Notes under the pieces: model-generated
What the model was told of the DNA's origin: nothing
Databases searched by the model: none
The model's input: the letters and a program-made list of their open reading frames with translations, nothing else
Source of the DNA: a phage
Length of the DNA stretch: 64,000 nt
Strand: one strand, 5' to 3'
Sequence record: PX068454.1
Position numbers and translations under genes: made by a program
Part shown: positions 1 through 64,000 of the stretch, piece after piece
How the letters are laid out: each line of letters opens with the position of its first letter
How positions within the stretch are numbered: the stretch's first letter is position 1

Positions 1-124
1 GGCGGACGAAATGGGAATACTTCTCATTCTTATAACAATTCTCAAATATCAAGGCAGTGAGGCAAATTAATAGGTGAGGCCGTTCACACAGTGGCACAAC
101 ATTTGCAACCTATCTTGTGTGGAG

Positions 125-163
125 GAATGAGAATACCTATCATTGTGAGAACCATTATCATTA
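125..163. promoter_or_regulatory. operator-like motif (AATGAGAA..ATCATT / GAGAACCATTATCATT)
   Basis: Read directly; related copies at 11831-11857 and 11971-11987. Confidence 0.3.
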
Positions 164-454
164 CGGGCAATTTAACATAATACCCATTATGCGCACCACT
201 GGCGATACATACAGGGATTGATAACATGAGTTACTGTTTACGCATATAACAATTATATTTCTTACTATTTGTGTGGGATATAGTTAGCAACCAATAGATT
301 AGATATTGACCTGCAGACTTCTGACCGTCCAGACGTCTAAACGCCCACACACCAAGGGTTATACATACATTCCTGAATGTAAACAGGGCCGCAAAAATGC
401 TACCATACCAGTTTGTAAATTTTTCATGCAGCACTTGACAAAGAGGAGAAAAAC

Positions 455-565
455 TTGTCTGACACAATGTGACAAAATTGTCACTTTTGCCACTTTTACC
501 TTTGACACAATGTCACACAATATGCCATAATCTGACACCTTATACACTTTCGACACAATAACGAC
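455..565. repeat. cluster of GACACAAT(G) repeats with inverted repeat GTGACA-aaat-TGTCAC
   Basis: Four GACACAAT-like copies (461, 504, 534, 552) and palindrome at 469-484; no credible ORF. Confidence 0.5.
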
Positions 566-589
566 TGTTATTATTTCATGTTTCATTGT

Positions 590-660
590 TCACGTATAGA
601 CTATTCCCGCATAGACTGTTTACGCCTGGATAGTTTACACCTTGACAGTTTACACAAAGA
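590..660. repeat. direct repeats ATAGACT and (A)GTTTACAC
   Basis: gtttacgcc, agtttacacc, agtttacaca within 40 nt; further copies near 1048 and 1100. Confidence 0.45.
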
Positions 661-667
661 TGATAAG

Positions 668-910
668 CCATGACATTCGTTTGCATGATAACAATTAACA
701 AGTTAATAATATATGACATAATATAAAAGCAGGGCAACTATTAGCAGATCTATAGTTGCCTTGCTTGTTATGTCATGATTAACTAAATACAAGGCAACTA
801 TGATCTGATTAATAGATTGCAGACAAACTATCACGGGGGTGATGGTTACTGCTTTTATATTATGTCGCGACTCCGTCGCGCCATGCCATTCGTTTGCATA
901 GTTGCCTTAT
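668..910. repeat. direct and inverted repeat complex (candidate origin or packaging-site region)
   Basis: 20-nt direct repeat CCATG(A/C)CATTCGTTTGCAT at 668-687 and 881-900; inverted repeat GACATAATATAAAAGC (715-730) with GCTTTTATATTATGTC (851-866); palindrome around GCAGGGCAACTAT / ATAGTTGCCTTGC (730-765). Confidence 0.5.
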
Positions 911-1511
911 TGTTACAGGTAAAACAATTACATTATTAATTATTTCTTATCTTTCTCTTAGTCATCTAATGATTCCAGTCAGTATAGTAATGTACAGTAA
1001 ACATTAGACGACTAAAGATTTCTCTGTGTATAATAACTTATCGTGACAATTTCGAACTGTTTACGAAAAATGTTGACACCTGAGCTGATTTATGTTATGC
1101 AGTTTACACGAATAATTATTTTATGCAGGTATTGACTATTCCGTTATTCTGTGGTTGGAATAAATACTTTGCAGACTATAGAATGGCGTGCGTACGTGAA
1201 TTCTGAGATCTGGCGGCTATAGTTATACTCGATTTTTCGCGTAGAACACGCTTTCGATGCTGTGTAAGTGTATGACTTATAAAGGTTTTTAGTTGTTGAC
1301 AAGATATTGGAGATGTGCATCAGGTTAAAATTTGTGCAATAGCGGCATTACGTGCACTTTTGGGAGAGAAAACGGGTAAAAATGGCCCTGCTACCACACA
1401 ATGAAAGATTATGCAATAGTTATTTTCCATGTATATTTGTACAGTATGTGGGATTGATGGCTAGTCAATTATTCCACTTGCCAGGTAGGGCCGTTTATGG
1501 TAGGAGAAGAG

Positions 1512-1543
1512 CAGACAAAAAGAAAGGGGCCTTTAAGCCCCTT
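1512..1543 (-). terminator. rho-independent terminator
   Basis: Hairpin GGGGC-N-GCCCC followed on minus strand by TTTCTTTTTGT, just downstream of CDS 1562-1981. Confidence 0.55.
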
Positions 1544-1561
1544 GATAATTCAGTTAAGAAA

Positions 1562-1981
1562 TTATAATGATTCGTATATTTCAAAAATCCGATTTGCCAG
1601 GTCGTTACGGTAGCGGAATTTTTCCTCACGTTTGATCATCAGATCTTTAAAGCCATATTCTTTAAGCACTTCATTAACTTTATGGCGGCACACCTTCATA
1701 TTATCTTGAGCGTCACCAATAAACTTGTTGCTGTGGTGCATTGCTTTAATTTCTTCTTCCAGGACCAGGGCAACTACCCGGACCGGATCAAGCTGGTAGG
1801 CGGTAACATCGATGCGGCATTGTAGACGGCTTTTTACGTCTGCCACCGGATATACTGCAACCTCTTCCCCGTCAACATTGACAATAACTAGTTTACCATC
1901 GATTTCGAATCCTTTCGCCGCCGGACCGTGACAAAAAGCGTTATCAAAGCTACATGCCGGATTATTAGATTTAATGTTCAT
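1562..1981 (-). CDS. hypothetical protein (139 aa)
   Basis: ORF track; fits minus-strand operon; terminator downstream. Confidence 0.55.
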   Translation of the reverse strand: MNIKSNNPACSFDNAFCHGPAAKGFEIDGKLVIVNVDGEEVAVYPVADVKSRLQCRIDVTAYQLDPVRVVALVLEEEIKAMHHSNKFIGDAQDNMKVCRHKVNEVLKEYGFKDLMIKREEKFRYRNDLANRIFEIYESL

Positions 1982-2125
1982 GGTGTTTTTACCTCTTAGT
2001 TAATTTTCTTACAACTTCCCTTCAAAAAAGAATATAGCAAAACTGCCGATCCCTGTCAACCAAGGATGGCATAATTTTTATGTGATCAAGGGGCTTTATT
2101 GCCCCTGACCATGTAACTTGTTGTA

Positions 2126-2389
2126 TTATTTGTTATTCATCCAGTTTTCCCAAGCTGCCTGATAATCTGCCTCACTGCGGCGGATCTCTTCTTGCTCTTC
2201 AAGCCGGATCTCTTCTTCCAGGTACCCCAAGATATCGGCTTTTTTGGTCTGGCGTAACATCCAATCATCTTTTTTACGGGTAAAGATCTTATATGCTTTC
2301 TCGCAAACCTCTTTTTTGCTACCTTTTTGGACTTCAAGAACTTTGTAGGCCATGTACTGAACTAGTTTGAGCTGATCAAGACGTTTCAT
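2126..2389 (-). CDS. hypothetical protein (87 aa)
   Basis: ORF track; RBS-like sequence upstream. Confidence 0.5.
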   Translation of the reverse strand: MKRLDQLKLVQYMAYKVLEVQKGSKKEVCEKAYKIFTRKKDDWMLRQTKKADILGYLEEEIRLEEQEEIRRSEADYQAAWENWMNNK

Positions 2390-2451
2390 GATGTTTTTCC
2401 TCTTTATGTGGTTTTTGTTTAGTGGGCCTTTTGGCCCGTGTCATTATCTTA

Positions 2452-2724
2452 TTACTTACGGCGGCAGAATTCAAGCGTTTTTAATTGATAATCTTCCTCA
2501 GCCTGGAGTACAACCGCCTCGATCATTTCGTTGGCATTGGTGAAGCCATACCCTTGAGCGAACTCATCCGCGCCACCTTCGTGATCATGTTCTGCGTTCA
2601 TCGCTTCCACAAAATGGAATTCAAGATTATTGAGGTAAGGGCTTGATGTTCCGTCCTCTTTTTCGATGAGATCCCAGATAGCATTAAAACGTGATTCAAC
2701 TTCTTGATTAATCCAGCTTGACAT
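2452..2724 (-). CDS. hypothetical acidic protein (90 aa)
   Basis: ORF track; preceded by promoter 2779-2807 and 5' UTR hairpin 2754-2767. Confidence 0.55.
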   Translation of the reverse strand: MSSWINQEVESRFNAIWDLIEKEDGTSSPYLNNLEFHFVEAMNAEHDHEGGADEFAQGYGFTNANEMIEAVVLQAEEDYQLKTLEFCRRK

Positions 2725-2778
2725 AATGTTTTCCTCTCTTCTGGTTGTTGTGTGGGCACTTTTGCCCCTTCAAGATAA

Positions 2779-2807
2779 ATAATATCCCACCACCTGGCAG
2801 ATGTCAA
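2779..2807 (-). promoter_or_regulatory. sigma70-type promoter TTGACA-17-TATTAT
   Basis: Hexamers read on minus strand; GC hairpin at 2754-2767 in the predicted 5' UTR. Confidence 0.6.
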
Positions 2808-2830
2808 CGGTTTTTATAGTTTTTATATAA

Positions 2831-2878
2831 CAGGCACCCCCGGTGATTGTCTCCCCCCGTCGCCAGGTGCCTGCCGTG
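2831..2878 (-). repeat. conserved GC-rich element, copy C (core GGGGAGACAATCACCGGGGGTGCC)
   Basis: Near-identical core to copies at 11779-11816 and 11916-11957; flanking inverted repeat CAGGCACC/GGTGCCTG. Confidence 0.5.
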
Positions 2879-2887
2879 AAACAAGTA

Positions 2888-2919
2888 TAACAAAAAACAG
2901 GACCATTGCAAGCCCTGTT
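2888..2919 (-). terminator. rho-independent terminator
   Basis: Hairpin ACAGG-N11-CCTGT followed on minus strand by TTTTTTG; downstream of CDS 2936-3127. Confidence 0.55.
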
Positions 2920-2935
2920 TTGTAGTTTATAAGGA

Positions 2936-3127
2936 TTATATTTTTTCGCCTATGTAGTCCGGTCGGTTTTTCTCTGTCATGCGCTTTAGCAATTCTTGCA
3001 TGTTACTTATGGCTTGTAGTGTATCCCCTTCCAGGCTTGAATCGACATAATCAGGATCGTCTATGACCTTTCTATGATTATGATAACGCAGTACCGCCAA
3101 TACCTTTCTAACTTGTTCGATATTCAT
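2936..3127 (-). CDS. hypothetical protein (63 aa)
   Basis: ORF track. Confidence 0.5.
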   Translation of the reverse strand: MNIEQVRKVLAVLRYHNHRKVIDDPDYVDSSLEGDTLQAISNMQELLKRMTEKNRPDYIGEKI

Positions 3128-3139
3128 TTTTACCGCTCT

Positions 3140-3274
3140 TTAAAACAAGGTGCCAACCGTTTCCAATAGATCACTGACTACCAGGACAATACCGATCAGC
3201 ACATACCTAACCATAAGGAGAAAGAGCGCCAGCGATCCCGCCACAATCCCCAAGGTGATGATTATCTTTCTCAT
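3140..3274 (-). CDS. small hydrophobic membrane peptide (44 aa, not in ORF track)
   Basis: ATG 3 nt after stop of upstream gene; translation MRKIIITLGIVAGSLALFLLMVRYVLIGIVLVVSDLLETVGTLF. Confidence 0.35.
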   Translation of the reverse strand: MRKIIITLGIVAGSLALFLLMVRYVLIGIVLVVSDLLETVGTLF

Positions 3275-3276
3275 GG

Positions 3277-3561
3277 TTAACGGTTTACGTAAGTTTTCCC
3301 GTTTACGGTGATTGGCAGATCTTCCAGGTCTGGATCTTCCTTAAGGTCGCGAGCAAGCTCACCGCACCGGATACCCTCGAATCCGTAGTACTCTGTCGTG
3401 CCGTCCTTAAAAGTTTTAGCGGCAAGGCATAAGCGATAAGTGACCCCGATTCGATTGACGGCATGAATATCCGTTAGATTAACCTCTTTTGCCAGCTCTT
3501 TAGCCATTACAGGCGCATTAAGTCCAACAACCAGGGCAACCACTGCGATCATCTTTTTCAT
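3277..3561 (-). CDS. secreted protein with N-terminal signal peptide (94 aa)
   Basis: N-terminus MKKMIAVVALVVGLNAPVMA looks like a Sec signal peptide. Confidence 0.55.
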   Translation of the reverse strand: MKKMIAVVALVVGLNAPVMAKELAKEVNLTDIHAVNRIGVTYRLCLAAKTFKDGTTEYYGFEGIRCGELARDLKEDPDLEDLPITVNGKTYVNR

Positions 3562-3652
3562 TGTGTCTATCCTCTTTCTGCTACGTTTAAGGCGGCGGTA
3601 ACCGCCTGTTTATGCTTTATTGGTTAATTTTCAGGTATCTCTATAAATTAAA

Positions 3653-3868
3653 CTATGCTGTACGCTCAACTATAACAACGGTTTGAGGGATCTCACCTTC
3701 CACCACTATCAAGGCTTTTTTCTGCGTGATGGATATCTTTACCCGTTGCAGCGTGGCGGTGAAGTCTTTCATTTCGTCACGTGGTGTTTTAGTGCAATAC
3801 CAGATCTCAGGCTTGCCGATCTGCAAGTTGCGTAAAAATTCTGTTTTGCCTGTTTTGTTAGTGATCAT
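3653..3868 (-). CDS. hypothetical protein (71 aa)
   Basis: ORF track. Confidence 0.5.
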   Translation of the reverse strand: MITNKTGKTEFLRNLQIGKPEIWYCTKTPRDEMKDFTATLQRVKISITQKKALIVVEGEIPQTVVIVERTA

Positions 3869-3877
3869 TTGCCAACC

Positions 3878-3982
3878 TCACCCGATACCGTTGGAAGATA
3901 AGATCACATTAGCCATGGTTGCAATCAGGCCAATACCCAGGGCAATAACCAGGATCACCGCATCAATTAATTTCTGTTTCAT
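3878..3982 (-). CDS. small membrane peptide (34 aa, not in ORF track)
   Basis: RBS GAGGAA then ATG; translation MKQKLIDAVILVIALGIGLIATMANVILSSNGIG. Confidence 0.3.
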   Translation of the reverse strand: MKQKLIDAVILVIALGIGLIATMANVILSSNGIG

Positions 3983-4072
3983 TTTGTTTTCCTCTTCTTG
4001 TTCCAGGTGGCGGACCATTCCACCGCCTTATGTATTATGCTTTGTAAGATGGTTGTTTGTTTTCAAACTATT

Positions 4073-4252
4073 TTAACGATAATCATCGTACGCTTTATTA
4101 ACCTGGCGAATATAACATTCAAAAGCCAGATCAATAGATTTATATTCACGGATATACTCACCATAGGAAACCACATACATTTCTATAGCTTCCTCATATG
4201 CGAGGAGAATAGAATCCAAGCCTACGATCTCAGTCTTTGCAATAATAGCCAT
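4073..4252 (-). CDS. hypothetical protein (59 aa, not in ORF track)
   Basis: Manual translation MAIIAKTEIVGLDSILLAYEEAIEMYVVSYGEYIREYKSIDLAFECYIRQVNKAYDDYR fills an operon gap. Confidence 0.4.
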   Translation of the reverse strand: MAIIAKTEIVGLDSILLAYEEAIEMYVVSYGEYIREYKSIDLAFECYIRQVNKAYDDYR

Positions 4253-4323
4253 GATTTTTATCCTCTTTGTGGTTGGTGGGGCTTGCCCCTTTGATTTATA
4301 TACTACAGTCTTATATGGTCATG

Positions 4324-4557
4324 TCAACTATTTTCAAAAAATTTTTCTGCTGTGATATTTTTCCCGGTCGGATTGGCTACTTTTAAAATTCTATCATGCA
4401 CCGGACGCCCGAAAGAATAAGATCCGTATACAGTAAACCAATAATCGCCGTCAGGTTGTACTATTACCGCCGCATATGGTACGCCTTTTTCGTTTTTGCT
4501 GACAAAATAGATCACATTGCCATTAATAGCCTCAGCGCGTTTAATTTGTTCCATCAT
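4324..4557 (-). CDS. hypothetical protein (77 aa)
   Basis: ORF track; RBS GAGAGG upstream. Confidence 0.5.
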   Translation of the reverse strand: MMEQIKRAEAINGNVIYFVSKNEKGVPYAAVIVQPDGDYWFTVYGSYSFGRPVHDRILKVANPTGKNITAEKFFENS

Positions 4558-4611
4558 GATGATTTACCTCTCTTTATTTTCATAATTGGGGCCTTTTCGG
4601 CCCCGCCAGGT

Positions 4612-4896
4612 TTATTTATTGATAGCGTGCAGCGGGAAAGGTACGCCAGGTTGATAGATAACTTTTACAACCTCATCAGGGCAAAAGAAATTGCAGAATT
4701 CACCCTGATAAGCCTCATCCTCTTTTAATTCTTCATCAACATACTGGAAAAAGTAGTCAATGCTTGGATAATCCTGACCGGGATTATATTCAACCATGGT
4801 TAATAACAATTCTTGATCATTCCGTATGATATGCATACCAGCTTTTAAGTATTTGGCTTCCATTTCTACTACATCGCCAACGGTAACAATAGCCAT
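4612..4896 (-). CDS. hypothetical protein (94 aa)
   Basis: ORF track. Confidence 0.5.
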   Translation of the reverse strand: MAIVTVGDVVEMEAKYLKAGMHIIRNDQELLLTMVEYNPGQDYPSIDYFFQYVDEELKEDEAYQGEFCNFFCPDEVVKVIYQPGVPFPLHAINK

Positions 4897-4955
4897 GGTT
4901 TTAACTCCTATCTATCCGGTTAATGATTGGAGGCCTCCCCGCCCCCGACACCCTT

Positions 4956-4984
4956 TATTATCCATATTGTAGGACTTGATGCAA
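4956..4984 (-). promoter_or_regulatory. sigma70-type promoter TTGCAT-17-ATAATA
   Basis: Shares AATATGGATAATAA block with promoter at 6120-6148; GC hairpin downstream. Confidence 0.45.
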
Positions 4985-5101
4985 GTACTTCTTTAAAAAT
5001 TTTTTAAGCGCCTTGGGGGCCGCTGTAACGCCAAAATAATAAAGGCTATGCAACCGCATAGCCTTTATGTGATTATACCGCTGCAGGCCCTGCCAGGGGC
5101 C

Positions 5102-5452
5102 TTATTTTGCATTCTTTCCTATATTGCCGCTACGGTACCAGCGTTTACGGTGAAAATGGTAATAATCACCATCGGCATTAAACATCAGATGATTTTCAAT
5201 AGCCAGCTTACGAAGGTGGGCCGGATCTTGTTCCATTCTTGCCAGATTCTGGCGGCTGTTACGTAAGCGGATAAATTCCATATTCAGGCCGTTGATTGCA
5301 GCATGGATGTCAAAGTAACCACCTTTGAGACGTTCACGCATGGCGTTAAGCTCAACACAATATACAGATTTCTCACAAATCAAGGTATTAGCCAGGGCGC
5401 GGACCTGGGCAAGGGGGTTAAGCTCATTAAGGTAATATAGTTTTACTTTCAT
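5102..5452 (-). CDS. hypothetical protein (116 aa)
   Basis: ORF track. Confidence 0.55.
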   Translation of the reverse strand: MKVKLYYLNELNPLAQVRALANTLICEKSVYCVELNAMRERLKGGYFDIHAAINGLNMEFIRLRNSRQNLARMEQDPAHLRKLAIENHLMFNADGDYYHFHRKRWYRSGNIGKNAK

Positions 5453-5469
5453 AAAATCACCTGCTGAAA

Positions 5470-5790
5470 TTAGTTTGAGAAAACATCGTTCACAATAGCG
5501 ATCACAATGCCGCCCACCTTGTCACGGTCAACAATGCACAAATCACCATAGATCATGTGGTAGTCTGGATGATCTTTGACGGAATAGTCTATAAGTGTTT
5601 TCTTGTCATCCAGCTTACTAACTTCCATTCTCATAACGATATGAGAATCATCAAAGGCATTATTCCGAAAAGTCATAACCTGACCGCCAGGGCACCCGGT
5701 GATTTCCACCTCCACGCCGTCTACGATCTGACCATCAAAGAAATAAAGATTATTAGCCTGGATAAACATGATCATTACTCCTTTTTGCAC
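5470..5790 (-). CDS. hypothetical protein (106 aa)
   Basis: ORF track. Confidence 0.55.
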   Translation of the reverse strand: MQKGVMIMFIQANNLYFFDGQIVDGVEVEITGCPGGQVMTFRNNAFDDSHIVMRMEVSKLDDKKTLIDYSVKDHPDYHMIYGDLCIVDRDKVGGIVIAIVNDVFSN

Positions 5791-5860
5791 TGATTATTTT
5801 AACAGGGTTTAAATTTACTTTATTGATGGCCCTGGAGTCAAGGCCATCTAAAAATAAATT

Positions 5861-6061
5861 TTACAGGCCTACAATCTCTTTAATTCGTTTTACTGCTGCC
5901 TCAGCGCCTTGAGGGTAAAAATTATGGTAACCAATCACGCGAGTGATACTAATCGCCGTTTGATGATCTTCATAATCACCTTTAAAGATTTCTTGACCGT
6001 CAATCAGCACGGCAATTTTTTCTTCTTTTTTGAAGTTAATAACGCGGATATTGTTGCTCAT
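5861..6061 (-). CDS. hypothetical protein (66 aa)
   Basis: ORF track; promoter and 5' UTR hairpin upstream. Confidence 0.5.
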   Translation of the reverse strand: MSNNIRVINFKKEEKIAVLIDGQEIFKGDYEDHQTAISITRVIGYHNFYPQGAEAAVKRIKEIVGL

Positions 6062-6119
6062 TTTGTTTCTCCTTTTGGAACTTTGTCTATGCGGTGGGGA
6101 GTGTCTCCCCGTTGATTGT

Positions 6120-6148
6120 TATTATCCATATTCTGGATCGGATTGCAA
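6120..6148 (-). promoter_or_regulatory. sigma70-type promoter TTGCAA-17-ATAATA
   Basis: Followed by 5' UTR hairpin GGGGAG-N-CTCCCC at 6097-6111. Confidence 0.45.
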
Positions 6149-6157
6149 CACTCAGGG

Positions 6158-6199
6158 AGAAAAAAAAAATTGAAAAGTTAGGCCCCAGGGATCGGGGCC
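6158..6199 (-). terminator. rho-independent terminator
   Basis: Hairpin GGCCCCGATCCCTGGGGCC followed on minus strand by a T-rich run. Confidence 0.55.
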
Positions 6200-6203
6200 G
6201 TTA

Positions 6204-6323
6204 TCAGTTACTTACAGCGATAAAATACATCCCTACGCCTAACAATATTTCAAGGGCGATGATCTCAAGCCATACCATAACACGGCGCGCCTTATCGGTG
6301 CGGGGCTTATCCTTGGGTGTCAT
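6204..6323 (-). CDS. small membrane protein (39 aa, not in ORF track)
   Basis: Strong RBS GGAGGAAAGGGGGAG before ATG; hydrophobic core; ends immediately before terminator. Confidence 0.4.
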   Translation of the reverse strand: MTPKDKPRTDKARRVMVWLEIIALEILLGVGMYFIAVSN

Positions 6324-6343
6324 CGTCTCCCCCTTTCCTCCTG

Positions 6344-6583
6344 TTAGCAGTGACGTGGTTTGCAATGGCCCCCAGGAGTATTATCACCACGCACATTACA
6401 AGAAAAATTATCTCTGTCGTTGTTCGATCCATTGTTATAAAATTCCTTAAGATCAGGCCTGAAAATAAAGCTTTCGTTATTGAATCCATCCCGCCAGGCG
6501 GCTGGCTTCAAATCTTCACTAAAGGGGTTAATTAACGTGGCATTATTTAAACGGCTGGTCCACATATTTTCTATTCCTCTCAA
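6344..6583 (-). CDS. hypothetical protein (79 aa), uncertain
   Basis: ORF track; RBS GAGAGG; overlaps upstream gene; competes with ORF 6307-6489. Confidence 0.35.
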   Translation of the reverse strand: MRGIENMWTSRLNNATLINPFSEDLKPAAWRDGFNNESFIFRPDLKEFYNNGSNNDRDNFSCNVRGDNTPGGHCKPRHC

Positions 6584-6947
6584 ATAGGCGATCCGCCTCA
6601 GTTAAACAAATCTCATGGGCGTGATCTCTGGTTTTAGCTTCATCGAAAACCTGTTGTGCAAGGCTGCAACGTAGGGAGACTGGAAGATCACTATAATAGG
6701 CGTTGACAAACGTTTGAGCGTCGTACAGGTCTGAAAATACTTTACCCTTTCTATTATTCCCCTTGTCAACAATTGCAAGGATAACCAATACAATAGTTGC
6801 AACCACTCCCAGGAAAATAGATATAACAAACCATAGAAAAGCGGATCTACCCATCTTGCCAGCGATCCAGGCGTTGAACAAGGCAACTACTACAGCCAAA
6901 ATAATAAATTCCATTCTATGTACCTCTTTTGCAGTTCTGTTTAACAA
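6543..6947 (-). CDS. membrane protein (134 aa, two predicted TM helices)
   Basis: Hydrophobic segments FIILAVVVALFNAWIAG and FLWFVISIFLGVVATIVLVILAIV. Confidence 0.6.
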   Translation of the reverse strand: MLNRTAKEVHRMEFIILAVVVALFNAWIAGKMGRSAFLWFVISIFLGVVATIVLVILAIVDKGNNRKGKVFSDLYDAQTFVNAYYSDLPVSLRCSLAQQVFDEAKTRDHAHEICLTEADRLFERNRKYVDQPFK

Positions 6948-6978
6948 TAAGGCGGCAAATATGCCGCCTGTTACCTGA

Positions 6979-7359
6979 TTAAAAATTATCGCCGTAAATC
7001 TTTCCGCTTTCTGCCCACACCGCCACGCGGGGCATGTTATCCCATACGTCTTGTTTTAGATTTAACGCGTGCAATTCTTCTGTGGTGCTCATACCAGGCA
7101 CGGGCTGATTGTATACTGCAAAACGACCACCTGCATAATCATAAGCTAAAGTCAAATCGCACTGAATCATTTTCTTGATCATGGCGTTAAGCATAGCGTT
7201 AGCCGCGTACTGGTCACGTTTTAAAGGCAACTCTTTGATTAGTTTGCGATAGTTTTCGATATGGTCGCACACTGTTTCACGTGGAAGATCTTTCATATCT
7301 TCACGGAATGTAACCAGGTTAAACATAACGGTGTCAATAGCTTTAGTAGTGTTTTTCAT
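6979..7359 (-). CDS. hypothetical protein (126 aa)
   Basis: ORF track; promoter and hairpin upstream. Confidence 0.55.
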   Translation of the reverse strand: MKNTTKAIDTVMFNLVTFREDMKDLPRETVCDHIENYRKLIKELPLKRDQYAANAMLNAMIKKMIQCDLTLAYDYAGGRFAVYNQPVPGMSTTEELHALNLKQDVWDNMPRVAVWAESGKIYGDNF

Positions 7360-7414
7360 GATGTTTTCCTCTTTGTTTTGTGTGGGGGCAAGTCATCTCG
7401 CCCCCTTAAGTTTT

Positions 7415-7442
7415 AATATAGCAGGTTTTTAGATTATTGCAA
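7415..7442 (-). promoter_or_regulatory. sigma70-type promoter TTGCAA-16-TATATT
   Basis: Followed by 5' UTR hairpin GGGGGC-N-GCCCCC at 7384-7405. Confidence 0.5.
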
Positions 7443-7450
7443 CACTTTAT

Positions 7451-8074
7451 TTATGAAAAACTCATCTCCCCATATTCATCCACATCAAACCGCCAATCAT
7501 TGGCTTCAATAAGGCCGATCAGGTTTTCGGTAGTAAACTGTTCAAGATAGGCCTCCTCCAGGTCTACATAAACCTTGCGGGATAGCTCCCGTACCGTCTC
7601 GGTGATCAGCTCTTCCAGATCTTCCACTTTATTTTCTTGTTTTGCGGTCAGATCTAGCCAGGTAGTATCAATATATCCGCTTACAGTGTTTTCATGGCTG
7701 TAATGGCTGTACTTGTCGCGTTCAACACTGGCTGATAGTTCGCCATCGTGCATTGTGCCGAACAAGTGACGAATTGATCGGAACTTGGTCAGGGCCTTGA
7801 CTTTACGCAAGAATTTCTCTAAGTCTACATTTTCAGCACTAATTGACGCGCCATCGCCTTGACACCAAAAGCCGGACCAATGTACATCGGTATCTTCAAG
7901 GCCGTACTCTGGAAAAACTTGTTCTTTATAATATTCAATTACACTTTCTGCGAAAAAATCCTCTCCGCTGTGTTCTTCTCTTTCGCGGACCATTTCAATA
8001 GCTTTTTCTTTTTGTTCGTCGGTCAGCACGTCGAAAGATAAATTGCAACCTGTGGTAATGTTAACGGTAGTCAT
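7451..8074 (-). CDS. hypothetical acidic protein (207 aa)
   Basis: ORF track; promoter and hairpin upstream. Confidence 0.6.
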   Translation of the reverse strand: MTTVNITTGCNLSFDVLTDEQKEKAIEMVREREEHSGEDFFAESVIEYYKEQVFPEYGLEDTDVHWSGFWCQGDGASISAENVDLEKFLRKVKALTKFRSIRHLFGTMHDGELSASVERDKYSHYSHENTVSGYIDTTWLDLTAKQENKVEDLEELITETVRELSRKVYVDLEEAYLEQFTTENLIGLIEANDWRFDVDEYGEMSFS

Positions 8075-8131
8075 GATATTTTCTCCTATTTTCTTTGTTA
8101 GTGGCGGGAAGTTTTCCCGCCTGTGTGTTTA

Positions 8132-8159
8132 AGTATACTTATTGAGGCTTACTTGTCAA
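8132..8159 (-). promoter_or_regulatory. sigma70-type promoter TTGACA-16-TATACT
   Basis: Followed by 5' UTR hairpin GGCGGGAA-N-TTCCCGCC at 8103-8121. Confidence 0.6.
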
Positions 8160-8161
8160 CA

Positions 8162-8410
8162 CTATTTTTTTAAATTATTGTGGCGTAAAATGTTTAGAAT
8201 CTCTTCAACGTCATCAACACGGCGGCAATTTTTAAACGCTACCAATTGCCCCATGATTTTAATCACTGGGCGGCCTTGCCAGTGCCCCTGGAGAAAGCGC
8301 GCCTTGACTTTATCGGTGGAACTATCACGCCACCAAATGGCCTTGTTGTTGCAGTAGTAAAAATTATTCAGGACAACATCAACTTTATCAAAATTTTTTA
8401 ATTTACGCAT
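8162..8410 (-). CDS. hypothetical protein (82 aa)
   Basis: ORF track. Confidence 0.5.
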   Translation of the reverse strand: MRKLKNFDKVDVVLNNFYYCNNKAIWWRDSSTDKVKARFLQGHWQGRPVIKIMGQLVAFKNCRRVDDVEEILNILRHNNLKK

Positions 8411-8442
8411 GGCGTTTACTCCTTTCTCTCTTTGATGTGGTT

Positions 8443-8470
8443 AGTATAGCTAACCTGTTTAAGATGTCAA
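8443..8470 (-). promoter_or_regulatory. sigma70-type promoter TTGACA-16-TATACT
   Basis: Hexamers read on minus strand upstream of CDS 8162-8410. Confidence 0.55.
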
Positions 8471-8612
8471 GCTTTAAATAAAATCACTGTCAATGATATT
8501 TTTAACGCCATAAAACGGCCCTAAGCGATGTTTTCAGGTTAAAGGGGGGCGATTGCATAGGTGGGGCCTTTTTGGCGCTTACAGGGCCAACCAGGGGCGC
8601 TATTCGTAGGAT

Positions 8613-8643
8613 AGAAATAAAAAGCCCCGCACAATGGCGGGGC
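8613..8643 (-). terminator. rho-independent terminator
   Basis: Hairpin GCCCCGCC-N-GCGGGGC followed on minus strand by TTTTTATTTCT. Confidence 0.55.
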
Positions 8644-8651
8644 GTTGGTTG

Positions 8652-8873
8652 TTATTTGTCTTTATGGCGGTATCGTTCTGCCTGTCGTTCACGTTCCAAA
8701 AGTAGGCCAGGCAATTTACGATCATAATGATTCCGCCAGATCTTCCCAAATCTTTTTGGCTTATTCAGTTTATTGTTGCGCTGGCGACGTTCCGGCAACT
8801 CTTCGGAATCATGAGGGCGCTTTACAATTTTTTCGAAATTAATTTTCATAACTTCCCCCCTTACTGATCTCAA
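8652..8873 (-). CDS. hypothetical basic protein (73 aa)
   Basis: ORF track. Confidence 0.45.
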   Translation of the reverse strand: MRSVRGEVMKINFEKIVKRPHDSEELPERRQRNNKLNKPKRFGKIWRNHYDRKLPGLLLERERQAERYRHKDK

Positions 8874-9210
8874 TATTTGCCTGAATCGCCCGGATACGCC
8901 GTTTTATAACCTCCTGATCCTTGCAATCATATCCCCAAAAGTCTACGATTTTTGCGCCTCCAGCCTTTAGGCGGTATAGTGTTTCTTGCATCTTGTAGGC
9001 CGGGATCGGTCGCGGTGTTACCTGGTCGCCCTTCTCATTCTTGTACTTGATAATGTAGTCTTCATTGTCGTTGAATACCCAAAATGGGTATTCTGTGAGC
9101 GCGTTGCTCTCTTTTTCGTTTTTAGATTGGATCTTGTTTACAATTAAAGCCGTAGCAATAGCGCCAATAATAAAACTTGCCCCACTGATCATGTTACTTT
9201 CTCCTTTCAT
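8839..9210 (-). CDS. membrane-anchored protein (123 aa)
   Basis: N-terminal hydrophobic helix ISGASFIIGAIATALIV. Confidence 0.55.
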   Translation of the reverse strand: MKGESNMISGASFIIGAIATALIVNKIQSKNEKESNALTEYPFWVFNDNEDYIIKYKNEKGDQVTPRPIPAYKMQETLYRLKAGGAKIVDFWGYDCKDQEVIKRRIRAIQANIEISKGGSYEN

Positions 9211-9268
9211 TGTATTGATAAACTATCTTTATAGATGGCCCTGCTACCAGGACCACCGAAAAAACAGT

Positions 9269-9514
9269 TTATTTGACGATACCGACAAAACAGATCCCGC
9301 CTTCCCCTATATAGGCAATATCGGTAATTTTATAATTTGTCAAGATCCGCGTGTTCAGCTCATTAATAAAATCTGTCATCGCGTTGGTGTAGTTGTCTTC
9401 CGTGTCTAAGGCATAATCCCAGGTGTAAACCTTTTTACGTCCGAAGCCTTTTACCATGATCCGGGCGCTTTTGGTGTTGGTAGGGGCATAGTATTTGGTG
9501 ATTAGTGCTGCCAT
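9269..9514 (-). CDS. hypothetical protein (81 aa)
   Basis: ORF track. Confidence 0.5.
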   Translation of the reverse strand: MAALITKYYAPTNTKSARIMVKGFGRKKVYTWDYALDTEDNYTNAMTDFINELNTRILTNYKITDIAYIGEGGICFVGIVK

Positions 9515-9600
9515 GGTTTTAACTCCTCATTAGTTCAGTGTTAACAGTGTAAAGTTTACTTTATTGATGGCCCTGGAGTCAAGGCCATCTAAAAATAAAT

Positions 9601-9951
9601 TTACTCGTTTTCTTCCAGTTCTGCAAGCTCTTCTTTCACTTCTTCGAGCTCTGTCTGCAATTCCTGGTATTCTTCATCGTCCTCAATATCCAGGCTGTCG
9701 ATGTAGTCGCTAAATCCGCAGCGGTAAGCGATAGGATCTAGCTCTTTGAGGATACGCGACGGAAGAAAAGAAATGTTTCCGATCATAATTTCGCCGTAGA
9801 TCTCGTCTAACCATTCATCATAGTTTTCGTCGTACTTGTCCTCGTCGATTTCAAAGTTATCGATCTTGTCTTCAAGTTCTGCAATCTGTTTTTTCAGGGC
9901 GGCGATCTGCAGGGCTTTTTCTTCGGCGGTCATAGTGATGGAAGTATTCAT
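9601..9951 (-). CDS. acidic coiled-coil protein (116 aa)
   Basis: ORF track; highly acidic composition. Confidence 0.55.
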   Translation of the reverse strand: MNTSITMTAEEKALQIAALKKQIAELEDKIDNFEIDEDKYDENYDEWLDEIYGEIMIGNISFLPSRILKELDPIAYRCGFSDYIDSLDIEDDEEYQELQTELEEVKEELAELEENE

Positions 9952-10003
9952 AATGTTTTCTCCTTTTGGTGTTCTGGGAAGTTTTCCCGTTTATGTGCTT
10001 AGT

Positions 10004-10031
10004 ATTATACTGATTTAAGTTAGCTTGTCAA
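10004..10031 (-). promoter_or_regulatory. sigma70-type promoter TTGACA-16-TATAAT
   Basis: Consensus hexamers; followed by 5' UTR hairpin GGGAA-N-TTCCC at 9974-9989. Confidence 0.65.
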
Positions 10032-10226
10032 TTAAAAGTTTAAGAAAAATTTTGCGAAATCATTGGCGCTACTCATCAACATTTGCGCCAGGATGTAACC
10101 AATGATGCAAACGATAATAGTTACCTTTGTGTGCTGGCGTGTAGTGCTCATCTTCAAGCCTCCTTTTTAACTGGGATTAGTTTACTTTACTGATGGCCCT
10201 GGAGTCAAGGCCATCTAAAAATAAAC

Positions 10227-10622
10227 TCAATAAGTTTTTAGTACTTTCCCGTCCAATCTGTCAAGCTGGATCTCGATAGCTGCAGAAAACCTATTGTAAA
10301 CCACATCGCCCAAGGAGTCCAGCCAATCTATGACGTTATACACCTGCTCTTTATTCTTGCAAGTCCGGATCCGTTTCATTACGTAAGACGGATCAATATT
10401 AGCGCTCTCGTTGTTGTGGTCATGCTCCTGGCCTGCTGCATTAGTTATAGATTTTACAACCACCTGAAAAGGCTTTAAGGTGCCTTTTGCGTTCATCTCA
10501 CGCGCTTTTGCGGCGCGGTTGTTATATGTTACACAACGGCGGCAAATGTTGACCAAATGCATGTCAATAATTTTTTCATCGTTTGCCAGTTCGTTCATGA
10601 TGCGGCGTACGTTCTTATTCAT
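10227..10622 (-). CDS. hypothetical protein (131 aa)
   Basis: ORF track. Confidence 0.55.
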   Translation of the reverse strand: MNKNVRRIMNELANDEKIIDMHLVNICRRCVTYNNRAAKAREMNAKGTLKPFQVVVKSITNAAGQEHDHNNESANIDPSYVMKRIRTCKNKEQVYNVIDWLDSLGDVVYNRFSAAIEIQLDRLDGKVLKTY

Positions 10623-10670
10623 GATCTTTTTCCTTTGTGTTGGCGGGAAACATTCCCGCCTTTTGTGATT

Positions 10671-10698
10671 AGTTTACTTGAATTTTGCAGCGTGTCAA
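10671..10698 (-). promoter_or_regulatory. sigma70-type promoter TTGACA-16-TAAACT
   Basis: Followed by 5' UTR hairpin GGCGGGAA-N-TTCCCGCC at 10642-10660. Confidence 0.6.
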
Positions 10699-10704
10699 CA
10701 ATTT

Positions 10705-11103
10705 TTATTCGTGGGCGCATGTTACAATGTGCTTTTTATAGCCCAGGTGGTTAGCAAGTGCCGACAAAAACTCTTCTTCATAGATCCAGCCGTTGGCAGT
10801 GATCCCCATAGCATTTAATGCGCTCTCAAGTGCTGCATTAGCTTTATCGTAACCGTGACCGCTCGCCTTCCCGCCAGTATAACCGTACTTATTGTTCTTG
10901 TTGTCGTGAATCCAAAAAACGCAGTATTGAGTGTTCCCGCTGGCGGCGGCATAATACCGGATCTCAGCTACTTCGTGCAAATTATTGTCATCGTCCAGGC
11001 CCACCAGATTATAAGCCTTGTAAAATCCACGATCCCGGCGGCAGTTCTTGACATCAGAAAAAGAAAAGTCCGCATTATCAAAATTAAAGGTAGTGGTTTT
11101 CAT
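10705..11103 (-). CDS. hypothetical protein (132 aa)
   Basis: ORF track. Confidence 0.55.
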   Translation of the reverse strand: MKTTTFNFDNADFSFSDVKNCRRDRGFYKAYNLVGLDDDNNLHEVAEIRYYAAASGNTQYCVFWIHDNKNNKYGYTGGKASGHGYDKANAALESALNAMGITANGWIYEEEFLSALANHLGYKKHIVTCAHE

Positions 11104-11167
11104 GATTTTATCCTCTTAGTGTCTTTTGTGCTTTTAGTGTATTTGGTGTCAGACTATATGTCAATAC

Positions 11168-11365
11168 TTATTTTTTATTAAACCAGTGGTTGATCTGGCC
11201 TTTTGTCAGGGCGCAACGATTAAGCTGTTGCCGGGTATAGCTCTGACCGCGACGGAATTTATAAAGGCCTTGCCCGTTGTTGATGGTTACGTCCACCTGG
11301 CAAACCATTTGATCGGTGACGGCCTGGTGAGTGTTGCGACGTACTTTAATTCCGTAGGCGTTCAT
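11168..11365 (-). CDS. hypothetical protein (65 aa)
   Basis: ORF track; RBS AGAGAGG upstream. Confidence 0.5.
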   Translation of the reverse strand: MNAYGIKVRRNTHQAVTDQMVCQVDVTINNGQGLYKFRRGQSYTRQQLNRCALTKGQINHWFNKK

Positions 11366-11778
11366 GATTTTTATCCTCTCTGTTAATTAGTGTGGTGTTG
11401 TTCACCTTGCGAGGATAAGAATAACAGAACTCTCCGAGCTGTCAACCATTAGTTAGAATTATTTTTTGGGAAGAATTCTCCAGCCGCCGCCCCTGCCAGG
11501 TTAACCATCATTTTTCGTACTCTTCTTTATGTTCCAACGCTCCCGCCATAGCCTTTTCAACCAGGGTGATAACTTCAGCGGCGTTGATCGCTACATTTTC
11601 CAGGGGATTATATTACTTTTCATTTTTGTACCTCCTCTTCAATTGTTACCTGACCTGTAGCATAGGCCTGCCAGGCTGGCCCCGCCAGGTTGCAACGGTT
11701 AGCGCATCAGGTTAGAAAAATTTTTTGAAAAGTGTTGACAGCGGCCCCGCCAGGTGGCACAATATACCTATCGAAAGG

Positions 11779-11816
11779 ACGGCAGGCACCGGTGACGGGG
11801 GAGACAACCACCGGGG
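11779..11816 (+). repeat. conserved GC-rich element, copy A
   Basis: GGCAGGCACCGGTGACGGGGGAGACAACCACCGGGG; hairpin CCGGTG/CACCGG; promoter-like TTGACA at 11737. Confidence 0.45.
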
Positions 11817-11915
11817 ATGGGCGCTGCATAAAATGAGAACGGTTATCATTATCATTTAAAAATTTATGCAAAAAATCCTTGCTTTCTTTGTCCTGTGTGA
11901 TACTATAATAACAAG

Positions 11916-11957
11916 CCGGGGCAACAGGGGCCGGGAGACAATCACCGGGGGTGCCCG
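11916..11957 (+). repeat. conserved GC-rich element, copy B
   Basis: GGGAGACAATCACCGGGGGTGCCCGTTAT matches copy C; preceded by perfect TATAAT at 11904-11909. Confidence 0.45.
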
Positions 11958-12591
11958 TTATTCTGCAAACGAGAATGATTATCATTCAAAATTCTAAATG
12001 AGAACTCCTCGCATTTAATAAATTTAATTAGCGTGCTAATTACCCTCCGTAACAATTTCCTATAAAACAGTATCCCATAAAATATTCCCATATAGAAATT
12101 TTAAAAATCCATTTCTGAAAACGAAAAATCGATTTCGTTCCCAAAAATTTCAGGTCGAGCTCCGGAACGATTTCCAGAAAATCCGATTCAGAAAACGAAA
12201 AACAGATCGAGTACTGAGAAATTTATCGAGAAAAATTTTCAGAAAATTCAATCTTTGAAACGAAAAACAGATCGAGTACCCTGAAAGCTGTACCGCAACC
12301 TCAAGATAGTGGTTAGACTATTACCATAAAAAGTCAAGGGTAAGTGGAGGAAGTTCTAGTAGAAGGATGTGAGCATGTGCGGGAAATCTGTAATGGTGGT
12401 CTGGAATATGGTGCAAACGATAGGATGAGCGATTCAGCTTGTCGCGCCTACTCTGAAAAATCCATTTTAGTTTTCGATCCATTTTCTGATTTTCTAAGAA
12501 TTTTAAAATATCTGGTCCGGTGAAATATCAAAAGGAGGAAATCCATTTTAGAAATCCTCCTGATCTCTAGCAACCTGATAACTTAAAAATA

Positions 12592-12924
12592 TCAGGTGCC
12601 CAGTTTGTTCTTTCCTTTATACAACCGTAAGGGTATAGTTTTTGTAACAGTCCATCTCCCCAGCCCTTCCCAGTTCCAGTTGTAGGCATGGTACCCGGTT
12701 ACGCATGCACTGCTAGAGTGGTCATAGGCATAAGAGAACGCTATACGCACCAAATGGAACCAGTCTTTCCACGGTTGTGGTCCGTAAGCTTTTCTCCAAC
12801 ACCGACACAAACTAAATGTCTCAAGAATAGGTAGGATAACAAATCCATACACCGCCACCAGAATAGCCAGCGCAATGATTGTCAGGAATACATACCCTGC
12901 AGTTGAAACGATGATCTCTGTCAT
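12592..12924 (-). CDS. membrane protein (110 aa)
   Basis: Hydrophobic N-terminal region. Confidence 0.5.
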   Translation of the reverse strand: MTEIIVSTAGYVFLTIIALAILVAVYGFVILPILETFSLCRCWRKAYGPQPWKDWFHLVRIAFSYAYDHSSSACVTGYHAYNWNWEGLGRWTVTKTIPLRLYKGKNKLGT

Positions 12925-13124
12925 TTGTCGTCCCCTTTCTTACGGATATAGATGTGAGAGCCTGCCTGTATATAAATTTCTCGACCATCTTCTGCAAAGA
13001 TATGAAATACACGATCACCTTCATACTCGATACGTGATATCTTCATAATGGTCTTTCCACCTGGGATGCGGATCTCGTCCCCCACAGCGATGTTCCATGC
13101 AGATTTAAGCTTAAACATCTGCAC
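12921..13124 (-). CDS. hypothetical protein (67 aa)
   Basis: ORF track; 4-nt overlap coupling. Confidence 0.5.
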   Translation of the reverse strand: MQMFKLKSAWNIAVGDEIRIPGGKTIMKISRIEYEGDRVFHIFAEDGREIYIQAGSHIYIRKKGDDK

Positions 13125-13356
13125 CCTCCTTTGGGAGCTCTAACTCTGGCATAGCCATATACGCCACAACAGGGTTGTAATCAAAGTAGAAATGACCGTT
13201 AATTATCCCAGTTTTGTGAGCATAGTCACCAGATCCTGCAAGAACAACCTCGCAAACTCCGAAATCCACCTTGCCATTCTCATCTGCCATGGCTACAATA
13301 TACTTTCCTAGAGGCATGTTTTTAACGCCGTCTACAAATGTCCACCCTTTGTTCAT
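13111..13356 (-). CDS. hypothetical protein (81 aa)
   Basis: ORF track. Confidence 0.5.
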   Translation of the reverse strand: MNKGWTFVDGVKNMPLGKYIVAMADENGKVDFGVCEVVLAGSGDYAHKTGIINGHFYFDYNPVVAYMAMPELELPKEGADV

Positions 13357-13376
13357 ACTTTATCTCCTGCATTCTC

Positions 13377-13709
13377 TTAAGGTAACCAGTAAACAATCTC
13401 GCCTTTCAGCTTCATGTCGTTTCCAACATAAATTTGCCAGCCATCCATCTTAGCAGCTGCAGGCCCAAAGTCATCCGCACCCCTTACCTCTTTCCAGGTC
13501 CCGTAGTCAGGTTGCCAGATGTAAAATCCACCTTCTTTGTCCCATGCTCCATACACTACGTTTAACAAGTTTCCCATTGCAACAATAGTGGGCCGTGGGA
13601 ACAATGCATCTACAGATGCGCCACAATATCTGGTATCTTTTAAATTGCACTCCCAAAAGATGTCTGCCAGTGTGGCGGCGATAGCTTTACGTCTTTCTAA
13701 TGTTACCAT
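13377..13709 (-). CDS. hypothetical protein (110 aa)
   Basis: ORF track. Confidence 0.55.
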   Translation of the reverse strand: MVTLERRKAIAATLADIFWECNLKDTRYCGASVDALFPRPTIVAMGNLLNVVYGAWDKEGGFYIWQPDYGTWKEVRGADDFGPAAAKMDGWQIYVGNDMKLKGEIVYWLP

Positions 13710-13716
13710 ATCATAC

Positions 13717-13908
13717 TCACTTGTTGTTAATAAGTTCTAAAACTTTCTGTCTTACCTTATCAATATCTGTTGATTCAAAAACTGTACGATATCCCCAACT
13801 TTGCCCATAAGAATGGCTGCAATCACCATAACACCATTGCTCAATTTGATAGTATTCAAGGAACGGGTGCTGTCTAACTATGATACCGTCCCGGTTAAAA
13901 ATTACCAT
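13717..13908 (-). CDS. hypothetical protein (63 aa)
   Basis: ORF track. Confidence 0.45.
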   Translation of the reverse strand: MVIFNRDGIIVRQHPFLEYYQIEQWCYGDCSHSYGQSWGYRTVFESTDIDKVRQKVLELINNK

Positions 13909-13971
13909 AATACATCACTCTCTGTTAGTTTATGCGTATATTATACACTGCAGTTTTCAGATGTCAACCTC

Positions 13972-14166
13972 TTACAGATTGCTCCAGTACAATCGGCATT
14001 TACATTTTGGGCAATGAGGTTCTTTTATGTAATAACCGTCAGTCTTTGGAACACTTTTTGGTGCAGTTTTAATATTGTACCTGGTAAAACATCGGAAGCA
14101 GGTTACCTCTCCAATCTGTTGATCGTTGATCCACTCGCCAGAGTAAAGTTCTTTCTTGTTCCTCAT
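13972..14166 (-). CDS. Cys-rich zinc-ribbon-like protein (64 aa)
   Basis: CxxC and CPKCKC pairs. Confidence 0.5.
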   Translation of the reverse strand: MRNKKELYSGEWINDQQIGEVTCFRCFTRYNIKTAPKSVPKTDGYYIKEPHCPKCKCRLYWSNL

Positions 14167-14402
14167 AAGCCCTCCTCAGTCCTCCAGAACAAATACCAAC
14201 TCTCCGGTAAATGTTTTTGCAAAGTAATAGCCTGAACATTCATCACTTTTGTACAGCCACCACGTGTCCCAGTCAGGAAGTCGTACAAGGATATGCTAGG
14301 CCCATCTATTACTGGGTATTCTTCAAACGGCCCTTGATTATCCGATTGCGTGGACACACATATGTAGGTTTTCATGCCAGAATCTCCAGCCAGAAAGCGC
14401 AC
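14163..14402 (-). CDS. hypothetical protein (79 aa)
   Basis: ORF track. Confidence 0.5.
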   Translation of the reverse strand: MRFLAGDSGMKTYICVSTQSDNQGPFEEYPVIDGPSISLYDFLTGTRGGCTKVMNVQAITLQKHLPESWYLFWRTEEGL

Positions 14403-14596
14403 GGGAACACTTTGATGATTGAATCTTTACCCGGTTCGGCAGTTCTTTTTCCGTAGGGTAGGTAGAAATACCCTCCTGCAGATTCGAACACAGCCCCTTC
14501 GGTTGTATCTATCACAGCTAGAATTAAGATTTTAGTCTCCACAGTGCTCTCCTCTCTTAGTTGTTGTGGAAACTATATCACCTCAGAAGATGGTCG

Positions 14597-15055
14597 TCAA
14601 CACTTTTTGTACTCTACTACAACCACATCAATATCTGTGGTTGCAAGATTAATTACATCTTCTACATGTTCCCACTTTAGACCGCCAATACCGCATCCGA
14701 TTTTAGGAATGTAGAACGGCAATGACACACCTTTGAATACCTCGTTGACTCGCTCAAAACCTTTCATGATTGAGAAGTATTCAGCATTGGGCCCTGGGTA
14801 GAACTGGGTATACAGGTTGATTCCATATACGACCCTGTTCTTGGCAAAATGCTCCCAACAAGAAAACATACCCAGCTTGTCTAGATTCCCATAAGCAGTC
14901 TCTTTGTCGGCTGCCAGTGCTTGAGGGAACTCACGGGCAATATCTTTCGCTATGCCTGCACCCATTGTGTGAAAGCAGTTACAACCGTGGATCAGGTGAC
15001 CAGCACCGCTCTTAAAAAGGGAGATTAAATCTCCCGCTACAGTATCAATAATCAC
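14597..15055 (-). CDS. macro-domain protein (ADP-ribose binding or hydrolysing fold)
   Basis: Motifs HGCNCFHTMGAGIA and IGCGIGG resemble macro-domain Gly-rich loops; 152 aa. Confidence 0.65.
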   Translation of the reverse strand: MIIDTVAGDLISLFKSGAGHLIHGCNCFHTMGAGIAKDIAREFPQALAADKETAYGNLDKLGMFSCWEHFAKNRVVYGINLYTQFYPGPNAEYFSIMKGFERVNEVFKGVSLPFYIPKIGCGIGGLKWEHVEDVINLATTDIDVVVVEYKKC

Positions 15056-15470
15056 GGTATGTCAGCTCCTCTTCCGCAATTTCAAAAAACTCATCCCAAC
15101 CTTGTGGCATATTTGAGTTGCCGAAGTGGCTTTCATAGTAAAGGTTCTCACCACTTGGGAGATAGAAATCTGTTACCTCGTAGAATCCACAATCGTCGCA
15201 CTCGCCTTCTTCAAACTTGGCCTCAACCTTAATACCTAGGAAGGTGAAAAGTTTATGGATATCTTCAGTTTCGAACTCCCAGCAGATATTGTTTTCCGCA
15301 TCGGTGTAGAACTGGATCAGCAGACCATTATCCAGTTTACCAAAATATTCTGTGAAGTAACTACCTTCCCAGAAATCTTTATGACAAATAATATCCATGC
15401 GCTTGCCCATGATAAAGGTGTGGGCGTTTTGGGCATCGTCACGAATCAGTTTTGGCATTTCATAGATCAT
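15045..15470 (-). CDS. hypothetical protein (141 aa), coupled to the macro-domain gene
   Basis: 11-nt overlap with downstream macro gene. Confidence 0.55.
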   Translation of the reverse strand: MIYEMPKLIRDDAQNAHTFIMGKRMDIICHKDFWEGSYFTEYFGKLDNGLLIQFYTDAENNICWEFETEDIHKLFTFLGIKVEAKFEEGECDDCGFYEVTDFYLPSGENLYYESHFGNSNMPQGWDEFFEIAEEELTYRDY

Positions 15471-15538
15471 CTTAGTTCTCCGGGTTCAACAGGTGGTGGT
15501 GCTACAGGAAGATCATAAAACATAGCTATCACAGTCTC

Positions 15539-15736
15539 TTACACAGGAATTGCTTCAAACAGGCCGTTATCTATACCGTCCTTCAGATAGAGATTATATT
15601 CTATGTCGGTATCTGTATAAAGGGCAGCATCCAGCATTCTATCTGTGAGTCCATCCATTGGGTGGAGAAACCACCACCCACGCCAGTCAAAGTAACAGCC
15701 TGGTGCATCTTCTCTTACACGGATTCGATAAATCAT
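15539..15736 (-). CDS. hypothetical protein (65 aa)
   Basis: ORF track. Confidence 0.45.
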   Translation of the reverse strand: MIYRIRVREDAPGCYFDWRGWWFLHPMDGLTDRMLDAALYTDTDIEYNLYLKDGIDNGLFEAIPV

Positions 15737-15832
15737 GGGCAGTGGCCTCCTGTTAGTTATACATCCCAGTTTTCTTCGTTCATCACGTCCTCCCGTTCTA
15801 TGAAGTTATAATTGCACACCTTTCCACCTGTG

Positions 15833-16249
15833 TCAACAGAAAACTTCAACAAACTCTTCCACAGTTTTAATGCCGTGGGAAAAAGGTTTACGGCTATAAC
15901 GGGCAATAGCACTATCAACCACCGCCCGGTACTCCAAATCTTCAGAATATTTCATGAAGCATTGCAGCGTCTCTGGGCAGATAGCTAAATAGCTCCACCA
16001 CCCTTCTTCAGATTGGTAGTCGAATCCCATACTTTCCAACCATGAAGCATATACTCCTGCACCCTCAAGCCAGTGAGTATTTTCATCCAGAAACTTGTTA
16101 ATAGACATGTGAGCTTCTAAGCATTTATCCAGCTCTTTTCCGTTAACCAGCCACGCACTGACCGTGGCGCATCCAAGGTCTACAGATTGAGTTGACAGGT
16201 TGTATTGGTCATAGTTCTCAGGTTTAACAATGATATCTTCTAATGTCAT
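15833..16249 (-). CDS. hypothetical protein (138 aa)
   Basis: ORF track; RBS AAGGAGA upstream. Confidence 0.55.
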   Translation of the reverse strand: MTLEDIIVKPENYDQYNLSTQSVDLGCATVSAWLVNGKELDKCLEAHMSINKFLDENTHWLEGAGVYASWLESMGFDYQSEEGWWSYLAICPETLQCFMKYSEDLEYRAVVDSAIARYSRKPFSHGIKTVEEFVEVFC

Positions 16250-16265
16250 TTTTTAGATCTCCTTA

Positions 16266-16297
16266 TACAAAAATGCCCCACCCTTTCGGGCAGGGCT
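16266..16297 (-). terminator. rho-independent terminator
   Basis: Minus strand GCCCTGCCCGAAAGGGTGGGGC followed by ATTTTTG; same hairpin at 26598-26619. Confidence 0.6.
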
Positions 16298-16311
16298 ATG
16301 TTAACTAAATG

Positions 16312-17538
16312 TTAAAATGGGATGTCATCATCAAAGACGTACTGTGCTGGATTCTGATCCATTGGGTCATCTTCCGCATCATTTACAGGAGGAGCGTCTA
16401 CAGTGTTTTGCTGTGGAGCTGCTTCCTGTTTGGCAGCCTGAGGTTCTTGATGGTCAGTGGACTCAGCACCGTTCTTGATCCAATCGTACAACGGCTCAGC
16501 TAGATTAGTCAAGACATCTTTTGCTTCTGCAGTAATTGCTACTGCAAAATCATCAACTTTCGTTTTCTTGTCAATACGGCGACAAGCGTTCAACACCGCA
16601 TTACCGACACTGGCACCTACTTCATCCTCAGTTCGGTTGGTGGCTTGAGCATACTCTTTCTTAAGCTCAATGGTGACTACGTGCAGTGTTTTAGCCACGC
16701 TTAGTGGGTCGTCCACCTTAAACCCGCGATCTAGGATGATTTGCAACGCATTGATGCTATGTCCCGTCTCCACACCAATAGGGTCGTAAGAGGATTTACG
16801 CTTGCCACCAGAGCCTTGGGTGCCGTTCTCTGCCTTAGGTGGATAGGCTTTGAAACCACTGATAATGTTTCCGGTGTCTTTGTCAACAATGGCTGCAACA
16901 CGACCACCTACCACCAGGTCTTTAAGCTGCTCATCAGTGACAACCATAGCACCTTCGCCAATCTTGTGGTCATTAACAGTAACCACGTTGCCAACAATCT
17001 GAGTCACATCACCATAGATGCGTAAAACGTCCTGATTGGCATTCTGCTGAGGTTTCTGCTTCTGGCCTTGTGATTGTGCACCTTGTTGCTGTTTTTGCTG
17101 CTGAGTCGCTGCTGGAGCCTCTCCTGCACCTAGCTTGACCATCTTAGCCAGTGAGCCTTTGTAATAGGTCTTACCGTTATGCTCGTTTGCCTTCAAAGGG
17201 ATATTTACGATCCATCCCGGTGTTACGGTTTCCCACTTGTCATCAATTTTAACAGAGACAGAGTCTTGATGACCCGGTTTAAGCAGTTTATCACCCATAC
17301 TGATCCAGACTTCTTCACCACCTTGAAGCAGGTTATCAGAGGAATCCAGTTCAGAAATCAGTAAAGAGATGGTGTGGCTGGACTCAATTTTCTTACCTTG
17401 CCACACAGTGGTTTTAATACCTGTTGTAGGATCAGCACCTTTGATAGGTTTGATGCTGACACGTTTAATCATGCCGTGAGCCAGTAAAACAGTTTCACGC
17501 GGATTCATCGGGTTAGCAAATTGTTGAATAACGCTCAT
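16312..17538 (-). CDS. ssb: single-stranded DNA-binding protein (408 aa)
   Basis: C-terminus ends DDDIPF, the acidic tail of bacterial SSB; Gln-rich linker. Confidence 0.7.
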   Translation of the reverse strand: MSVIQQFANPMNPRETVLLAHGMIKRVSIKPIKGADPTTGIKTTVWQGKKIESSHTISLLISELDSSDNLLQGGEEVWISMGDKLLKPGHQDSVSVKIDDKWETVTPGWIVNIPLKANEHNGKTYYKGSLAKMVKLGAGEAPAATQQQKQQQGAQSQGQKQKPQQNANQDVLRIYGDVTQIVGNVVTVNDHKIGEGAMVVTDEQLKDLVVGGRVAAIVDKDTGNIISGFKAYPPKAENGTQGSGGKRKSSYDPIGVETGHSINALQIILDRGFKVDDPLSVAKTLHVVTIELKKEYAQATNRTEDEVGASVGNAVLNACRRIDKKTKVDDFAVAITAEAKDVLTNLAEPLYDWIKNGAESTDHQEPQAAKQEAAPQQNTVDAPPVNDAEDDPMDQNPAQYVFDDDIPF

Positions 17539-17903
17539 TATTTGTCTCCTTGTTCTTCGTTAGTGTTTGCCGTGTGTGCAAACCCTGCTTGAATTAATTT
17601 GTCCTGAACTTGAGCCAGCAGGCCCATTGCAAAACTTGTGGTCCCAGAGAGGGCCATCAGCATATCTCGTTGTTGAGCTACCCAACCTAAGGCATAGTCC
17701 AAACGACGATATTTTTCTTCTTCACGCAAAGCTTGGAATAATTGTTCAGCCTCTGGCTGTTGTGTGAGCTCCTGAAGTCTTCCCATGAAAGAAGAAAGCA
17801 CTAGCAGAAGAGACACTTGATCTTTACTTAACCCTAAGAAAAATTCTTGAGGTTGTTCTTGCTCGTTCATCGCAACCGACGCTTGATCGTTCATTTGTTC
17901 CAT
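17538..17903 (-). CDS. hypothetical protein (121 aa)
   Basis: ORF track. Confidence 0.5.
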   Translation of the reverse strand: MEQMNDQASVAMNEQEQPQEFFLGLSKDQVSLLLVLSSFMGRLQELTQQPEAEQLFQALREEEKYRRLDYALGWVAQQRDMLMALSGTTSFAMGLLAQVQDKLIQAGFAHTANTNEEQGDK

Positions 17904-17986
17904 TATGGAATCTCCGATTTTATTTGAACAACATAGAAGGAGACACTATTTTAGCATCCCCTTCTGTAAATTACAATAGGTATTTG

Positions 17987-18232
17987 TTAGCCAATCACTT
18001 CGAAAGTTCCCCAATTCCCGTCCAGCAGGCAGGTGATCGGATCTCCATCGTCGTCAAAGATTTCAAAGTTTTCAGCATCCAGGATGTGGCCCTCGAACAC
18101 AATACTCTCGTCGCCACCACCAGAAATAACAGCGTATTCCTTACCTTGAGTCAAGTTTTGACACCCTTTGCCACCAAAACCTACTTCCACACAACGTACT
18201 TTCTGTCCTGCGCGAGCAACTACTTCAGCCAT
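17987..18232 (-). CDS. hypothetical protein (81 aa)
   Basis: ORF track. Confidence 0.5.
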   Translation of the reverse strand: MAEVVARAGQKVRCVEVGFGGKGCQNLTQGKEYAVISGGGDESIVFEGHILDAENFEIFDDDGDPITCLLDGNWGTFEVIG

Positions 18233-18249
18233 CTTAAGGTCTCCTGATA

Positions 18250-18570
18250 TTAATCGTCAAGTTCAAAATAGATTTTAACAGCTTCATCAAAGATTGGAAT
18301 CCCGATGTTGTTGATAAGCTGCCAAACTACCATATCTTTACCTGGATCTGGGAGAATGTCAACCTTTCTCCATGCGCTGTATATCCAGTTCGGACCACCT
18401 TCTGCACTAACTGGCAGATTTTCACCAGCTTCCTGTAGATACTTATACAGCAAAAGATATTCTGGATACTCTAGAACACTGTCCTCTGTAGTATATAGCA
18501 GTTCACGGTATACTTTTAAGAACCCTGCTGGGGTAATGTTTTCAGTCTTCATTTGCCGCTTCTCCTGCAT
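18250..18570 (-). CDS. hypothetical protein (106 aa)
   Basis: ORF track. Confidence 0.5.
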   Translation of the reverse strand: MQEKRQMKTENITPAGFLKVYRELLYTTEDSVLEYPEYLLLYKYLQEAGENLPVSAEGGPNWIYSAWRKVDILPDPGKDMVVWQLINNIGIPIFDEAVKIYFELDD

Positions 18571-18934
18571 TCATCAGGTCTGCCATAGCGTCACCCACGA
18601 AGAGAACAACCACATCGTTGACAGCGTCAGCATCATCTTTGTTGACGTTGCTGAATTTAGGACACACAGCAATGATCATATAGACACCGTTACCAACCTG
18701 GACTGTCCGTGTGGTGCACATCATGGCGGTATTTGTGCCTTCTTTGAAGGCGAAGCCTTGAAGACGCTCCTCTAAAGTGTTACCGGTAGATTTCAGAAGC
18801 GCCAGCTCGTCCAAGGCATAAATGATATCTCCGGAAGTTAGTGTTGCCTTGCCATCAGACACCATAATAACTCCATCAGCACCGTCAAGCTTAGAGGCTT
18901 CAAAGATATCAATATCCCAAATATTTTTCATCAC
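18542..18934 (-). CDS. hypothetical protein (130 aa)
   Basis: ORF track. Confidence 0.5.
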   Translation of the reverse strand: MMKNIWDIDIFEASKLDGADGVIMVSDGKATLTSGDIIYALDELALLKSTGNTLEERLQGFAFKEGTNTAMMCTTRTVQVGNGVYMIIAVCPKFSNVNKDDADAVNDVVVLFVGDAMADLMNAGEAANED

Positions 18935-19251
18935 GCTTCCTCGTCGTCTAAGGAGTTGAAGATTTCACCGAAGTATTCTAAGACTTCTAGCTCCCGTGTG
19001 GTGCAGAAAACACAGTCACCGTTGTCATCCTCGATAACGGCCTCTTTACCCAACACATCTACTTCAAGTTTATCGTTCAACAGGACAGCCCCTGTGTAAA
19101 CTTTGTCGGCTGTGCAGTCCCGAAAAGCAGAGTCTTTCTCCAGATAGTCTGGCTTAACCTTGGCTTTAATTCGTTGATATTGTTTGGTCATTGCTGTGGT
19201 CCCCTTTCGTTTTGATAGGGCCATTATATTAGGCCCCATCACTGTTGTCAA
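18931..19251 (-). CDS. hypothetical protein (about 102-106 aa)
   Basis: ORF track; likely ATG start at 19239. Confidence 0.5.
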   Translation of the reverse strand: MTTVMGPNIMALSKRKGTTAMTKQYQRIKAKVKPDYLEKDSAFRDCTADKVYTGAVLLNDKLEVDVLGKEAVIEDDNGDCVFCTTRELEVLEYFGEIFNSLDDEEA

Positions 19252-19254
19252 GTA

Positions 19255-19422
19255 TTAATGTTCAGGTTTATCGATCTCTTCTTGTGATAAAGGGGCCCCT
19301 TCTTCCAGGAGGGCTTTTACCAGAGGGTTCTCACAAAACTCTGCTTCATAAATTGCACCGACTGTGCAATCTTTAAAAGCTCGGTCATTTGCAACGCATT
19401 CTGACTTCAAAGTAATTTTCAT
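19255..19422 (-). CDS. hypothetical protein (55 aa, not in ORF track)
   Basis: RBS AAGGAGA then ATG; translation MKITLKSECVANDRAFKDCTVGAIYEAEFCENPLVKALLEEGAPLSQEEIDKPEH. Confidence 0.4.
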   Translation of the reverse strand: MKITLKSECVANDRAFKDCTVGAIYEAEFCENPLVKALLEEGAPLSQEEIDKPEH

Positions 19423-19498
19423 CTTAGCAGTCTCCTTAGTTATTTAAAAATCAACGCTCTGTTTGTGTGAAGCATCTTATATCTAATCTTACTTCTTG

Positions 19499-19897
19499 TC
19501 AATGACTATTTTCAATCAGCCACACAGGGTCGAGGTAAATTTGTTGGCGTGTTGCCCAATGACAAACTTCATTGTACATCTGAACCTCTTTGTCTGTCAA
19601 TTCACGAATAGGCTCATCTATACCCTCATTTTTGTGGTAATCCCAGTCGGCATCGATTTCCCACAGCCATGACTTGTTGTCACCACGCTTACGCACACAG
19701 AAGTCACCAGGACGGCCTGCCAGTGCATTTAAGAACTCGTTCTCTGCTCGCTCCTGAAGAATGCTAAGGAGCAAAACGTTGGAGCATGACCGTAAAATAT
19801 GCTTCAGCTCGCAGTCATCAATCTCAACTTCAATACGTTGTTTGACTGTGTGGGTACCTTTTACTAACATTCTACCTCCTCTATACAAACTCTGCAA
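19499..19897 (-). CDS. hypothetical protein (132 aa)
   Basis: ORF track. Confidence 0.55.
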   Translation of the reverse strand: MQSLYRGGRMLVKGTHTVKQRIEVEIDDCELKHILRSCSNVLLLSILQERAENEFLNALAGRPGDFCVRKRGDNKSWLWEIDADWDYHKNEGIDEPIRELTDKEVQMYNEVCHWATRQQIYLDPVWLIENSH

Positions 19898-20075
19898 GTG
19901 TTGTGTTGTTCACTGCACCGCAGTAAATGGAGTATCCCAGCCCATTAGGGTGCAGAAACCACGGCGTGCCGAAATTATCTTTCACGTAGACATCGCCGTT
20001 GCTTGTAAAGGGCCAATATTCTTCACCAAGGGTGAAATACCTGCTCATACCCTCAGCCAGATACTTTACTTTCAT
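19881..20075 (-). CDS. hypothetical protein (64 aa)
   Basis: ORF track. Confidence 0.5.
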   Translation of the reverse strand: MKVKYLAEGMSRYFTLGEEYWPFTSNGDVYVKDNFGTPWFLHPNGLGYSIYCGAVNNTTLAEFV

Positions 20076-20299
20076 AGGTCCTCTTCAACAGCTACAAACT
20101 TGGCAAGCAGGGTGGTTCCGTAGATATGATACTCACCGTTTGCCAGATGGGAGATAAACCAGGCAATCCCTTCCTCGTCTTTAATCATTTTGTTTGCACG
20201 AGCTTTATCGTAATAAACCTCGTAGGTCTTTCCTTCTTTAAAGAATGAAAGGTCTGCCATCTTTTCTTCTACAAAGGTAGCTTTAACCAAAGTCGTCAT
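20072..20299 (-). CDS. hypothetical protein (75 aa)
   Basis: ORF track. Confidence 0.5.
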   Translation of the reverse strand: MTTLVKATFVEEKMADLSFFKEGKTYEVYYDKARANKMIKDEEGIAWFISHLANGEYHIYGTTLLAKFVAVEEDL

Positions 20300-20670
20300 T
20301 GATCGGTCTCCTTCTTGTTAAGTCTGAATACTGCAATAATAGCATTTCCAAGGTGCAGTGTCAAATCATTTCCAAGATACCACAGCATCCCACGGTCATC
20401 TTTAATGAAAGGGTAACAATCTGGTGCCTTCCAGACATTGTACACTTTGCCAACCTGAAAGAAATCAGGCCCTGTTGGGATTTTAGTGCCTGGCCACACT
20501 TGAGATACCTGAACACACTCCACCTGCATAATAACAGGGATAGTCATAGATGTAAATGTTTTTGTTGGTTCTACTACCATAAAAGTTTCCTCTTTGCTCA
20601 ACAACACTTCCATGTGTTGATAGTTTACATTAGTGACAATCACCCCAATTACGACCACACAAGTATTCAC
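20296..20670 (-). CDS. hypothetical protein (124 aa)
   Basis: ORF track. Confidence 0.5.
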   Translation of the reverse strand: MNTCVVVIGVIVTNVNYQHMEVLLSKEETFMVVEPTKTFTSMTIPVIMQVECVQVSQVWPGTKIPTGPDFFQVGKVYNVWKAPDCYPFIKDDRGMLWYLGNDLTLHLGNAIIAVFRLNKKETDQ

Positions 20671-20983
20671 CTGTGATCTGGAACGGGACTCCCATCATTT
20701 TAGAAGCTTGCCAGAAGCAATGTACCACCATTTCACCCACAGGGCTCCAGATAAGTTCAAGCTTTCCGTCATCGTTCAGGATAGGATCGTACACCGTGTT
20801 TCCGTCTCTGTCAACCACTTCGTTTCCGTTCTCATCTTTGCGTGCCTTTTTGTACTTATGACCGTCGAACACATGAAGTTTGGCCTCCTGTTCTGCCTTA
20901 AATGCTTCCAGTTCTTCAATTGTGTCGAAGGTGTACACAGTCTTATACTTCGGTGTGTCAGGCACTTGAAGTTGGTACTCATC
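20630..20983 (-). CDS. DNA polymerase (family A), exon 2: motif C to C-terminus
   Basis: Frame opens as DEYQLQV and ends GRNWGDCH, like the Pol I/T7 C-terminus; no ATG, ORF track used TTG. Confidence 0.8.
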   Translation of the reverse strand, partial: DEYQLQVPDTPKYKTVYTFDTIEELEAFKAEQEAKLHVFDGHKYKKARKDENGNEVVDRDGNTVYDPILNDDGKLELIWSPVGEMVVHCFWQASKMMGVPFQITGEYLCGRNWGDCH

Positions 20984-21259
20984 CAATAGTTCAGGTAGGT
21001 CGTTAAGCTACCCCGCACCATTACGTGCATAGCCATACGTTTTCACGTAGGATCGGACCATCTCATATTCCTATGATAAGCAACCACAGGAATCCTCCCA
21101 TTTCGACCGCACTTGCTGGTCTACTTCCTTTCGGAATGGCCTCTGAGCGTTCGCTCTTTTGAGCGCTTCGTTGCGGATTACCTTGCCATAAGGTTTAGGC
21201 TTCCCGCAGTTAAAGAGGTTATTCGACATAGATTACTCTATGAAGCCACAATGTTATTT
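20984..21259 (-). ncRNA. candidate group I self-splicing intron (ORF-less, 276 nt)
   Basis: Joins ..IIYYH to DEYQLQV restoring HDE; 5' exon ends in U and intron ends in G; IGS GUGG pairs with exon CCAU; P/Q/R/S-like elements ACUGCGGGAAGCC, AAUCCGCAAC, CUCAGAGGCCAUUCC, GAGAUGGUCCGAUCC. Confidence 0.7.
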
Positions 21260-23683
21260 ATGGTAATAAATAATACGACGAACACCTTCATCGTACCACC
21301 CACGCTTCACCATCTGGTGGTGCATGAGTATCCCAACTAAGTCACACAGCGATGCACCACCATTCTGTTGGTATGCATTAAGTAAAGAGTGTTTAGATCG
21401 GGTCCAGATAGCATGACCATCAAAAGAGTAGATAAACTTCTTACCCGTTGCTTCCCAGAATTTCTCCAGATCCTCTTTACGCCCTTTAAGACCAGGGTTG
21501 GCATCCCAAAGCGCATCGATTACCCTTTGCCCCAACTCTGGGGAGATATCCAGCATATCTGCAACTTTATCTTTTTGTGCCCCATACATAACCCCATACG
21601 TGATAGGTTTACCGTCGTTACGAGACACCTCTCTACCTGCCACTTTTGTATATGCCTCAGCATTGTTTTGGTGTGCGTCCCCGTTACTTACAACATCGTA
21701 ATACAGGCCGTTGTCGAACTCAAAGGCACCCCAAGCCCCGATAAGCTGCTCTAAGTTGGACCCGTCAATACCGATCTCAAAGTATCCTGGAGGAACACCC
21801 CACAGACTACGCATCTCTTTACCCATAACCACTTTAGGAGATGGTTTAGGCATGTTTGCACAAATACTGTGTTTCTGTCGGGAAGTGTTTGTTAATCCAG
21901 AACTTTTAGCAGGAAGCTTATGGTCAATCTTCAAACGTGGGTGATTAAGAAGACCAGTATCAACCTTATCCTCCTTGATTGGATCAAGGACCGATCTGCG
22001 GTTTCGCAATGATAACCACAAGACGATATCTTTAGCCATCTCTCCGTTCAATTTTTCAAGATTCGGACATAGGTGTCCAAACGTATCTTTCAGTTGCGGA
22101 GAAGTAATAAGTGCCCTGGCTTTTCTACGTATTTTCCCGAATACTTCCTTTTTAATCCTTTCGGAGTTAGGAAAGCTTCGGAACTTGTGCACGGTTGTCT
22201 GGAACTTAGCATCAGTTTTGTTCCAGAAGTTGATAATCAGGTCACAATACTCTGACTCTAAAAGCTCGTCCATATATGCATATACTCGTGCATCAACATC
22301 TGCATCAGGTAGAGCTTTCTTCTTGCTGTCTTTAGTTACATCCTTAGTTCTCCACATTGTCGGAAGCCAACCAGCACTGATCAGGTATCGCTTAATGTCG
22401 TCCTGATTGCTGATTTTCATAAGTATCTTGCAGTCCGGCATTCGCTTCTGCTGTAGATCACTTATTGCCTGATCCATTAGCTCTTTAGGTAAAGGTTGTG
22501 GTGTTGAGGTGCCCTTAATATAGCCTCTCAAGAAATCAGCCATCTTATCGGGGTCTTTGCAGCCCATCTCTTCACACCATTTTATCCCCATCTTACTGAC
22601 ATCTCCTGTGGAGGTAAATGCTCGCTTAGGCGGGGCTTTGAACTCTAAAGCGCTCATATCTACAGGATAGCCAAGCTTATCTTTTAACCATTTCCAGCCA
22701 TTATTGGAAATTGTCCCATCTTGGTTGAACGGCTTTTCAGGGAATTTAGGCCGCTGAGATATTGATAACTCTTTTAAAGGAAGTTGAGGTTCAACACGAT
22801 CAGCGATCTCTTTCATCCACGCATCACAGCGGTCACGTAAAGCAATAGCCCCGTCTATGTCGAAATACACACCCTGACGGGCCTGCAGCTCCATCAGGAA
22901 GTGCTGCAGCATGCCTCGGCGTAATGCGTTCTTCCAGGTGATCTTCTTGAACCCTTTCGGCTTCTCTTTGGCAGGATCGTACATAAAGTTCTGCATGTCA
23001 GACTTGCCGTAGAATACACCTTTTGATTCCGCTACCAGTTCTTTCCAGAGCAGCTCCTGGATGATAACGTCCTCAAATACACGATCCACATACTTCCACA
23101 ACGGAAGATCGCGCCAGTCATCAATTTGAACTTTCTGGTTACCAAGAGCATAGCCCCATGCCATAAGGCCGTGAGGACCAACAGGCTGCATTTTCTTAGT
23201 GACCGGGTTGAATACAGAGTCCGGACAACCTTTTGGTAAAGGGCGATCAGGCCACAAGATTCGACTCATCGCCAACGTATCAAACAGGTTAACCTGGTGG
23301 TCGTTGATAGTCCCCATGCATTTAGGATCACGGAACATGTCAAAATGAATACCGGATAATCTTTCCATCAGCATAAAGTCATAACTGTAGCAGTTATGGC
23401 AGTTCAAAGCTGTTGGTGACCAGTCGGAATTGCCTGTAAGCCAACCTTCCAACTCCGAAAAATCTGCTATGCGAACTTCAAAATCTTTATAAAGAGTTTT
23501 CTTTGCCAGAATGAAGTTCTTAGCCTTTTCTATATCCTCCTCGGAGTAGTGTGTGCGGTCATTTAGAGGAAGGAACAGCATAAAACGGTTCTTATTCAGC
23601 TCTTTAAACAGACCGCAGTGATAATAAAGATCTGGGTCTTCCAGTAAACCGGATGACTCAAAATCGAACGACCACATGCTCAT
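21260..23683 (-). CDS. DNA polymerase (family A, with 3'-5' exonuclease domain), exon 1
   Basis: Exo motifs FDFESSG and CYSYD; motif A GIDGSNLEQL; motif B KPITYGVMYGAQ; stops one codon after YYH. Confidence 0.85.
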
Positions 23684-23741
23684 ATACAGTTCTCCTTAAA
23701 GGGGAGGTGGTTGTACTACCCCTCCCACTCTTTGTTAAACA

Positions 23742-25820
23742 TTAAAAAGGTGTTTCATCATCCTCAAAACCAGGAACATGGTCAGAGGACGGATCATCGT
23801 ACTGGAGGTCTTCCTGCGTGTCAACAGGCTTAACAGTAGGAGTTACAACCTTATCAGCCACAACCTTGCCCATAGGTGTTTCTACAACTGCATGCTCCTG
23901 ATCCTCAAACATAGCCTGAGGTCTCCAAACAACCTCCCCACCTTCTCCATCTGTAAACATTTGCATTTCTTTGTCCCAGTACCAATTACTGGCATCATGG
24001 AACTTACCTGTATGTGGGTCCATAACCAAAGTGTCTGCAATACCCAATGTTTTTGCTGGACGGTTTTTAAGACCTACTAAACGGACACGCCCACGAGAAC
24101 GATCCACCATTTCTTCGGCCTCGACACCTATGACTACCCAACTCAACTGTTCAAGCCCAGCCGATCCTCGCAAATTCTCTTTTCGCACAGGATACCAGAA
24201 AGGTAATGGGTTACCATCCTTGTCCTTAGGAGGCACAATCTCTGTACGTTTGAGGTGAGCGATCACCAAGATAAACACGTTAAACTGCTTACAAAACGCA
24301 GCCAGCTGAGTCATAGCCATGTCCAGTTCTTTTCGCTCATCTTTAACATTAAGCCCTGAAATTACCATAGACAGGTGATCCAGCACAATATAGCGACAAT
24401 GGTACAGGCAGACCATTTGCTTAAGCTTGGTAATCAACTCGTCCACTGGAATAGACCCGAAATGTTTGAACACTTTGATTTTTCCAGCTTTTGCCCATGA
24501 TTGGTGAATCTCTGCATGTTCTTGATCAGTTAAAAACTGGCTAGGATCTTCAACAAACTCTTTAACATCAAACCCTAACTGGTTTGCATACAAGGAGTTA
24601 ATTGCTTCCTCTGGGTCCTCCTCAAGATGAATCATGCATAGACGATCATCCTCTTCGTAGTCATCGGCCTTTGGACATGTCGGGTCCATTAGGTATCTTG
24701 CAATACAGTGTTCCAGTTTTTTGGCTACAGTTGTTTTACCACCTCCTGATGGACCTGTAAGCATTACGAGTGTCCCTTTGTGCAAGCCTTTTAGCATTTT
24801 TTGCAGTTTTGGAAACTCTGCGCTGATATCTACCCCGTTGGAAGTCTTTTTCCGCAAAGATTCGATAGAGAAGTCTTCTAAATCCGACACAGCATCAGGC
24901 ACATACTTAACAGGATGCCGGAACATGTTTACAATATCTTCCAGCTTTTTAGCCTTCAGCATGTCACGGATATCTTTTACACCATCAGGGTCGTTTACCT
25001 CGCCAGGATATTCCACGTGGTAAACGTTGTCAGCCATCAAAAATGCTGCAATATTATGTGTGGCTTCAACACCTTTGATAACGTGTTTTTGCTTCTCTAC
25101 CTCGTTAGCCGCATCGTTGTCCATTGCAAGGACCACTGTTCCGTAGCTACGGATAAATTTCTCATTGTTTGCAAAAGTATCTACTGCGTTTGCACATCCA
25201 CAGTTAATTCCGACAAAAGGCAGGCAGGGTTTTCCTGCCAAATCACCCCCGTTGATAACTGCATCGATCCCGTCCTGGACCTCTTTAGCCCACTGTTTCA
25301 CCTTTGCCGGGGCTTTAGCGTTGGTGAGAATCCCTTTTACTTGTATTTGATATGCAGCCTGCCATGCTGCAATAACATCACCTTCTCCCTCACAAACATT
25401 AATCTGCTTACGGTTGTTGGAAGATGCACACAGCTTTTGACCAAACATCTGGGAGTTAGCCTTTACTATGCCAACAACTGAGAAATGGCCCCTTTGCTCT
25501 TTAGGAATCGTCCAGTCACGCTTTTTGAAACCTGACAGATTTCCGTAGCGGTCGTAATATGGGAAATATGTTGCAGTAACTGTCACACCGTCTTCTTGAG
25601 ACAATGCTGATCGCACACCAAAATATTGTGCAGCCATCAGACCGATATTTTGTTGTGGAACAGGGACAATTTTAGTATTTTCTAAAACAGTCTCTACAGT
25701 TTCAACCTCTTTTTCATCACGATAGTCTCGTTTCACACTTCCCCCACTTTTATACTTAGTTGCTTTCGGGTTTGGCTCACCGAAACGGTTGTATGCAGAT
25801 GCCATAAATTTACTTCCCAT
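23742..25820 (-). CDS. primase-helicase (T7 gp4-like)
   Basis: TOPRIM-like LAMDNDAANE; Walker A GPSGGGKTT; 692 aa. Confidence 0.8.
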   Translation of the reverse strand: MGSKFMASAYNRFGEPNPKATKYKSGGSVKRDYRDEKEVETVETVLENTKIVPVPQQNIGLMAAQYFGVRSALSQEDGVTVTATYFPYYDRYGNLSGFKKRDWTIPKEQRGHFSVVGIVKANSQMFGQKLCASSNNRKQINVCEGEGDVIAAWQAAYQIQVKGILTNAKAPAKVKQWAKEVQDGIDAVINGGDLAGKPCLPFVGINCGCANAVDTFANNEKFIRSYGTVVLAMDNDAANEVEKQKHVIKGVEATHNIAAFLMADNVYHVEYPGEVNDPDGVKDIRDMLKAKKLEDIVNMFRHPVKYVPDAVSDLEDFSIESLRKKTSNGVDISAEFPKLQKMLKGLHKGTLVMLTGPSGGGKTTVAKKLEHCIARYLMDPTCPKADDYEEDDRLCMIHLEEDPEEAINSLYANQLGFDVKEFVEDPSQFLTDQEHAEIHQSWAKAGKIKVFKHFGSIPVDELITKLKQMVCLYHCRYIVLDHLSMVISGLNVKDERKELDMAMTQLAAFCKQFNVFILVIAHLKRTEIVPPKDKDGNPLPFWYPVRKENLRGSAGLEQLSWVVIGVEAEEMVDRSRGRVRLVGLKNRPAKTLGIADTLVMDPHTGKFHDASNWYWDKEMQMFTDGEGGEVVWRPQAMFEDQEHAVVETPMGKVVADKVVTPTVKPVDTQEDLQYDDPSSDHVPGFEDDETPF

Positions 25821-26574
25821 TAATTCTGCTCCTTACTACAGGCTCGTTTGCTAAGAATACGGCTTTTGCCCAGCCACGTGGTGTGAGGCTTCGGATCATC
25901 TTCGTTCTTGCACTCTTTCCACCCAGCTTGGCGTGTTGCATGGAATACCCGCTAACCGCGTCAACTATTTGCGGGACAGGTTTTGTGGCCGGGATTATAA
26001 ATCCATTACCTATCCAGCCGCAAGTTATTTTTGGATAGGCATCACGTGGAGCTATAAATTCAGGAAACCAGGGGTTTACATCATCCTCCGGTAAATACCC
26101 GCCATAGTCAGAAGGGTGAAAACGGTAATCAGGTTTGCGCCACAGTGTGGACATAACACCCACAGGATTCTCTACATGCCACGGGCAATCGTAAATCTCT
26201 CCCAACTCTTCTGCAACCCGAGCATCCTTTACAGCATTAATCTGGATCAACGGGTCCTTAGCCAGCTTCTTCTTAAAGTGTGCAGCACCTGACACCGCTA
26301 AGTGGGTGCACGGAGGAAATGCAAGAACAAAGTCCGGAGCTGGGTACATGCAGAAAGTTTCCTGAGGGAACCATGGATCAATCCAATAATCTACATAGTG
26401 AATATTTGGATGATCGGTGATCACCTCTGCATAACTGCCGTGGTCAGCACCTTCTGCGTTAAAGCACAGGCACAGATATCCAGCTTTTGCCCAGTCAATG
26501 ACTGCACCACCAGATCCGTCAAATAGGCTCCACACAACACCTTTGTGGTAGTGTTCTTTGTAGATAAATTTCAA
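25810..26574 (-). CDS. DNA (cytosine-5) methyltransferase-like protein, short form
   Basis: Motif I FDGSGG, PC-like FPPC, motif VI ENPVG; likely TTG start at 26574 after RBS AGGAGA. Confidence 0.55.
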   Translation of the reverse strand: MKFIYKEHYHKGVVWSLFDGSGGAVIDWAKAGYLCLCFNAEGADHGSYAEVITDHPNIHYVDYWIDPWFPQETFCMYPAPDFVLAFPPCTHLAVSGAAHFKKKLAKDPLIQINAVKDARVAEELGEIYDCPWHVENPVGVMSTLWRKPDYRFHPSDYGGYLPEDDVNPWFPEFIAPRDAYPKITCGWIGNGFIIPATKPVPQIVDAVSGYSMQHAKLGGKSARTKMIRSLTPRGWAKAVFLANEPVVRSRINGK

Positions 26575-26591
26575 TTTGCTGTCTCCTAATG

Positions 26592-26619
26592 CAAAAAGCC
26601 CCACCCTTTCGGGCAGGGC
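26592..26619 (-). terminator. rho-independent terminator
   Basis: Minus strand GCCCTGCCCGAAAGGGTGGGGC followed by TTTTTG. Confidence 0.6.
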
Positions 26620-26625
26620 CTAGTG

Positions 26626-27108
26626 TTAAACCCGGATACCTATTGTATACTCGGTGGATACCAATGTCAAATCTAAATTTAAAATTTCTTGCATCTCATA
26701 ATATGCGTCCAGGGTGAGATACATTTCCCCATCCTTTTCTACATACTTGTCCAAGTGCTTGAGGCATTTCGGATAACTATCGAGTGCAGCTTTCAGACAC
26801 TCAAACTCTGTGCTGTTGATGAGTCCTTCCATCTTGGCTACCCGTTCTGGGGTAACGATAGCACTGTAGTGAGATTTAGCTTCCTGAATGCAATGGGTCC
26901 AAGCATCAACTTTCTCTTCGAAAAGCCCGAAGAATTTCTTTTTGGTGAGCTTCAGATTCTTTAAGTGCTTAAGCACTCGGTTGCCGATCACAGCCACATC
27001 ACGAAACTTAAGGATCACTTTGTCGATATCCTCGCGGCCTATTTTCACAAAGCAAGCCTCACACATTTCAGGAGCTGCGTAACCTACTTTCCACATAAAA
27101 TCTGACAT
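26626..27108 (-). CDS. hypothetical protein (160 aa)
   Basis: ORF track. Confidence 0.55.
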   Translation of the reverse strand: MSDFMWKVGYAAPEMCEACFVKIGREDIDKVILKFRDVAVIGNRVLKHLKNLKLTKKKFFGLFEEKVDAWTHCIQEAKSHYSAIVTPERVAKMEGLINSTEFECLKAALDSYPKCLKHLDKYVEKDGEMYLTLDAYYEMQEILNLDLTLVSTEYTIGIRV

Positions 27109-27120
27109 AACACTATCTCC

Positions 27121-27519
27121 TTATTCTTCCTGAAAAGCAACGATATCATATGAACTTGCAGACGATCCTGGTGAAGAATGACTCCAGTCTAGGTCATCAG
27201 AGTAGTCAGCGTACTGTGCACCACTACGTAGTTTATATTTTACCCACTTACCTGGTGCAGGGTTTTCACCACCTTCCCATACTTCCCAGCCTTCTGGCAG
27301 GCCGTCCTGGGGATAGTCATCCACCTCACTAATAATCTTAGGGTTTGGCACCAAGATCCCTGCAGGCTCTTCCTTACGGATAAGTGTCCACACAATGTAG
27401 GTGTCTGAGCAGGCGCATGATAGCAAAGTATATCCACTATTCAGAACTTCTGCAAGCTCTTTTTCAGCATCTTCCAATTTGGTTAAGTGGTATTGGATAA
27501 CCTTCACACCTGTAATCAT
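27121..27519 (-). CDS. hypothetical protein (132 aa)
   Basis: ORF track. Confidence 0.55.
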   Translation of the reverse strand: MITGVKVIQYHLTKLEDAEKELAEVLNSGYTLLSCACSDTYIVWTLIRKEEPAGILVPNPKIISEVDDYPQDGLPEGWEVWEGGENPAPGKWVKYKLRSGAQYADYSDDLDWSHSSPGSSASSYDIVAFQEE

Positions 27520-27821
27520 CAGAAACCTCCCACTTCTTCAGCAAATGCAGCTGCTGTCGTCGCTGCATCCAGATAGGACTCTAGTTCACGGGCTGCACGT
27601 TTGTAAATTGAGTGTCGCAAATCGTTTGGCAGTTGGTGGAAGTCCACCTCTTCACCGTTGTGGTAAACATGCACATCGGTAATTTGTCTAAATCCGTAAT
27701 AGTCAACATCAGAATCACGGCACTCCGGGTCTGGCAACTGGACAACTGCCTGAGCTTCTACAGTAAACATATCGTCAAGTTCGAAATCGATTTCAAAAGT
27801 GTATGGTTTATAACGTTTCAT
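27519..27821 (-). CDS. hypothetical protein (100 aa)
   Basis: ORF track. Confidence 0.5.
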   Translation of the reverse strand: MKRYKPYTFEIDFELDDMFTVEAQAVVQLPDPECRDSDVDYYGFRQITDVHVYHNGEEVDFHQLPNDLRHSIYKRAARELESYLDAATTAAAFAEEVGGF

Positions 27822-27881
27822 CGTTTAGTGCTTCCTTAGTTTTTGTGGGGAGGAGTGCCTCCCCTTTAGACTCACATCTTA

Positions 27882-28223
27882 CTACTGAAGGTCTTCAGAG
27901 TCAAGCTCAAAAAGAATCAAACTGTGCATACCTGCAGAGAGATCAACACACCCTGCAACAATAAGGGTCTGATAGTAATGTTCAGCACCCTCGATGTCTT
28001 CGTTAAAATCTACAACAAGGTAGTCACCTTTGTTAAAGGTGTATTTGTCCGATGTAAACGCAAAACCTGCCCAGTCCCCTACTGCAGGATCTTTATCAGT
28101 CACCTTTGTTAGCAGTAGATCTTTTTCACGAGATCTTTTAGTAAAATCGTGAATCACAACATCCTTCTCTTCAGGAGTTGGATTGCCGCACACGTAGTTA
28201 ACTATATTTCTCCACAAACTCAT
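27882..28223 (-). CDS. hypothetical protein (113 aa)
   Basis: ORF track. Confidence 0.5.
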   Translation of the reverse strand: MSLWRNIVNYVCGNPTPEEKDVVIHDFTKRSREKDLLLTKVTDKDPAVGDWAGFAFTSDKYTFNKGDYLVVDFNEDIEGAEHYYQTLIVAGCVDLSAGMHSLILFELDSEDLQ

Positions 28224-29590
28224 ACGTCCCCCTCTTCGGCTCTGGTTTCAAAATCTTTCCTGACAATTTTGTCTAAGTCAGGGAATGTTGTATTGTAAAA
28301 CTCTACGACTCGCGGGTCAACAATAATGTCAACTTCTCTTAGTGGACGCAACAAGTTTATTCCCTGTATTGTCTTAACTCTACTCAAAGCGACATACGTC
28401 ATCCCAGGAGAGAAAGCTCCGTTCTTTCCAAGGTCTAGGTTGTAACAATCTAGAGTAAGTCCTTGACTTTTATGAGATGTTACGGCGTACCCAGATTTCA
28501 GAGGAAGTTGCTTGTATGACCCAATCACTACCCTCTCTATAAACTTCTCCATCTTCCTTTCTGCAATGTTGTATCTCTGAGAGGGCTTATACTCGTTATT
28601 CTCCCACAACCTCTGCTCTATGTCAACCTGTGTTCCATCTTCAAGCTCTACCACCACTGCCTTGTTCTTAAATTTAACAATTGTGGCACGTGTTCCGTTC
28701 ACATAATAAGGTACTTTGTGCGTCGGGTCAACATCGTTGGCGGTTATCATAACTTTCATGCCAATTTTCAACTTCATCTCCTGCTCAACTGGCAGGGTGG
28801 AGGGAAACTTACCCTTCATTTCACCAGTGTATACCTTCTCTGGGGCGTTGATGGCATCATAGAACCTTCTGTTCACTTCCTCTGCTTGTTTGTTGGTGGC
28901 GCAAATTGTGAGAGCATCTGTTGGTACACCACCTTTGTAACAGCGAGCATTAAGTTCTGCTACAACCTCTTTTATGCGACGACCCTCACGAACACAGTTG
29001 AGCATTGTGGCAAATCGAATAGACTCCTGTCGGAACTGATCTATTAGGGCTATGTTGTGGAGGTCAAGCTCTTTCCAAGATTCGGTATAGCAACACAGGT
29101 CCGTATGGTAGAAGTTGAAGTAGGCTTCCTTCTCCATAGAAGAGACAACAGGAGGTGCCTGGTAAAAATCGCCAAACAATATGACCTGTATGCCTCCGAA
29201 AGGTTTGTCATTTTTTCGAAGGAAGCGGAGTTTCCTATCCATCTCTATAAACTTATCAGCACGGATCATAGAGATTTCATCGATAATTAGGATGGTAAAT
29301 GCCTTGCTTTTCAAAGGCTTTGCTGTTTTTGCCCTTATTGCGGTCCAGTCTGACTCCATGCTCACACCTGCTGCAAGATCGAAGGTTCGGTGTGCTGTTG
29401 CTCCATTAACGTTTAAAGCGGCTACCCCTGTCGGGGCAACCGTTATGCAAGAGTCTCCATACATCGACTGGATCATGTTGATGAGATACGTCTTCCCACA
29501 ACCTGCAGGTCCTGAAACGAAGACATTCTCACCGCTCATGATTGCAACGAGGGCAGCATCTGTGCCTACATCATACTGCCCTTTTTCCAT
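28220..29590 (-). CDS. SF1 DNA helicase (Dda/RecD/Pif1-like)
   Basis: Walker A GPAGCGKT, Walker B ILIIDEISM, C-terminal SHKSQG..ALSRV motifs. Confidence 0.8.
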   Translation of the reverse strand: MEKGQYDVGTDAALVAIMSGENVFVSGPAGCGKTYLINMIQSMYGDSCITVAPTGVAALNVNGATAHRTFDLAAGVSMESDWTAIRAKTAKPLKSKAFTILIIDEISMIRADKFIEMDRKLRFLRKNDKPFGGIQVILFGDFYQAPPVVSSMEKEAYFNFYHTDLCCYTESWKELDLHNIALIDQFRQESIRFATMLNCVREGRRIKEVVAELNARCYKGGVPTDALTICATNKQAEEVNRRFYDAINAPEKVYTGEMKGKFPSTLPVEQEMKLKIGMKVMITANDVDPTHKVPYYVNGTRATIVKFKNKAVVVELEDGTQVDIEQRLWENNEYKPSQRYNIAERKMEKFIERVVIGSYKQLPLKSGYAVTSHKSQGLTLDCYNLDLGKNGAFSPGMTYVALSRVKTIQGINLLRPLREVDIIVDPRVVEFYNTTFPDLDKIVRKDFETRAEEGDV

Positions 29591-30795
29591 TACGCCTCCT
29601 CGTAAAGAATGTCGATAGTGTTACCGTCACGATCAACTACATATTCAATAGGGTCTCCATCTTTGCGTGCTTCCGGAGCTACCACAATCTCATAGCGGCA
29701 TGCACGGCACTTGGCGCTATTGTGTTGGTATGGCACACTAACCACATCTGCAGGGTCAACCATGACAGTCATTACAGTGCCGTAGCTCTTTGCATACTCT
29801 TTGCTGGCGCAGTGTAAGCCATAGGAGCACGCAGCTTCCGGATCATCCTCTACAAAGTTACGAGGCATGGATACAAAAGCACCCTGGTATTGTGGAACTT
29901 TACCACTGTGCCAATCTACCCACTTGCTGCCGTTAAACTGAACCCCTTTGTAGCAAATGATTCGACCATCTTCTGCAATCTGGATATCGTTGGCCTGCAT
30001 AAAATCGTAGAGCATGTTTACAGATTTTGCAGAAGGATTGCGTAGCAGGCGAACTAGGAATTTCACATAGCGGTCATCCAGCGTTCCGTCTGCATAATCT
30101 TTCTCAATTTTCTTTGCAATGGTGGATCGCATCTCTACACCGTAGTAGTAGAGCTTACCATCTTTCATGATCAGGTTGTCTGCAAGTGTGGTGAACTCAT
30201 TCTTGCGTTCCAGCCAGACAAGGATTTCACCAATTGCCTCATCATATTCCTGAACAGAGATATGGTCGAAGACTTTCTGGTAAACTTCCTCACTTTCGCT
30301 GCGGCGAATTTCAAAAATGCCTTCGTTGCAGGTGATCTGGAGGAGTTCCCCACAAATAACTACTAAAGGCTCGATGCTTCGAGTCTGTTGCTGAGACACA
30401 CTGCTCACCACCTCCAGCACCGGGTCTTTGACTTCTACTAAAGGTTCTTCTGACTTGATTGCCACCCCGGTGAACCCCACACCGTGAACAACACACAGTG
30501 GGTATATCACGCCCCAACGTTTAACGGAACCTTCGCCTAAGTCTAAGATCATGGCGTACTTACCGTTATCTTCCAGCCCATATCGAAATAGACGGGCCTC
30601 TTCACGGGTTTCAAAATCCTCACGGGTGTAGCAGACGCTGTCACGGTCAGGATCGAACAATTCTGGGGCACCCACTGCCAGTGTCCAGGTTGTGTCACCT
30701 TTCTCAATGGCACATGTGAAACCCTTCTTCTCAAGTTCTGCACGGCGGTCGCGTGCTTCTTTACGAGTTTTGAAATGTTCGTAGATGAAAATCAT
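29590..30795 (-). CDS. rIIB: rIIB-like protein
   Basis: C-terminal region (GLHCASKEY..DVVSVPYQHNSAKCRACRYEIV) matches recalled T4 rIIB; directly downstream of rIIA-like gene. Confidence 0.65.
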   Translation of the reverse strand: MIFIYEHFKTRKEARDRRAELEKKGFTCAIEKGDTTWTLAVGAPELFDPDRDSVCYTREDFETREEARLFRYGLEDNGKYAMILDLGEGSVKRWGVIYPLCVVHGVGFTGVAIKSEEPLVEVKDPVLEVVSSVSQQQTRSIEPLVVICGELLQITCNEGIFEIRRSESEEVYQKVFDHISVQEYDEAIGEILVWLERKNEFTTLADNLIMKDGKLYYYGVEMRSTIAKKIEKDYADGTLDDRYVKFLVRLLRNPSAKSVNMLYDFMQANDIQIAEDGRIICYKGVQFNGSKWVDWHSGKVPQYQGAFVSMPRNFVEDDPEAACSYGLHCASKEYAKSYGTVMTVMVDPADVVSVPYQHNSAKCRACRYEIVVAPEARKDGDPIEYVVDRDGNTIDILYEEA

Positions 30796-30805
30796 CTTGG
30801 TCTCC

Positions 30806-32788
30806 TTATTTGATGTTATTCTTTGTATCGATCAGTTCACGGTATTCAATCATAGCAGGAGTGTCCCAATATTTCAAGCCTACATGCTTCAAAAGCGGGT
30901 ATTTCTTTTCCAATCTTGCAATATAGGCCTTCCCGCATTTAACTCGGTTGGCGATTAAGATTTTGGCACGATGATTTAGCTCACTGTGCTTCCACGTGGT
31001 GTTACCTTCCCACTTGTGGAAATGTGGCCGATAATTTCCAAAATCTTGCATGGGAATAATTTTCCCTAATTGTCTATACAGGCTGTCATAAGAAGTCTCA
31101 TTTGCTGCACGGGTCAGTAAGAATTTCCAAGCATCCTCTTTCAACAGGTGCTCCACATTCTTCTCTGTAACATACTGGCAATCAGGATCAGTCCAAAGCA
31201 GACGAGATTCAGATACCAGATACAGATCTTCACCTTCAGGAATCTGAAGTGCCGCACGTACACGGTCATAATCTTGCTGGTAGATGTTACTCATCTGCCC
31301 CAGCCAACAACTTCCACGTTGGATATCACCCTCATAAGGGATGCAGTGTTTAATCTTCCGGAACTCTGCCTTAGTAATACGCTCACGGCGGAAGTAACCA
31401 TCCTTCTCAAGTTTTTTAACCCAATAGCCTGGCTCATAACGAGTTTTGGTTTCACCTTTCTTCGCAGGTCGGCGTGGAAGCTCCGATAACAATTTGACCG
31501 TATCTGCAAAGAACGGATGGTGTGCCGCCTCTTTAAACTCTTTCACCAGATCCGTGTTCCGGCAATAGAAAACGTTGCGTCCGGTGATCTCGCTTAAGTA
31601 GTTACACTTATTCCGGTTATATTTGCCGTCTCCGTCGTTAAATACAAGGTATACACCTCGTAAGAACTCCGACTTTCCGTAACGAGCATAGCCTATGCGG
31701 CCTTTATTTAAGCCGCCAGCGAAAATTTCACAATCGCCTAAGTCGCCAAGCCCTGTTTCTTCCCAACGGTTCCACATAAAGTTCTTGCCGAAGATGTGTC
31801 CGAACACTCCACTATTCTTCATCATTTCACGTGCTTCTGCGGAGGTTTTTGCCGTCTCCAGTTCTGCAACAACTTCTGCCCCGCGAAGACGTATACCTTC
31901 TTTGACAAATGCCTCCAGGCGATCCTGGAATCCACCGTCGTCATGGCCCTCTATGGTCCATTCACGCCCAGGGTTAATATTGCAATCCCCAATAGGAATT
32001 TCCACGCAGATTGCAGGGTAATCGGTCAATGTCTCCAGGAACTTGGAGCGGTAAGGTTGGTGACCCATCACAACACGGCTCTCATCAGAACTGGTATAAC
32101 CTTTCAGGATGGTCATTTTCCAGCCATCCTTCTCGTAATGATACTGTGCCTCAACCTTGTCACCTTCTAACATCTTACTGGTCATGGGATCGGTGACAGT
32201 GAACGGAAATTTTGCATAGCGCAGGCATGATGCAATAGCGGTGCGATATTTCAGAACATGCTCTTTCTTAACATGAAACTGAACTTTTACCCCGTTGTGC
32301 TCTTCAGTCTTCCGCTCACGGATCTTGGTGACATTTGGGATACCCTGGTCCAAGAACAATAGGTATGTGCTTTCCACACCGTTGTGCACACTGATTACAT
32401 CGAAAGTGTCCACCATGCTGAACGGGGCCTTTGAACCAACACCTTTATTGCCTACCAGAGCGTTGCTGTTGCGCTTGGTCGACTCACCGAGGTTCATGAA
32501 AGTGTTACGGACCATCTCTTCTGACATGCCTAATCCAACGTCCTGCACAAAGAAGTATGGTTCAAGGTCTGTAGGAGAGTGAATGATGATCGGTACATCA
32601 CCTCGTCCAGACTCAACATGTGAGTCCACAGCATTGAAGATCGGTTCACGGCAGCTTGCCAGTACCTTATCTTCATAAATCCCTTTGATGATTAGCCCAA
32701 AAGTCTCTTTGTTCAGAGAAATTGATCCCCTGGTTACCTCCATATTCCCAGTTAGCACCGCTTTAGTTTCATTGCTGTTTACAATCAT
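30806..32788 (-). CDS. rIIA: rIIA-like protein with N-terminal GHKL ATPase domain
   Basis: Bergerat motifs E..N..D (REPIFNAVD), DxGxGM (DVGLGMSEE), GxGxGSKxPF (GNKGVGSKAPF); N-terminus resembles T4 rIIA. Confidence 0.75.
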   Translation of the reverse strand: MIVNSNETKAVLTGNMEVTRGSISLNKETFGLIIKGIYEDKVLASCREPIFNAVDSHVESGRGDVPIIIHSPTDLEPYFFVQDVGLGMSEEMVRNTFMNLGESTKRNSNALVGNKGVGSKAPFSMVDTFDVISVHNGVESTYLLFLDQGIPNVTKIRERKTEEHNGVKVQFHVKKEHVLKYRTAIASCLRYAKFPFTVTDPMTSKMLEGDKVEAQYHYEKDGWKMTILKGYTSSDESRVVMGHQPYRSKFLETLTDYPAICVEIPIGDCNINPGREWTIEGHDDGGFQDRLEAFVKEGIRLRGAEVVAELETAKTSAEAREMMKNSGVFGHIFGKNFMWNRWEETGLGDLGDCEIFAGGLNKGRIGYARYGKSEFLRGVYLVFNDGDGKYNRNKCNYLSEITGRNVFYCRNTDLVKEFKEAAHHPFFADTVKLLSELPRRPAKKGETKTRYEPGYWVKKLEKDGYFRRERITKAEFRKIKHCIPYEGDIQRGSCWLGQMSNIYQQDYDRVRAALQIPEGEDLYLVSESRLLWTDPDCQYVTEKNVEHLLKEDAWKFLLTRAANETSYDSLYRQLGKIIPMQDFGNYRPHFHKWEGNTTWKHSELNHRAKILIANRVKCGKAYIARLEKKYPLLKHVGLKYWDTPAMIEYRELIDTKNNIK

Positions 32789-33285
32789 TTATTGCGCTCC
32801 TTGTAGTAGATATGGCTCCCGAATTGAGCTGTCCTCTGCATCTTTTTTGCCCATTTCGGTCGTACTTTTGTTGTATGGTAGTGTGTTGCTCCGCCTGTTA
32901 TATCCATAGCCATGTATGCAACATGGTTGTTATTATAGACCTTTAGAAGCATCTTTGCAAGACTTTTAGCGTGATCCCATGAATCTTTTTCTGTCACCTT
33001 AAAAGTTTTGCCGTGGTTTGTCCACGAAAACTGGTTAGGTTGGTAGACAATCTTTCTTATAGTGTCTGGGTATTTGGGGTGAGATTTCCTGTTTAGTGTG
33101 GCAAATCCGGATGCCAGCATACCCATCGTGCCATCCCCTCTAGCCTCCCTGTAGATATTGCATGCTAGAATGTTTTCCTTAGTATCCGACGGCTTGCAAG
33201 TGTGATATACTTTTTGTTTTGGTGCTGCAACAACAGGCAGCGATAAAAATGCGCTCAAAATAATAGCAAAGATTTTAATTTTCAC
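32785..33285 (-). CDS. secreted cell-wall hydrolase (SleB/CwlJ-like)
   Basis: Signal peptide MKIKIFAIILSAFLSLPVVAAP; motifs NIYREARGD and GMLASGFATLNR. Confidence 0.7.
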   Translation of the reverse strand: MKIKIFAIILSAFLSLPVVAAPKQKVYHTCKPSDTKENILACNIYREARGDGTMGMLASGFATLNRKSHPKYPDTIRKIVYQPNQFSWTNHGKTFKVTEKDSWDHAKSLAKMLLKVYNNNHVAYMAMDITGGATHYHTTKVRPKWAKKMQRTAQFGSHIYYKERNK

Positions 33286-33289
33286 AATA

Positions 33290-33322
33290 ACTCCAAATAG
33301 AAAATCCCCGCCGAAGCGGGGT
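33290..33322 (-). terminator. rho-independent terminator
   Basis: Hairpin CCCCGC-TTCG-GCGGGG followed by T-rich run; identical hairpin at 59767-59782. Confidence 0.5.
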
Positions 33323-33334
33323 GTGTCTTAGAAA

Positions 33335-33715
33335 TTAATCGTAGTGTGCCAAAATCTCTCCATCGTTGCAAGTCCCCTCTACGAAGTTGTGAAGATTCAT
33401 GCATTCATCTTGATAGAAGAATTTACCGCTTTTCAGCCGTAGACCAAACAACTCCGCATCTCCACGATGGCAAGCCTCTACAAGTTCATAGATTTCATAC
33501 GGTAATTCCCCATCGTCATGGAAGAACCCCGCTTTATCGTTGACATAGATGAAGAAATAGTCACTGCTGTCGCAAGCGTCCAGTATTTTAAACCAGATTT
33601 CATCCACATCTTTTTCTCGGATATCGATCACACAAGTGGAGCTGCATTCGTACTCCTTCTCCGGCTCCTCGGTCAATACCACCAAGTAGTTTCCCCGCTT
33701 ACCTACTTTAGCCAT
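33335..33715 (-). CDS. hypothetical protein (126 aa)
   Basis: ORF track. Confidence 0.55.
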   Translation of the reverse strand: MAKVGKRGNYLVVLTEEPEKEYECSSTCVIDIREKDVDEIWFKILDACDSSDYFFIYVNDKAGFFHDDGELPYEIYELVEACHRGDAELFGLRLKSGKFFYQDECMNLHNFVEGTCNDGEILAHYD

Positions 33716-33724
33716 ACAACCTCC

Positions 33725-34909
33725 TCAAGCTTTAGCTAAAATGGCGCTAAACTCTTCACCAAACTCTTTTACAATCTTCATCAGGTTTGGGTATGCTTTG
33801 ATCAGCTGAGCAACGATCTTGTCCCTGCCTTTACCAATAAGTAAGGCATTTCCTAAGGCGTTAGGTTTCATCATCGCCATAAAGACTGAGAATACAAAGT
33901 CTCGGTTCTCATCCTTGAAATTTTCCCAAAGGAAATCAAGGAAGTTTGCCACACAGCTGACGAGATCTTCGTCGGAGATACTTGCATTTTCCATCATATT
34001 ACGAATAGCGATACAACCTTCAGACCCCAGAATCCACAAGATGTCTGGCTGCTTAGGACCTACATATTCTTTGCAGCCTCCTGCCATAATCCGACCGATT
34101 TCTGGCAAGTTTCGTTTCTTGGTGTGGTAGGTCCAAATTTCTACCGCTGCAGTGTGACCAATGGCACCTTGTAGAAGGACACGGGCCATAGCGTCAGAAA
34201 TAATACCGCTGTCAAAATCGTGCAAGATGTCAGATGCAGCAACCCAAGAGCGCGGTGTAGCAAAAGATGGACAATTAATCTCAGCCATGGCCTCATAATT
34301 ATCGATGGCCGATGGGACTCTTTTCAGATATCCAATTACCGAGGAGTGCACCCCATTAAGGAATGCATAGTCCTCAATAAACACCTCTGCACTGCTTGTA
34401 ACTTCTACAATGATAAAGCGGTTAGCTAGAGGAGCTTCGAGTGCCGAAAGAACAGCACCGTCTGTAGCACGGTTACCTGCAGCTACAAAAACAGAGCCTT
34501 TAGGAAATGCATAGGTGCCGCACTTGTGGTCGAGCATAATTTGCATTGCAACCTTCTGCAGGTAGTTATCTGCATGAGTAAGCTCGTCTAGAAAGATAAT
34601 TCCGCTCCAGTCCGGATCTGCAGGCCAAAATTCTGGAATTGCAAACACTGTACGTGTAGTTCCATCTGCCTCCACAGGGATAGGCAGTCCAGATAAGTCA
34701 GCAGGATCTTTATCTGACAACCGCACGTCAACCAGGTTGTCATCTCGCTCACCGAACATATTATCAGCAATCTGCTTCATCACCTGGCTCTTCCCCACGC
34801 CCATCGGTCCTAAAATCAGGACAGATCGGTTATGACGCTGGGCAAATTGAACAATGGCTGGCAACTCGCGGACAGTGATTTGACCACTTTCGAATACGTT
34901 TCTCGACAT
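33725..34909 (-). CDS. MoxR-like AAA+ ATPase (CobS-like)
   Basis: Walker A GPMGVGKS, Walker B IIFLDEL; 394 aa. Confidence 0.75.
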   Translation of the reverse strand: MSRNVFESGQITVRELPAIVQFAQRHNRSVLILGPMGVGKSQVMKQIADNMFGERDDNLVDVRLSDKDPADLSGLPIPVEADGTTRTVFAIPEFWPADPDWSGIIFLDELTHADNYLQKVAMQIMLDHKCGTYAFPKGSVFVAAGNRATDGAVLSALEAPLANRFIIVEVTSSAEVFIEDYAFLNGVHSSVIGYLKRVPSAIDNYEAMAEINCPSFATPRSWVAASDILHDFDSGIISDAMARVLLQGAIGHTAAVEIWTYHTKKRNLPEIGRIMAGGCKEYVGPKQPDILWILGSEGCIAIRNMMENASISDEDLVSCVANFLDFLWENFKDENRDFVFSVFMAMMKPNALGNALLIGKGRDKIVAQLIKAYPNLMKIVKEFGEEFSAILAKA

Positions 34910-35178
34910 TAGTAAAAGTCCTCTACTTGTGTGTAAGTGTTTTCAAAGTTTTCCAAAACAGACATCACATCGGATCTGTCAATATCATACGCAACTCTCC
35001 AGCCATATGCAACCCTTTCTGCTGTTGCCTCTTCTGGCGCTAGTCGTCTGCTGGCATAAAAGAGTGTTGGAGTACACTTTCTTGCTTGCCCTCTAACTTT
35101 CCCATAATAATATCTGTGAATATCTTTGTCAAAATTTAATTCTTTTTCTGCACGAAGTTCGTACTGCTGGTATAACAT
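34909..35178 (-). CDS. hypothetical protein (89 aa)
   Basis: ORF track. Confidence 0.5.
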   Translation of the reverse strand: MLYQQYELRAEKELNFDKDIHRYYYGKVRGQARKCTPTLFYASRRLAPEEATAERVAYGWRVAYDIDRSDVMSVLENFENTYTQVEDFY

Positions 35179-35222
35179 CTCTACTGCTCCTTAAGCAGCA
35201 TCCTTGCTGCCATCCATACCCA

Positions 35223-35603
35223 CTAAAATGCAGTCCGAATCCAGACAAGGTTCTTATCCGCCCAATCATAGAGGCAAGTCATTGCACTATTGAATTGCTC
35301 ACACGGAGGATAATCTTCTTCCATCTTGCGCATAGCAGAGCCTTGTGGGTAAAGCTCCCGTGCTGCAAACCACGCGTCGTAGTCATCAACGGTATCGAAG
35401 TAGTATACAACATCCTCCAACTCAGGATCGAACTTTGAACTATCAGGATCCAGCTGTTCAGGGAACTTGGAGCGTAACTTGCCAGCCACAATACTTGCCA
35501 ACTCGCTAACATGCTTGTTGTCCCACTCTACCAGTTTCCCGTCTTCAGTTATGCGTCCTAACCACTGATCATGAAGGTCAACTGTTGTCTTCCACTGGGC
35601 CAT
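35223..35603 (-). CDS. hypothetical protein (126 aa)
   Basis: ORF track. Confidence 0.55.
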   Translation of the reverse strand: MAQWKTTVDLHDQWLGRITEDGKLVEWDNKHVSELASIVAGKLRSKFPEQLDPDSSKFDPELEDVVYYFDTVDDYDAWFAARELYPQGSAMRKMEEDYPPCEQFNSAMTCLYDWADKNLVWIRTAF

Positions 35604-35605
35604 TA

Positions 35606-35857
35606 TCAGTCTACCTCTTCTTCTCGTTGCAGTTCAAGATACCCATAGGTCTGGATATCTTCAAGGGTGTGGAACTCTCCATCTGCTGCTAAGGCACGGA
35701 CAACCTGGCATAGAGTTTTATAAGGTACTTTCTCCAAACCCAGATTCAGCGCAGGAAAAAACTTATCTAAGTCAACAAAATATACAAACTGTAGCTCACC
35801 AGTTTCAAAAGGCGTATCTTCGATAAACATCTTCTCGGCATTAGTCAAGATCTGCAC
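35606..35857 (-). CDS. hypothetical protein (83 aa)
   Basis: ORF track. Confidence 0.5.
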   Translation of the reverse strand: MQILTNAEKMFIEDTPFETGELQFVYFVDLDKFFPALNLGLEKVPYKTLCQVVRALAADGEFHTLEDIQTYGYLELQREEEVD

Positions 35858-35862
35858 TTTTA

Positions 35863-36219
35863 TTATTCTACCCCCTCTTCTTTTTCTTCAGCATTAGTTT
35901 CAGTGCTACCCCACTCTGGAGTTTCCACCTCGATAGTGAACTCACGCACTACACGGTAATTGCCCATGAAGCGCTCCACTTCTTCAAGGCTTATGGAGAG
36001 GCCATTGGCAACCAAATCTGCAGCACCCTTCTCTACCAGGTAGTCCAGATTGGCTTCCAAGGCTTCAGGCTCAAACCCTGTCAATGCAATCATATAACCT
36101 TCCCCTTCATCAAGGAGGGCAATACAGCCCAACTGATTTTCTTTAAAAAAGCAGTGACCATCACTATTGATTGGTTGCTCATTGCAGTAAATAGCTGCAC
36201 GATAAGTAACTTTAGACAT
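35863..36219 (-). CDS. hypothetical protein (118 aa)
   Basis: ORF track. Confidence 0.55.
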   Translation of the reverse strand: MSKVTYRAAIYCNEQPINSDGHCFFKENQLGCIALLDEGEGYMIALTGFEPEALEANLDYLVEKGAADLVANGLSISLEEVERFMGNYRVVREFTIEVETPEWGSTETNAEEKEEGVE

Positions 36220-36231
36220 TGGTAGGCCTCC

Positions 36232-36510
36232 TTAGGCAACTGTCATTTTACATTCTTGAAATTTTAGCACAAGACGGTGATTGTGTCTAGTGTCTAAAAA
36301 GATTTTTTCAACCATCAGGCACACGGTGTAACCGTCCATCTTGTTGACAACAAAATCCTCAGGGTGAGGGAGAATGTCCCCAGGATTGGGGAAACATAAC
36401 CCGCTCAAGAAGGCATCATCGGTGGTGGACCTGATGGATTTCCACACACTATCTGCCTGGACACTCTCACCAACATAATATACACTACCACATGCCTTCA
36501 TCATAGTCAA
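36232..36510 (-). CDS. hypothetical protein (92 aa)
   Basis: ORF track. Confidence 0.5.
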   Translation of the reverse strand: MTMMKACGSVYYVGESVQADSVWKSIRSTTDDAFLSGLCFPNPGDILPHPEDFVVNKMDGYTVCLMVEKIFLDTRHNHRLVLKFQECKMTVA

Positions 36511-37406
36511 ATCTCCGCGTAAATTAAACTGGAATCAGTATACTTCTTTAGTGGGTAAATATCCTGTCCATAGATGCCGTCATTAAACACCTCATCTACC
36601 CAAAGGCTACACTTATATCCCATCATCTCTAAAACACCCATCTCTTCTTCGGTAAACTTATCACCGCTCTTGCAAGATGTCAACACCTCATTCTGTACTC
36701 TTGCTACCTCGAAGCGATTATTGGCAATATCGCTATTAGCGATCAAATACTCACCCAAAGGGTGTGCGGCATTAAAGATGCACAGTGGACGGTTGACGTA
36801 ATAGTCTCCAGGTGTATAAAAATTATTGAGGTCTTTCACTAGAACATTCTTATCAGTCACTTCATTTATAACATCATGCATATCGCACATCTTTATATGT
36901 TTGAGGATTCCATCCCCCATCACAAAATAAAAACTTGCTGAAACACTTTCGGCATAGATCTTACTAGATCCGTTGTAGTTGTATTTTACTCGGATGCTAA
37001 CGGGGGTTTTTCCTGTCGCGTTAGCCATCATCCAAAGAAATGGCAGCTCATACTTCTCCTCTGAGGAAACAAAAGGTGAAGTAGCCAGAGATCGAAAACC
37101 TCCAGAGAAGTTGAAAGTTACAGAACCGCTCCGGCGGTATGATACTGCGTATTCTACTTTTATATCAACGTATCCGTTGGAGTAAGTATGCCCTCCATTA
37201 TCAAGGTATGTCCACTTATCAGACCCGGATACCAACCTCCGCTCAATTACCTTCATCACCATAGGAATTAGCGGATTAGTACAAACCGATCTTGAAGTAG
37301 CTTTATCATCCAAAGCCTCGTAAATTGCAGAAAGGATATCTCCAGCTGAAAGATTGGTTGTTATATCCTGTTGCCACCTGGTGCTAAAACTGTTAAGATT
37401 TGCCAT
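36507..37406 (-). CDS. hypothetical protein (299 aa), first gene of leftward operon
   Basis: ORF track; promoter 37447-37475 upstream. Confidence 0.6.
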   Translation of the reverse strand: MANLNSFSTRWQQDITTNLSAGDILSAIYEALDDKATSRSVCTNPLIPMVMKVIERRLVSGSDKWTYLDNGGHTYSNGYVDIKVEYAVSYRRSGSVTFNFSGGFRSLATSPFVSSEEKYELPFLWMMANATGKTPVSIRVKYNYNGSSKIYAESVSASFYFVMGDGILKHIKMCDMHDVINEVTDKNVLVKDLNNFYTPGDYYVNRPLCIFNAAHPLGEYLIANSDIANNRFEVARVQNEVLTSCKSGDKFTEEEMGVLEMMGYKCSLWVDEVFNDGIYGQDIYPLKKYTDSSLIYAEI

Positions 37407-37446
37407 GAATAAGTGCTCCTATGTTAGTTTTCTTTCGAATGGGTGC

Positions 37447-37475
37447 ACTATATCGGAGATTTAGAGTAAAGTCAA
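37447..37475 (-). promoter_or_regulatory. sigma70-type promoter TTGACT-17-TATAGT (leftward)
   Basis: Divergent partner of plus-strand promoter 37489-37517. Confidence 0.55.
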
Positions 37476-37488
37476 CACGTTTTTGAGG

Positions 37489-37517
37489 TTGACATCTCCC
37501 CAGGCTCTTGGTAAGAT
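37489..37517 (+). promoter_or_regulatory. sigma70-type promoter TTGACA-17-TAAGAT (rightward)
   Basis: Hexamers read directly; drives plus-strand block. Confidence 0.6.
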
Positions 37518-37548
37518 TTCTCCACCCACAGAGAACAAGAGACAACTC

Positions 37549-38538
37549 ATGAATCTTGAAAAATATTATACACCAGAAGAGTTAGAGCGCTTGCTCAAAA
37601 AATACAGACGCAAACAGAATAACGCACGGAAACGGGATATAGAGTTCAACCTGTCATGGGAAGAATATCTCCTATTTGGTAAAAAACTTTTAGGAGAGGG
37701 AGTATGCGACTATACCCTTATACCTTTCGACATGCACACAGATGAAAACGGACTGGGAAATCCTTTCTACCCATCTCTGGAGCGGATAGATGATGAAGGT
37801 CCTTATGCGGTTGATAATTGTTGTGTGGTGGGATTGAGATGCAACTCCCTAAAGGACTGCCTGGTAGATAAAAAGACCGCAGTCTTGATTAAAGACAAAA
37901 CTGATCGAAAAATTGTCCAGCAGATGATGCTCCACCTGAGCGAAGAGCGTATGGAGAAATTGAAAGGTGATTACACTTTTGAAGATTTCATCTTGCAATA
38001 TGGAACGGAAGAGGATAAACTGGCACTCTTTGACGAAGAATGGGAGGAAGATATGTCACCAATGCAGGATTTTAAAAACTTCATGGCTAATCGTGGAGCC
38101 AACAAGCACATTTCTGACATTGTAAACGAGCCTGTAGTAGAGGAGATTGAAGAGATGACGCAACAGGCTTACGAAGAGGAAAAAGAGCCTCAAGGGGTCG
38201 AAGAAGAGCTTACAGAAGAGGTTCCTGCACTGCCTGACGATGTTGAGATTGCCAAAGCTTACACTTTCTATTGCCAGACGTTCTACGATGCAGGTATGAA
38301 AGTTGATCTGTCCTTCAGCCAGTTTAAGAGCACATACATTCGAAAATGTTGTGCTTTAACTGGTGAGCGTCTCGGGGCCGGACTTAAACCACTATTAGTT
38401 ACCGACTGGAACAAAGGTTTCACCAAAGGTAACTTCATGGTAGTATCTCCAATCATGGAAAAGGCTATGACAGACCTTATGAAGACCACTCGCATGACAA
38501 TGACCGAGTTGGCTGGTATTTTCAAGCACGTTAAATAA
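37549..38538 (+). CDS. protein with two HNH_3-like endonuclease-type modules
   Basis: Likely ATG at 37549; motifs SLERIDDEGPYAVDNCCVVGLRCNSLK and a second related C-terminal module. Confidence 0.5.
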   Translation: MNLEKYYTPEELERLLKKYRRKQNNARKRDIEFNLSWEEYLLFGKKLLGEGVCDYTLIPFDMHTDENGLGNPFYPSLERIDDEGPYAVDNCCVVGLRCNSLKDCLVDKKTAVLIKDKTDRKIVQQMMLHLSEERMEKLKGDYTFEDFILQYGTEEDKLALFDEEWEEDMSPMQDFKNFMANRGANKHISDIVNEPVVEEIEEMTQQAYEEEKEPQGVEEELTEEVPALPDDVEIAKAYTFYCQTFYDAGMKVDLSFSQFKSTYIRKCCALTGERLGAGLKPLLVTDWNKGFTKGNFMVVSPIMEKAMTDLMKTTRMTMTELAGIFKHVK

Positions 38539-38571
38539 TGACAGGGGCCATTGGCCCCTTCTGGAGTTTTA

Positions 38572-40032
38572 ATGGATAGCAGAAGTTCAGAAATCATTAC
38601 CGCACAAAAAGATGATGCCTTGCGAATGCTGCAGGCCGCTCGCATGTACCTTCTTGAAAAGCTGCCGTTTTATGGCACACTGTTGTCAGGGTTGCAGTTC
38701 GTAGAAAACCACACATGGTGCTCCACTATGGCAACAGACCATAAACGCATCTACTACAGCCCTGAGTTCATTATGGGGTTGGCAGATGAGCGTAAAACCA
38801 TTCTTAAAGCATCTCTGACTGACAAGCAGTTTGAGATGGCTGAGGTTTTCTATTCCCCAAAATCTGTGAAAGAGGTGGCCTTTCTTCTGTCACATGAGGT
38901 GGGGCATATTATCTGTGATCATCTGGTCCGTGGTAAAAGCTTTGAGCCGGAACTGTTCAATATTGCTTGTGATCACGTTATCAACACAGGTCTTGTGGTT
39001 GACTTTAGCAAGCCTCCTTGTGTTTTCTTCCCGAAGGGGAAAAGCACTGAGTTCGTAAAAGGTAAGCCTTTTGGCTTCTTAGCTAGTTGCTACTGTGACA
39101 TGAAGTTTCATGGATGGATTGCTGAGAACGTCTATGCAGTTCTTGATAAACAAAGAGATCAGAATGGCGGTAAAAGTAAGAACGGTAAAGGTGAGAACTC
39201 CCAAGGAGATAAACGACAAACCGATGATCACATGAGGGGGAACGGTGGCACCAGTGATGATCTTGGAAAGGCTATGGGGTATGATCAGCCGCAACCAGTA
39301 ATCAGTCAATCTGATAAAGATCAGGCCATGCAGGACTCTGGTGACATGTTGGAAGCAGCAATGCAAGCTTCAGGAGGTCGTTGCCCTGAGGCGGTGCGCG
39401 AGTTTGTCAAAAACAAAGGCAAGCCTGTAATCAACTATATAGATATTATTAAGCAACGTATGTTGTCTAAACGAAAGGCCGAGCTAACCTACAGAAAACC
39501 TGGTCGCCGATCTGGGTCTTTGACCACCACAATGCGAAAAGTTGGAGCTATAAACAAGAATCAACACGTTATTGTTCCTGGTCGTAATCCGGAAAACACC
39601 ATAGATATTGTAGTGGCTTTGGACGTTTCTGGATCGATCTCGCAAAGAACTTTAAAGAAAATGTTCAATGAGATCACCGGGTTGTGCAATTTGTATAAAG
39701 AGTTTAAGGTTACGATGTTCTGTTGGTCAACCGAGGTTGGAGAGGTTAAAGTATACACTCGCGGTAACATCGATGAGATGATCAACTATGAGGTCCACTC
39801 AACATGGGGCACAACAGCCGCCTGCGTGTTCGAGTATCTGGATGCTAACATACCGAATGCAAAAGATGTCATCGTCCTTACCGACCTCTACTTTGAGCAT
39901 AACTTTGAACAAAAGGCTGTTGACAACAAGTGGAAAAAGTACGATACTTTATGGGTTCTCACCGAAGGGTATAATAAAAATTATATCCCGAGCTTTGGGA
40001 AAACTGTGGAATTAATCGAGTATGCTAAGTAA
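38572..40032 (+). CDS. vWA-domain protein with N-terminal HExxH metallopeptidase-like domain (CobT-like)
   Basis: HEVGH zinc-binding motif; MIDAS motif DVSGSIS; ATG at 38572 after hairpin. Confidence 0.7.
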   Translation: MDSRSSEIITAQKDDALRMLQAARMYLLEKLPFYGTLLSGLQFVENHTWCSTMATDHKRIYYSPEFIMGLADERKTILKASLTDKQFEMAEVFYSPKSVKEVAFLLSHEVGHIICDHLVRGKSFEPELFNIACDHVINTGLVVDFSKPPCVFFPKGKSTEFVKGKPFGFLASCYCDMKFHGWIAENVYAVLDKQRDQNGGKSKNGKGENSQGDKRQTDDHMRGNGGTSDDLGKAMGYDQPQPVISQSDKDQAMQDSGDMLEAAMQASGGRCPEAVREFVKNKGKPVINYIDIIKQRMLSKRKAELTYRKPGRRSGSLTTTMRKVGAINKNQHVIVPGRNPENTIDIVVALDVSGSISQRTLKKMFNEITGLCNLYKEFKVTMFCWSTEVGEVKVYTRGNIDEMINYEVHSTWGTTAACVFEYLDANIPNAKDVIVLTDLYFEHNFEQKAVDNKWKKYDTLWVLTEGYNKNYIPSFGKTVELIEYAK

Positions 40033-40047
40033 GAGAGGATAGTATTT

Positions 40048-40305
40048 ATGGCAACAGAGGTAGTAATTAAAGCTGAACGCCCAGTTAAAAAAGCTATCAA
40101 CACGTTCCCTGTAGGAACCATTGTGAGCATGATTACAGAGTCAGGCCGTGTATCTACACTGCTAATCGTGAAATCTGCATGCTCATCTTGTGTGTGGGCA
40201 TACGATCTTGACGAGAAAGAACTGAAAGATTTTGTCGGGGAGCTGAAAGCAACAGAGCTTGACGCTCGTATCGAAGTATTTGGTGAAACTATGGAGGAAG
40301 AGTAA
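40048..40305 (+). CDS. small protein, tandem paralog 1 (85 aa)
   Basis: Shares FxxG(T/E)(I/V)V pattern with the next two ORFs. Confidence 0.5.
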   Translation: MATEVVIKAERPVKKAINTFPVGTIVSMITESGRVSTLLIVKSACSSCVWAYDLDEKELKDFVGELKATELDARIEVFGETMEEE

Positions 40306-40568
40306 TGACTACAAAAATCACCATTGCAGAACCAAAAGCTAACACGCAACCTATCGAAAAGTTTAAATGCGGTGAGGTGGTAACATTCACACCAGATAAT
40401 GAAGATGCCAAGATTTTTGCCATGGTTACAGCCGAGTGGATGTGTGACAATACCACACAGGTGCTGCGTTTTGACACCTATCTTACAGATGAAATCAGGA
40501 ACGACAAGATCGTGACTGGTGTGGATACTGAGATTATTTTCTACAAGAGCTTTTTAGAGGGTTTCTGA
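40305..40568 (+). CDS. small protein, tandem paralog 2 (87 aa)
   Basis: ORF track; shared pattern. Confidence 0.5.
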   Translation: MTTKITIAEPKANTQPIEKFKCGEVVTFTPDNEDAKIFAMVTAEWMCDNTTQVLRFDTYLTDEIRNDKIVTGVDTEIIFYKSFLEGF

Positions 40569-40569
40569 T

Positions 40570-40803
40570 ATGGCAAAAATTCGTAAATTATCCAGCAATC
40601 AGGTTGTGAAAGACTTTGAATCTGGAGAGATCTTGTATGTCCGTGATGCAGATGATGAATGTGAAGATCTTGTTATGCTGGTAGGGTACGCTGAAGACGG
40701 ATGCATCCAGGCTGTTTTTCTTGAAACAGCGATGGTGCACTGGATAGAGCTGGACCTGAAAGCACGAAAACCTAAAGCAGAAATCATTATTTACGAAGAT
40801 TAA
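40570..40803 (+). CDS. small protein, tandem paralog 3 (77 aa)
   Basis: ORF track; shared pattern. Confidence 0.5.
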   Translation: MAKIRKLSSNQVVKDFESGEILYVRDADDECEDLVMLVGYAEDGCIQAVFLETAMVHWIELDLKARKPKAEIIIYED

Positions 40804-40819
40804 CAAGAAGGAGAGAGCC

Positions 40820-41269
40820 GTGTTGAGCAAACGTGAATGCGACAGCATTAGCCTGAATTCTTATAAAAAACAATGGTTTGGGGTAGAAGTTTGCCGACTA
40901 CGGCTGGGCTCCTACTTGAACTTCGTCCATTATGAGAGTGACAGTCGTATCGTTTCTTATGAAGTGTTCTACACTAAGAATACATTCGAGCTGAGACGTA
41001 AGGTGGATGGCGGGAGATCTGCCGCCCAGAATAATTGGGAAACTATTCTGCCTCCAGATGTTATAGGAAGTCCCCTGAATGTATCTGAAGATGAAAATCT
41101 TATGGTTCATGCTATGATGGGACTTGACAGCTTAGAGCTGGCGATCTATGATATGTCCATCGAAGCAGTTAAGTTGGACTACATCGAAAACACTTTAGAG
41201 GAAGGTATCAAGAAGTTTCTCGGTGAGAAATTGAAAGCCCACTTTCATAAGGAGCTATATCTGTTATGA
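40820..41269 (+). CDS. hypothetical protein (149 aa)
   Basis: ORF track. Confidence 0.55.
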   Translation: MLSKRECDSISLNSYKKQWFGVEVCRLRLGSYLNFVHYESDSRIVSYEVFYTKNTFELRRKVDGGRSAAQNNWETILPPDVIGSPLNVSEDENLMVHAMMGLDSLELAIYDMSIEAVKLDYIENTLEEGIKKFLGEKLKAHFHKELYLL

Positions 41270-41511
41270 AGACCCGTAAAGAACGTAACAAGATTTTACC
41301 TGGCGCTCTCGAACACATGATGAAGTGCAGATCTATCTGGCACTCTGCCAAGGAGGGCCAGCATGTGGTCGTGGTTAGTGATAATGTCAACCCGTTCGGT
41401 GATTATGTCACCATGATGACTCCATACATCCGCGACGGTGTTGTGGAAGTGGTTCCTTATAACGGTCTGCATGAGAGGCATTTTGAGAGCACTTTGCTAG
41501 TGGAGCTATAA
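41266..41511 (+). CDS. hypothetical protein (81 aa)
   Basis: ORF track. Confidence 0.5.
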   Translation: MKTRKERNKILPGALEHMMKCRSIWHSAKEGQHVVVVSDNVNPFGDYVTMMTPYIRDGVVEVVPYNGLHERHFESTLLVEL

Positions 41512-41513
41512 TT

Positions 41514-41834
41514 ATGGCGGTCAATGTGGCTTACAACACAGGAAAGCTTGACAGAGACATTGGGTGTCTTGTCCTTTCAGATACAGAGGAGTATTGGGGT
41601 TATGGGTTGCTGTCAGACCCACACCCGAGCAACCTTGTATCAACGGTGCTCTATCGCTACGACCCTGTACCAACGGTGCACGACAAAGATATTCACGACC
41701 TTCGGATCAAGTGTCTGGAAGATCTTCTGAACAATGGCTGCAACGATCTGCGGGTAGCCAAGGAGAAGCTTACAAACATTCACAAAGAGGAAGTGATGAG
41801 CACCCTCAGTAAGAGGTCAGTGCACAAAAGATGA
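41514..41834 (+). CDS. hypothetical protein (106 aa)
   Basis: ORF track. Confidence 0.5.
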   Translation: MAVNVAYNTGKLDRDIGCLVLSDTEEYWGYGLLSDPHPSNLVSTVLYRYDPVPTVHDKDIHDLRIKCLEDLLNNGCNDLRVAKEKLTNIHKEEVMSTLSKRSVHKR

Positions 41835-42079
41835 TGTTAAACTTTGCGATGGGTATCTACATGGATGGGTATAAGGGAGGGGATCCGATCCTCAAGCTTC
41901 GCTGCCCAACACTGTGGGAAAGAGTGGTTGACAGTAAAGACGGTACTGCCCTGCTAGAACTCCACACTGCAGGTTGGATTTGGCGGTATGTAGACGGATA
42001 CCCTCTGTGGGCATGTGGGCCTGGGGAATTTGTTGACAGACCTAGCGCGGTAGTGGATTTGCTATTGCAGTTTGAATAA
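41831..42079 (+). CDS. hypothetical protein (82 aa)
   Basis: ORF track. Confidence 0.5.
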   Translation: MMLNFAMGIYMDGYKGGDPILKLRCPTLWERVVDSKDGTALLELHTAGWIWRYVDGYPLWACGPGEFVDRPSAVVDLLLQFE

Positions 42080-42135
42080 AAGGTGAGTTATAAAGCATTC
42101 ATACACCTATCAACAATACAACAAGAGAGACTGAG

Positions 42136-42411
42136 ATGACGAAAGAAGAAGCTGACGTATTAGACTTTGCACTGGAGGCTACGCAGGAGGCTTTGGTGTT
42201 AGCTTGGAAAATGAACCAGCGTGCTGCAGAATGCAACCGCCGCATCAATGAGATCCTGGGTATGTCTATGTATGATTTCACCATGCATGCTGGAGAGATT
42301 CCTGAATTAACTGCTGAGATGAATGATCTTGACAATAAAATTAATATCATTCTGAAGACAGCAGAAACAACTCACCAAACCGCCCGTAAATTTATCAACG
42401 AGAAGGTGTGA
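42136..42411 (+). CDS. hypothetical protein (91 aa)
   Basis: ORF track. Confidence 0.5.
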   Translation: MTKEEADVLDFALEATQEALVLAWKMNQRAAECNRRINEILGMSMYDFTMHAGEIPELTAEMNDLDNKINIILKTAETTHQTARKFINEKV

Positions 42412-42413
42412 AT

Positions 42414-42878
42414 ATGGACTACAGCTACTGCGGAGAAGAAGTACCTTTTAACTACAGCAATCTCACCACGAGTAATCCATATGAGACTCGTCACGGCACA
42501 CACATCATTGCTATTGACTTTGATGGAACGTTTAATGCGAGCCCTTTCATCTTCTCCCGCCTTATTAAGGACCTGAAGAAGGAAGGGTGGACAGTCTATC
42601 TTGTGACTTCCCGATTTATCACTCAAGACAACGTGGACATCGAATACTGGCGCAAGGAGCTTGATGTTGGTGTGTTTTATACTGGGGGTGTTCAGAAGGC
42701 AGCCTATCTGGCGCAGTTTGATATCTACCCAGATATCTGGATTGATGATTCTCCGGCATGTATTCCGGCTAAGAATCAGTTAGAGTTTGCAATGAAGGAG
42801 ATCGAGTATAAGTCTGAGGCTAAGCGGAACGGATGGCCCTTTATTATTGAAGATTACCCAGATCCTGAACCGGAGTAA
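42414..42878 (+). CDS. HAD-superfamily hydrolase-like protein (putative nucleotidase or phosphatase)
   Basis: HAD motif I IAIDFDGT; ATG at 42414 after RBS GAGAAGG. Confidence 0.5.
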   Translation: MDYSYCGEEVPFNYSNLTTSNPYETRHGTHIIAIDFDGTFNASPFIFSRLIKDLKKEGWTVYLVTSRFITQDNVDIEYWRKELDVGVFYTGGVQKAAYLAQFDIYPDIWIDDSPACIPAKNQLEFAMKEIEYKSEAKRNGWPFIIEDYPDPEPE

Positions 42879-42883
42879 GAGCC

Positions 42884-43054
42884 ATGAGGCGAAGATATTA
42901 TTACCTGATGTGGAAGTTATATCAAAATGCTGCCAAAGCCTATCATACCATGTTTGGCAATGACGATCACTACATCATGTTACATCTCACCGCTATTAAG
43001 CATCACAATGAGTGGATTCATGCAATCGTGGCAGGTGATAAAGACTTTAAGTAA
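42884..43054 (+). CDS. hypothetical protein (56 aa, not in ORF track)
   Basis: RBS GGAG then ATG; translation MRRRYYYLMWKLYQNAAKAYHTMFGNDDHYIMLHLTAIKHHNEWIHAIVAGDKDFK. Confidence 0.3.
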   Translation: MRRRYYYLMWKLYQNAAKAYHTMFGNDDHYIMLHLTAIKHHNEWIHAIVAGDKDFK

Positions 43055-43180
43055 AATATGCCTTAAAACGCAACAGGAGTCCCTGTAGCGCACTTAACTC
43101 ACCGCAGGCATAAGATTGCATTGCTAGGTAGTTTTGTGCATCATTTTAGTTACAGAGCTTTCTAGACGGAGACTGATTAA

Positions 43181-43561
43181 ATGTGCAAGTGTAAATCCTA
43201 TAATTGGAAAGTGAAAGGTGCCAAGCATCCAAATGTTATCGTTGATGTGCCTAAAAAACTTCGAGACGGCAAAAAACGTGTGTGCCTTGATAAGTGCATG
43301 GCTAAGCCTATCATGAGTCTATGGGCGGCAGGATTGAAAACTCTAAACTGCTGCTGTGGTCATAACAAAGATGTTCCAAGCATCATTATCCCAGAGGATG
43401 CAGACCCTAAAGCTTATGCCAAAATATTGACCCGCTACCCCAGCACCTTTCTGATCGGAAAATGGTGTCACGATGAACTTCAATGGTGGATAGCGTACGG
43501 CAGTGTAGGTGCTGCTTTTGGCTTCCCAGCTTTGTCAGAGCGCTACGTCAAAGCATCATAA
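43181..43561 (+). CDS. Cys-rich hypothetical protein (126 aa)
   Basis: ORF track. Confidence 0.5.
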   Translation: MCKCKSYNWKVKGAKHPNVIVDVPKKLRDGKKRVCLDKCMAKPIMSLWAAGLKTLNCCCGHNKDVPSIIIPEDADPKAYAKILTRYPSTFLIGKWCHDELQWWIAYGSVGAAFGFPALSERYVKAS

Positions 43562-43666
43562 TCTGTTTTAAGGCCTCAAACGAGGCCTGTGCCTTCAATA
43601 ACTCTACCCTCTCTTGTGATTACACTCACCTTTCAAAAAACTTCCCCAAAACGCTTAAAAATGTTG

Positions 43667-43696
43667 TTGACAGCAAACACCCCAGTTTGCTATTCT
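43667..43696 (+). promoter_or_regulatory. sigma70-type promoter TTGACA-18-TATTCT
   Basis: Hexamers read directly upstream of CDS 43730-44059. Confidence 0.45.
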
Positions 43697-43729
43697 CATT
43701 ATCACAGATACAGAACGGAGTAACAAAAA

Positions 43730-44059
43730 ATGGCACATGTGAATATTAAACTACATTATCATGGTAGAAAACCAAAATATCCAATGCATAAAGTATTTTG
43801 GGGGTTGCATATCCAAGAAAAAGAAGGTATTGGTTACTGGTTTTGTGACCACGATAGACAATGGCATACCCATGAAGAAGTGTGCACTATGATGGAGCAG
43901 GGTATTAAATTTAATTTCTCAAACTATGATCATGGTGTTAATTGCATTCGAAAATTGAAACGATTTCTTAGAAAGAATCCTGAACTTAAAGGGCTTACAT
44001 TCTTTATGTCTCATAACTACATGGGGTATAGCGCTACTGTAACTGCAAGGATTAAGTAA
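43730..44059 (+). CDS. hypothetical protein (109 aa)
   Basis: ORF track. Confidence 0.5.
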   Translation: MAHVNIKLHYHGRKPKYPMHKVFWGLHIQEKEGIGYWFCDHDRQWHTHEEVCTMMEQGIKFNFSNYDHGVNCIRKLKRFLRKNPELKGLTFFMSHNYMGYSATVTARIK

Positions 44060-44060
44060 T

Positions 44061-44279
44061 ATGAGCAAAGTAAAATTTGTTAAATTTAAAAATCCTAACG
44101 GAATAACAGCCCTTATGATGGGTGTACACTTTACACCGGGCAAAGAGTATGAGGCAGATGTATACAATGGGATAGATGGTAAAGTTGGGATAGGTGTGTG
44201 GACAAACCGTGGAGAAAGATACTTTATCAAGGATATGGATGCTCACTGGGGTATTTGGGAAGTTGTTGGAGATCTGTGA
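44061..44279 (+). CDS. hypothetical protein (72 aa)
   Basis: ORF track. Confidence 0.5.
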   Translation: MSKVKFVKFKNPNGITALMMGVHFTPGKEYEADVYNGIDGKVGIGVWTNRGERYFIKDMDAHWGIWEVVGDL

Positions 44280-44348
44280 TGATGAAATGAAATACTGTTT
44301 CTTCGGCAATATGTAATATAGATTGGTTAAATATGGAGACTGATAGAG

Positions 44349-44549
44349 ATGGCTGATTTTTGTAAAGACTGTTCTGAAGAGTTGTTTGGTTTTGACTGCA
44401 AAGATTTGGAAGGTCTGATCACTGAGGATCAGTGGAAGGAAGGCTATGCAGCACCTGTTATTTGTGAAGGTTGTGGCTATACCTATGTTGACCATAAAGG
44501 TAAGCGCGTCAAGCCGTCTGAAGATGGGGCATGTTGGGAGTATTACTAA
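44349..44549 (+). CDS. Cys-rich zinc-ribbon-like protein (66 aa)
   Basis: CKDC and CEGCG motifs. Confidence 0.5.
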   Translation: MADFCKDCSEELFGFDCKDLEGLITEDQWKEGYAAPVICEGCGYTYVDHKGKRVKPSEDGACWEYY

Positions 44550-44560
44550 CTATAAAAAGA

Positions 44561-44590
44561 AAGGGGCCATTTGGCCCCCTTTTTTATCTA
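44561..44590. terminator. bidirectional rho-independent terminator between convergent blocks
   Basis: Hairpin GGGGCC-ATTT-GGCCCC flanked by A-run upstream and T-run downstream. Confidence 0.7.
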
Positions 44591-44597
44591 CTCCTTG

Positions 44598-47500
44598 TTA
44601 AAGAGAGAAAGTCGCGTAGGCTCCCAGACGATACTGCTGGTCACCAGGGAACATAACACCTATAGAGGCTGTCCCTAGAATCCTGCCTTCCTTTCCAGAC
44701 TCCATTCTGAACCCTACCCATCCTGAACTCCTTGCAGCCTCGATGTTGTCGCTATACCCGAAAGTGGCAAGATCGTCAACACCAGCCCCAAACAGCAACT
44801 GAAGCTGACTTCTCGGAAGCCCTATAATTTCAGGAATATACGCACCAAAGTACACCATCTGCCCTACCTTAGGACCGCTGCCGTACTCCATCGGTTTGCT
44901 TGTAGAGAAAGTCTTCATACCAGAAGTACCTGCCGGATTAGGGTATGCCCCGTTTGTTGCTGTACCTATCCACATTCTCCACTGTGGTGCCATCTGTTTG
45001 ACAGTAAAAGATGTTGAAGACGTTTTGCGACCTGCATCATCAGTAGCTACAAACGTTATAGTGACATTACCAGGAGCTTTAAATGTTACCAGCCCTGTGG
45101 TAGCATCCACTGTTGCAATGTTGGTATTACTGCTTTCCCAAGTCTTTCTAATCCCAGACACATTGGAAGGGGTAATAGAAGGTTCCTGCATCTGCAGTTT
45201 ACCACCTACAATCCCTATGCCGTTACCGGGGTTATACAACACACCAACTTCATCTATAATGTTACCTGCCTTGAGACTATACTTCCTTGAGAAGTTGTAA
45301 GTTCCGTTATAAGTGTGTGTCCCTGAGAAGGTGACATCTGCTTTTCCGTAAGAGATGCAAACCAAAGCATACTTCCTGTCAGGCAACGTTTCTCCAGTCT
45401 CTGGGTGAGTTTTACCTACCTGGAACACACCCGGGTCAGTGGAGTCGTGGCTATCACTAACGGAGCTTGGACCACCCATCAGCTGTGACAAGCAATTCCT
45501 TACCCATGTCCAGTTATTATCGCTGGAGAAGTCCACAGTCAAATCAAACACAACCCACTCATTTGGCTTCCACACAGGTGTTGTAATGGACTTGCCTACG
45601 CCACCCCCTTGGAGTGTTGCCGACTGTTCGGTGATCAGGGCTGCATAGGCCAGAGTCCCTAAACTCAGAGTCTGGCTTGCTGTCCTTACTACCTTAGAAT
45701 CAGCATCTGTGAAGTTGTTGATTATTTGGAATGTGCCATAAGTGTTTTTACAGGTAATTCTGGCGTTCAGTGTGTCAATCTTCCTCACATCTGCCATAGC
45801 AGCGTTAGACACAGAGAAGTCAGAAGCTTTAGCTGAGTTTGCCGCAACAGCAGGATCAACGTTAAGAGTTGCGTTGAACTGACAGGCAGGGGTAACCAGC
45901 AGCTTGTTATCACCTATTTGCTTCCATGAAACACTTTGAACAGGAAGATTCCATTTAATACCTGAGAAAACTTTAGCAACCCTTGGCCCCAAAGCTCCAG
46001 TCCTGTTGTCTTTACAGCACATAGACATGGTGATCGTTGACGGAGCGGCTTGACCAAACAATTGCTGCGCTTTTGCAGAGGACATAGTGTAGAAATTGTC
46101 CTTAACAAACTCATCAGCAGCTAGAGATCCGTCAGCCCTCCACCACTGAACCTGATACCCTGTTTTATCCCAGCCTCCGACCTGCTTCAAGTCCTCCCAA
46201 GAGATTTCCAGATCCCCCGTGGTCGGGTTGATTGCAGCGGTCCCTGGTGTACCGGATGACCACAATGGGATATCAAACCACGCAGGTTTAACAGATTGCA
46301 CTGCATTAGGACCTATTGCAGCAGCAAGTTGTTGACCCATCAGCACGCGAGCATCTTTCACCAGGCCCCATTCTATCATAGATCCAGAGTAACCTTCTTT
46401 CTTGTAGGCAGAGGATCCGTTCAAATGGATGAGCCTGCTGCAGTCGAAGCCATACGCTCCACCACCGTTAGGATCTGCAAAGTTGGTTATGATTCTATCC
46501 CTAATATTTTTCCATGCCCTACCTCCAATCTCGTAGTCATGGTCATAACATCTTTGCAACGTTGTCCAGCAAATGATTGCCATTCTTCTGCCACCTGTGA
46601 ACCCGAAAGCGCCGTCATTCAGCTCTTTCCACAGGTAACAGTTGGTTGTCCACATAGCCCTGTGGATATTGAACCAGTTTATAGATTTAGCGGAGTTGTT
46701 CCACTGAGTTCCGGGTAATTCAGGCCACACTGCATTGACTAGCATGTCCTCTGTACCGGCATCCATTAAGAAACCTCTTACCTTCTTGCCCATACCTGCC
46801 CTGTCTTTAGCAATCCAATTGCCAAACAGTCTCAGTTTTGGACCATAAACAACATCCTCTGGGTGCTCAAAAGAGACATACTTTAAGTAGATTGTTGGGT
46901 CACCGTGGGTGCCATCACAAACACTTTTGTGCATGTTTTCGCCAAGGTCTAGACGAAGCCCCGTCACTACTTTAGACGTGTCGGTGAATTTGTCTGTTAA
47001 GTCAAATTCATACCACCACCACCCACCACCTAGCATAAATTTCTTGCATCGCACAGCGTCTGTGTCAGATATTCTCTTATCCCCTGCAAAAGGTGAATCA
47101 GCAAACTGATAGTGCAGAGCAGTCTCAAATAGGTGGGTGGAAGTTCCGTTCTCTGCAAGAACTTGCTTACCTATCAGATCGCACTTAATGATCATCACAA
47201 CACGCTTGTATCCGTTTGTTACCGGAACTTGCATAGATATGGATGTTCCATCCATGTTCGATCTTAGATCACTCATGATGATATAGGGGTCGACAGCGTT
47301 ACCTAAAGTTTCAGGCCCTGGAATTATCTTGTATTTCTTGACCTGGCCCATAAATCTGTCACTGGCGTAAGTTGCAGCCTCAAAACAAGAGCCACCACCA
47401 GGTAATTCTCCGGGTCCCCAGAAAAATGCCCCATAGCAGTTATAGAACCACTTATTAGGGTCGTATTTGTTCTTGAAGGTCTGGACCTCGTTGGCCTGTT

Positions 47501-50234
47501 TTGTCAAGAAAACCTGCGTATCTGTAAAGATTGCAGGATTTACCCTTGCCTGACGCGGAGGGTAACCTGTAGTTTGGTTAAACCACAAATTACAAGAGTA
47601 ATCCCTCATATAGTCATAATCAGAGTATTTGTTTACATCTTCGTTCCAACACATGTTTAGGTTGGTACCTCCCATGCATACAATATATTCTGCGACATAC
47701 TTATCACTTCTGGTAGGAATACCTATGAACCATCTGTTAACAGGCTCATCCCAAGCTGTGCGCTCATCTTTAACGCAGATAGCAATCCAGTCATGTGTTC
47801 CTGTTTTCTTGCACACATCTCGCTTCATACCATAGTAGAACTCTTTAGTATTTGGCTCAGGTGCATTTATCAGGTAACTCCATGCCTGATTTGCATAAGT
47901 CCCATTGGTGCGCGGATCATGGTCAAAGGCATACATGATGATCCTTTCCCCACCAAGATGTTCGCCAAGAGTAACTTTGACATTCACATCGCCGTAACCG
48001 TTGCGAACAACATCCATATTGTCAATAGAGATGCCTCTAGGGGTATAGGCAATTTTCAGTGAGTTATCCTCACTAGTGCCACCAAGAGTGATCCCTATGT
48101 TGTTTGTTGTCCCGTCGGCATATCTTACTGTAGCTTCCCAGCGTATTCCGAAATATCCTACATCATGGCTGACAATTTTCAATGTACGAGCGCCAGGGTG
48201 AGGTTTTCCAGGATCAGGCCAAGGGTCTGGGTGTTCGTGGACAGTCAACGACGTTCCGTTTTGCTCGTTAACCTGCAACATTTTACCACCTCTACCGTTA
48301 GGGTTGAACTCCCATACGGCCTGTGTCTGCACCAAGTTGTTGTAGGTATTTCGTCTCTGATCATAAATCTCTTGGGTAACATCATAAGTGACTGATCCAG
48401 CATCCATTCTGTGGAGTCGGACCATATACGATGTATCCCCTTCTACTGCAGGCTGAGTCCCATTCAGTCCGAAGTATACAGTATCGTTAACATGGAACTG
48501 CTTGTTTCTGCCAACGGTATGCCACTTGCCGTTGGACGGATACGCAGGAACTATGGTGTTCCAGTTCAAAGTCCTTGTCGTGTGAGTTCTGCCTGTGCCA
48601 TGCTTGTCATGATAGGTTATTTTTACAGAGTACAGGCCACGTCTGTTAACATTTCTGTTATACTGGGTAACAACAACTTCGTTGGCCCCGCCGTGGTTCC
48701 AGTTGGCGGAGAATTGGTAATTTGCATCTGTAACAACCGTACCTGCAGCATTCACCAGTTCAATCTTGTCAATAATGAACGTAGCCCCATCTGGCTGAGG
48801 CTTCAATTTCATCTTGACCGTGTCACCAATGTAGATATTGCTAACACTGCTAACACCATTAACGTCAAAAATATCCTCAACACCCCAACTGTCTACTGGG
48901 ACATTTTTATACCAATTCTCAGGAACCTCTGTGAACCCCTGACTGTTAAGTCTGCCGCCAAACAGGTTGTTAGAGCCTGCAAAACTTCCCCTTGGGACTC
49001 CTGACCACCAAAGTTTACCATTAACAACAGTGAAGGTTCCTAAGAAACCTTCCCTGTGGATGCCTTGGAAATAAACACTCTCTGTCCAGCTAACTGGCAG
49101 GCGTTGCTCAACATATTTAGCTGTAGCAAGAGCTTGATAGTGGATAAAATCGGCCCTAGGACTATTGTTTGCAGATTGTGCACCAATATCATTGCATAAG
49201 TTGCGAGAGAACCCACGATACTGCTTAGTGCCATTATTGAAGAAAATGCCACTTGTGCCGTACCCACGAGCCATTATTACCTCATGGGTGTAGGTGATAT
49301 TCAGTTCCCGCCATGTATCATCTCCCCAAATGTTTTGACCATAAAATACGTTAACAAGCTGCTGGTCATCGGGTCTGTGCATCCTCTGTGTGGCAATTAT
49401 TGCCCCGTTAGGACCGCACATAAACCCTTTCCACTCCTCATCTGCAGGAATGCCCCTCAAATCGTTACGAGTAATCTGCACAGGAGGCCAAACAAGGTCG
49501 TTTCTACTGTTATTTCTCAGAAAGTCATATCCAGCAATCCAGAAACCTCTAGGACCACCGAAAATAACAGAGTTGTCATGCACCTCGCAGTTGATGCTTG
49601 GGTTTTTCCAAGGACCTGTTTCAGGATTTTCCGATGTTTCACCAATCTTTACAGGGGTTGCATGCTGATTTTTATCTACATGCAAAGATCCGTAGGTGTT
49701 GTTACCAGATCCATACAGGTTAAGTATGCCAGTGCCTTCTGCCTCTGCAATAACCCAGACAGTGTTGTTAATACCACCCATCACCTCAATAAGGCGCTCT
49801 GGGTGGGTGTCAAGGTGCAACCCTTTAACGATCTGTTCAGGAAGAGGTGTCCACTCTCTTACACAAACATCATTACCGCCTGCAGCATCAGACCCAATAA
49901 GCCCTGCAGTGCAGCCGATGTAGAAAAACTGGTTATCAAAAGTTCGGATCACAAACGCACGGTCTGCTCTCCACACATGATCAACGTTCCAGGCAGCCTC
50001 GTTGGGATAGTTTATCGTGTCAAGATCCCCAGTGCGGCACTCTCCGAACCTGTTATAGCCTGTGATATTAAGTTGACCATCATCAAAAAGTATAGCTAAG
50101 CTATTTACATAGGATACTGTAGTGCTTGTGCCATCACTGTTGTCTATTGGGTATGACAGAACAGCAAGTTCCTTAATTCCACCCCTCTTATCGAGGAAAT
50201 GACGACCAAGTTTTAGCAAAGGGATTGGAAGCAT
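44598..50234 (-). CDS. giant structural protein (1878 aa) with Ig-like (Big_2-type) domain; candidate fibre or adhesin
   Basis: Single uninterrupted ORF; Big_2-like segment (TWESSNTNIATVDATTGLVTFKAPGNVTITFVATDDAGR); position at end of tail module. Confidence 0.6.
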   Translation of the reverse strand: MLPIPLLKLGRHFLDKRGGIKELAVLSYPIDNSDGTSTTVSYVNSLAILFDDGQLNITGYNRFGECRTGDLDTINYPNEAAWNVDHVWRADRAFVIRTFDNQFFYIGCTAGLIGSDAAGGNDVCVREWTPLPEQIVKGLHLDTHPERLIEVMGGINNTVWVIAEAEGTGILNLYGSGNNTYGSLHVDKNQHATPVKIGETSENPETGPWKNPSINCEVHDNSVIFGGPRGFWIAGYDFLRNNSRNDLVWPPVQITRNDLRGIPADEEWKGFMCGPNGAIIATQRMHRPDDQQLVNVFYGQNIWGDDTWRELNITYTHEVIMARGYGTSGIFFNNGTKQYRGFSRNLCNDIGAQSANNSPRADFIHYQALATAKYVEQRLPVSWTESVYFQGIHREGFLGTFTVVNGKLWWSGVPRGSFAGSNNLFGGRLNSQGFTEVPENWYKNVPVDSWGVEDIFDVNGVSSVSNIYIGDTVKMKLKPQPDGATFIIDKIELVNAAGTVVTDANYQFSANWNHGGANEVVVTQYNRNVNRRGLYSVKITYHDKHGTGRTHTTRTLNWNTIVPAYPSNGKWHTVGRNKQFHVNDTVYFGLNGTQPAVEGDTSYMVRLHRMDAGSVTYDVTQEIYDQRRNTYNNLVQTQAVWEFNPNGRGGKMLQVNEQNGTSLTVHEHPDPWPDPGKPHPGARTLKIVSHDVGYFGIRWEATVRYADGTTNNIGITLGGTSEDNSLKIAYTPRGISIDNMDVVRNGYGDVNVKVTLGEHLGGERIIMYAFDHDPRTNGTYANQAWSYLINAPEPNTKEFYYGMKRDVCKKTGTHDWIAICVKDERTAWDEPVNRWFIGIPTRSDKYVAEYIVCMGGTNLNMCWNEDVNKYSDYDYMRDYSCNLWFNQTTGYPPRQARVNPAIFTDTQVFLTKQANEVQTFKNKYDPNKWFYNCYGAFFWGPGELPGGGSCFEAATYASDRFMGQVKKYKIIPGPETLGNAVDPYIIMSDLRSNMDGTSISMQVPVTNGYKRVVMIIKCDLIGKQVLAENGTSTHLFETALHYQFADSPFAGDKRISDTDAVRCKKFMLGGGWWWYEFDLTDKFTDTSKVVTGLRLDLGENMHKSVCDGTHGDPTIYLKYVSFEHPEDVVYGPKLRLFGNWIAKDRAGMGKKVRGFLMDAGTEDMLVNAVWPELPGTQWNNSAKSINWFNIHRAMWTTNCYLWKELNDGAFGFTGGRRMAIICWTTLQRCYDHDYEIGGRAWKNIRDRIITNFADPNGGGAYGFDCSRLIHLNGSSAYKKEGYSGSMIEWGLVKDARVLMGQQLAAAIGPNAVQSVKPAWFDIPLWSSGTPGTAAINPTTGDLEISWEDLKQVGGWDKTGYQVQWWRADGSLAADEFVKDNFYTMSSAKAQQLFGQAAPSTITMSMCCKDNRTGALGPRVAKVFSGIKWNLPVQSVSWKQIGDNKLLVTPACQFNATLNVDPAVAANSAKASDFSVSNAAMADVRKIDTLNARITCKNTYGTFQIINNFTDADSKVVRTASQTLSLGTLAYAALITEQSATLQGGGVGKSITTPVWKPNEWVVFDLTVDFSSDNNWTWVRNCLSQLMGGPSSVSDSHDSTDPGVFQVGKTHPETGETLPDRKYALVCISYGKADVTFSGTHTYNGTYNFSRKYSLKAGNIIDEVGVLYNPGNGIGIVGGKLQMQEPSITPSNVSGIRKTWESSNTNIATVDATTGLVTFKAPGNVTITFVATDDAGRKTSSTSFTVKQMAPQWRMWIGTATNGAYPNPAGTSGMKTFSTSKPMEYGSGPKVGQMVYFGAYIPEIIGLPRSQLQLLFGAGVDDLATFGYSDNIEAARSSGWVGFRMESGKEGRILGTASIGVMFPGDQQYRLGAYATFSL

Positions 50235-50246
50235 TGTGTTCTCCAG

Positions 50247-50272
50247 ATAAGAAAACCGCCCCGTCAGGAGCG
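50247..50272 (-). terminator. putative rho-independent terminator
   Basis: Hairpin AACCGC-N-GCGGTT followed on minus strand by TTTCTTAT. Confidence 0.35.
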
Positions 50273-50282
50273 GTTAGATATA

Positions 50283-52028
50283 TTAACGTTGTGCAATTAC
50301 CACGTCTACGATATCACCAACACCGCAATACGTTAATTGCAGCAAGGTAACACTGTTAGCCTTGTTGTTAATAACAGGTGTTGCCGACAGGATAGCATAC
50401 TTATCGTGCAAAGTCACGTTGTGACCTACAGCATCCTGAATTACATAGATAACTGCAGTGAATGGATAAGGTTTATCTTCCGCTGATGTACCAGGCCATT
50501 GTCCTATTGTAAAATCCCCTTTCGCGTGGACAACATACATACTGGCCTGCCCGTTAGGTGTCCATGTCCCACTGGACGCGTCAACCTCCTCTAAATCAAA
50601 ATCTACCTTTCCTGCGTGGAAAGTAGGGGCAGTAATGGTTTTACCCGCCTCAATTTCTTGAGAGGTGGTTATCTTGCCACTGGAGTTAATGCCATTACAA
50701 ACAAAGTTGACATTGGAGAAGTCTGGCAGCCACCCAGTCACTGTGCCGGATATTTCAAGGTTGTGAAGGTGGGTGGTGCCCGTCCCTGCTGCGTTTAAAC
50801 TAACATCTCCATCTACCTGCAAGTTTCTGGTAACGTTGCAGTTTTCAGAGTTTGCAGTTGTTGCAGTTAAAGTAGTGGTTGTCAGCTCGGTAATTACACC
50901 TTTGTTGGCTGTAAGCCCTTCCCCTTCAAAAGTTGCACGCTCATTGACTCTTAGGGTATTCAGAGCTATGTTTTGGATAGAGGCTGTACCTCGAATAACT
51001 ACAGATCCGCCAACTTCTAAATCACCATTTATTAATGCGTCCCCCGTGCTTTCAATATAGCTAGGGTAAATCATGGTGCCATCGACAGAGTAGGTTATCC
51101 CTGTAACAGTACCTGTCACCTCAAGGTTCTTAACCCTGGTGGTCCCATCTACCTGCAATGTCGGTTCGGTTGCTGCCTTCATGGCATTACCACGAATGTA
51201 CACGTAGTCAAAAAAGTTATTACCTAGACCATCAAAATGCACATCGTTGTTATTAGCCACTGGTTTCCCAGAAGTTATAGTGTCAGCTATAACTCTGTGA
51301 GTTGATACTTCATGAGGTTGCAGCTCTGTGCTTCTCCAGTCTGCATGCTTAGGATCGCTCCACGCAAAAGTTAGTGTAGAAGTATTTGCCGTAAGGATTA
51401 GGTTCCTGAAGCGTGCAGTAGAATCTGCTCCATTAACAGGTCCGTGTAAGGTAAGGGTGCCCCCAACTATGGTGTTGGCAAGTTCTGTAAGACCTTTTAC
51501 CACCAAAGATCCTACAGTAACTTTCATCCCCTCCATGGCTTTAAATATGCTATCCACATAGTCAACAACAAACTCTGTGTTTGCTATAGATTCGGACTTA
51601 TCGTCCATTGGAGGTGTAGGTACTCTCGGGTCACCTTCGAACCTTGGACTGTTAAGTTTTGCGTAGTATTTTGCCATTACTGCAGAATCGGTATATAATC
51701 TCCAGTTCGGAGATTGTGAAGGATCTGCTGGCATCCTAACCGGGTTAGATTTTGATGCTGCTGGGGCGTACCACCACTGAGTGCCTGTATCCCCTTTAAA
51801 CTCGTACAACTGGTTAAAAACTGTTGTGGATGCACCATACGCCCAAGGGATTGGTGGCGTTTTAAAATAAAGGGTGTCAAGCATGGCTTTTCGTACCGTA
51901 GGGATAGTGGTCCCATCCTCTACGACAACTTCATCCACAGCGTTACCGTTGACAATCAAGTGCAAACGTTCAGAATCAACAATTACTTGATCTACCGCCT
52001 GCTCGAAGCTTGTCATGTCTTGCGCCAT
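50283..52028 (-). CDS. tail fibre or tailspike-like protein (581 aa)
   Basis: Gly/Thr/Asn/Val-rich repetitive composition typical of beta-helical fibre proteins; position in tail module. Confidence 0.55.
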   Translation of the reverse strand: MAQDMTSFEQAVDQVIVDSERLHLIVNGNAVDEVVVEDGTTIPTVRKAMLDTLYFKTPPIPWAYGASTTVFNQLYEFKGDTGTQWWYAPAASKSNPVRMPADPSQSPNWRLYTDSAVMAKYYAKLNSPRFEGDPRVPTPPMDDKSESIANTEFVVDYVDSIFKAMEGMKVTVGSLVVKGLTELANTIVGGTLTLHGPVNGADSTARFRNLILTANTSTLTFAWSDPKHADWRSTELQPHEVSTHRVIADTITSGKPVANNNDVHFDGLGNNFFDYVYIRGNAMKAATEPTLQVDGTTRVKNLEVTGTVTGITYSVDGTMIYPSYIESTGDALINGDLEVGGSVVIRGTASIQNIALNTLRVNERATFEGEGLTANKGVITELTTTTLTATTANSENCNVTRNLQVDGDVSLNAAGTGTTHLHNLEISGTVTGWLPDFSNVNFVCNGINSSGKITTSQEIEAGKTITAPTFHAGKVDFDLEEVDASSGTWTPNGQASMYVVHAKGDFTIGQWPGTSAEDKPYPFTAVIYVIQDAVGHNVTLHDKYAILSATPVINNKANSVTLLQLTYCGVGDIVDVVIAQR

Positions 52029-52037
52029 GATTTCTCC

Positions 52038-52304
52038 TTAAGCTTTTTGCTCTTCGTTTTTAACGTGGTCAGGGTGCTGGCAACCCCACCGGAGCGAGAT
52101 GAATTTGCTAATAAGCTGGGGGCAAGCTACCGAAGGTGCGTATATCCACGCATACCATTCAGGAAGCGTATCATTATACCCCATATGAATAAACACCCCA
52201 GTCATCACTGCCATGCCTATGTTTGACCATAGCTTAGATTGGGACACTTTCGTAGGGTCATCAGATGCCGCAACCAACCCCCATAAAAACTGAGTTAATT
52301 TCAT
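52038..52304 (-). CDS. small membrane protein (88 aa)
   Basis: Hydrophobic segments; downstream of fibre gene. Confidence 0.45.
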   Translation of the reverse strand: MKLTQFLWGLVAASDDPTKVSQSKLWSNIGMAVMTGVFIHMGYNDTLPEWYAWIYAPSVACPQLISKFISLRWGCQHPDHVKNEEQKA

Positions 52305-52313
52305 TTACCCTCT

Positions 52314-53360
52314 TTAAGCATAAGATATCGTGATCCATTGACCGTTTACAAATTTTTGAATAGCACCAGTCCAATAGTCACCTTGATACGGGTGTTTATA
52401 GGCGTAATTGCCGGAGCACATTACATGCCCAGGGTATACTCTTGATTCTCTGTAGGTGGTTCTGAAACGGTTTGCTATCCTTACATCTTCAACACCCCTA
52501 CTAGGCATAGGGATAGTAAGGTTACCACTGCTATCTGCGCTACTACCATTTACCCTGCGGACCACGTTTCTCCCACCAACTGTTGCATATTGACCTCTGG
52601 CGGTTTTATCGTTACAATCTACTCTTCCACCTATTTGAGCGCTGCCGCAGGATTGTTGTCCATTAACAGTGGCTCTTGGTATCGTTACCGCATTGGCATT
52701 TGCAGAGGAGCTTTTTGCATCATTGCATTCAAGATTTCCTTGGATAGCCAGTCTTGCACGGTTGGCAGTTATAGCATTGAGCTTCATAGCCGAAAACACA
52801 GGCTGCCCACCAGAAGGTTGAAATCTCCAACGGAAACCGTCTATTTGGTGAGAAGGATCATCAAGGTCTGTGCCGTCAGCGCCACCGATGTTGTCCATAA
52901 TCCAGAAATCCATCATCGTCTTGTCTGGAGTTATGGTGGTGTATATCGCCGCATTGTCTGTTGACGCAGATGCAAACTCAATTCTTTGAAGACCTAAAGT
53001 TTGAGTCTGGATCATTGTGTCTCCAGTCTTGTCAACATAAAGGTCATCCATTTCTTCAGGCGAGTATACATTGAGGACTTTACGTGCAGCAGCTTTGTCT
53101 GGAACGTCTGCCAGATTATTAGTGACCCTTAAGAATCTATTGTCCCATCCGGGGACAACATCTTCTGTTAAATGCTTTAGCCACGCAGAGAGCATGTGGA
53201 GTTCAAAGTTAACAACTTCACATGCTATCCTTTGTGTCATATCCCAACCTTTCAATCTCTCTTCTTTGTTCGGTTGAGACTTGTTCAACTCTCCTGTATT
53301 TTCAAGCACAACATCCTGATTGGCCCAAATATCAAGAGGGATAACTGGTTTAGTCATCAC
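52314..53360 (-). CDS. tail fibre protein, paralog 2 (348 aa)
   Basis: Motif TGDTMIQTQTLGLQRIEF; paralogous along its length to 54373-55413. Confidence 0.65.
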   Translation of the reverse strand: MMTKPVIPLDIWANQDVVLENTGELNKSQPNKEERLKGWDMTQRIACEVVNFELHMLSAWLKHLTEDVVPGWDNRFLRVTNNLADVPDKAAARKVLNVYSPEEMDDLYVDKTGDTMIQTQTLGLQRIEFASASTDNAAIYTTITPDKTMMDFWIMDNIGGADGTDLDDPSHQIDGFRWRFQPSGGQPVFSAMKLNAITANRARLAIQGNLECNDAKSSSANANAVTIPRATVNGQQSCGSAQIGGRVDCNDKTARGQYATVGGRNVVRRVNGSSADSSGNLTIPMPSRGVEDVRIANRFRTTYRESRVYPGHVMCSGNYAYKHPYQGDYWTGAIQKFVNGQWITISYA

Positions 53361-53447
53361 GTTCTCCTGAGAAAATTCCTTAAGGACTATTTTAACACTT
53401 TAGAGAACAAAATGCAAGAACGGCATCCTTGCCGTTCTGGCCTTTGT

Positions 53448-53762
53448 TTACCTTTTACTATGCTCTACAAGCATGTGTAAAATCTTTTGCACATCAGCTC
53501 TGATACCGGAGACATCTGTCCTGACATCTTGCTTAAGGTCGTTAATATCGGCCTCTAGCTTACTTAACCGGGTCTCGATAATGGAATCAAGTCTATCTTT
53601 TGTAACCATGCTATTTTTCACTAAAATGAGGTCTTTCTCCAGCTCATCCAACCTCTTGGAAATGCCTTTCCATTTGGTGTGCCACTGGTTGAAAGCCCAT
53701 ACACAGATCGGGACAACGGTACCCATGCAGATACCGTACAATGCCGCCAAATCCAACTCCAC
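53448..53762 (-). CDS. membrane-anchored coiled-coil protein (104 aa)
   Basis: N-terminal TM helix LAALYGICMGTVVPICVWAF followed by charged helical region. Confidence 0.45.
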   Translation of the reverse strand: MELDLAALYGICMGTVVPICVWAFNQWHTKWKGISKRLDELEKDLILVKNSMVTKDRLDSIIETRLSKLEADINDLKQDVRTDVSGIRADVQKILHMLVEHSKR

Positions 53763-53773
53763 AACACCTCCTC

Positions 53774-54358
53774 TTAGAGGGTAGGTCGTTCCGGGAAGAA
53801 AATGTCAGGGGCTTTAGATGTATCTATTTCAAGAAGTTTTACCCTGTACATTTTCAAATCTCTGATGTTGCGTTTTTGGTCATCAGTAAGATCGTATTCA
53901 AGGTCAATCATGTCTTGATAGGCACCAATTCTAGCAGTAGCCCAAGCAAGTTCTGTCTCTATGACACCCTCTGCCTGTTGAACAAAGAATTCATTGTCTG
54001 TGACAAATTCATCACCAACTAAACGCAAAGCGTCGTGGTGGAGCATAATGTTTTCTGGTACCTCTTCTTTTTTGGCGATAACCACACGAAGACCTGGAGC
54101 AGGCCACAAGGCATCAGGTTCTTCTGTAGATGTCTTAAGAATACCCTTCTCGTCAACAAGTAAGAAGATACAGCCTGGATTTTCTTGTCGCAGTGTTCGT
54201 GATTGCACATACCAATCGCCATCATCATTACGTAAAAAATATCCAGTGTATGCTGTGTAATCCTCAACCTCCTGAGGAGTCAGCTCCTTGGTCTCCTTGT
54301 TGGTGTAGTATTCGCCAGATCCCGGCTGGTAAAGTTTAAACTCTTGAAGTATTTTCAT
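53774..54358 (-). CDS. tail fibre assembly protein (Tfa-like chaperone)
   Basis: Directly downstream of fibre gene; C-terminal region typical of Tfa proteins; 194 aa. Confidence 0.55.
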   Translation of the reverse strand: MKILQEFKLYQPGSGEYYTNKETKELTPQEVEDYTAYTGYFLRNDDGDWYVQSRTLRQENPGCIFLLVDEKGILKTSTEEPDALWPAPGLRVVIAKKEEVPENIMLHHDALRLVGDEFVTDNEFFVQQAEGVIETELAWATARIGAYQDMIDLEYDLTDDQKRNIRDLKMYRVKLLEIDTSKAPDIFFPERPTL

Positions 54359-54372
54359 GCTAGTCCTCCGAT

Positions 54373-55413
54373 CTACGCATAATTAACAGTGATCCATTGA
54401 CCATTTACAAGTTTTTGTAAAGGTCCTGCCCAGTAGGTTGAACCACGCATCTCTTTTTTATCACCAAAATGCCAACCTGTGACAACGTAGCCGTTGCGAA
54501 CTGGAGATTCAGAAACACCATCAACAAGTCTTGCACCGATTCTGATATCCTGTACCCCTGTCTGCGGGATGGTGATCGTTACATCGCCGTTACCGTTAGC
54601 CGTCACTCCATTCACAGAGCGCACCACATTTCTGTTACCGACAACACAATGCTGGCTTCTTACAACCATACTGTCACAACTTGCGCCGCCATTAACATAT
54701 ACGGACCCAGCTGTCAACTGACTAGCCACATTACAGTTGGTGAATGTTGCTGTGCTGCTAATGGTAAGGTTGTTACACCGCATGTTATCGACAACTTCAA
54801 CATTACCTACCACTTTCAACAGCGCACGGTTAGCCGTGATCGCGTTCAGGTACATCAAAGTGAACTCTGGATTAATGTCTGGCTGAGTTGGCTGGAATCT
54901 CCAACGAAACGCATCTACTGTAGATGTGCCACCATCATCAAACGCCCCAGTGTTATCACTTAACCCAAAGTCGAGAGTTGTCTTATCTGGACCAATAGTT
55001 GTCTCTATCCAAGCCTTATCTGTCTCGGCAGCTTTAAAGTTGATACGCTGCAAACCTAAGGGGCCTGTCATTGTATCGCCTGTAACTTTTACATACCTGG
55101 CGTCTGCCTCTTCCTTAGTAATAATCCCAAGGTTTCTACGGGCAACAGGAATGTTCAAAAGATCGCTCAGGTTATTATCACGTACCAGATAACGGCCCTC
55201 TTGGGCAGGGATCTGCTCGTCAGCAATATATTTTGCCCAAGTCCCGAGCATATTGAAAATATAGTTAAGTTCTTCACATGACGGCTTTTGACCAAGATCC
55301 CAACCTTTTCTCCACAAATCATCAATCGGGCGTAGCCTGTTCTGTCTGTGGGTGTTAGGCAGAACCTGATCCTCCTCTGCCCAAATCTCTAATGGAAAAC
55401 TAGGTTTTGACAT
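54373..55413 (-). CDS. tail fibre protein, paralog 1 (346 aa)
   Basis: Motif TGDTMTGPLGLQRINF; C-terminus ..LVNGQWITVNYA. Confidence 0.65.
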   Translation of the reverse strand: MSKPSFPLEIWAEEDQVLPNTHRQNRLRPIDDLWRKGWDLGQKPSCEELNYIFNMLGTWAKYIADEQIPAQEGRYLVRDNNLSDLLNIPVARRNLGIITKEEADARYVKVTGDTMTGPLGLQRINFKAAETDKAWIETTIGPDKTTLDFGLSDNTGAFDDGGTSTVDAFRWRFQPTQPDINPEFTLMYLNAITANRALLKVVGNVEVVDNMRCNNLTISSTATFTNCNVASQLTAGSVYVNGGASCDSMVVRSQHCVVGNRNVVRSVNGVTANGNGDVTITIPQTGVQDIRIGARLVDGVSESPVRNGYVVTGWHFGDKKEMRGSTYWAGPLQKLVNGQWITVNYA

Positions 55414-55425
55414 TTTATCTCCTGA

Positions 55426-57498
55426 TTATGAGAAGTCTGGCGGAACAACATCTTCTACATACCCTTTCAGAGCAACCTGCCCCATATGCAGAACAGTAGA
55501 ATCTCTGGCGGTAACAGTGATGCTGTCAGACATTACTTGCGGGTATGCCCACACATACTGTTTTACCTCAGGGTATCTATACTCTATGGTTGCCATGTTT
55601 CCGCAAATACATCTCCATAAAAATTCTTGGTAATTCCTGGTTGGGTCGTAGCCATATACCGGAGCAAGCTCTTTGCTAGGAACGAACCCTGCAAGGTATT
55701 GTATTTCAGACGGTTTCCAACCTAACTTAACGATAGGTATGTTTACAGACTCTTTTGCCTTTTCAATACCTCCCTGCATCACCCAATCGTAGCACTCAGT
55801 GCAGAAGAAATCAAGAGCACCTGCTTCCTTTTTATATTGGTCAGCAAGGTTCAGTTTTTGCGTAAGCTCGGTTTCCATAATAGTGGGGAAAAACAGTAAA
55901 GCTGTCATCTGAGCTGATGCAGCGTGTGCTTTTATTGCCTTTGAAATAGCTGCAATACGAGCGCCAAGCTTACCACGACAAAATGCTACATACTTGTCAT
56001 AAACACCGCCAGTTTTAGGATCGTCAATAGTCCCAATGTCTAGTGCATATTCACCAGTCTCATCATAAAACGCCTGCTTTGTAGGGTAGTCATAAATACA
56101 AGGCTTACGAGTATCGGTATTGAACCACCACCACGGTTCACCAATCTGCATAATCACTGGCAGGTTGTTTCTCATAGCGGCTGATGCAAAATTCTTAAAT
56201 ACTGCAGTAAGGAAATTCATGCCCTCTTCAATGGTTGGAGACAGGAGGTAACTACAAGGCGTATAGCCTGTTTTAGCATAGTTATCGTTCCAGTCTCTCT
56301 GGGTCCATTCCAACGGACAGGCATCGCTATAAAGCTCAAAGCTTACAGACTGCATAACGTCGAAGTCATGCCGTTTGGCGTTGTACATAAAATCATCATG
56401 CCATTTATAAGCTGCAGCGTTTAGAGCTCCTGTTTTGTTTATAGACCATTGGGTTCCTGACCATGTGTAGTCATAATAATGGCTCATACCAACATAATGG
56501 TTTATGGTTCCTGTATAGCCCAGACGCTTGATATTACTCAACACCCTTAAAGGGGATACGTTCCACATATCGTCATATGCTGTGCAGATCCCAACATCGT
56601 GTTCTTTCACCTGAATATTGTTAAGTTGCATCATTTTCCAGCCTGTGTCCGGCTGAAGAAGATCTAGACGCAACTCACATTCTACATTTTCCGTTCTCGG
56701 GTCTGTACTATTACCTACCCAATCTTTAGGCATAAGTGGTATTAGAATCCTTCTCACCTGCCGAGGATCAACACCCATCATGTTGTTGTTCTGGTCCATC
56801 CCGACGCAGTCCTCGAAATCAATATGAATTTCTGCAACATTCTTATCCTCTGAGATGCTGACAGCATATTGAGCTAAAGGAACATAGATGATTGTACCAT
56901 CAACAAGGTCTACAGTCATAATCATCTTTTCAGGGGTGGAGAAGTTGCTGGCATTGGTTATTGACATTCTGAACCAAAGCTTGGTGTTTCTCATCTCGTA
57001 GTGATCATCAAATCCAATGCCGAAATGGTCATACTTGTCAACTGTTTCCCAAATGCACCCAGCCATGCCTCCATATGTTCTTGACACTAAACGGTTAATA
57101 CAGCAGTTATTATCCGCAACAATACAGGTGCTTTCAGTCTGCTGTGTGGTTGTAACCCAGTATCTTGGGTGAAACATTCTCTCCTCAACGGTATCCCAAG
57201 ATATTCTGTCAAGATTCTCATCTGAAACTATTGTACATTTCGCTCTTTGTGTTCCAATCATAACCCCTTGGGAGTTTGATGAAAACTCCATAAAGAAGCT
57301 TCTTGGCAACCTGTTTGGCAATTTGTCAACAATTTCTACAGGGATCTCAATACTGGTTGCCCCAACCGGGATAGTTACATCGCCCTCAACATGATCATAA
57401 TCCCTACCCGGAACTGCAGTATCCTGAACTGTGCGGTAATGAAACCGTGCAGCCATTGTAGAGTAATCACGGTAAGGTTTAAAAACAGCTGTTGCCAT
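55426..57498 (-). CDS. tail-associated protein (690 aa), possible hydrolase domain
   Basis: Large ORF in tail module; no motif confidently recognised. Confidence 0.5.
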   Translation of the reverse strand: MATAVFKPYRDYSTMAARFHYRTVQDTAVPGRDYDHVEGDVTIPVGATSIEIPVEIVDKLPNRLPRSFFMEFSSNSQGVMIGTQRAKCTIVSDENLDRISWDTVEERMFHPRYWVTTTQQTESTCIVADNNCCINRLVSRTYGGMAGCIWETVDKYDHFGIGFDDHYEMRNTKLWFRMSITNASNFSTPEKMIMTVDLVDGTIIYVPLAQYAVSISEDKNVAEIHIDFEDCVGMDQNNNMMGVDPRQVRRILIPLMPKDWVGNSTDPRTENVECELRLDLLQPDTGWKMMQLNNIQVKEHDVGICTAYDDMWNVSPLRVLSNIKRLGYTGTINHYVGMSHYYDYTWSGTQWSINKTGALNAAAYKWHDDFMYNAKRHDFDVMQSVSFELYSDACPLEWTQRDWNDNYAKTGYTPCSYLLSPTIEEGMNFLTAVFKNFASAAMRNNLPVIMQIGEPWWWFNTDTRKPCIYDYPTKQAFYDETGEYALDIGTIDDPKTGGVYDKYVAFCRGKLGARIAAISKAIKAHAASAQMTALLFFPTIMETELTQKLNLADQYKKEAGALDFFCTECYDWVMQGGIEKAKESVNIPIVKLGWKPSEIQYLAGFVPSKELAPVYGYDPTRNYQEFLWRCICGNMATIEYRYPEVKQYVWAYPQVMSDSITVTARDSTVLHMGQVALKGYVEDVVPPDFS

Positions 57499-58184
57499 TA
57501 ACCCTCCTGTCTAGTTGCGTTTACTGTAATACTTTCACAATAAATAGTTGTGGTATCCCAATCAGGTCTTACGTCAGGAACATATAACAAAGTAGCCAGC
57601 CCACCAACCCCGAACTGGTTTTCTTCCCACACTGATCCGAAGCCGAGAGCTGTAGAGTCTCCTTCAAAACCAAAAGCTTGCCCTTGCGACTCCGTAAGAC
57701 GCAAATGACAAGGCAATGGCAGCATATCTAAGATCTGGTCGATAGACTGCAATATGTCAAAGCAAGTTTTTCTAATGTTTATGTCAAACCTGAAATTGTC
57801 ACCTTTCCACGTATCGAAATTGTCTCTTCCGAACAATTGTCGCAAGGTGGAGATGACATCTTCGCGAGTCCCACCCCTTGATGCTGCTGCTTGCTGAATA
57901 ACCAGGGTAGCACGAAAATCCGCATCTGAAAGCCCATTCCGAAGAATACCGAGTTGATTACCAACTTCGTCAAGGTATCTCCCGCTGGCATTGTTAAGCA
58001 ATCTTCCTTCAGCCAAGCCTACCAGCATTTTATCAACATTCTCCAACCTTTTAAGGTACACGGTTAAGAATGTGACTAAATTAACCTTCTCAGCCAGAAA
58101 ATCTCCAGGCAGGTAATCAAGACCTCCCTGAACAAAATCTGGCAGAGTGTGGATGTGGTTGACATCCGACTTAATCTCTGCCAT
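57498..58184 (-). CDS. tail or baseplate-associated protein (228 aa)
   Basis: Stop/start overlap with upstream gene; position between baseplate-like and fibre genes. Confidence 0.5.
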   Translation of the reverse strand: MAEIKSDVNHIHTLPDFVQGGLDYLPGDFLAEKVNLVTFLTVYLKRLENVDKMLVGLAEGRLLNNASGRYLDEVGNQLGILRNGLSDADFRATLVIQQAAASRGGTREDVISTLRQLFGRDNFDTWKGDNFRFDINIRKTCFDILQSIDQILDMLPLPCHLRLTESQGQAFGFEGDSTALGFGSVWEENQFGVGGLATLLYVPDVRPDWDTTTIYCESITVNATRQEG

Positions 58185-58195
58185 ATCTCACCGCC

Positions 58196-59686
58196 TTAAA
58201 TAGTTTGTTGGAAAGTTATATTACTTTCGTCTAGGTCAAACACCTCAGTCATGTTTGCAACAATATCGTTTGTAGTGTAAGCCTCATCAGAGGCTCCCAC
58301 AGGTTTGACTTGAATTACAAGTCTGTTAAATCTGCCTATTGACACAGCAGCCGATGCAGCACCAACCAATTGGATATTGTACAACGTATCTGCAACATCC
58401 AGTCCGTTAACAACCTGCAAAAGAGCCTCTACAATGGCATCTTTTTCGGTTGTGGAAAGCGCAGCACCTGAGTAGGTAATTCTTACATCTAGGCGGTAGG
58501 TATTTGCCTTGGAGTAATAAATCCTTTCAGTCTGACCGTCTGATGTGGTAATATCGTAGAAGATATTCCCATAAGTTCTGTTTGTGCAAGCTATGGTTTG
58601 ATACAGCGCCTGACAGATATCCTCTGTTGCACCACCAAACACCACCACTTGAAACTTATAAGGTGGTATACCTTTCGCATCCGTTTTATCGGTGTTGTTG
58701 GAGAACACTCTTACTTTCTCAACACCTTTCACCTCGCTTACAGCGCTAAGGATTGCAGGACGGGTAGCTTTAGATGTCAGCTGTTTAGTGCTGGAAGCTC
58801 TTAAGCGATACTCAGAGTCTTTCTCAACATCCCTACCCTCATTGAATCTTTCTCGGTTGGTAAGCTTGATAAATCCACTGGGAGTAGGTGACATTGTTGT
58901 CACGGTTTCTGCCTCTCTTGACAGCTCACCAGCCTCGTTAGCGATAACATCTAGGGTGATAGTTCTTTCACCTACAATCGGGGATACTCTGAAATCTACT
59001 CTGCTATTAAGCCCAACTTGATCAAGATTTGAATTGTATCCTATCCACAACGTTCCTGTCAACATATCTATCTGAATTAAATCGTCGTTCAACAGGGTTG
59101 TATTATCTACAATGAATTGCTTAATCTCTCCGTAAAAGCTTGGTAAATCAGAAGAGTCCAGAGACTTATCGGTTAAAACCAGACTTTTTGTTTTGATACT
59201 TCCATCTGTCTGGTTAGTAATTTGAAAGTTGTATTTACCGATTCTTAGGTCTGGAGCGTTTATTCTGTGAGCAATAAGATTTCCCGCCACCTGCACGTCA
59301 CTGCTAAGAACAAAGTTACCACTATCCAGCGTGTAGGTTTTGGAATCATAAATCATATTGTACGGCACAGTTGTGTTAATTGTCAACTGGCAAGTACCTG
59401 ATGATTTAGAACGGCCTCTTCGATAAATACCTTGCCTTCCAAGAAGTTCATCAAGGTAAATACCTTCTGCCCCATAAAGCGTCTGCGATGCGTATACAGA
59501 TGCTGCCATAAGAATAAGTTGATACTCTCGCTCGTTGAAGATAGTGGTCAGCTTATCTGCAACGGAGTTACTTTGTACGTTGAAGTTTTCGCCAAAAGCA
59601 CGGATCAGGCTTTGCTTAGTTTCAACGATTAGGTCATTTAGAGTTGGTATAACGAAACCAGCCTCTGTCAATCCATACTTAGCCAC
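58196..59686 (-). CDS. baseplate J-like protein (496 aa), tentative
   Basis: N-terminus MAKYGLTEAGFVIPTLNDL resembles baseplate J/gp47-family starts; position after tail tip gene. Confidence 0.45.
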   Translation of the reverse strand: MAKYGLTEAGFVIPTLNDLIVETKQSLIRAFGENFNVQSNSVADKLTTIFNEREYQLILMAASVYASQTLYGAEGIYLDELLGRQGIYRRGRSKSSGTCQLTINTTVPYNMIYDSKTYTLDSGNFVLSSDVQVAGNLIAHRINAPDLRIGKYNFQITNQTDGSIKTKSLVLTDKSLDSSDLPSFYGEIKQFIVDNTTLLNDDLIQIDMLTGTLWIGYNSNLDQVGLNSRVDFRVSPIVGERTITLDVIANEAGELSREAETVTTMSPTPSGFIKLTNRERFNEGRDVEKDSEYRLRASSTKQLTSKATRPAILSAVSEVKGVEKVRVFSNNTDKTDAKGIPPYKFQVVVFGGATEDICQALYQTIACTNRTYGNIFYDITTSDGQTERIYYSKANTYRLDVRITYSGAALSTTEKDAIVEALLQVVNGLDVADTLYNIQLVGAASAAVSIGRFNRLVIQVKPVGASDEAYTTNDIVANMTEVFDLDESNITFQQTI

Positions 59687-59752
59687 GTCACTCCTCCGGT
59701 ATGAAAATCTCTACAAGGTATTTTACCAAATTTTGTAACAATAGTCAATCTG

Positions 59753-59785
59753 AGCATAAAAATAAACCCCGCCGAAGCGGGGCTT
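59753..59785 (-). terminator. rho-independent terminator
   Basis: Minus strand CCCCGC-TTCG-GCGGGG followed by TTTATTTTTAT; downstream of J-like gene. Confidence 0.55.
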
Positions 59786-59790
59786 TACTG

Positions 59791-62700
59791 TTAGTCATGA
59801 GACTCGTTCCAAGGTCCCTGGAAGCTAGAGTTTGAACGACTAACTATTACGGTTGGACAAGATATTGTAACCCCTGTCACACTTGACGTTGACCATGGTG
59901 TGTAAATCTCGACGATAATGTCTATAGTTTGTTCACCAAGACCTGTTATCCCTACCGCACACATGCCGTTGTTGTCGTTTCCGTACTTCTTGCCTGCAAG
60001 GATTTGATGTCCGGCTATCCAAACGTTAAGCTGGGAGCTGGCAAGAGTACCATTCAGTTTAAAGAAGAATGTTACGTTCTTACCCTGACCTGAAACGTTA
60101 TCTACATATCTCCACCTCCAACGGCAAACCCTTTGCTGGGAGTTGTATACTGGAGCACAATCTCCGTAAGTCCTGTGTGCAACAATCGCACCTTCGAACT
60201 GGTTAGCACGGATAACGGAAGCTTCTACACGTCCACGGAATGTACCTCCTGTTGCATCTATGGTTCCTCTAAAGCTACCATTGTTGGCATAAACATCTCC
60301 ACGGAAGGTGCCACTGGTAGCGTTAACTGCCCCTGTGAAGTTACCTGCACTAGCGTTGATGTTACCTTTCACCCACACATCCATAAACTGGGCGTGCCCG
60401 TTCTTGTTAATATACCAACCGTATTTGTGGTACCCATTGCCATCGTAGTTGTTTGACGAAATTTCTTGTGCGATCTTGGCAGATGAAATCGTCCCGTTCT
60501 CTATAAAAGCATCTTTCAAGAACGCTTGGTTGTTCTTGATTGCGAAAGCAAGGGTTGCTGTTCCATTTCCAGGGTTGTATACCGCAAAATTGTTTGCACT
60601 AACCATGAAGTAGGATTGAACTTGGCCTCCAGACCCTTCCATCCCCAACTGGATACCTGCAACATATTTATTCCCTGCGGAGTCTACCTGTATTTTTGTG
60701 CCCCATTGAGCATTTACTTTACCCTCTAAGTCGGTTACAGCCTTAGATGTTGTAGCTACTGCAGCCCTGATCTCGGACACATCCCCAACATCATCAATGA
60801 TCTCCTGCTTAGCAACAGCAAGTTCTTGACGAATAGCTGACGCTGTGCCGTTGATAAGGTCCACAGTAGCTTTGTTGGTATCGGAAATTGTAGCATCCAG
60901 CGCTGTTTTTGTGGAAGTCAGTTTTCCATCCAAAGCATCAATCGCCTGCTTGTTGGTAGAAATCTCCCCACGTGCAGAAGTTATCTGCTCTGACAGTGCA
61001 GATGTTTTCTGATTCAACAAGTCAGTGGTGGCCTTGTTGGTATTGGCAATCAAGGTGTTGAGGTCAGTTTTTGCGGTGGTTATCTTGCCATCCAGGGTGG
61101 TATAGTTTTTAGATACCGTCGCGTTTGTCTGACTGATCTTTTGATCCAGAGTTTCAGATGTCCTGTTCAAAAGATCCACAGTTGCCTGGTTAGTGCTCAA
61201 GATGCTTGCGTCAAGTTCTGTTCTCTGAGTATTGATCTTACCATCCAGAGTTTTATCTCCGGCTAAATACCCGCTCTCAACTCCCTCTATCTGCTCTACC
61301 AGCTCACCTTTGGCGGCAACCAATTTCTCATCTAAAGCCTCTGTCTTTTTGTTCAGAAGATCAGCAGTTGCTTTATTGGTTGTCTCGATCAGAGATGCCA
61401 GTCTGCCACTTTCAGTGTTCAGATCGTTGGTGAATTTGTTCTGTGCAGCAACAAGTTTCCTATCCAGCGCTGTAATGTTACCATTGACATCTTCAAACTT
61501 CTGAGTTGTTTCTGTAACTACCGCACCTATTCTGTCCCCAAGTTGTTGGAACGCTTCATCTACCCTACCATCCATGTACCTGTTAAGTTCTGTGACACGA
61601 TTTTCAACCTCTTCAATAGAGGAATCCAAAGTGCTCATCAACTCTTTATAAGTTTCTGTCTTTTTGAATTCAGCATCTATCTGAGGCATCAAATCCTCAA
61701 TAGAGGTATAGCAGCGTGCAGCGCATTCTACAAACTGAGAGCTACCAAAAGCGTTTGTGGTTCGAATATACCAATAATAAACCTTATCGTTCTGCAGACC
61801 TTCAGATGTCCAAGTCGAACCAACACCCATACGGGTGGCTTCTGAAGTAACGGTTGCATCACTAGTGTCTGGCAACCTTGTCATACCAGATGTCCAAAAG
61901 TCATACTGGGTGCTTACACTTGCTAAATCCCTGCTGTGTGGAATCAAGGTGATAGCAAAGTATCCTTGCTTAACCTCTACAGAAACAGGAGCTTCAGGTG
62001 CCTGAATGTTAAACTCGCAGTACGCTTCTGGAGATACACCACCTTTATAAGATGTTGCAACCACGGTTGCTGTGTATGACCCTTTGGTCAAGCCTTCTAC
62101 TCTGACAAACTGCTCAACTGTCTGTGCTGTCCAAACAATCTCTCCGTTCTTTCTTACCTGCACAATATTTTGAGCGTAAGTTCCAACGTTGTCCCAAGCC
62201 AAAACACCGTGAGTTACTTCCCCAGCTTGGAGAACGGAGTATCTGAAGTTTTGCGGTTGAGCTACACCGGATGGGGATATCGGAATATCTACATCGCCGG
62301 AATCCGGAAGTTGCCCTGTGGCATCATTCCACTCTTTAGCATCTTGACGAAGTTTTACCTTGACACCGCCCTTTTTGGTGAACTCCCATTCAAGAACCCT
62401 CATTTCTTGGCCCACTATACCAATACTTGGGAGATTCATTGTAACGTAACGGCCAGGTTTAAATTTAAAACCTCGCATATTGCAGGTGACTTCAATAATC
62501 CTGCCAGCTCTAGCACGTCTTAAAAATATTGCAGAAACACGCTGAGCTTGATAAGGGCTGGTAACAAAGCGGTAGTCTATATCGATTATCTTTCTTTCTC
62601 CATCCTTCTCTATCCACTCTGGGACAAACACTGATGGAAAATCTGTTTCAGAATACCCTTTGGTCGGACTGGTGAATCTGCCAGTTATTGTGTTGGATCT

Positions 62701-63630
62701 TTTGTCAAACGAGGCTTCCGGATAGATCTTAACCTCACCACAGACACAGTCCTCACTCAGTGTCATTGTTGCCGGACCATAATATGCACCTACCAGCAGT
62801 CCATACTTACCAGCTACATAGCTGAGATCTGCACCACAAGCTTTCAGCATTTCTGCCATAATACTTGCTGGGGCCTCATCCATATCGAACTCGCCATTAA
62901 TGGTGTAACGGCGCTCACTAGTTCCGTCCGCGTTTCTTACCGCCTCATCGCATATGTTAGCAGCCTCCTTGAAGGACTCCCAGTTGATGGTTTCGTCAGG
63001 ACATTTAAGGTACGTTCTTAAATAGTCTAGAATCACCAAGGCCGCGTTATTGGTATACACCTCTTTACTGATACGAGGATCATAGCATTTTTTACCAACC
63101 TTGACGAGTGTAACGTTTGGCAACCCAAAAGGGAACTTGTTAGGGTCAAACCTGAAGCTGGCACGTAGCCAACTGATCCCTCTACCTATCATGTCTGGTG
63201 ACCACGACGGGCAGTGTGTACCCATGAAAGGATCAGATGTTTTTCTGTCGTTATGTAGCTCCCACGATATCAAATCTCCATACGAGGAAATAGGATTACC
63301 GTCGATGAGTATATCTTCTATACCTTCCAGGGGATGATTGGCAAGAACAATAGCACAATGGAGGGTCCTGTCCCTGTCCTGCTCCAAAAACGCAAGTAAT
63401 CCAGATGTGCGTGTCTTCCCATACACTACAGAGCAAGGTGCAGCAGAAGATCTGAGAAGCTTTTGTCTATCTTGCTGACTTCTGTAAGATTTGTTGCCCT
63501 CAAAAATCTTATCCAGAGTTCTGGTGGTAACAGTGTTCAGGCTGTCAGCCAGAGCTGCCTTGGATGCGTTCCAGTCATAACTTGAAGATCTTGCAGAAGC
63601 AACGATGTTATCAATCATTGCAATTGGCAT
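59791..63630 (-). CDS. tail tip / host-specificity protein (lambda J-like, 1279 aa)
   Basis: Fibronectin-III-like central region (QGYFAITLIPH..QYDFWTSG..YYWYIRTTNAFGSSQFVECA) matches recalled lambda J; N-terminal ..EGIEDILIDG. Confidence 0.7.
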   Translation of the reverse strand: MPIAMIDNIVASARSSSYDWNASKAALADSLNTVTTRTLDKIFEGNKSYRSQQDRQKLLRSSAAPCSVVYGKTRTSGLLAFLEQDRDRTLHCAIVLANHPLEGIEDILIDGNPISSYGDLISWELHNDRKTSDPFMGTHCPSWSPDMIGRGISWLRASFRFDPNKFPFGLPNVTLVKVGKKCYDPRISKEVYTNNAALVILDYLRTYLKCPDETINWESFKEAANICDEAVRNADGTSERRYTINGEFDMDEAPASIMAEMLKACGADLSYVAGKYGLLVGAYYGPATMTLSEDCVCGEVKIYPEASFDKRSNTITGRFTSPTKGYSETDFPSVFVPEWIEKDGERKIIDIDYRFVTSPYQAQRVSAIFLRRARAGRIIEVTCNMRGFKFKPGRYVTMNLPSIGIVGQEMRVLEWEFTKKGGVKVKLRQDAKEWNDATGQLPDSGDVDIPISPSGVAQPQNFRYSVLQAGEVTHGVLAWDNVGTYAQNIVQVRKNGEIVWTAQTVEQFVRVEGLTKGSYTATVVATSYKGGVSPEAYCEFNIQAPEAPVSVEVKQGYFAITLIPHSRDLASVSTQYDFWTSGMTRLPDTSDATVTSEATRMGVGSTWTSEGLQNDKVYYWYIRTTNAFGSSQFVECAARCYTSIEDLMPQIDAEFKKTETYKELMSTLDSSIEEVENRVTELNRYMDGRVDEAFQQLGDRIGAVVTETTQKFEDVNGNITALDRKLVAAQNKFTNDLNTESGRLASLIETTNKATADLLNKKTEALDEKLVAAKGELVEQIEGVESGYLAGDKTLDGKINTQRTELDASILSTNQATVDLLNRTSETLDQKISQTNATVSKNYTTLDGKITTAKTDLNTLIANTNKATTDLLNQKTSALSEQITSARGEISTNKQAIDALDGKLTSTKTALDATISDTNKATVDLINGTASAIRQELAVAKQEIIDDVGDVSEIRAAVATTSKAVTDLEGKVNAQWGTKIQVDSAGNKYVAGIQLGMEGSGGQVQSYFMVSANNFAVYNPGNGTATLAFAIKNNQAFLKDAFIENGTISSAKIAQEISSNNYDGNGYHKYGWYINKNGHAQFMDVWVKGNINASAGNFTGAVNATSGTFRGDVYANNGSFRGTIDATGGTFRGRVEASVIRANQFEGAIVAHRTYGDCAPVYNSQQRVCRWRWRYVDNVSGQGKNVTFFFKLNGTLASSQLNVWIAGHQILAGKKYGNDNNGMCAVGITGLGEQTIDIIVEIYTPWSTSSVTGVTISCPTVIVSRSNSSFQGPWNESHD

Positions 63631-64000
63631 TAATACCTCCAGACATCAACAACAATAGAATCTTTCATGTCGAACATAAAGACCCCTTTATCACCTTTCG
63701 CCCAAATCTGGTTGTTCCAGAACACACCCGCGGTGAGTCCGTTCAGTCCTTCGAAAATAACAATATCCCCACGCTGAACCTGTTTAGGAGTGTCCAGTCG
63801 AGTCATAAAGAAATCAAAAATAGTAGGCAGGTGTGTGGTTTTGAAATGAAGCATGCACCATCTCTTGCTTTCCAACTCTGTTTTATACGTTCCTTCGAAG
63901 TTAGAAAGAAAATCTGTTCCGTATTGGGCATCAACACACTTAGCCGCAAAGGTGCAACAATCGTGGAATCCCCATTCAAAAGGTATGGTGGCCTCTTCGT
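63630..64000 (-). CDS. 5'-truncated tail assembly protein with NlpC/P60-like Cys motif (lambda K-like)
   Basis: Frame stays open to window edge (..FEWGFHDCCTFAAKCV..); the 81-aa track ORF is its C-terminal part. Confidence 0.4.
   Translation of the reverse strand, partial: EEATIPFEWGFHDCCTFAAKCVDAQYGTDFLSNFEGTYKTELESKRWCMLHFKTTHLPTIFDFFMTRLDTPKQVQRGDIVIFEGLNGLTAGVFWNNQIWAKGDKGVFMFDMKDSIVVDVWRY

Follow-up and report, generated by a model that had tools for sequence, protein, structure and literature searches.

A conserved gene-free island, probably a control region, in rV5-like phages, with predicted Fur operators and a candidate transcription-activated replication origin

The primary origin of T7 consists of the tandem promoters 1.1A/1.1B and an AT-rich segment, and oriF and oriG of T4 pair a promoter with an unwinding element and use an R-loop as primer. 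The lambda ori, with four iterons and an AT-rich segment, is activated by transcription from pR, and RNA II of ColE1 forms a G-rich RNA-DNA hybrid. Classical iterons lie ~20-22 bp apart. The phage island described here resembles origins of these types in that its tandem promoters aim into low-stability, repeat-bearing DNA, its nascent RNA is predicted to be G-rich, and its non-coding position is conserved. It differs from them in its 57-nt repeat units, spaced 63-78 bp rather than ~20 bp apart, and in having no recognisable initiator gene and no DnaA boxes.

The island can also be compared with the Fur operators of Enterobacteria (fecI, fecA, fepA-fes and fepB-entC), an inverted repeat written as a 19-bp GATAATGATAATCATTATC or as 7-1-7 units, TGATAATnATTATCA. 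The boxes predicted in the island share this motif and, like Fur operators, occur in arrays. At the fecI promoter of E. coli (TTGTAA-Fur box-TAATAT) the box lies within the promoter spacer, a layout that recurs at a candidate leftward promoter in the island. Unlike the operators of Enterobacteria, the predicted boxes reside in a virulent phage, and no gene related to iron lies close to them. Two further systems bear on the island, namely small RNAs such as Fur-repressed RyhB and the plasmid copy-control RNAs with their conserved loops, and the injection-stop region of T5, a repeat-rich non-coding region that lies inside a 10-kb terminal repeat and closes the first-step-transfer segment.

Extent, boundaries and conservation of the island

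The window (the whole 64,000-nt stretch analysed) derives from an rV5-like phage (Vequintavirus) and is 99.6% identical to phage I29. As an earlier note on this DNA had claimed, no credible ORF is present between 11366 and 12591. Its further claim that this is the longest ORF-free stretch did not hold, as phage I29 has a gap of ~2.3 kb without annotated genes elsewhere, at and before the window start (counterpart: window 1 to ~1255). We take the island to be the box that Kropinski et al. (2013, PMC3606486) marked 'non-coding' and described as free of ORFs in their map of the type phage, rV5. That paper gives neither anatomy nor function for the box, does not mention the elements listed below, and found no origin by skew analysis, the skew switching only where transcription direction changes (PMC3606486). 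The literature searched yielded neither a transcriptome, nor origin mapping, nor any mention of Fur boxes for these phages, and we met there no cis-regulatory system that senses iron in a strictly lytic phage. The following features are discussed.

10-162, unstranded: second cluster of Fur-like boxes (10, 126 and 144; 19.5-20 bits), in an apparent direct terminal repeat
2825-2886, minus strand: E3, third copy of the G-rich element, core 2853-2842
11418-11445, minus strand: leftward sigma70-type promoter, TTGACA-16-TATTCT, TG-extended (promoter scan)
11460-11628, minus strand: frameshifted remnant of a 55-aa leftward gene (pairwise alignment, 1-bp indels; annotation in rV5_ev168)
11678-11694, plus strand: GGCCCCGCCAGGTKGC motif, copy 2
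11735-11763, plus strand: P1, sigma70-type promoter, TTGACA-17-CACAAT, TG, 10/12 matches (promoter scan)
11775-11827, plus strand: E1, G-rich element, core GAGACAACCACC (11801-11812)
11832-11850, unstranded: predicted Fur box 1, AATGAGAACGGTTATCATT, 26.8 bits on the phage matrix (matrix score)
11879-11909, plus strand: P2, TTGCTT(11879)-16-TG-a-TACTAT, with a perfect TATAAT overlapping at 11904
11911-11965, plus strand: E2, G-rich element, core GAGACAATCACC (11935-11946)
11960-11989, minus strand: candidate leftward promoter, its spacer filled by Fur box 2 (inference)
11968-11986, unstranded: predicted Fur box 2, AACGAGAATGATTATCATT, 25.2 bits
11997-12015, unstranded: predicted Fur box 3, degenerate, 16.9 bits
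12013-12112, unstranded: candidate unwinding region, 25-31% G+C; only one other 100-bp duplex in the 64-kb window is less stable
12091-12286, plus strand: three 57-nt direct repeat units (12091, 12165, 12230)
12300-12450, plus strand: purine/G-rich stretch, GC skew up to +0.52
12506-12597, plus strand: AAATATC motifs (12506, 12523, 12587) and AAATCCATTTTAG copies (12458, 12539)
12533-12561, minus strand: terminator-like hairpin, AGGAGGA-N15-TCCTCCT, then TTTGATATTT (folding)

The island parts two leftward transcription units; the terminator-like hairpin bounds it on the right, and a promoter on the left. Together with its flanks the hairpin folds at -20.3 kcal/mol (z = -2.15), and it is positioned 3' of the leftward gene 12592-12924. 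The promoter at 11445-11418 on the minus strand probably restarts the left-hand early genes, the first of which occupies 11168-11365. About 170 nt of the island are a dead gene, since 11460-11628 is the frameshifted remnant of the 55-aa gene that is intact in rV5_ev168 (contig L002 3162-3329); relative to the same phage, the window carries a 48-bp deletion just upstream of the remnant. Ten flanking proteins, from the window and its relatives, have no Pfam match and belong to PHROG families of unknown function. No tRNA or tmRNA was found in the window.

A gene-free gap of ~0.8-1.4 kb occupies the island's place in every relative genome examined, and 80% or more of the island region is present in 96 phage records. 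By blastn, the stretch comprising E2 and Fur box 2 (~11931-12018) is 80-90% identical in Seunavirus, Mydovirus, Certrevirus, Henunavirus and a Serratia phage, and ~70% identical in Phapecoctavirus. The island architecture recurs in five genera of the Vequintavirinae and in Phapecoctavirus. In all Vequintavirinae genera examined, the order promoter, G-rich element, palindromes, repeats is maintained, and in Phapecoctavirus the promoters and Fur boxes are kept and the repeats are different. Between genera that conserve architecture, spacing and cores, the flanking DNA can no longer be aligned. Free variation or absence in relatives, which the earlier note had named as evidence against a function, is not what we find; the architecture is conserved across two subfamilies, so this comparison does not refute a role for the island.

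Predicted Fur operators and their geometry

A matrix was built from 28 phage palindromes alone and used to scan 65 kb of E. coli K-12. It found the operators at fepA-fes, fepD-entS, fepB-entC, fecI and fecA, promoters which we take from established knowledge to be Fur-regulated. In the 30-kb ent-fep locus, four of the top five hits fall in three Fur-regulated intergenic regions, and in the 35-kb fec locus the promoters of fecI and fecA take the top two places; of 300 column-shuffled matrices, not one equalled the phage matrix in either locus. Cross-scanning host operators in this manner makes a host transcription-factor motif recognisable in phage DNA. Within the 64 kb, three sites match the classical GATAATGATAATCATTATC at 15/19 or better, two of them in the island (11835 and 11971), and the island contains the 7-1-7 units TGAGAACgGTTATCA and CGAGAATgATTATCA. 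Fur box 1 is identical at 17 of 19 positions to the fecI operator of E. coli, TATGAGAATGGTTATCATT. As judged by these scans, the predicted boxes are equivalent to E. coli Fur operators. We consider it slightly better than an even bet that Fur binds them and that this binding matters. The Zur, KdgR and ArgR boxes and the RcsAB box (wrong spacing) were weighed as alternatives; Fur fitted best and was the sole regulator tested.

The boxes have a rigid geometry. The distance from the core of the G-rich element to the box is 32 nt for E2 and in every relative examined, and 30 nt for E1. From box 2 to box 3, as in the relatives, the boxes are phased by 29 bp, with up to four in succession. Counted from P1 and P2, the boxes fall at about +55 to +85, and they overlap the -35 and -10 of neither; conservation extends beyond the Fur box into a 30-nt block, ATTCTGCAAATGAGAATGATTnTCATTCAA. 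Several of these properties depart from those of classical operators. The phage consensus reads GAGAAT/ATTCTC rather than GATAAT/ATTATC, the boxes are exactly phased and stand at a fixed distance after another conserved motif, and most are located downstream of strong promoters, not over them.

The earlier note had proposed three roles for the island, namely a replication origin, an antisense small-RNA locus and a regulatory hub, and preferred none. This interpretation is supported in part. The best supported of the three is the regulatory hub, which is favoured by the predicted Fur-operator look-alikes, palindromes that the note had not picked out, by their rigid geometry and by the position at a transcription-unit boundary. 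The observations behind it fared similarly, in that the island is real and its elements were partly confirmed, with several counts and coordinates corrected.

Promoters, repeats and the candidate origin

The region 10500-13500 contains 14 promoter-like sites, compared with 5.8 +/- 2.3 in shuffles. The GC-rich elements had been described as lying near promoter-like sequences, one with a perfect TATAAT, and this proved correct, as P1 (10/12) and P2 (TATAAT at 11904) precede them. P1 points against gene flow, and P2 is homologous to the promoter that precedes the same G-rich element in all relatives; rightward promoters homologous to those of the window were also found in CR3 and GAP31 by the same scan. 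Both are directed rightward and lie upstream of 12013-12286, where the low-stability segment and the repeats are found.

The A-rich degenerate repeats noticed earlier are real and resolve into three 57-nt units. These are 63-100% identical to one another, and AAATCC(A/G)-type and GAAAACGAAAAAnnGATCGAGTAC parts occur in each. As had been reported, ACGAAAAACAGATCGAGTAC is found twice as an exact 20-mer, at 12195-12214 and 12260-12279. Of the motif AAATCCATTT, said to occur in both orientations, there are three copies (12105, 12458 and 12539), every one on the plus strand. Homologues of the 57-nt units in the other genera are the GAAAAAnCGATCGAGnnC iterons (63-78 bp spacing), which are present in 3-4 copies, all on the plus strand, in all Vequintavirinae genera.

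GC skew is +0.15 to +0.18 over 11700-11850, where the transcribed strand is G-rich downstream of P1. To the left of the island it is about -0.02 to -0.06 and to the right about -0.08 to -0.18, so that it changes in magnitude and not in sign, although gene direction is constant; no skew reversal was found at the island. The island of the window has no DnaA box (TTWTNCACA), and matches to it in relatives are isolated, including one perfect box in Kashira. Among the neighbouring genes no replication initiator is recognisable. Taken together, the direct repeats, the DNA of low stability and the promoters that point towards both make an origin plausible, and we hold at low confidence that the repeat region is one.

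These elements, with their geometry and conservation, are observed, and the reading that we prefer is built upon them. On this reading, to which we give a probability of roughly 30%, the island would act in cis as a conserved control region and most likely hold a transcription-activated replication origin gated by host Fur. Leftward transcription from the right-hand genes would halt at the hairpin (12533-12561) and restart at 11445-11418. Host RNA polymerase would initiate at the strong sigma70-type promoters P1 and P2 and proceed rightward, with nothing to translate. Each transcript would begin with a ~50-nt G-rich leader containing GAGACAAnCACC and meet one or two predicted Fur operators ~55-85 nt from its start. 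We infer that these promoters fire and that Fur binds the boxes in vivo, acting as roadblock or repressor. Iron-loaded Fur, when bound, would block the rightward polymerases, and would likewise repress the weak leftward promoter with the operator in its spacer. With Fur absent or displaced, transcription would enter the least stable DNA and the three 57-nt repeats, where the G-rich RNA, the passing polymerase, or both may open the duplex for the phage replisome, the repeats serving as origin. Counting against this reading are the lack of a recognisable initiator and of DnaA boxes, the wide spacing of the repeats, the unchanged sign of the GC skew, the position of the boxes outside P1 and P2, the weakness of the leftward promoter, and the different repeats of Phapecoctavirus.

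More broadly, virulent phages of two subfamilies, the Vequintavirinae and the Phapecoctavirus group, may use Fur as an environmental input, the phased operators of the island and of the terminal repeats and the promoter-linked GAGACAAnCACC element coupling early transcription, replication initiation or both to iron status; this proposal is also tentative. Should Fur bind the boxes, infection by these phages would hinge on how much iron is available. Phages of the rV5 type and their relatives are commonly isolated and serve in therapy or biocontrol against E. coli, Klebsiella, Salmonella, Cronobacter and plant pathogens, and the sites where they are intended to work, among them the gut, urine and inflamed tissue, offer little iron. 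Phage engineering could draw on the island for a defined candidate origin as well as for three candidate small RNAs.

A possible though doubtful alternative is that the island is a purely transcriptional iron-responsive switch, without an origin, in which Fur decides the winning direction. P1 and P2 would oppose a weak, Fur-repressed leftward promoter, facing it at a distance of 40 nt, and rightward firing would either interfere with leftward transcription or yield RNA antisense to its product. The leftward transcript would start with the complement of the core and feed the left-hand early genes, while the downstream repeats would be sites for another factor, or bent DNA insulating the two units. 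The identity of the boxes with Fur operators and the fecI-like layout argue for such a switch, and so do the terminator and promoter at the island's two edges and the conservation of ATTCTGCAAATGAGAATGATTnTCATTCAA past the Fur box. The spacing of the core is also suggestive. Its distance to the rightward -10 varies from 30 to 38 nt, whereas it is fixed at 32 nt from the box and thus at a fixed distance from the leftward promoter. This promoter-like site, TTGAAT(11989-11984)-18-CAGAAT(11965-11960), is conserved in the Vequintavirinae, but it is weak on paper, with 8/12 matches, and absent from the promoter-scan output. Furthermore, a comparable promoter is missing at the box of E1, E3 has no box at all, and the conserved iteron array and the low-stability DNA are left unexplained.

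G-rich elements, genome ends and the less likely readings

The G-rich elements E1, E2 and E3 share an invariant 12-nt core, GAGACAAnCACC, amid variable flanks. Two GC-rich elements had been described on the plus strand, and both stand (11799-11819 and 11933-11953 are 90% identical; nhmmer places the elements at 11789-11827 and 11911-11965); the third copy, E3, had been missed. E3 is preceded by its own leftward promoter, TTGCAA-16-TATACT (2911-2884), and is followed by neither a Fur box nor repeats, so the G-rich element has a role independent of the Fur and origin scheme. It folds into a closed hairpin of 9-11 bp (-22.4 kcal/mol, z = -2.2), after which comes UUAUAU. The core is over-represented, with five matches against 0.91 expected, and in all three copies, including the one that points the opposite way, the sense strand is the G-rich one.

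An unlikely alternative is that the elements are short sibling RNA genes (~50-60 nt) that act in trans, the single-stranded core GAGACAAnCACC contacting host or phage RNA or protein, with the Fur boxes merely ending or modulating the transcripts. Like RyhB and the copy-control RNAs, they would have their own promoter, a similar length, paralogous copies, a short invariant core amid variable flanks, and Fur operators adjoining. Each of the three copies lies 30-38 nt behind its own sigma70-type promoter, the core resembles a small-RNA seed in its invariance, the number of matches exceeds expectation, and the clean hairpin of E3 with its UUAUAU points the same way. A second small element in the same island of relatives, RNA-A, has two compensatory base pairs and counts in favour as well; no homologue of it was found in the window (nhmmer E > 4).

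Against this, the G-rich elements differ from such small RNAs in having no Rho-independent terminator and no covariation, and the Fur box lies downstream of the promoter, not on it. Structure prediction and a covariance search, proposed in the earlier note, gave no conserved fold and no covariation in the GC-rich elements. RNAalifold found no consensus fold for the element and returned only the Fur palindrome. Folding-energy z-scores against shuffled sequences average about -0.5 (range -2.6 to +0.9), and in an arm-swap test cognate and non-cognate pairs are alike (-13.45 vs -13.43 kcal/mol, P = 0.49). A structured RNA in the GC-rich elements was rejected on these three tests. A scan found no canonical terminator after E1 or E2. 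No target complementary to the core was found, the complements in the window being only the elements' own opposite strands. Rfam gave nothing meaningful at E <= 10 in 10500-13500 or in the loci of three relatives, and permissive scans of the same regions gave only chance-level matches (snoRNA, thermometer, CRISPR-DR57 at E = 4); in the rest of the window, only a group I intron reaches the gathering score. The small-RNA locus proposed earlier is half supported: there remain a conserved promoter-like site before each element, the invariant core and a three-member family, but not a conserved fold, covariation, a canonical terminator or an Rfam match.

Coding readings of the same segment were rejected. 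A GUG-initiated frame of 16 codons lacks its GUG in rV5_ev168 and Hena1, and a 92-aa ORF annotated in I29 (11707-11985, minus strand) starts within a Fur box and is inconsistently annotated among relatives. A scan of 185,579 genomes with GGAGACAANCACCGGGG, a pattern short for a collection of this size, gave scattered matches in unrelated taxa only; given the taxon spread and the size of the collection, we attribute these to chance.

Genome ends bear on a further, improbable reading, in which the island is a DNA-handling signal tied to the termini, such as a packaging, concatemer-processing or injection-pause site. Between the island and the inferred terminal repeat lie ~11.7 kb (~8.5% of the genome) that hold only small early genes, and the corresponding distance in KPP-1 is ~8 kb (terminal repeat 116,316-116,829 from coverage and PhageTerm; island 124,579-125,820). 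Fur-like boxes and AAATATC clusters are common to the island and the terminal repeat, and several database records open inside or adjoining the island. The T5 injection-stop region is likewise gene-free, rich in repeats and palindromes, and closes a terminal block of small early genes of ~8%. It differs in lying within the terminal repeat itself; no sequence similarity to it is expected, and we know of no link between two-step injection and rV5-like phages. What speaks against the island as a terminus or pac site, which we rejected, is that the terminal repeats lie elsewhere, in KPP-1 as given above and in I29, where a duplicated segment of 545 bp runs to about position 216 of the window. The record breaks fall at differing positions, and the 'attL/attR' features of one record proved to be an 80-bp assembly overlap. 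The Fur-like boxes of the terminal repeat also bear on the preferred origin reading, as they show that the boxes are not origin-specific.

Very improbable is a Fur decoy. The island's three boxes, with a further three in each terminal repeat, would titrate Fur as the phage DNA replicates, so that host genes for iron uptake or related to ribonucleotide reductase escape repression to the advantage of the phage; the remaining parts of the island would have nothing to do with it. The presence of several high-scoring boxes in each genome, their conservation in two subfamilies and their placement at two separate non-coding loci would suit a sponge, but a sponge needs neither the rigid 32-nt and 29-bp geometry nor a fixed place behind promoters, and the boxes are few against the thousands of Fur molecules in a cell. 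It is just as hard to credit that the island is mostly decaying DNA, a dead gene with leftover promoters and repeats without current function; the frameshifted remnant, the 48-bp deletion and the degenerate Fur box 3 and 3' arm of E1 fit decay, but architecture, spacing and cores are conserved across genera with unalignable flanks, and the 96 records retain most of the region.

Several smaller motifs complete the island. The G-rich stretch at 12300-12450 has G-rich counterparts in contig L046 and in Kashira, and the ORFs within this stretch are not conserved. Of four copies of CCGCCAGGT(T/G) counted in the earlier note, two in the region are exact (11682 and 11747) and the other two are a variant, CTGCCAGG (11493 and 11668), one of which falls within the decayed gene. 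An Rfam scan of the region gave no support for CRISPR-repeat mimicry by the CCCCGCCAGG motif. Further copies of GGCCCCGCCAGGTKGC occur at 11743-11759, within the P1 spacer, and as a variant at 11489-11505, and the motif adjoins P1 also in the divergent contigs L020 and L046.

A gene-free island in the genome interior

A 1.4-kb query around the island (~11366-12591) matches 122 phage records. Escherichia phage I29 and Shigella phage CM1 are 99.6% identical to it, and most rV5-like phages (genus Vequintavirus) share 92-96% identity over the query. At most, matching records annotate short "hypothetical" ORFs here, with calls that are inconsistent between records. A grey box on the rV5 genome map, marked "non-coding" and said to have "contained no ORFs" (PMC3606486), is taken to be the same region; skew analysis in that paper did not reveal an origin (PMC3606486). 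Our literature searches turned up neither transcriptome nor origin mapping for these phages, nor any description of boxes for Fur, the host iron sensor, in lytic phages. Known before only as an unexplained gap, the island has ingredients that are each of a known kind; their combination and their setting in virulent phages are new.

Features of the window (bits are scores on the phage-derived Fur box matrix)
11460-11628, minus strand, remnant of a 55-aa gene
11735-11763, plus strand, promoter P1
11775-11827, plus strand, G-rich element E1
11832-11850, Fur box 1, 26.8 bits (match at 11832)
11879-11909, plus strand, promoter P2
11911-11965, plus strand, G-rich element E2
11968-11986, Fur box 2, 25.2 bits (match at 11968)
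11997-12015, Fur box 3, 16.9 bits (match at 11997)
12013-12112, low-stability DNA
12091-12286, plus strand, three 57-nt direct repeat units
2825-2886, minus strand, G-rich element E3
10, 126 and 144, second cluster of Fur-like boxes found with the matrix

The core of the earlier note's observation stands, with five details corrected. There is no credible ORF between 11366 and 12591, the 20-mer ACGAAAAACAGATCGAGTAC is present at exactly 12195 and 12260, and the two plus-strand GC-rich elements are mutually homologous, each behind a promoter-like site: TTGACA-17-CACAAT (11735-11763) or TTGCTT-16-TGaTACTAT, the latter with an overlapping perfect TATAAT at 11904. The element recurs a third time on the minus strand (2825-2886). 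Two of the four copies reported for CCGCCAGGT(T/G) are exact in the region and the other two are the variant CTGCCAGG; the AAATCCATTT motifs, described as occurring in both orientations, are three copies on one strand; and the island is not the longest gene-free stretch, a longer one being found at and before the window start. The "repeat" copy at 11493 falls within the frameshifted remnant of the leftward 55-aa gene, whose counterpart in rV5_ev168 is unbroken and has a good ribosome-binding site; 48 bp of rV5_ev168 are missing from the window.

The comparison with related phages proposed in the earlier note revealed neither free variation nor absence, because a common order recurs in the gaps of relatives. 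With sensitive blastn (query 11640-12020), ~11931-12018, spanning the 3' half of E2 and the palindromes behind it, was recovered at 80-90% identity in Seunavirus, Mydovirus, Certrevirus, Henunavirus and one Serratia phage, and at ~70% in Phapecoctavirus, which belongs to a different subfamily. In every such genome, the corresponding position amid leftward small genes is a gene-free gap of 0.8-1.4 kb. The order is an optional promoter and small plus-strand ORF, then a promoter with the ~85-nt element RNA-A, a promoter with E, one to four palindromes, three to four direct repeats and short AAATATC-type repeats; in rV5-like phages a second copy of E stands in place of RNA-A. The island is a conserved non-coding module with promoter-like sites directed against the gene flow. 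A small plus-strand ORF within the island of Phapecoctavirus (L003 2575-2841) and Serratia phage Kashira (L009 1028-1294) has a helix-turn-helix-looking stretch (GGTVHQVAxATGL) and belongs to PHROG 19316, function unknown.

Because a number of database records start within the island or close to it, it was checked as a physical end of the genome and rejected as one. Mydovirus KPP-1 has a 514-bp terminal repeat at 116,316-116,829 by coverage and PhageTerm (PMC9862379), and its island is at 124,579-125,820. In I29, a ~545-bp segment is present twice, 100% identical, 594 bp apart and with an inverted junction of about 50 nt (L049 1396-~1940 and 1990-~2534), which looks like a direct terminal repeat assembled twice. 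The right end of this segment corresponds to window position ~216, so that the island is ~11.7 kb into the genome. The second cluster of Fur-like boxes is part of this putative terminal repeat, as is the motif AAATATC, shared with the island's right edge. We also note that CCWGG (Dcm) sites number 5-13 per 2 kb in window 1-12000 versus ~3 per 2 kb elsewhere, and that C[CT]GCCAGG is on the plus strand in 8 of 9 cases.

Fur-operator-like palindromes

The palindromes behind the G-rich elements have the consensus AATGAGAATnATTCTCATT, a 7-1-7 unit that differs from TGATAATnATTATCA by one base per half-site. A position matrix was built from 28 distinct phage palindromes alone and scanned on two Escherichia coli K-12 loci, ent-fep (30 kb) and fec (35 kb), which contain the Fur-regulated fepA-fes, fepD-entS, fepB-entC, fecI and fecA promoters. 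All ent-fep matches of at least 10 bits are in the fepA-fes, fepD-entS or fepB-entC intergenic regions. The best two fec matches are the fecI promoter (TATGAGAATGGTTATCATT, 24.5 bits) and the fecA promoter, with the next at 7 bits. Fur-regulated regions account for 2.4% and 0.6% of the respective loci, and none of 300 column-shuffled matrices of identical composition equaled the phage matrix in either. In the window the matrix matches the three island boxes and the second cluster at 10, 126 and 144, against 0.7 matches in shuffled windows. In the reverse test, the classical 19-mer at ≥15/19 matches three window sites, two of them inside the island.

The spacing of these sites is rigid. The first box follows the core of E at 32 nt in E2 and in all relatives examined, and at 30 nt in E1; boxes are spaced 29 bp in Seunavirus, Mydovirus, Kashira and the window, 29-29-29 bp in anhysbys and 29-29-38 bp in Certrevirus. 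By sequence, the putative operators are indistinguishable from E. coli Fur boxes, and we judge it somewhat more probable than not that host Fur binds them and matters. The conserved block reaches past the box, and its minus strand reads TTGAAT, Fur box and CAGAAT with an 18-nt spacer, the same layout as TTGTAA, Fur box and TAATAT in the E. coli fecI promoter. TTGAAT-18-CAGAAT is a candidate Fur-repressed leftward promoter, with a match to only 8 of 12 consensus positions.

Perfect TTGAGAATGATTCTCATTT palindromes are also found in unrelated viral contigs, which a host factor would fit better than a lineage-specific phage protein. Among IMG/VR contigs (L024/L032/L033, L034, L038, L039/L045), perfect (A/T)TGAGAATGATTCTCATT palindromes, at times paired, occur in sequence otherwise unlike the G-rich element, which suggests Fur-type boxes in further phages.

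Repeats, low-stability DNA and a possible origin

Between the boxes and the direct repeat array lies low-stability DNA, a 100-bp stretch that only one other in the window undercuts. The repeat units start at 12091, 12165 and 12230, and their 3' parts are homologous to GAAAAAnCGATCGAGnnC, which is present in every Vequintavirinae genus examined as 3-4 copies, always on the plus strand and 63-78 bp apart; Phapecoctavirus lacks GAAAAAnCGATCGAGnnC and has other repeats at that place. The island contains no DnaA boxes, and GC skew does not change sign across it, with values that differ between the two sides. At the right edge, a minus-strand hairpin followed by TTTGATATTT resembles a terminator and would end transcription of the gene block on that side; a good leftward promoter at the opposite edge is predicted to restart it.

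With activity inferred throughout, the layout of promoters, gate, easily melted DNA and repeats most resembles phage origins activated by transcription. Fur-gated promoters would lead into the melted DNA and repeats of such an origin, a combined reading that we place first with low confidence (probability roughly 0.3). A close rival, itself doubtful, is a purely transcriptional iron-responsive switch, which would draw on the same boxes and promoters.

Divergent Vequintavirus-like contigs (L020 2560-2790 and L046 880-1010, both minus strand) have an extra family of 4-6 GGTGATTAATAGTTAC-like repeats between the second G-rich element and the iterons, and L046 has no Fur box behind that element. 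In the window's other non-coding region (470-560 and 690-900), there are GACACAAT-type repeats and CAACTAT/TAGTTGCC inverted motifs, and the least stable DNA of the window is near 907.

G-rich elements and RNA-A

The promoter-linked G-rich elements form a three-member family, each preceded at 30-38 nt by a sigma70-type promoter of its own and always with the G-rich strand as sense, the leftward-pointing copy included. A 12-nt core, GAGACAAnCACC, is invariant across genera with variable flanks and is overrepresented in the window (5 matches versus 0.91 expected). The RNA structure and covariance analysis that the earlier note called for gave no conserved fold in E: RNAalifold returned only the Fur palindrome, folding energies were ordinary, 5' and 3' arms paired no better within their own lineage than with arms of other lineages (P = 0.49), and Rfam had no match. 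What is conserved in E is therefore its sequence rather than a fold. Sibling small RNAs, a reading in which the recurrent promoter-element pairs would count in favor and the missing fold against, are another close rival, although an unlikely one. Less likely still are a DNA-end-related signal, suggested by record starts near an island that lies inside the genome, a Fur decoy built on the same boxes, and decay, of which the dead 55-aa gene is a trace within a module of conserved order.

At window 2779-2911 on the minus strand, tandem leftward promoters (TTGCAA-16-TATACT and TTGACA-17-TATTAT) flank E3 upstream of gene 2452-2724; the spacer of the second contains CTGCCAGGTGG, as does P1. KPP-1 has an incomplete copy of E's 3' half (AATAATCACCGGACCTACCTGTAATGC, L017 1050-1085) next to its terminal repeat, just outside it.

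RNA-A, the ~85-nt conserved element CGCCACCCCACGGCG...GGATCGCCGGTAG, has its own promoter in front and no Rfam match, and is found in islands of Seuna-, Mydo-, Certre-, Henuna- and Phapecoctaviruses (L004 2820-2905, L005, L006 1335-1415 and 14 others). In relatives, two of its base pairs vary in a compensatory manner, from G-C to A-U in 7 of 17 sequences, and no shuffle reached its covariation score; the window has no homologue (nhmmer E > 4). Its 5' hairpin is terminator-like when read on the opposite strand, and the stretch GCCGGTAG resembles what we take to be the RfaH ops core, GGCGGTAG. The sole Rfam family at gathering score in the window is a group I catalytic intron at 21034-21269 on the minus strand (RF00028, 64.7 bits versus a gathering score of 50, E = 4e-14).

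What the first reader, a model, noticed from the sequence alone, without database searches (positions are those of the whole stretch)
14597..15470. Macro-domain protein translationally coupled to an unknown partner: candidate counter-defence pair
CDS 14597-15055 has macro-domain signatures (HGCNCFHTMGAGIA and IGCGIGG), a fold that binds or hydrolyses ADP-ribose derivatives. It overlaps by 11 nt with the upstream 141-aa ORF of unknown function. A phage-borne macro domain could reverse ADP-ribosylation by host toxins or degrade ADP-ribose-derived immune signals. The partner has no motif I recognise.
Basis: partly seen in the sequence, partly recalled or inferred. Interest (0 to 1): 0.6.

Follow-up and report, generated by a model that had tools for sequence, protein, structure and literature searches.

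The report
Phage anti-DarT macrodomain, unrelated neighbour gene
The macro-domain gene is real and belongs to the Tk.4/AdfM family, which T4 and PhiKZ phages use to strip toxic ADP-ribose off their DNA, but the overlapping upstream gene is an orphan acidic protein that sits beside it only in this one phage genus, so the pair idea does not hold.

Summary
The window comes from an rV5-like E. coli phage (Vequintavirus). Both ORFs exist exactly as described, on the minus strand. They are a 152-aa macro-domain protein (14597-15055, GTG start) and a 141-aa protein (15045-15470), overlapping by 11 nt.

The macro protein is the annotated rV5 gp204 "Tk.4". It aligns full-length with T4 Tk.4 (39% identity, E 1e-43). 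T4 Tk.4 was recently shown to be AdfM, the factor that protects T4 from the DarTG2 defence system. The predicted structure (pLDDT 96.7) is closest to TARG1, Poa1p, the DarG macrodomain and SCO6735. It carries the SCO6735-type Asn/Gln active site (N26, Q84); SCO6735 hydrolyses thymidine-linked ADP-ribosyl-DNA. The counter-defence reading is therefore right in kind, but already known.

The pair hypothesis is not supported. The partner family (PHROG 8157) is tiny, and it adjoins the macro gene only in Vequintavirus. Elsewhere it precedes dam (RB49) or a QueC-like gene. In one relative it lies 1.4 kb downstream of the macro gene, and in another it occurs where no macro gene is present. Short overlaps are common in this gene cluster. 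The partner is strongly acidic, non-essential, and has no match among solved or predicted viral structures.

A conserved hairpin inside the 5' end of tk.4 was noticed in passing.

The parts
14597..15055 (-). Macro-domain CDS (152 aa, GTG start). It is the orthologue of rV5 gp204 'Tk.4' and Bas54 bas54_0092, and a member of the Tk.4/AdfM family.
   Evidence: AF2 pLDDT 96.7. Foldseek top matches are TARG1, Poa1p, DarG and SCO6735. PADLOC DarG E 1.4e-13. N26 and Q84 align with SCO6735 Asn27 and Gln85.
15045..15470 (-). Upstream 'partner' CDS (141 aa, ATG start). It is the orthologue of rV5 gp205 and Bas54 bas54_0091, in PHROG 8157. It is acidic (pI 4.2), with a conserved C-terminal core at about residues 83-135 containing CxxC...H.
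15045..15055 (-). The 11-nt overlap. The macro GTG (15055-15053) lies inside the partner's last codons (CGT GAT TAT TGA); the partner stop is at 15047-15045.
   Evidence: Sequence read directly. The same overlap is present in rV5, Bas54 and Bas57.
15066..15071 (-). GAGGAG Shine-Dalgarno for the macro gene, 10 nt upstream of the GTG and inside the partner ORF.
   Evidence: Sequence read directly.
15478..15481 (-). GGAG Shine-Dalgarno for the partner gene, 7 nt upstream of its ATG.
   Evidence: Sequence read directly.
15014..15035 (-). Hairpin GGGAGAT-TTA-ATCTCCC followed by TTTTT, at codons 8-13 of the macro ORF and about 10 nt after the partner stop. It is conserved with compensatory changes in T4, RB49 and Vequintavirus tk.4 genes.
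15808..15836 (-). Sigma-70-like promoter match (TTGACA-17-AATTAT with an extended TG) that could drive gp206, partner, macro and the downstream small genes.
   Evidence: Consensus scan only. Not annotated in rV5.
13972..14166 (-). Small zinc-binding protein (Phage_zn_bind_2, rV5 gp201), two genes downstream of the macro gene. rV5's annotators list it as similar to an RB49 protein, and a same-sized gene (ORF090c) directly follows tk.4 in RB49.
   Evidence: The identification with ORF090c rests on neighbouring accession numbers and equal length, not on an alignment.

Best explanation
The 152-aa protein is a stand-alone macrodomain of the Tk.4/AdfM family, an orphan, antitoxin-like ADP-ribosylglycohydrolase. 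It is expressed early with its neighbours. It most likely binds ADP-ribose attached to thymidine in single-stranded phage DNA by a host DarT2-type toxin and hydrolyses the ribose-base bond, so that replication can proceed (inferred). Catalysis would be of the SCO6735 type: Gln84, held by Asn26, positions the distal ribose where DarG and TARG1 use a lysine (inferred from alignment).

The upstream 141-aa gene is a separate accessory gene that happens to abut the macro gene in Vequintavirus. The overlap probably couples translation of the weak GTG start to termination of the upstream ORF (inferred), as in many neighbouring gene pairs, but it does not indicate a shared function. The partner is an acidic, aromatic-rich, non-essential early protein. 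Its most likely role is as a stoichiometric binder of some host or phage macromolecule, acting independently of the macrodomain. This last point is a low-confidence inference.
For: Macro family and fold:
- Pfam Macro is above its threshold; PHROG 335 E 1.4e-59.
- Full-length 39% identity to T4 Tk.4, E 1e-43, and 69% identity to RB49 Tk.4.
- The AF2 model has pLDDT 96.7. The closest solved folds are TARG1, Poa1p, the DarG macrodomains, BT1257 and SCO6735.
- PADLOC DarG E 1.4e-13 and NCBIfam DarG E 1.7e-12, both over the macro part only.

Function of homologues:
- A T4 tk.4 knockout is sensitised to DarTG2, and the gene was named adfM (bioRxiv 10.1101/2025.11.20.689424).
- PhiKZ AdfM removes ADP-ribose from TNTC-modified ssDNA (PMC13309987).

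Active site:
- The family motif N-l-Y-t-Q aligns with NMIGQH of SCO6735 and BT1257, and with LITKK of TARG1.
- In SCO6735, Gln85 is essential for hydrolysis of thymidine-linked ADPr-DNA and the N27S mutant is nearly inactive (PMC9411070).
- N26 and Q84 are invariant in 88 family members.

Accessory status:
- The Bas54 orthologues of both genes are non-essential in HIDEN-SEQ.
- One 135.5-kb genome carries a deletion that fuses and inactivates both genes.

Independence of the partner:
- In RB49 its homologue precedes dam, about 9 kb from tk.4.
- In L005/L006 it precedes a QueC-like gene.
- In L017 the macro gene follows an unrelated 151-aa gene and the partner homologue lies 1.4 kb downstream.
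- The related L007 has the partner homologue but no macro gene at that site.
- Only 2 of 80 IMG/VR macro loci have a partner homologue within 2 kb.
Against: No experiment exists on any Vequintavirus macro protein. Identity to T4 AdfM is only 39%, and macrodomains of this class also act on proteins and small molecules. The records annotate the gene as 'phosphatase' (Poa1p-like).

The catalytic lysine of DarG is replaced by Gln, so the mechanism rests on analogy with one enzyme, SCO6735.

Within Vequintavirus the overlap and gene order are strictly conserved, even where the partner has diverged to 72% identity. A lineage-specific functional link therefore cannot be excluded. No interaction prediction could be run.

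The partner's function remains undetermined.
Confidence: 0.65

Rival explanations
1. The two proteins work together as a Vequintavirus-specific module. The partner would be a potentiator, localiser, specificity subunit or regulator of the macrodomain.
For: The 11-nt overlap and gene order are conserved throughout Vequintavirus, including variants with 72% partner identity. Both genes are confined to accessory early regions and both are non-essential. The partner family occurs only in the two lineages, Vequintavirus and Krischvirus, whose macro proteins are at least 60% identical to this one: 177 records against 178. For the NADAR counterpart AdfN, an unknown extra T-even factor was proposed to be needed for full activity (PMC11825919).
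Against: In Krischvirus the homologues are about 9 kb apart, in different gene neighbourhoods. In L017 the order is reversed, with several ORFs including a DHFR gene between them. L007 has the partner without a macro gene at the locus. T4 AdfM and PhiKZ AdfM work without any such protein, and PhiKZ AdfM counteracted DarT2 toxicity when co-expressed in E. coli. Overlaps of this size are common in the cluster.
Confidence: 0.07
2. The macrodomain has a different primary substrate. Candidates are ADP-ribosylated protein or RNA (for example products of CmdT-like toxins or phage ADP-ribosyltransferases), O-acetyl-ADP-ribose, ADP-ribose-1''-phosphate (the annotated 'phosphatase'), or ADP-ribose-derived immune signals such as Thoeris His-ADPR or gcADPR.
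For: Poa1p (an ADP-ribose-1''-phosphate phosphatase) and TARG1 (a protein de-ADP-ribosylase) are among the closest folds. SCO6735 also acts on proteins. Macrodomains bind His-ADPR in Thoeris II ThsA. Database names include 'phosphatase' and 'O-acetyl-ADP-ribose deacetylase'.
Against: The only genetic phenotype reported for a family member is DarTG2 sensitivity, as the single significant hit of a genome-wide screen. The SCO6735-type Asn/Gln pair has been tied experimentally to thymidine-ADPr-DNA hydrolysis. The database names are automated annotation, not tests.
Confidence: 0.2
3. The partner is itself an independent anti-defence or host-takeover protein, for example an acidic mimic or inhibitor aimed at a DNA-targeting host factor. 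It sits next to the macro gene because both lie in an accessory anti-defence gene cluster.
For: pI is 4.2 with net charge about -21, conserved across the family. The gene is early, non-essential and narrowly distributed. In three lineages its downstream neighbour is a DNA-modification or DNA-repair type gene: macro, Dam, or a QueC-like PP-loop protein. It has no match among solved structures.
Against: The evidence is purely circumstantial. There is no homology to any known anti-defence protein (no PADLOC, Pfam, NCBIfam or PDB hit). Neighbour identity in dense phage early regions is weak evidence.
Confidence: 0.3

Closest known systems
T4 Tk.4 = AdfM (anti-DarT factor, macrodomain), bioRxiv 10.1101/2025.11.20.689424
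   Same: Both are single-domain proteins of about 152-155 aa that align end to end (39% identity, E 1e-43). They share the family-invariant motifs and an early accessory gene setting. They also share the hairpin at codons 7-15.
   Different: The upstream neighbour is vs in T4 and the orphan 141-aa gene here. The start codon is GTG here. No experimental test exists for the Vequintavirus protein.
Streptomyces coelicolor SCO6735 (PDB 5E3B) and Bacteroides BT1257 (2FG1/2AFC)
   Same: Same ALC1-like/TARG1-like macro fold. Gln occupies the position of the DarG/TARG1 catalytic Lys, together with its stabilising Asn. SCO6735 hydrolyses thymidine-linked ADPr-DNA and rescues cells from DarT toxicity.
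   Different: These are bacterial chromosomal proteins. The Foldseek alignment with SCO6735 shows 22% identity. SCO6735 Lys34 aligns with Ala33 here, and its Val25 with Gly24. SCO6735's longer mobile loop was not examined.
DarG antitoxin of DarTG2 (PDB 5M31, 5M3I, 7OMU; NCBIfam NF048014)
   Same: Macrodomain homology (PADLOC DarG E 1.4e-13). The presumed substrate is the same, ADPr-thymidine in ssDNA.
   Different: This protein lacks DarG's C-terminal DarT-binding domain. It scores 47 bits against an equivalog cut-off of 250. The catalytic Lys80 is replaced by Gln. No darT is adjacent.
PhiKZ gp104 AdfM (PMC13309987)
   Same: A phage orphan macrodomain that counters DarT2, with enzymatic removal of ADPr from ssDNA shown in vitro.
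   Different: It belongs to a nucleus-forming jumbo phage and is imported into the phage nucleus. Direct sequence relatedness to the window protein was not measured here.

Membership tests
Macro domain superfamily (Pfam PF01661) | Profile match above the curated threshold | tested here: met
   25.9 bits against a gathering cut-off of 22, but only residues 22-53 aligned. Full-length matches to PHROG 335 and to PDB macrodomains with the family profile, E 1e-14 to 1e-9.
Macro domain superfamily (Pfam PF01661) | Three-layer alpha/beta/alpha macro fold | tested here: met
   AF2 pLDDT 96.7, pTM 0.91. Foldseek probability 1.00 and TM 0.71-0.78 to TARG1, Poa1p, DarG and SCO6735.
Macro domain superfamily (Pfam PF01661) | Glycine-rich ADP-ribose/phosphate-binding loops | tested here: met
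   HGCNCFHTMGAGIA and PKIGCGIGG align with the corresponding loops of TARG1 (MPRIGCGLDR) and SCO6735 (LPRIGCGLAGG). G24, N26, G34, G120 and G122 are invariant in 88 sequences.
Tk.4/AdfM phage orphan macrodomains | Full-length homology to T4 Tk.4 | tested here: met
   39% identity over 150 of 152 residues, E 1e-43. rV5 gp204 is annotated tk.4.
Tk.4/AdfM phage orphan macrodomains | Stand-alone domain with no toxin-binding extension and no adjacent darT | tested here: met
   The protein is 152 aa and matches only positions 4-144 of the 338-position DarG model. Of the neighbours scanned, only the downstream Phage_zn_bind_2 protein has a Pfam match, and none resembles a toxin.
Tk.4/AdfM phage orphan macrodomains | Protects the phage against DarTG2 | not testable with these tools
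   Shown for T4 and PhiKZ only.
SCO6735-type (Gln) ALC1-like macrodomain hydrolases | Gln at the position of TARG1 Lys84 / DarG Lys80, and Asn equivalent to SCO6735 Asn27 | tested here: met
   The profile alignment places Q84 opposite the Q of NMIGQH in SCO6735/BT1257 and opposite K84 of TARG1. N26 lies opposite the N of HVCND. The role of these residues comes from PMC9411070.
SCO6735-type (Gln) ALC1-like macrodomain hydrolases | Hydrolysis of thymidine-linked ADP-ribosyl-DNA | not testable with these tools
   Requires a biochemical assay.
DarG antitoxin (NCBIfam NF048014 equivalog) | Score above the equivalog cut-off; two-domain architecture; catalytic Lys80 | tested here: not met
   47.3 bits against a cut-off of 250. 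There is no C-terminal domain, and Gln replaces the Lys. The protein is DarG-like in activity class but is not a DarG.
Conserved two-gene module (macro + partner) | Adjacency maintained across independent lineages that carry both genes | tested here: not met
   The genes are adjacent only in Vequintavirus. They are about 9 kb apart in RB49. In L017 they are 1.4 kb apart in reversed order. The partner occurs without the macro gene at the locus in L007 and L005. The upstream neighbour of the macro gene differs in T4, SUSP1, phAPEC8 and Seunavirus.
Von Willebrand factor D domain (for the partner's C-terminal core) | Significant profile match | tested here: not met
   The library hit P0132 (E 3e-8) is seven near-identical repeats scoring only about 9.7 bits each. 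No Pfam VWD hit for any of 11 family members at E up to 10.

The most novel reading that the evidence does not exclude
The 141-aa partner (PHROG 8157) is a previously undescribed kind of small acidic phage protein, with no match among solved or predicted viral structures. It has a conserved CxxC...H C-terminal core and acts on its own as an anti-defence or DNA-protection factor. In three lineages it sits immediately upstream of a gene that modifies or repairs DNA bases: the ADPr-removing macrodomain, Dam methylase, or a QueC-like enzyme. Alternatively, in Vequintavirus it could modulate the macrodomain.
Probability: 0.12. Interest if true: 0.5.

Novelty: new member of a known kind. Interest (0 to 1): 0.25.

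Why it matters
It extends the recently defined AdfM class of anti-DarT2 factors to the V5-like phages, which are used as therapeutic and typing phages for E. coli. It also gives a residue-level prediction to test: the Asn26/Gln84, SCO6735-type mechanism rather than the DarG lysine mechanism.

The result also shows that gene overlap in dense phage early regions should not be read as functional pairing.

The partner family remains one of many orphan early proteins. Its narrow distribution and unmatched fold make it a reasonable but low-priority target for anti-defence screens.

Tried and rejected

2. VWD-domain resemblance of the partner core (C-x2-CG-Y...DF-x2-P-[ST]-G...FGN[ST]). Rejected as statistically unsupported: about 9.7 bits per repeat.

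3. The 151-aa gene near the partner homologue in L007 was suspected to be a macro gene. It is not.

4. The afdb50 fold library was unavailable.

6. A de Bruijn assembly artefact was considered for the fusion protein P0004. It is unlikely, because the shared stretch, read, is only about 10 nt (CCAGTTCTAC).

7. The word-indexed protein search found only 4 partner relatives. The exhaustive HMMER search was needed to reach the Krischvirus-type relatives.

Full report
**Observation**

The window is from an rV5-like E. coli myovirus (genus Vequintavirus). Region 13000-17600 is 97.7% identical to phage rV5_ev147 and matches 120 phage records.

On the minus strand, ORF 14597-15055 (152 aa, GTG start) and ORF 15045-15470 (141 aa, ATG start) exist exactly as described and overlap by 11 nt. 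They correspond to rV5 gp204 ('tk.4, phosphatase') and gp205 ('hypothetical').

The GTG start is correct. The protein aligns from residue 1 with T4 Tk.4, and a GAGGAG lies 10 nt upstream at 15071-15066. The quoted motifs are present at residues 23-36 and 119-125.

**What the macro protein is**

- Pfam Macro passes its gathering score, though only over the N-terminal loop. PHROG 335 matches end to end, E 1.4e-59.
- tblastn finds relatives in 2831 phage records: T4-like tk.4 next to vs, Ounavirinae (SUSP1), Phapecoctavirus, Seunavirus, and Pseudomonas, Vibrio and Acinetobacter phages.
- An AlphaFold2 model built from 88 homologues has pLDDT 96.7. Its best Foldseek matches in the PDB are TARG1, yeast Poa1p, the DarG macrodomains of Thermus and Mycobacterium, BT1257 and SCO6735, with TM 0.71-0.78.
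- The PADLOC DarG model (E 1.4e-13) and the NCBIfam DarG model (47 bits against a cut-off of 250) match over the macro part only. The protein is therefore DarG-like but not a DarG, because it lacks the toxin-binding domain.

**Function by homology**

A 2025 preprint found tk.4 as the single significant hit when a T4 transposon library was challenged with DarTG2. A clean knockout was sensitised, and the gene was named adfM. A 2026 paper showed that PhiKZ gp104, also named AdfM, removes ADP-ribose from DarT2-modified TNTC ssDNA and counteracts DarT2 toxicity. The window protein is 39% identical to T4 Tk.4 over its whole length (E 1e-43).

**Active site**

In a profile-to-PDB alignment, the family motif N80-x-Y82-T83-Q84 lies opposite NMIGQH of SCO6735 and BT1257, and opposite LITKK of TARG1. 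Q84 therefore occupies the position of the catalytic lysine of TARG1 (K84) and DarG (K80).

SCO6735 has the same substitution. Its Gln85 is essential and its Asn27, which holds Gln85 in place, is nearly essential. The enzyme hydrolyses thymidine-linked ADP-ribosyl-DNA and rescues cells from DarT. N26 and Q84 are invariant in all 88 aligned family members.

The most likely mechanism is therefore SCO6735-type hydrolysis of ADPr-thymidine on phage ssDNA. The alignment and residue conservation are shown here. The substrate and the phenotype are inferred.

**The partner**

- It matches PHROG 8157 (E 4e-81) and has no Pfam, NCBIfam, PADLOC or PDB sequence match.
- An exhaustive HMMER search of 1.84 billion representatives found only 11 proteins. 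tblastn found it in 177 phage records, all apparently Vequintavirus or RB49-like T4 relatives such as Krischvirus.
- Residues 83-135 are conserved (EGECDDCG-Y-V-D--LPSG---Y-E-HFGN-N-P--W-EFF). The N-terminal half varies, and in one member it is replaced by another sequence.
- The protein is very acidic (pI 4.2, 31 D+E against 10 K+R) and 19% aromatic, as is the rest of the family.
- A library hit to a eukaryotic VWD-repeat protein is an artefact of seven near-identical repeats, each scoring about 9.7 bits. No member hits Pfam VWD.

**Is it a pair?**

- Within Vequintavirus the order and the 11-nt overlap are conserved, even where the partner is only 72% identical.
- Outside that genus the association dissolves.
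  - In RB49 the partner homologue (ORF064c) overlaps the start of dam, while tk.4 sits about 9 kb away between vs and ORF090c.
  - In two metagenomic contigs the homologue overlaps a QueC-like PP-loop gene.
  - In L017, a 139-kb relative, a macro gene 79% identical to this one follows an unrelated 151-aa gene and is followed by DHFR. The partner homologue lies 1.4 kb downstream.
  - In the related L007 the same 151-aa gene (89% identical) and the partner homologue are present, but the macro/DHFR segment is not.
- Only 2 of 80 IMG/VR macro loci have a partner homologue within 2 kb.
- The macro gene's upstream neighbour differs in T4 (vs), SUSP1, phAPEC8 and a Seunavirus.
- Overlaps are routine here: 12 of about 31 adjacent pairs in the homologous rV5 stretch overlap by 1-29 nt.
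- T4 AdfM and PhiKZ AdfM work without such a partner.

The overlap plausibly gives translational coupling to a weak GTG start. The GTG is forced by the partner's CGT-GAT codons; L017, which lacks the overlap, uses ATG. There is no evidence of a shared function.

**Dispensability**

In Bas54 (phage MaxBurger) the orthologues bas54_0091 (96.5% identical) and bas54_0092 (95.4% identical) are both 'Non-essential' by transposon sequencing. One 135.5-kb genome carries an in-frame deletion that joins partner residues 1-55 to macro residues 86-152 at a shared QFY stretch, about 10 nt long by my reading. Both observations fit accessory, condition-specific roles.

**Side finding**

A terminator-like hairpin (GGGAGAT-TTA-ATCTCCC followed by T5, 15035-15014) lies at codons 8-13 of the macro ORF, about 10 nt after the partner stop.

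- The same hairpin is present in rV5, Bas54, Bas57, RB49 and T4 tk.4.
- It shows compensatory changes: GGA/UCC to GGC/GCC, which also changes Ser to Ala; AAG/CUU to AAA/UUG; and GAU/AUC to GAC/GUC.
- Against synonymous recodings of the same peptide, the observed stability falls in the top 0.1-3%.
- On 36 distinct 5' ends, kept only if they aligned from residue 1 with Gly at codon 8 and not selected for the hairpin, 67.9% of cells pair against 60.5 ± 1.2 in shuffles. Covariation is 0.262 against 0.158 (0 of 500 shuffles reach either value), and slid controls reach at most 0.147.
- These sequences are related to one another, so the evidence is suggestive rather than conclusive. The hairpin is absent from clades where the fifth motif residue is Lys, Glu or Gln.

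Its role is unknown. It could be a transcription attenuator, a stabiliser of the 3' end of the upstream mRNA, or a modulator of translation.

**Verdict**

- The counter-defence interpretation of the macrodomain is supported by homology, but the function has already been published for homologues and the gene is already annotated in rV5.
- The pair interpretation is not supported.
- Novelty: a new, untested member of a known kind. Interest is low to moderate.

Noticed in passing
window 15014-15035 (-); also L004 (T4 tk.4 5' end), L003 (RB49), L001, L014, L015: A terminator-like hairpin at codons 8-13 of the macro/tk.4 ORF is conserved between Vequintavirus, RB49 and T4-like phages, with compensatory substitutions. 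It is more stable than 97-99.9% of synonymous recodings, and covariation exceeds the shuffled and slid controls on 36 distinct sequences. Phage Murica's record lists a terminator among the features under the macro match. Its function is unknown.
   Followed up: partly
L010 3001-3366 (protein P0004), contig logan:ERR11560567_708: One rV5-like genome has an in-frame deletion that fuses partner residues 1-55 to macro residues 86-152, across a shared QFY stretch that is about 10 nt long by my reading of the window sequence. Both genes are inactivated. The gp202 and gp200 equivalents are also missing there.
   Followed up: partly
window 13972-14166 (-); L003 2857-3051 (RB49 ORF090c): A 64-aa Phage_zn_bind_2 protein (rV5 gp201) lies two genes downstream of the macro gene. 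In RB49 a gene of the same size (ORF090c) directly follows tk.4 with an 11-nt overlap, and it is probably the protein that rV5's annotators list as gp201's RB49 homologue. That identification rests on neighbouring accession numbers and equal length, not on an alignment. If it holds, the macro/zinc-protein proximity recurs in two phage families, unlike the macro/partner adjacency.
   Followed up: no
window 14597-15055 vs L003 (RB49 tk.4) and L004 (T4 tk.4): The Vequintavirus macro protein is 69% identical to Krischvirus (RB49) Tk.4 but only 39% identical to T4 Tk.4. rV5's annotators also list RB49 homologues for gp200, gp201 and gp205. This suggests gene exchange between these two unrelated E. 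coli phage lineages.
   Followed up: partly
protein P0132 (3189 aa, eukaryotic VWD-repeat protein) vs partner residues 76-119: The partner's invariant core residues (C-x2-C-G-x-Y ... D-F-x2-P-S-G ... F-G-N-S) coincide with the signature at the C-terminal end of VWD domains. Each repeat scores only about 9.7 bits, so this is treated as chance, although the positional coincidence is striking.
   Followed up: yes
L005 935-1627 and L006 571-1263: In two metagenomic contigs the partner homologue overlaps by 17 nt a 230-aa protein with an N-terminal QueC-like PP-loop motif (Pfam E 3.3e-7). This may be part of a 7-deazaguanine DNA-modification cluster.
   Followed up: no
window 16275-16296 (-): A strong intrinsic-terminator-like hairpin (9-bp stem with 7 GC pairs, then ATTTTTGTAT) lies between the 408-aa gene (16312-17538) and the 138-aa gene (15833-16249). 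It probably marks a transcription-unit boundary upstream of the macro cluster.
   Followed up: no
window 14163-14402 (-): The ORF equivalent to rV5 gp202 has no PHROG match. It is absent from Bas54 and from L010, so it is a variable small gene within the cluster.
   Followed up: no

Follow-up and report, generated by a model that had tools for sequence, protein, structure and literature searches.

A 276-nt ORF-less insert predicted to be a spliced IA2 group I intron in motif C of a Vequintavirus DNA polymerase gene

In an rV5-like coliphage of the genus Vequintavirus, the gene for the family A (T7-like) DNA polymerase is interrupted by 276 nt that very probably constitute a group I intron of subgroup IA2, spliced out at CAU|GAU. 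The stretch of DNA analysed, referred to here as the window, comprises 64,000 nt of sequence record PX068454.1 and exhibits 97-98% identity to the phages MaxTheCat (98.4%), RudolfGeigy, and rV5. The sequence of the insert, its covarying fold, its exact junction, and the polymorphism of the site in the phage population were all observed directly. As an ORF-less IA2 intron, the element is of an ordinary kind; its site is a known hotspot, sister genomes already have it annotated, and knowledge of group I introns is left unchanged by it. It adds to the group I introns that directly adjoin a catalytic codon in an essential gene of replication, and the occurrence of intron-less, ORF-less, and HNH-containing alleles in near-identical coliphages offers a convenient natural system for research on intron gain, loss, and trans-mobilisation.

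The divided gene and its uninterrupted counterparts

On the minus strand, an 809-aa ORF (23683..21254) terminates as ..RRIIYYH-K-stop, the CAU codon of its last His having its final base at 21260. The portion ending with this codon, designated exon 1 (Table 1), includes the exonuclease region together with motifs A and B of Pol A, gives a partial match to DNA_pol_A in Pfam, and can be aligned with T7 DNA polymerase across motif A (GIDGSNLE) and motif B. Exon 2 opens with GAU GAG UAC.. at 20983 and closes with the stop codon at 20632-20630, and the insert between CAU and GAU measures exactly 276 nt (21259..20984). When the two exons are joined, a 925-aa polymerase is obtained with the conserved reading frame intact, and its alignment with T7 DNA polymerase runs through motifs A and B and over the junction, where YYHDEYQL lies opposite T7 WVHDEIQV, as far as T7 residue 658. 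By this alignment, the insertion point is located between the equivalents of T7 His653 and the catalytic Asp654 of the HDE triplet (residues 653-655). Upstream on the same strand lies a primase/helicase gene resembling T7 gp4 (25820..23745; Pfam DnaB_C, AAA_25). An intein reading was rejected, the insert having an in-frame stop one codon from its start (AAA UAA).

Uninterrupted versions of the gene are found in close relatives. In YN3, the polymerase CDS is an unbroken 2778 nt in which exons 1 and 2 are contiguous; its protein reads ..RRIIYYHDEYQLQV.. at the site, with 100% identity across the 208 aa tested, and its CDS differs from the joined exons of the window at 60 positions and reads ..RRIIYYHDEYQLQVPDTPK.. 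over the site. The polymerase genes of Murica, EduardKellenberger, ECP32, and EI-SP-GF are likewise uninterrupted, and the architecture of the 925-aa joined product is identical to that encoded by the intact genes of YN3, Murica, EduardKellenberger, and ECP32. Intron-less relatives thus encode ..YYHDEYQLQV.., which is exactly the predicted splice product. The intron boundaries are fixed by these intron-less alleles, and the contiguous guide CAUUGUGG also agrees with the junction CAU|GAU, which after splicing is predicted to read ..UAUUACCAU|GAUGAGUAC...

An earlier sequence-only reading of this DNA had placed the exon ends at the same positions, with exon 2 running from DEYQLQV.. to GRNWGDCH after a 276-nt gap, and had noted a U at the end of the 5′ exon and a G at the end of the element; the minus-strand sequence bears out all of these, with the U at 21260 and the G at 20984. 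Its further claim that joining at cat|gat restores motif C agrees with the T7 alignment of HDE 653-655 across the junction and with the intron-less comparison that it had itself proposed, which returns a 925-aa CDS.

Synonymous differences from the intron-less YN3 cluster around the site, at -10, +2, +5, +8, +11, and +20 (flanks 21270-21260 and 20983-20964), and the flank haplotype of the window also occurs in the intron-less Murica and EduardKellenberger; the pattern is compatible with co-conversion or precise intron loss. The exon-2 GAU needed for P10 was considered as a marker of intron-bearing alleles and rejected, since Murica and EduardKellenberger, which lack the intron, also have GAT, and SPA01, which carries it, has GAC.

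Fold, class, and covariation of the insert

A full-length match to the Rfam group I model RF00028 (model positions 1-253 of 253) was obtained at 21269..21034 on the minus strand, with 64.7 bits against a gathering threshold of 50 and an E value of 4e-14; the model stops at P9. The whole core from P3 to P9 is present, with its P3/P7 pseudoknot, and the conserved junction sequences match in the Rfam alignment. By its sequence and predicted fold, the insert belongs to the group I introns, as the earlier reading had it; the covariance-model search which that reading had suggested and covariation in 11 homologues both agree with this identity. The strings previously described as P-, Q-, R-, and S-like correspond, in the order claimed, to the 5′ and 3′ strands of P4 and the 5′ and 3′ strands of P7. 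The guide GUGG, which that reading had located from insert nt 11, does pair with exon CCAU with a U·G at the splice site, and the hairpins with GAAA and AAAA loops that it listed are present as AAAA (P6), GAAA (P7.1), and GAAA (P9), alongside a GUAA tetraloop (P2). With the ligated exons CCAU|GAUG, the guide CAUUGUGG forms one contiguous pairing, made up of P1 and a 4-bp P10. In the MFE fold of the insert, which has z = -2.8 relative to shuffles, the local hairpins are recovered.

Subgroup IA2 is defined by the extra helices P7.1 and P7.2, located between P7 and P3′ and joined by G-U-A (PMC3428280). In the window intron, an invariant GUA links P7.1 to P7.2, and on these predicted helices it is assigned to subgroup IA2.

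Table 1. Positions of the exons, the predicted intron, and its helices in the window
Feature	Position	Strand	Sequence or content	Remark
DNA polymerase exon 1	23683..21260	minus	808 codons, Met..His; ends ..RRIIYYH, last codon CAU	ORF list and sequence
DNA polymerase exon 2	20983..20630	minus	117 codons and stop; DEYQLQV...GRNWGDCH*	Sequence
Predicted ORF-less group I intron, IA2 type	21259..20984	minus	276 nt; starts AAAUAA, ends ..CUAUUG	Terminal G at 20984
P1	21263..21246	minus	Exon CCAU and intron AA with UUGUGG	U·G wobble at splice site, 21260/21249
Internal guide	21253..21246	minus	CAUUGUGG	Also pairs with first exon-2 bases GAUG (P10)
P2 hairpin	21242..21227	minus	CAUAGA-GUAA-UCUAUG	
P3 5′ strand	21218..21213	minus	CCUCUU	Partner 21099..21094; pseudoknot with P7
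P3 3′ strand	21099..21094	minus	GGGAGG	
P4-P5 arm	21208..21172	minus	UGCGGG ... UCCGCA, short P5 between	Rfam alignment; also in MFE fold
P6 hairpin	21165..21152	minus	CGCUC-AAAA-GAGCG	Site of HNH ORF in relatives, e.g. FFH2
P7 5′ strand	21145..21137	minus	CAGAGGCCA	Partner UGGUCCG, 21060..21054
P7 3′ strand	21060..21054	minus	UGGUCCG	
P7.1, GUA, and P7.2	21136..21105	minus	UUCC-GAAA-GGAA / GUA 21124..21122 / GACC..GGUC	IA2 signature
P8 hairpin	21092..21068	minus		
P9 hairpin	21051..21033	minus	CC-UACGU-GAAA-ACGUA-U-GG	
P9.1 and P9.2	21028..20994	minus	GCAC-GUAAUG-GUGC; GGUAG..CUACC	Peripheral, outside Rfam model
Terminal G and P10	20984; 20983..20980	minus	G; exon-2 GAUG	GAUG pairs with CAUU of guide

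Same-site introns were gathered from 11 other phages, and 10 of them were aligned with that of the window (alignment A1, n=11); FFH2 was omitted, being nearly identical to JLBYU08 outside P6, and the gene-holding P6 region was removed by hand from the four HNH-bearing sequences. A total of 52 pairs was scored in P1, P2, P3, outer P4, P7, P7.2, basal P8, P9, P9.1, and P9.2. The inner pairs of P4, together with P5, P6, and P7.1, were excluded from the formal count, as MAFFT misplaces a one-base bulge and the length-variable arms; in P4, where the bulge of the relatives is misaligned, the two outer pairs alone were scored. Standard pairs are formed in 99.6% of the 568 cells (52 pairs, 11 sequences), compared with 35-42% once the 3′ partners have been displaced by 1-3 columns (slid controls) and with 85.6% for shuffles, a comparison in which the sequences are related and the structure, assigned by hand and partly from the window sequence, has an advantage over the slid controls. 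Changes on both sides are observed in 26 of the 52 pairs, and the observed covariation score was reached by none of 500 shuffles.

Compensatory changes affect all six pairs of P2, three of six in P3 (100% paired), two of seven in P7 (also 100% paired), four of the five basal pairs of P8, five of seven in P9, two of four in P9.1, and three of five in P9.2. Outside the formal count, P6 of JLBYU08 (CAUCC-GAGA-GGAUG) is compensatory relative to that of the window, and P7.1 is absent from the relatives in Vibrio phages. As alignment evidence, the compensatory changes in P2, P8, and P9 are unambiguous despite the kinship of the sequences and the manner in which the structure was assigned. The elements at the splice sites are invariant in 11/11 sequences, namely all six pairs of P1 with the U·G, and the terminal G, as is the GUA linker; UG forms the 3′ end in all 12 introns compared, and P10 comprises 3-4 bp in the relatives.

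No further intron-like match was returned by Rfam in the 64-kb window, even at E<=1. Relatives carry an upstream polymerase intron and the rV5 paper mentions terminase introns; a second intron in the window was rejected on this result. A match to Clostridium-PBP RNA at 7357-7429 on the minus strand (35.7 bits against a gathering threshold of 94.4, E 0.5) is almost certainly due to chance.

Predicted splicing and the explanations weighed against it

In the proposed mechanism, the polymerase gene would be transcribed as a single pre-mRNA in which the intron would fold as a P1-P9.2 ribozyme. A free guanosine in P7 would attack the phosphate 3′ of the last U of exon 1 (U21260), which the guide UUGUGG would keep in P1 through a U·G wobble, and the freed 3′-OH of U21260 would in turn attack after the terminal G (20984), with the 4-bp P10 aligning exon 2. 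Ligation at CAU|GAU would yield the 925-aa polymerase, restoring the His-Asp-Glu of motif C equivalent to T7 H653-D654-E655. Catalysis, and hence self-splicing, by the window intron itself is predicted from its sequence. The Rfam score exceeds its threshold only moderately, and the short P5 arm could reflect a need for a protein cofactor or, in vitro, for high Mg2+.

That dependence can be carried further, to an intron which is spliced in infected cells yet is not autonomously catalytic and folds only with the help of active translation or of a protein from the phage or the host. This is regarded as unlikely, albeit worth some weight: the element is a trimmed ORF-less form with a short P5, a minimal P6 and P7.1, and peripheral arms far shorter than those of the ~329-nt variant found at the same site, its 64.7 bits fall below relatives at 72-91 bits, and about half of the tested Bastillevirinae introns were spliced in vivo only (PMC11878797). 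Against this, the P3-P9 core is intact, with every conserved junction sequence matched in the Rfam alignment. Small IA2 phage introns, such as those of T4 td and nrdB, generally self-splice. The IA2 polymerase introns of phages ΦI and W31 are reportedly called self-splicing in the very title of the 2004 paper by Bonocora and Shub (J Bacteriol 186:8153).

An arrangement without any splicing, in which two polypeptides (808 aa plus Lys, and about 118 aa initiated at UUG 20986) associate non-covalently, comparable to Aeh1 NrdA split by mobE, is very improbable. Many GenBank records do annotate two separate 'DNA polymerase' CDSs, and phages do possess non-spliced split genes (discussed in PMC7344957). 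The in-frame UUG at 20986, one codon 5′ of exon 2, would provide a start, yet it is the intron's own 3′ end, and nothing resembling a Shine-Dalgarno sequence occurs in the 25 nt 5′ of exon 2 (GCUUAACGACCUACCUGAACUAUUG). In motif C, moreover, the break comes between the His and the catalytic Asp. By its predicted fold, the insert forms a complete ribozyme with covariation, precise intron-less alleles exist in relatives, and the homologous insert of phage CB7 is spliced (PMC7344957). Also at odds with the evidence, and with next to no probability, is a decayed intron remnant or chance resemblance within a polymerase pseudogene, for which the ORF-less state of the insert is the sole point in favour. 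The Rfam E value of 4e-14 speaks against chance, and the 276-nt sequence is 100% identical in at least 10, and at least 99% identical in 23, of the records listed, including the plaque-isolated rV5 and RudolfGeigy. The gene is moreover the only family A polymerase in the scanned region, with in-frame conservation on both sides of the insert.

Alleles, relatives, and mobility of the intron

The site of the predicted IA2 intron was surveyed in its genus with a 400-nt spliced-junction probe, which matched 117 Vequintavirus records. In an evenly spaced sample of 60 of these, the gene is intron-less in 27, contains the 276-nt intron in 14, and is split by a larger insert in 16; an ORF-less form of ~328-329 nt occurs in two (JEP1 and JLBYU08), and one half-length match (H220) was left unclassified. 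The 276-nt form at >=95% identity is present in 24 records and the large form in 32; in FFH2, the latter measures 843 nt and bears an HNH ORF within the P6 loop, for which the Pfam HNH_3 match is weak, whereas that of CB7 is clear. The site is therefore polymorphic for no intron, the 276-nt ORF-less form, the ~329-nt ORF-less form, and the HNH-in-P6 form. Between the 276-nt and ~329-nt forms, P1-P3 and the region from P9.1 to the 3′ end are nearly identical, while the cores have diverged with compensation, and JEP1 combines parts of both; these shared ends, diverged cores, and the JEP1 mixture imply that the variants are mosaics. Sixteen unannotated records labelled 'Campylobacter phage' (MG065635-MG065690; A141, D1, C2, and others), with Campylobacter jejuni as the stated host, are 95-98% identical to rV5-like coliphages at the locus, and each of the three intron states is found among them; mislabelling or contamination is the probable origin of these genomes.

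Introns with the same P1 occupy this identical site (..Y-H|D-E..) in the Seunavirus phages SSE121 and GEC_vB_MG, Certrevirus CB7, Avunavirus 18-1-2, phage A5-4, the Vibrio phages K412, 10AMN, and qdvp001 (..SYH|DEFTVE..), and the Pseudomonas phage SPA01 of Pakpunavirus (..AYH|DEAQLEV.., with HNH in P6). Five ORF-less introns of this site score 63-91 bits with RF00028. A second, upstream, HNH-containing group I intron interrupts the polymerase gene in Seunavirus, Certrevirus, and Avunavirus (L007 1749-2390; L012 858-1499; L008 ~1458-2170; L010 ~937-1655), with 63.8 Rfam bits in L007 and L012; it is absent from the window and from other Vequintaviruses. In Avunavirus Av-05 (L016 ~1545-1699), a related group I intron splits the gene for the large terminase subunit; it is 73% identical to nt 8-148 of the window intron with the same P2, P4, and P7 motifs, indicating that the family also occupies another essential gene.

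The novelty implied by the sequence-only reading is not supported, as a CDS join is already present in near-identical GenBank genomes and the CB7 homologue has been shown to splice (PMC7344957). In MaxTheCat (MZ501094) and RudolfGeigy (MZ501102) of the BASEL collection, the 276 nt are 100% identical and represent the same element; the MaxTheCat polymerase CDS is a two-piece join spanning 3054 nt (2778 + 276), and intron boundaries in that work were set through comparative genomics (Maffei et al. 2021, PMC8594841). The BASEL records give the join alone, without a published ribozyme class, structure, or splicing data. The rV5 genome paper lists a polymerase of 775 aa, which corresponds to exon 1 alone, and mentions introns for the terminase gene only (PMC3606486), so that the polymerase intron is unreported in print for the type phage; a literature search on Vequintavirus splicing or RNA-seq found nothing relevant.

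A close system with splicing data is the second polymerase intron of the Pectobacterium phage CB7 (Certrevirus, Vequintavirinae), which shares the site (..RRIIYYH|DEYQLEV..), P1, and guide, and whose homologous core aligns in A1 with compensatory changes. It is 687 nt long and carries both the HNH_3 gene CB7_50 (Pfam E 3.8e-8) and a long P5 extension, neither of which is found in the window intron, and CB7 has the additional upstream polymerase intron that the window lacks. Both HNH-containing polymerase introns of CB7 were found by RT-PCR and sequencing to be removed from the mRNA, and one HNH-associated insert in another CB7 gene did not splice (PMC7344957). Homology of context is thus no guarantee of splicing.

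Several other phage introns resemble that of the window in part. The lysin intron of S. thermophilus phages, for which Foley et al. in 2000 reportedly described ORF-deletion derivatives, has the population pattern seen here, with a single site being either empty or occupied by an intron with or without an ORF, in another gene and host. Unlike those derivatives, the ORF-less form of the window is no simple deletion of the HNH form, since its P4-P9 core has also diverged. Position 881 of Pol I is taken here to be the H of the motif C HDE, and AY769989 and AY769990 are the accessions of ΦI and W31. In a secondary account, these two T7-like phages are described as having IA2 polymerase introns at Pol I position 881 with an HNH ORF in P6a, as in the FFH2-type variant, and as encoding an endonuclease (I-TslI in W31), of which the window intron has none (PMC3428280). 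Set beside ΦI and W31 by this description, the H|D site of the window would be the same as, or adjacent to, theirs. The introns of SPO1, SP82, Bastille, and Pf-WMP3 (I-HmuI, I-HmuII, I-BasI, I-PfoP3I) are also of subgroup IA2 and occupy conserved catalytic regions of phage family A polymerases, but at another site (Pol I 674, in the fingers subdomain), and each of them carries the gene for an HNH nicking endonuclease (PMC3428280).

The absence of a homing endonuclease, as originally supposed, holds for the insert, whose sole ORF encodes 52 aa (21229..21071, overlapping P2-P8) and has no Pfam match. A hidden endonuclease in this or nearby ORFs was rejected, Pfam being blank: no recognisable endonuclease was found in the ten ORFs at 14.6-20.7 kb and 25.8-27.1 kb, which flank the polymerase and primase/helicase genes. 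Homing depends on an intron-encoded endonuclease, and without such a gene the window intron cannot promote its own homing; the ORF-less form would probably spread by recombination in mixed infections. No difference from the introns of rV5 and MaxTheCat exists over 276 nt, against exon divergences of 3.9% and 8.1%, respectively; at the exon rate, zero differences would have P~2e-5 (rV5) and ~2e-10 (MaxTheCat), which points to lateral spread in the recent past, to strong constraint, or to a combination of the two. A bolder reading, tentative and on balance doubtful, is that the 276-nt form is now spreading horizontally among Vequintaviruses by means of endonucleases acting in trans, or constitutes a 'shield' allele, within a three-way polymorphism maintained by conflict. 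The enzyme may be supplied by the HNH gene of the same-site sister intron or by free-standing HNH genes adjoining the polymerase (FFH2, phita32); as a shield, the ORF-less intron may be selected for destroying the endonuclease target.

The free-standing genes differ in position. In phita32 (L004 ~3547-4236; window ~20655-20630), a 678-nt insertion at the extreme 3′ end of exon 2 represents a 215-aa NUMOD4 + HNH_3 + HTH endonuclease gene; through recoding of its final eight codons, the polymerase there ends in ..CGANWGSCH*, and the old gene end (GATTGTCACTAA) persists downstream as a remnant. In FFH2 (L002 287-1021), a 244-aa HNH_3 + AP2 endonuclease gene lies between the primase/helicase and polymerase genes, where the window has merely a gap of ~60 nt (23684-23741). 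Elsewhere in the window, a 152-aa ORF (14600-15055, minus strand) has a partial, N-terminal Macro-domain match (Pfam E 1e-5).

The predicted splicing bears on annotation. Many rV5-like genomes, including the RefSeq type, carry a truncated polymerase of 775-809 aa, a fragment of ~117 aa, and one or two spurious ORFs in the intron, and the records of rV5, FFH2, JLBYU08, and phita32 are annotated with two polymerase fragments and spurious ORFs; the suggested correction is a 925-aa enzyme, presumably translated from spliced mRNA. In RefSeq rV5, gp222 is a 52-aa 'hypothetical' ORF inside the intron (window 21229-21071, minus strand; L001 3472-3630), and gp221 is an 86-aa ORF extending out of frame over the intron 3′ end and exon 2 (window 21036-20776, minus strand; L001 3665-3925); both look spurious.
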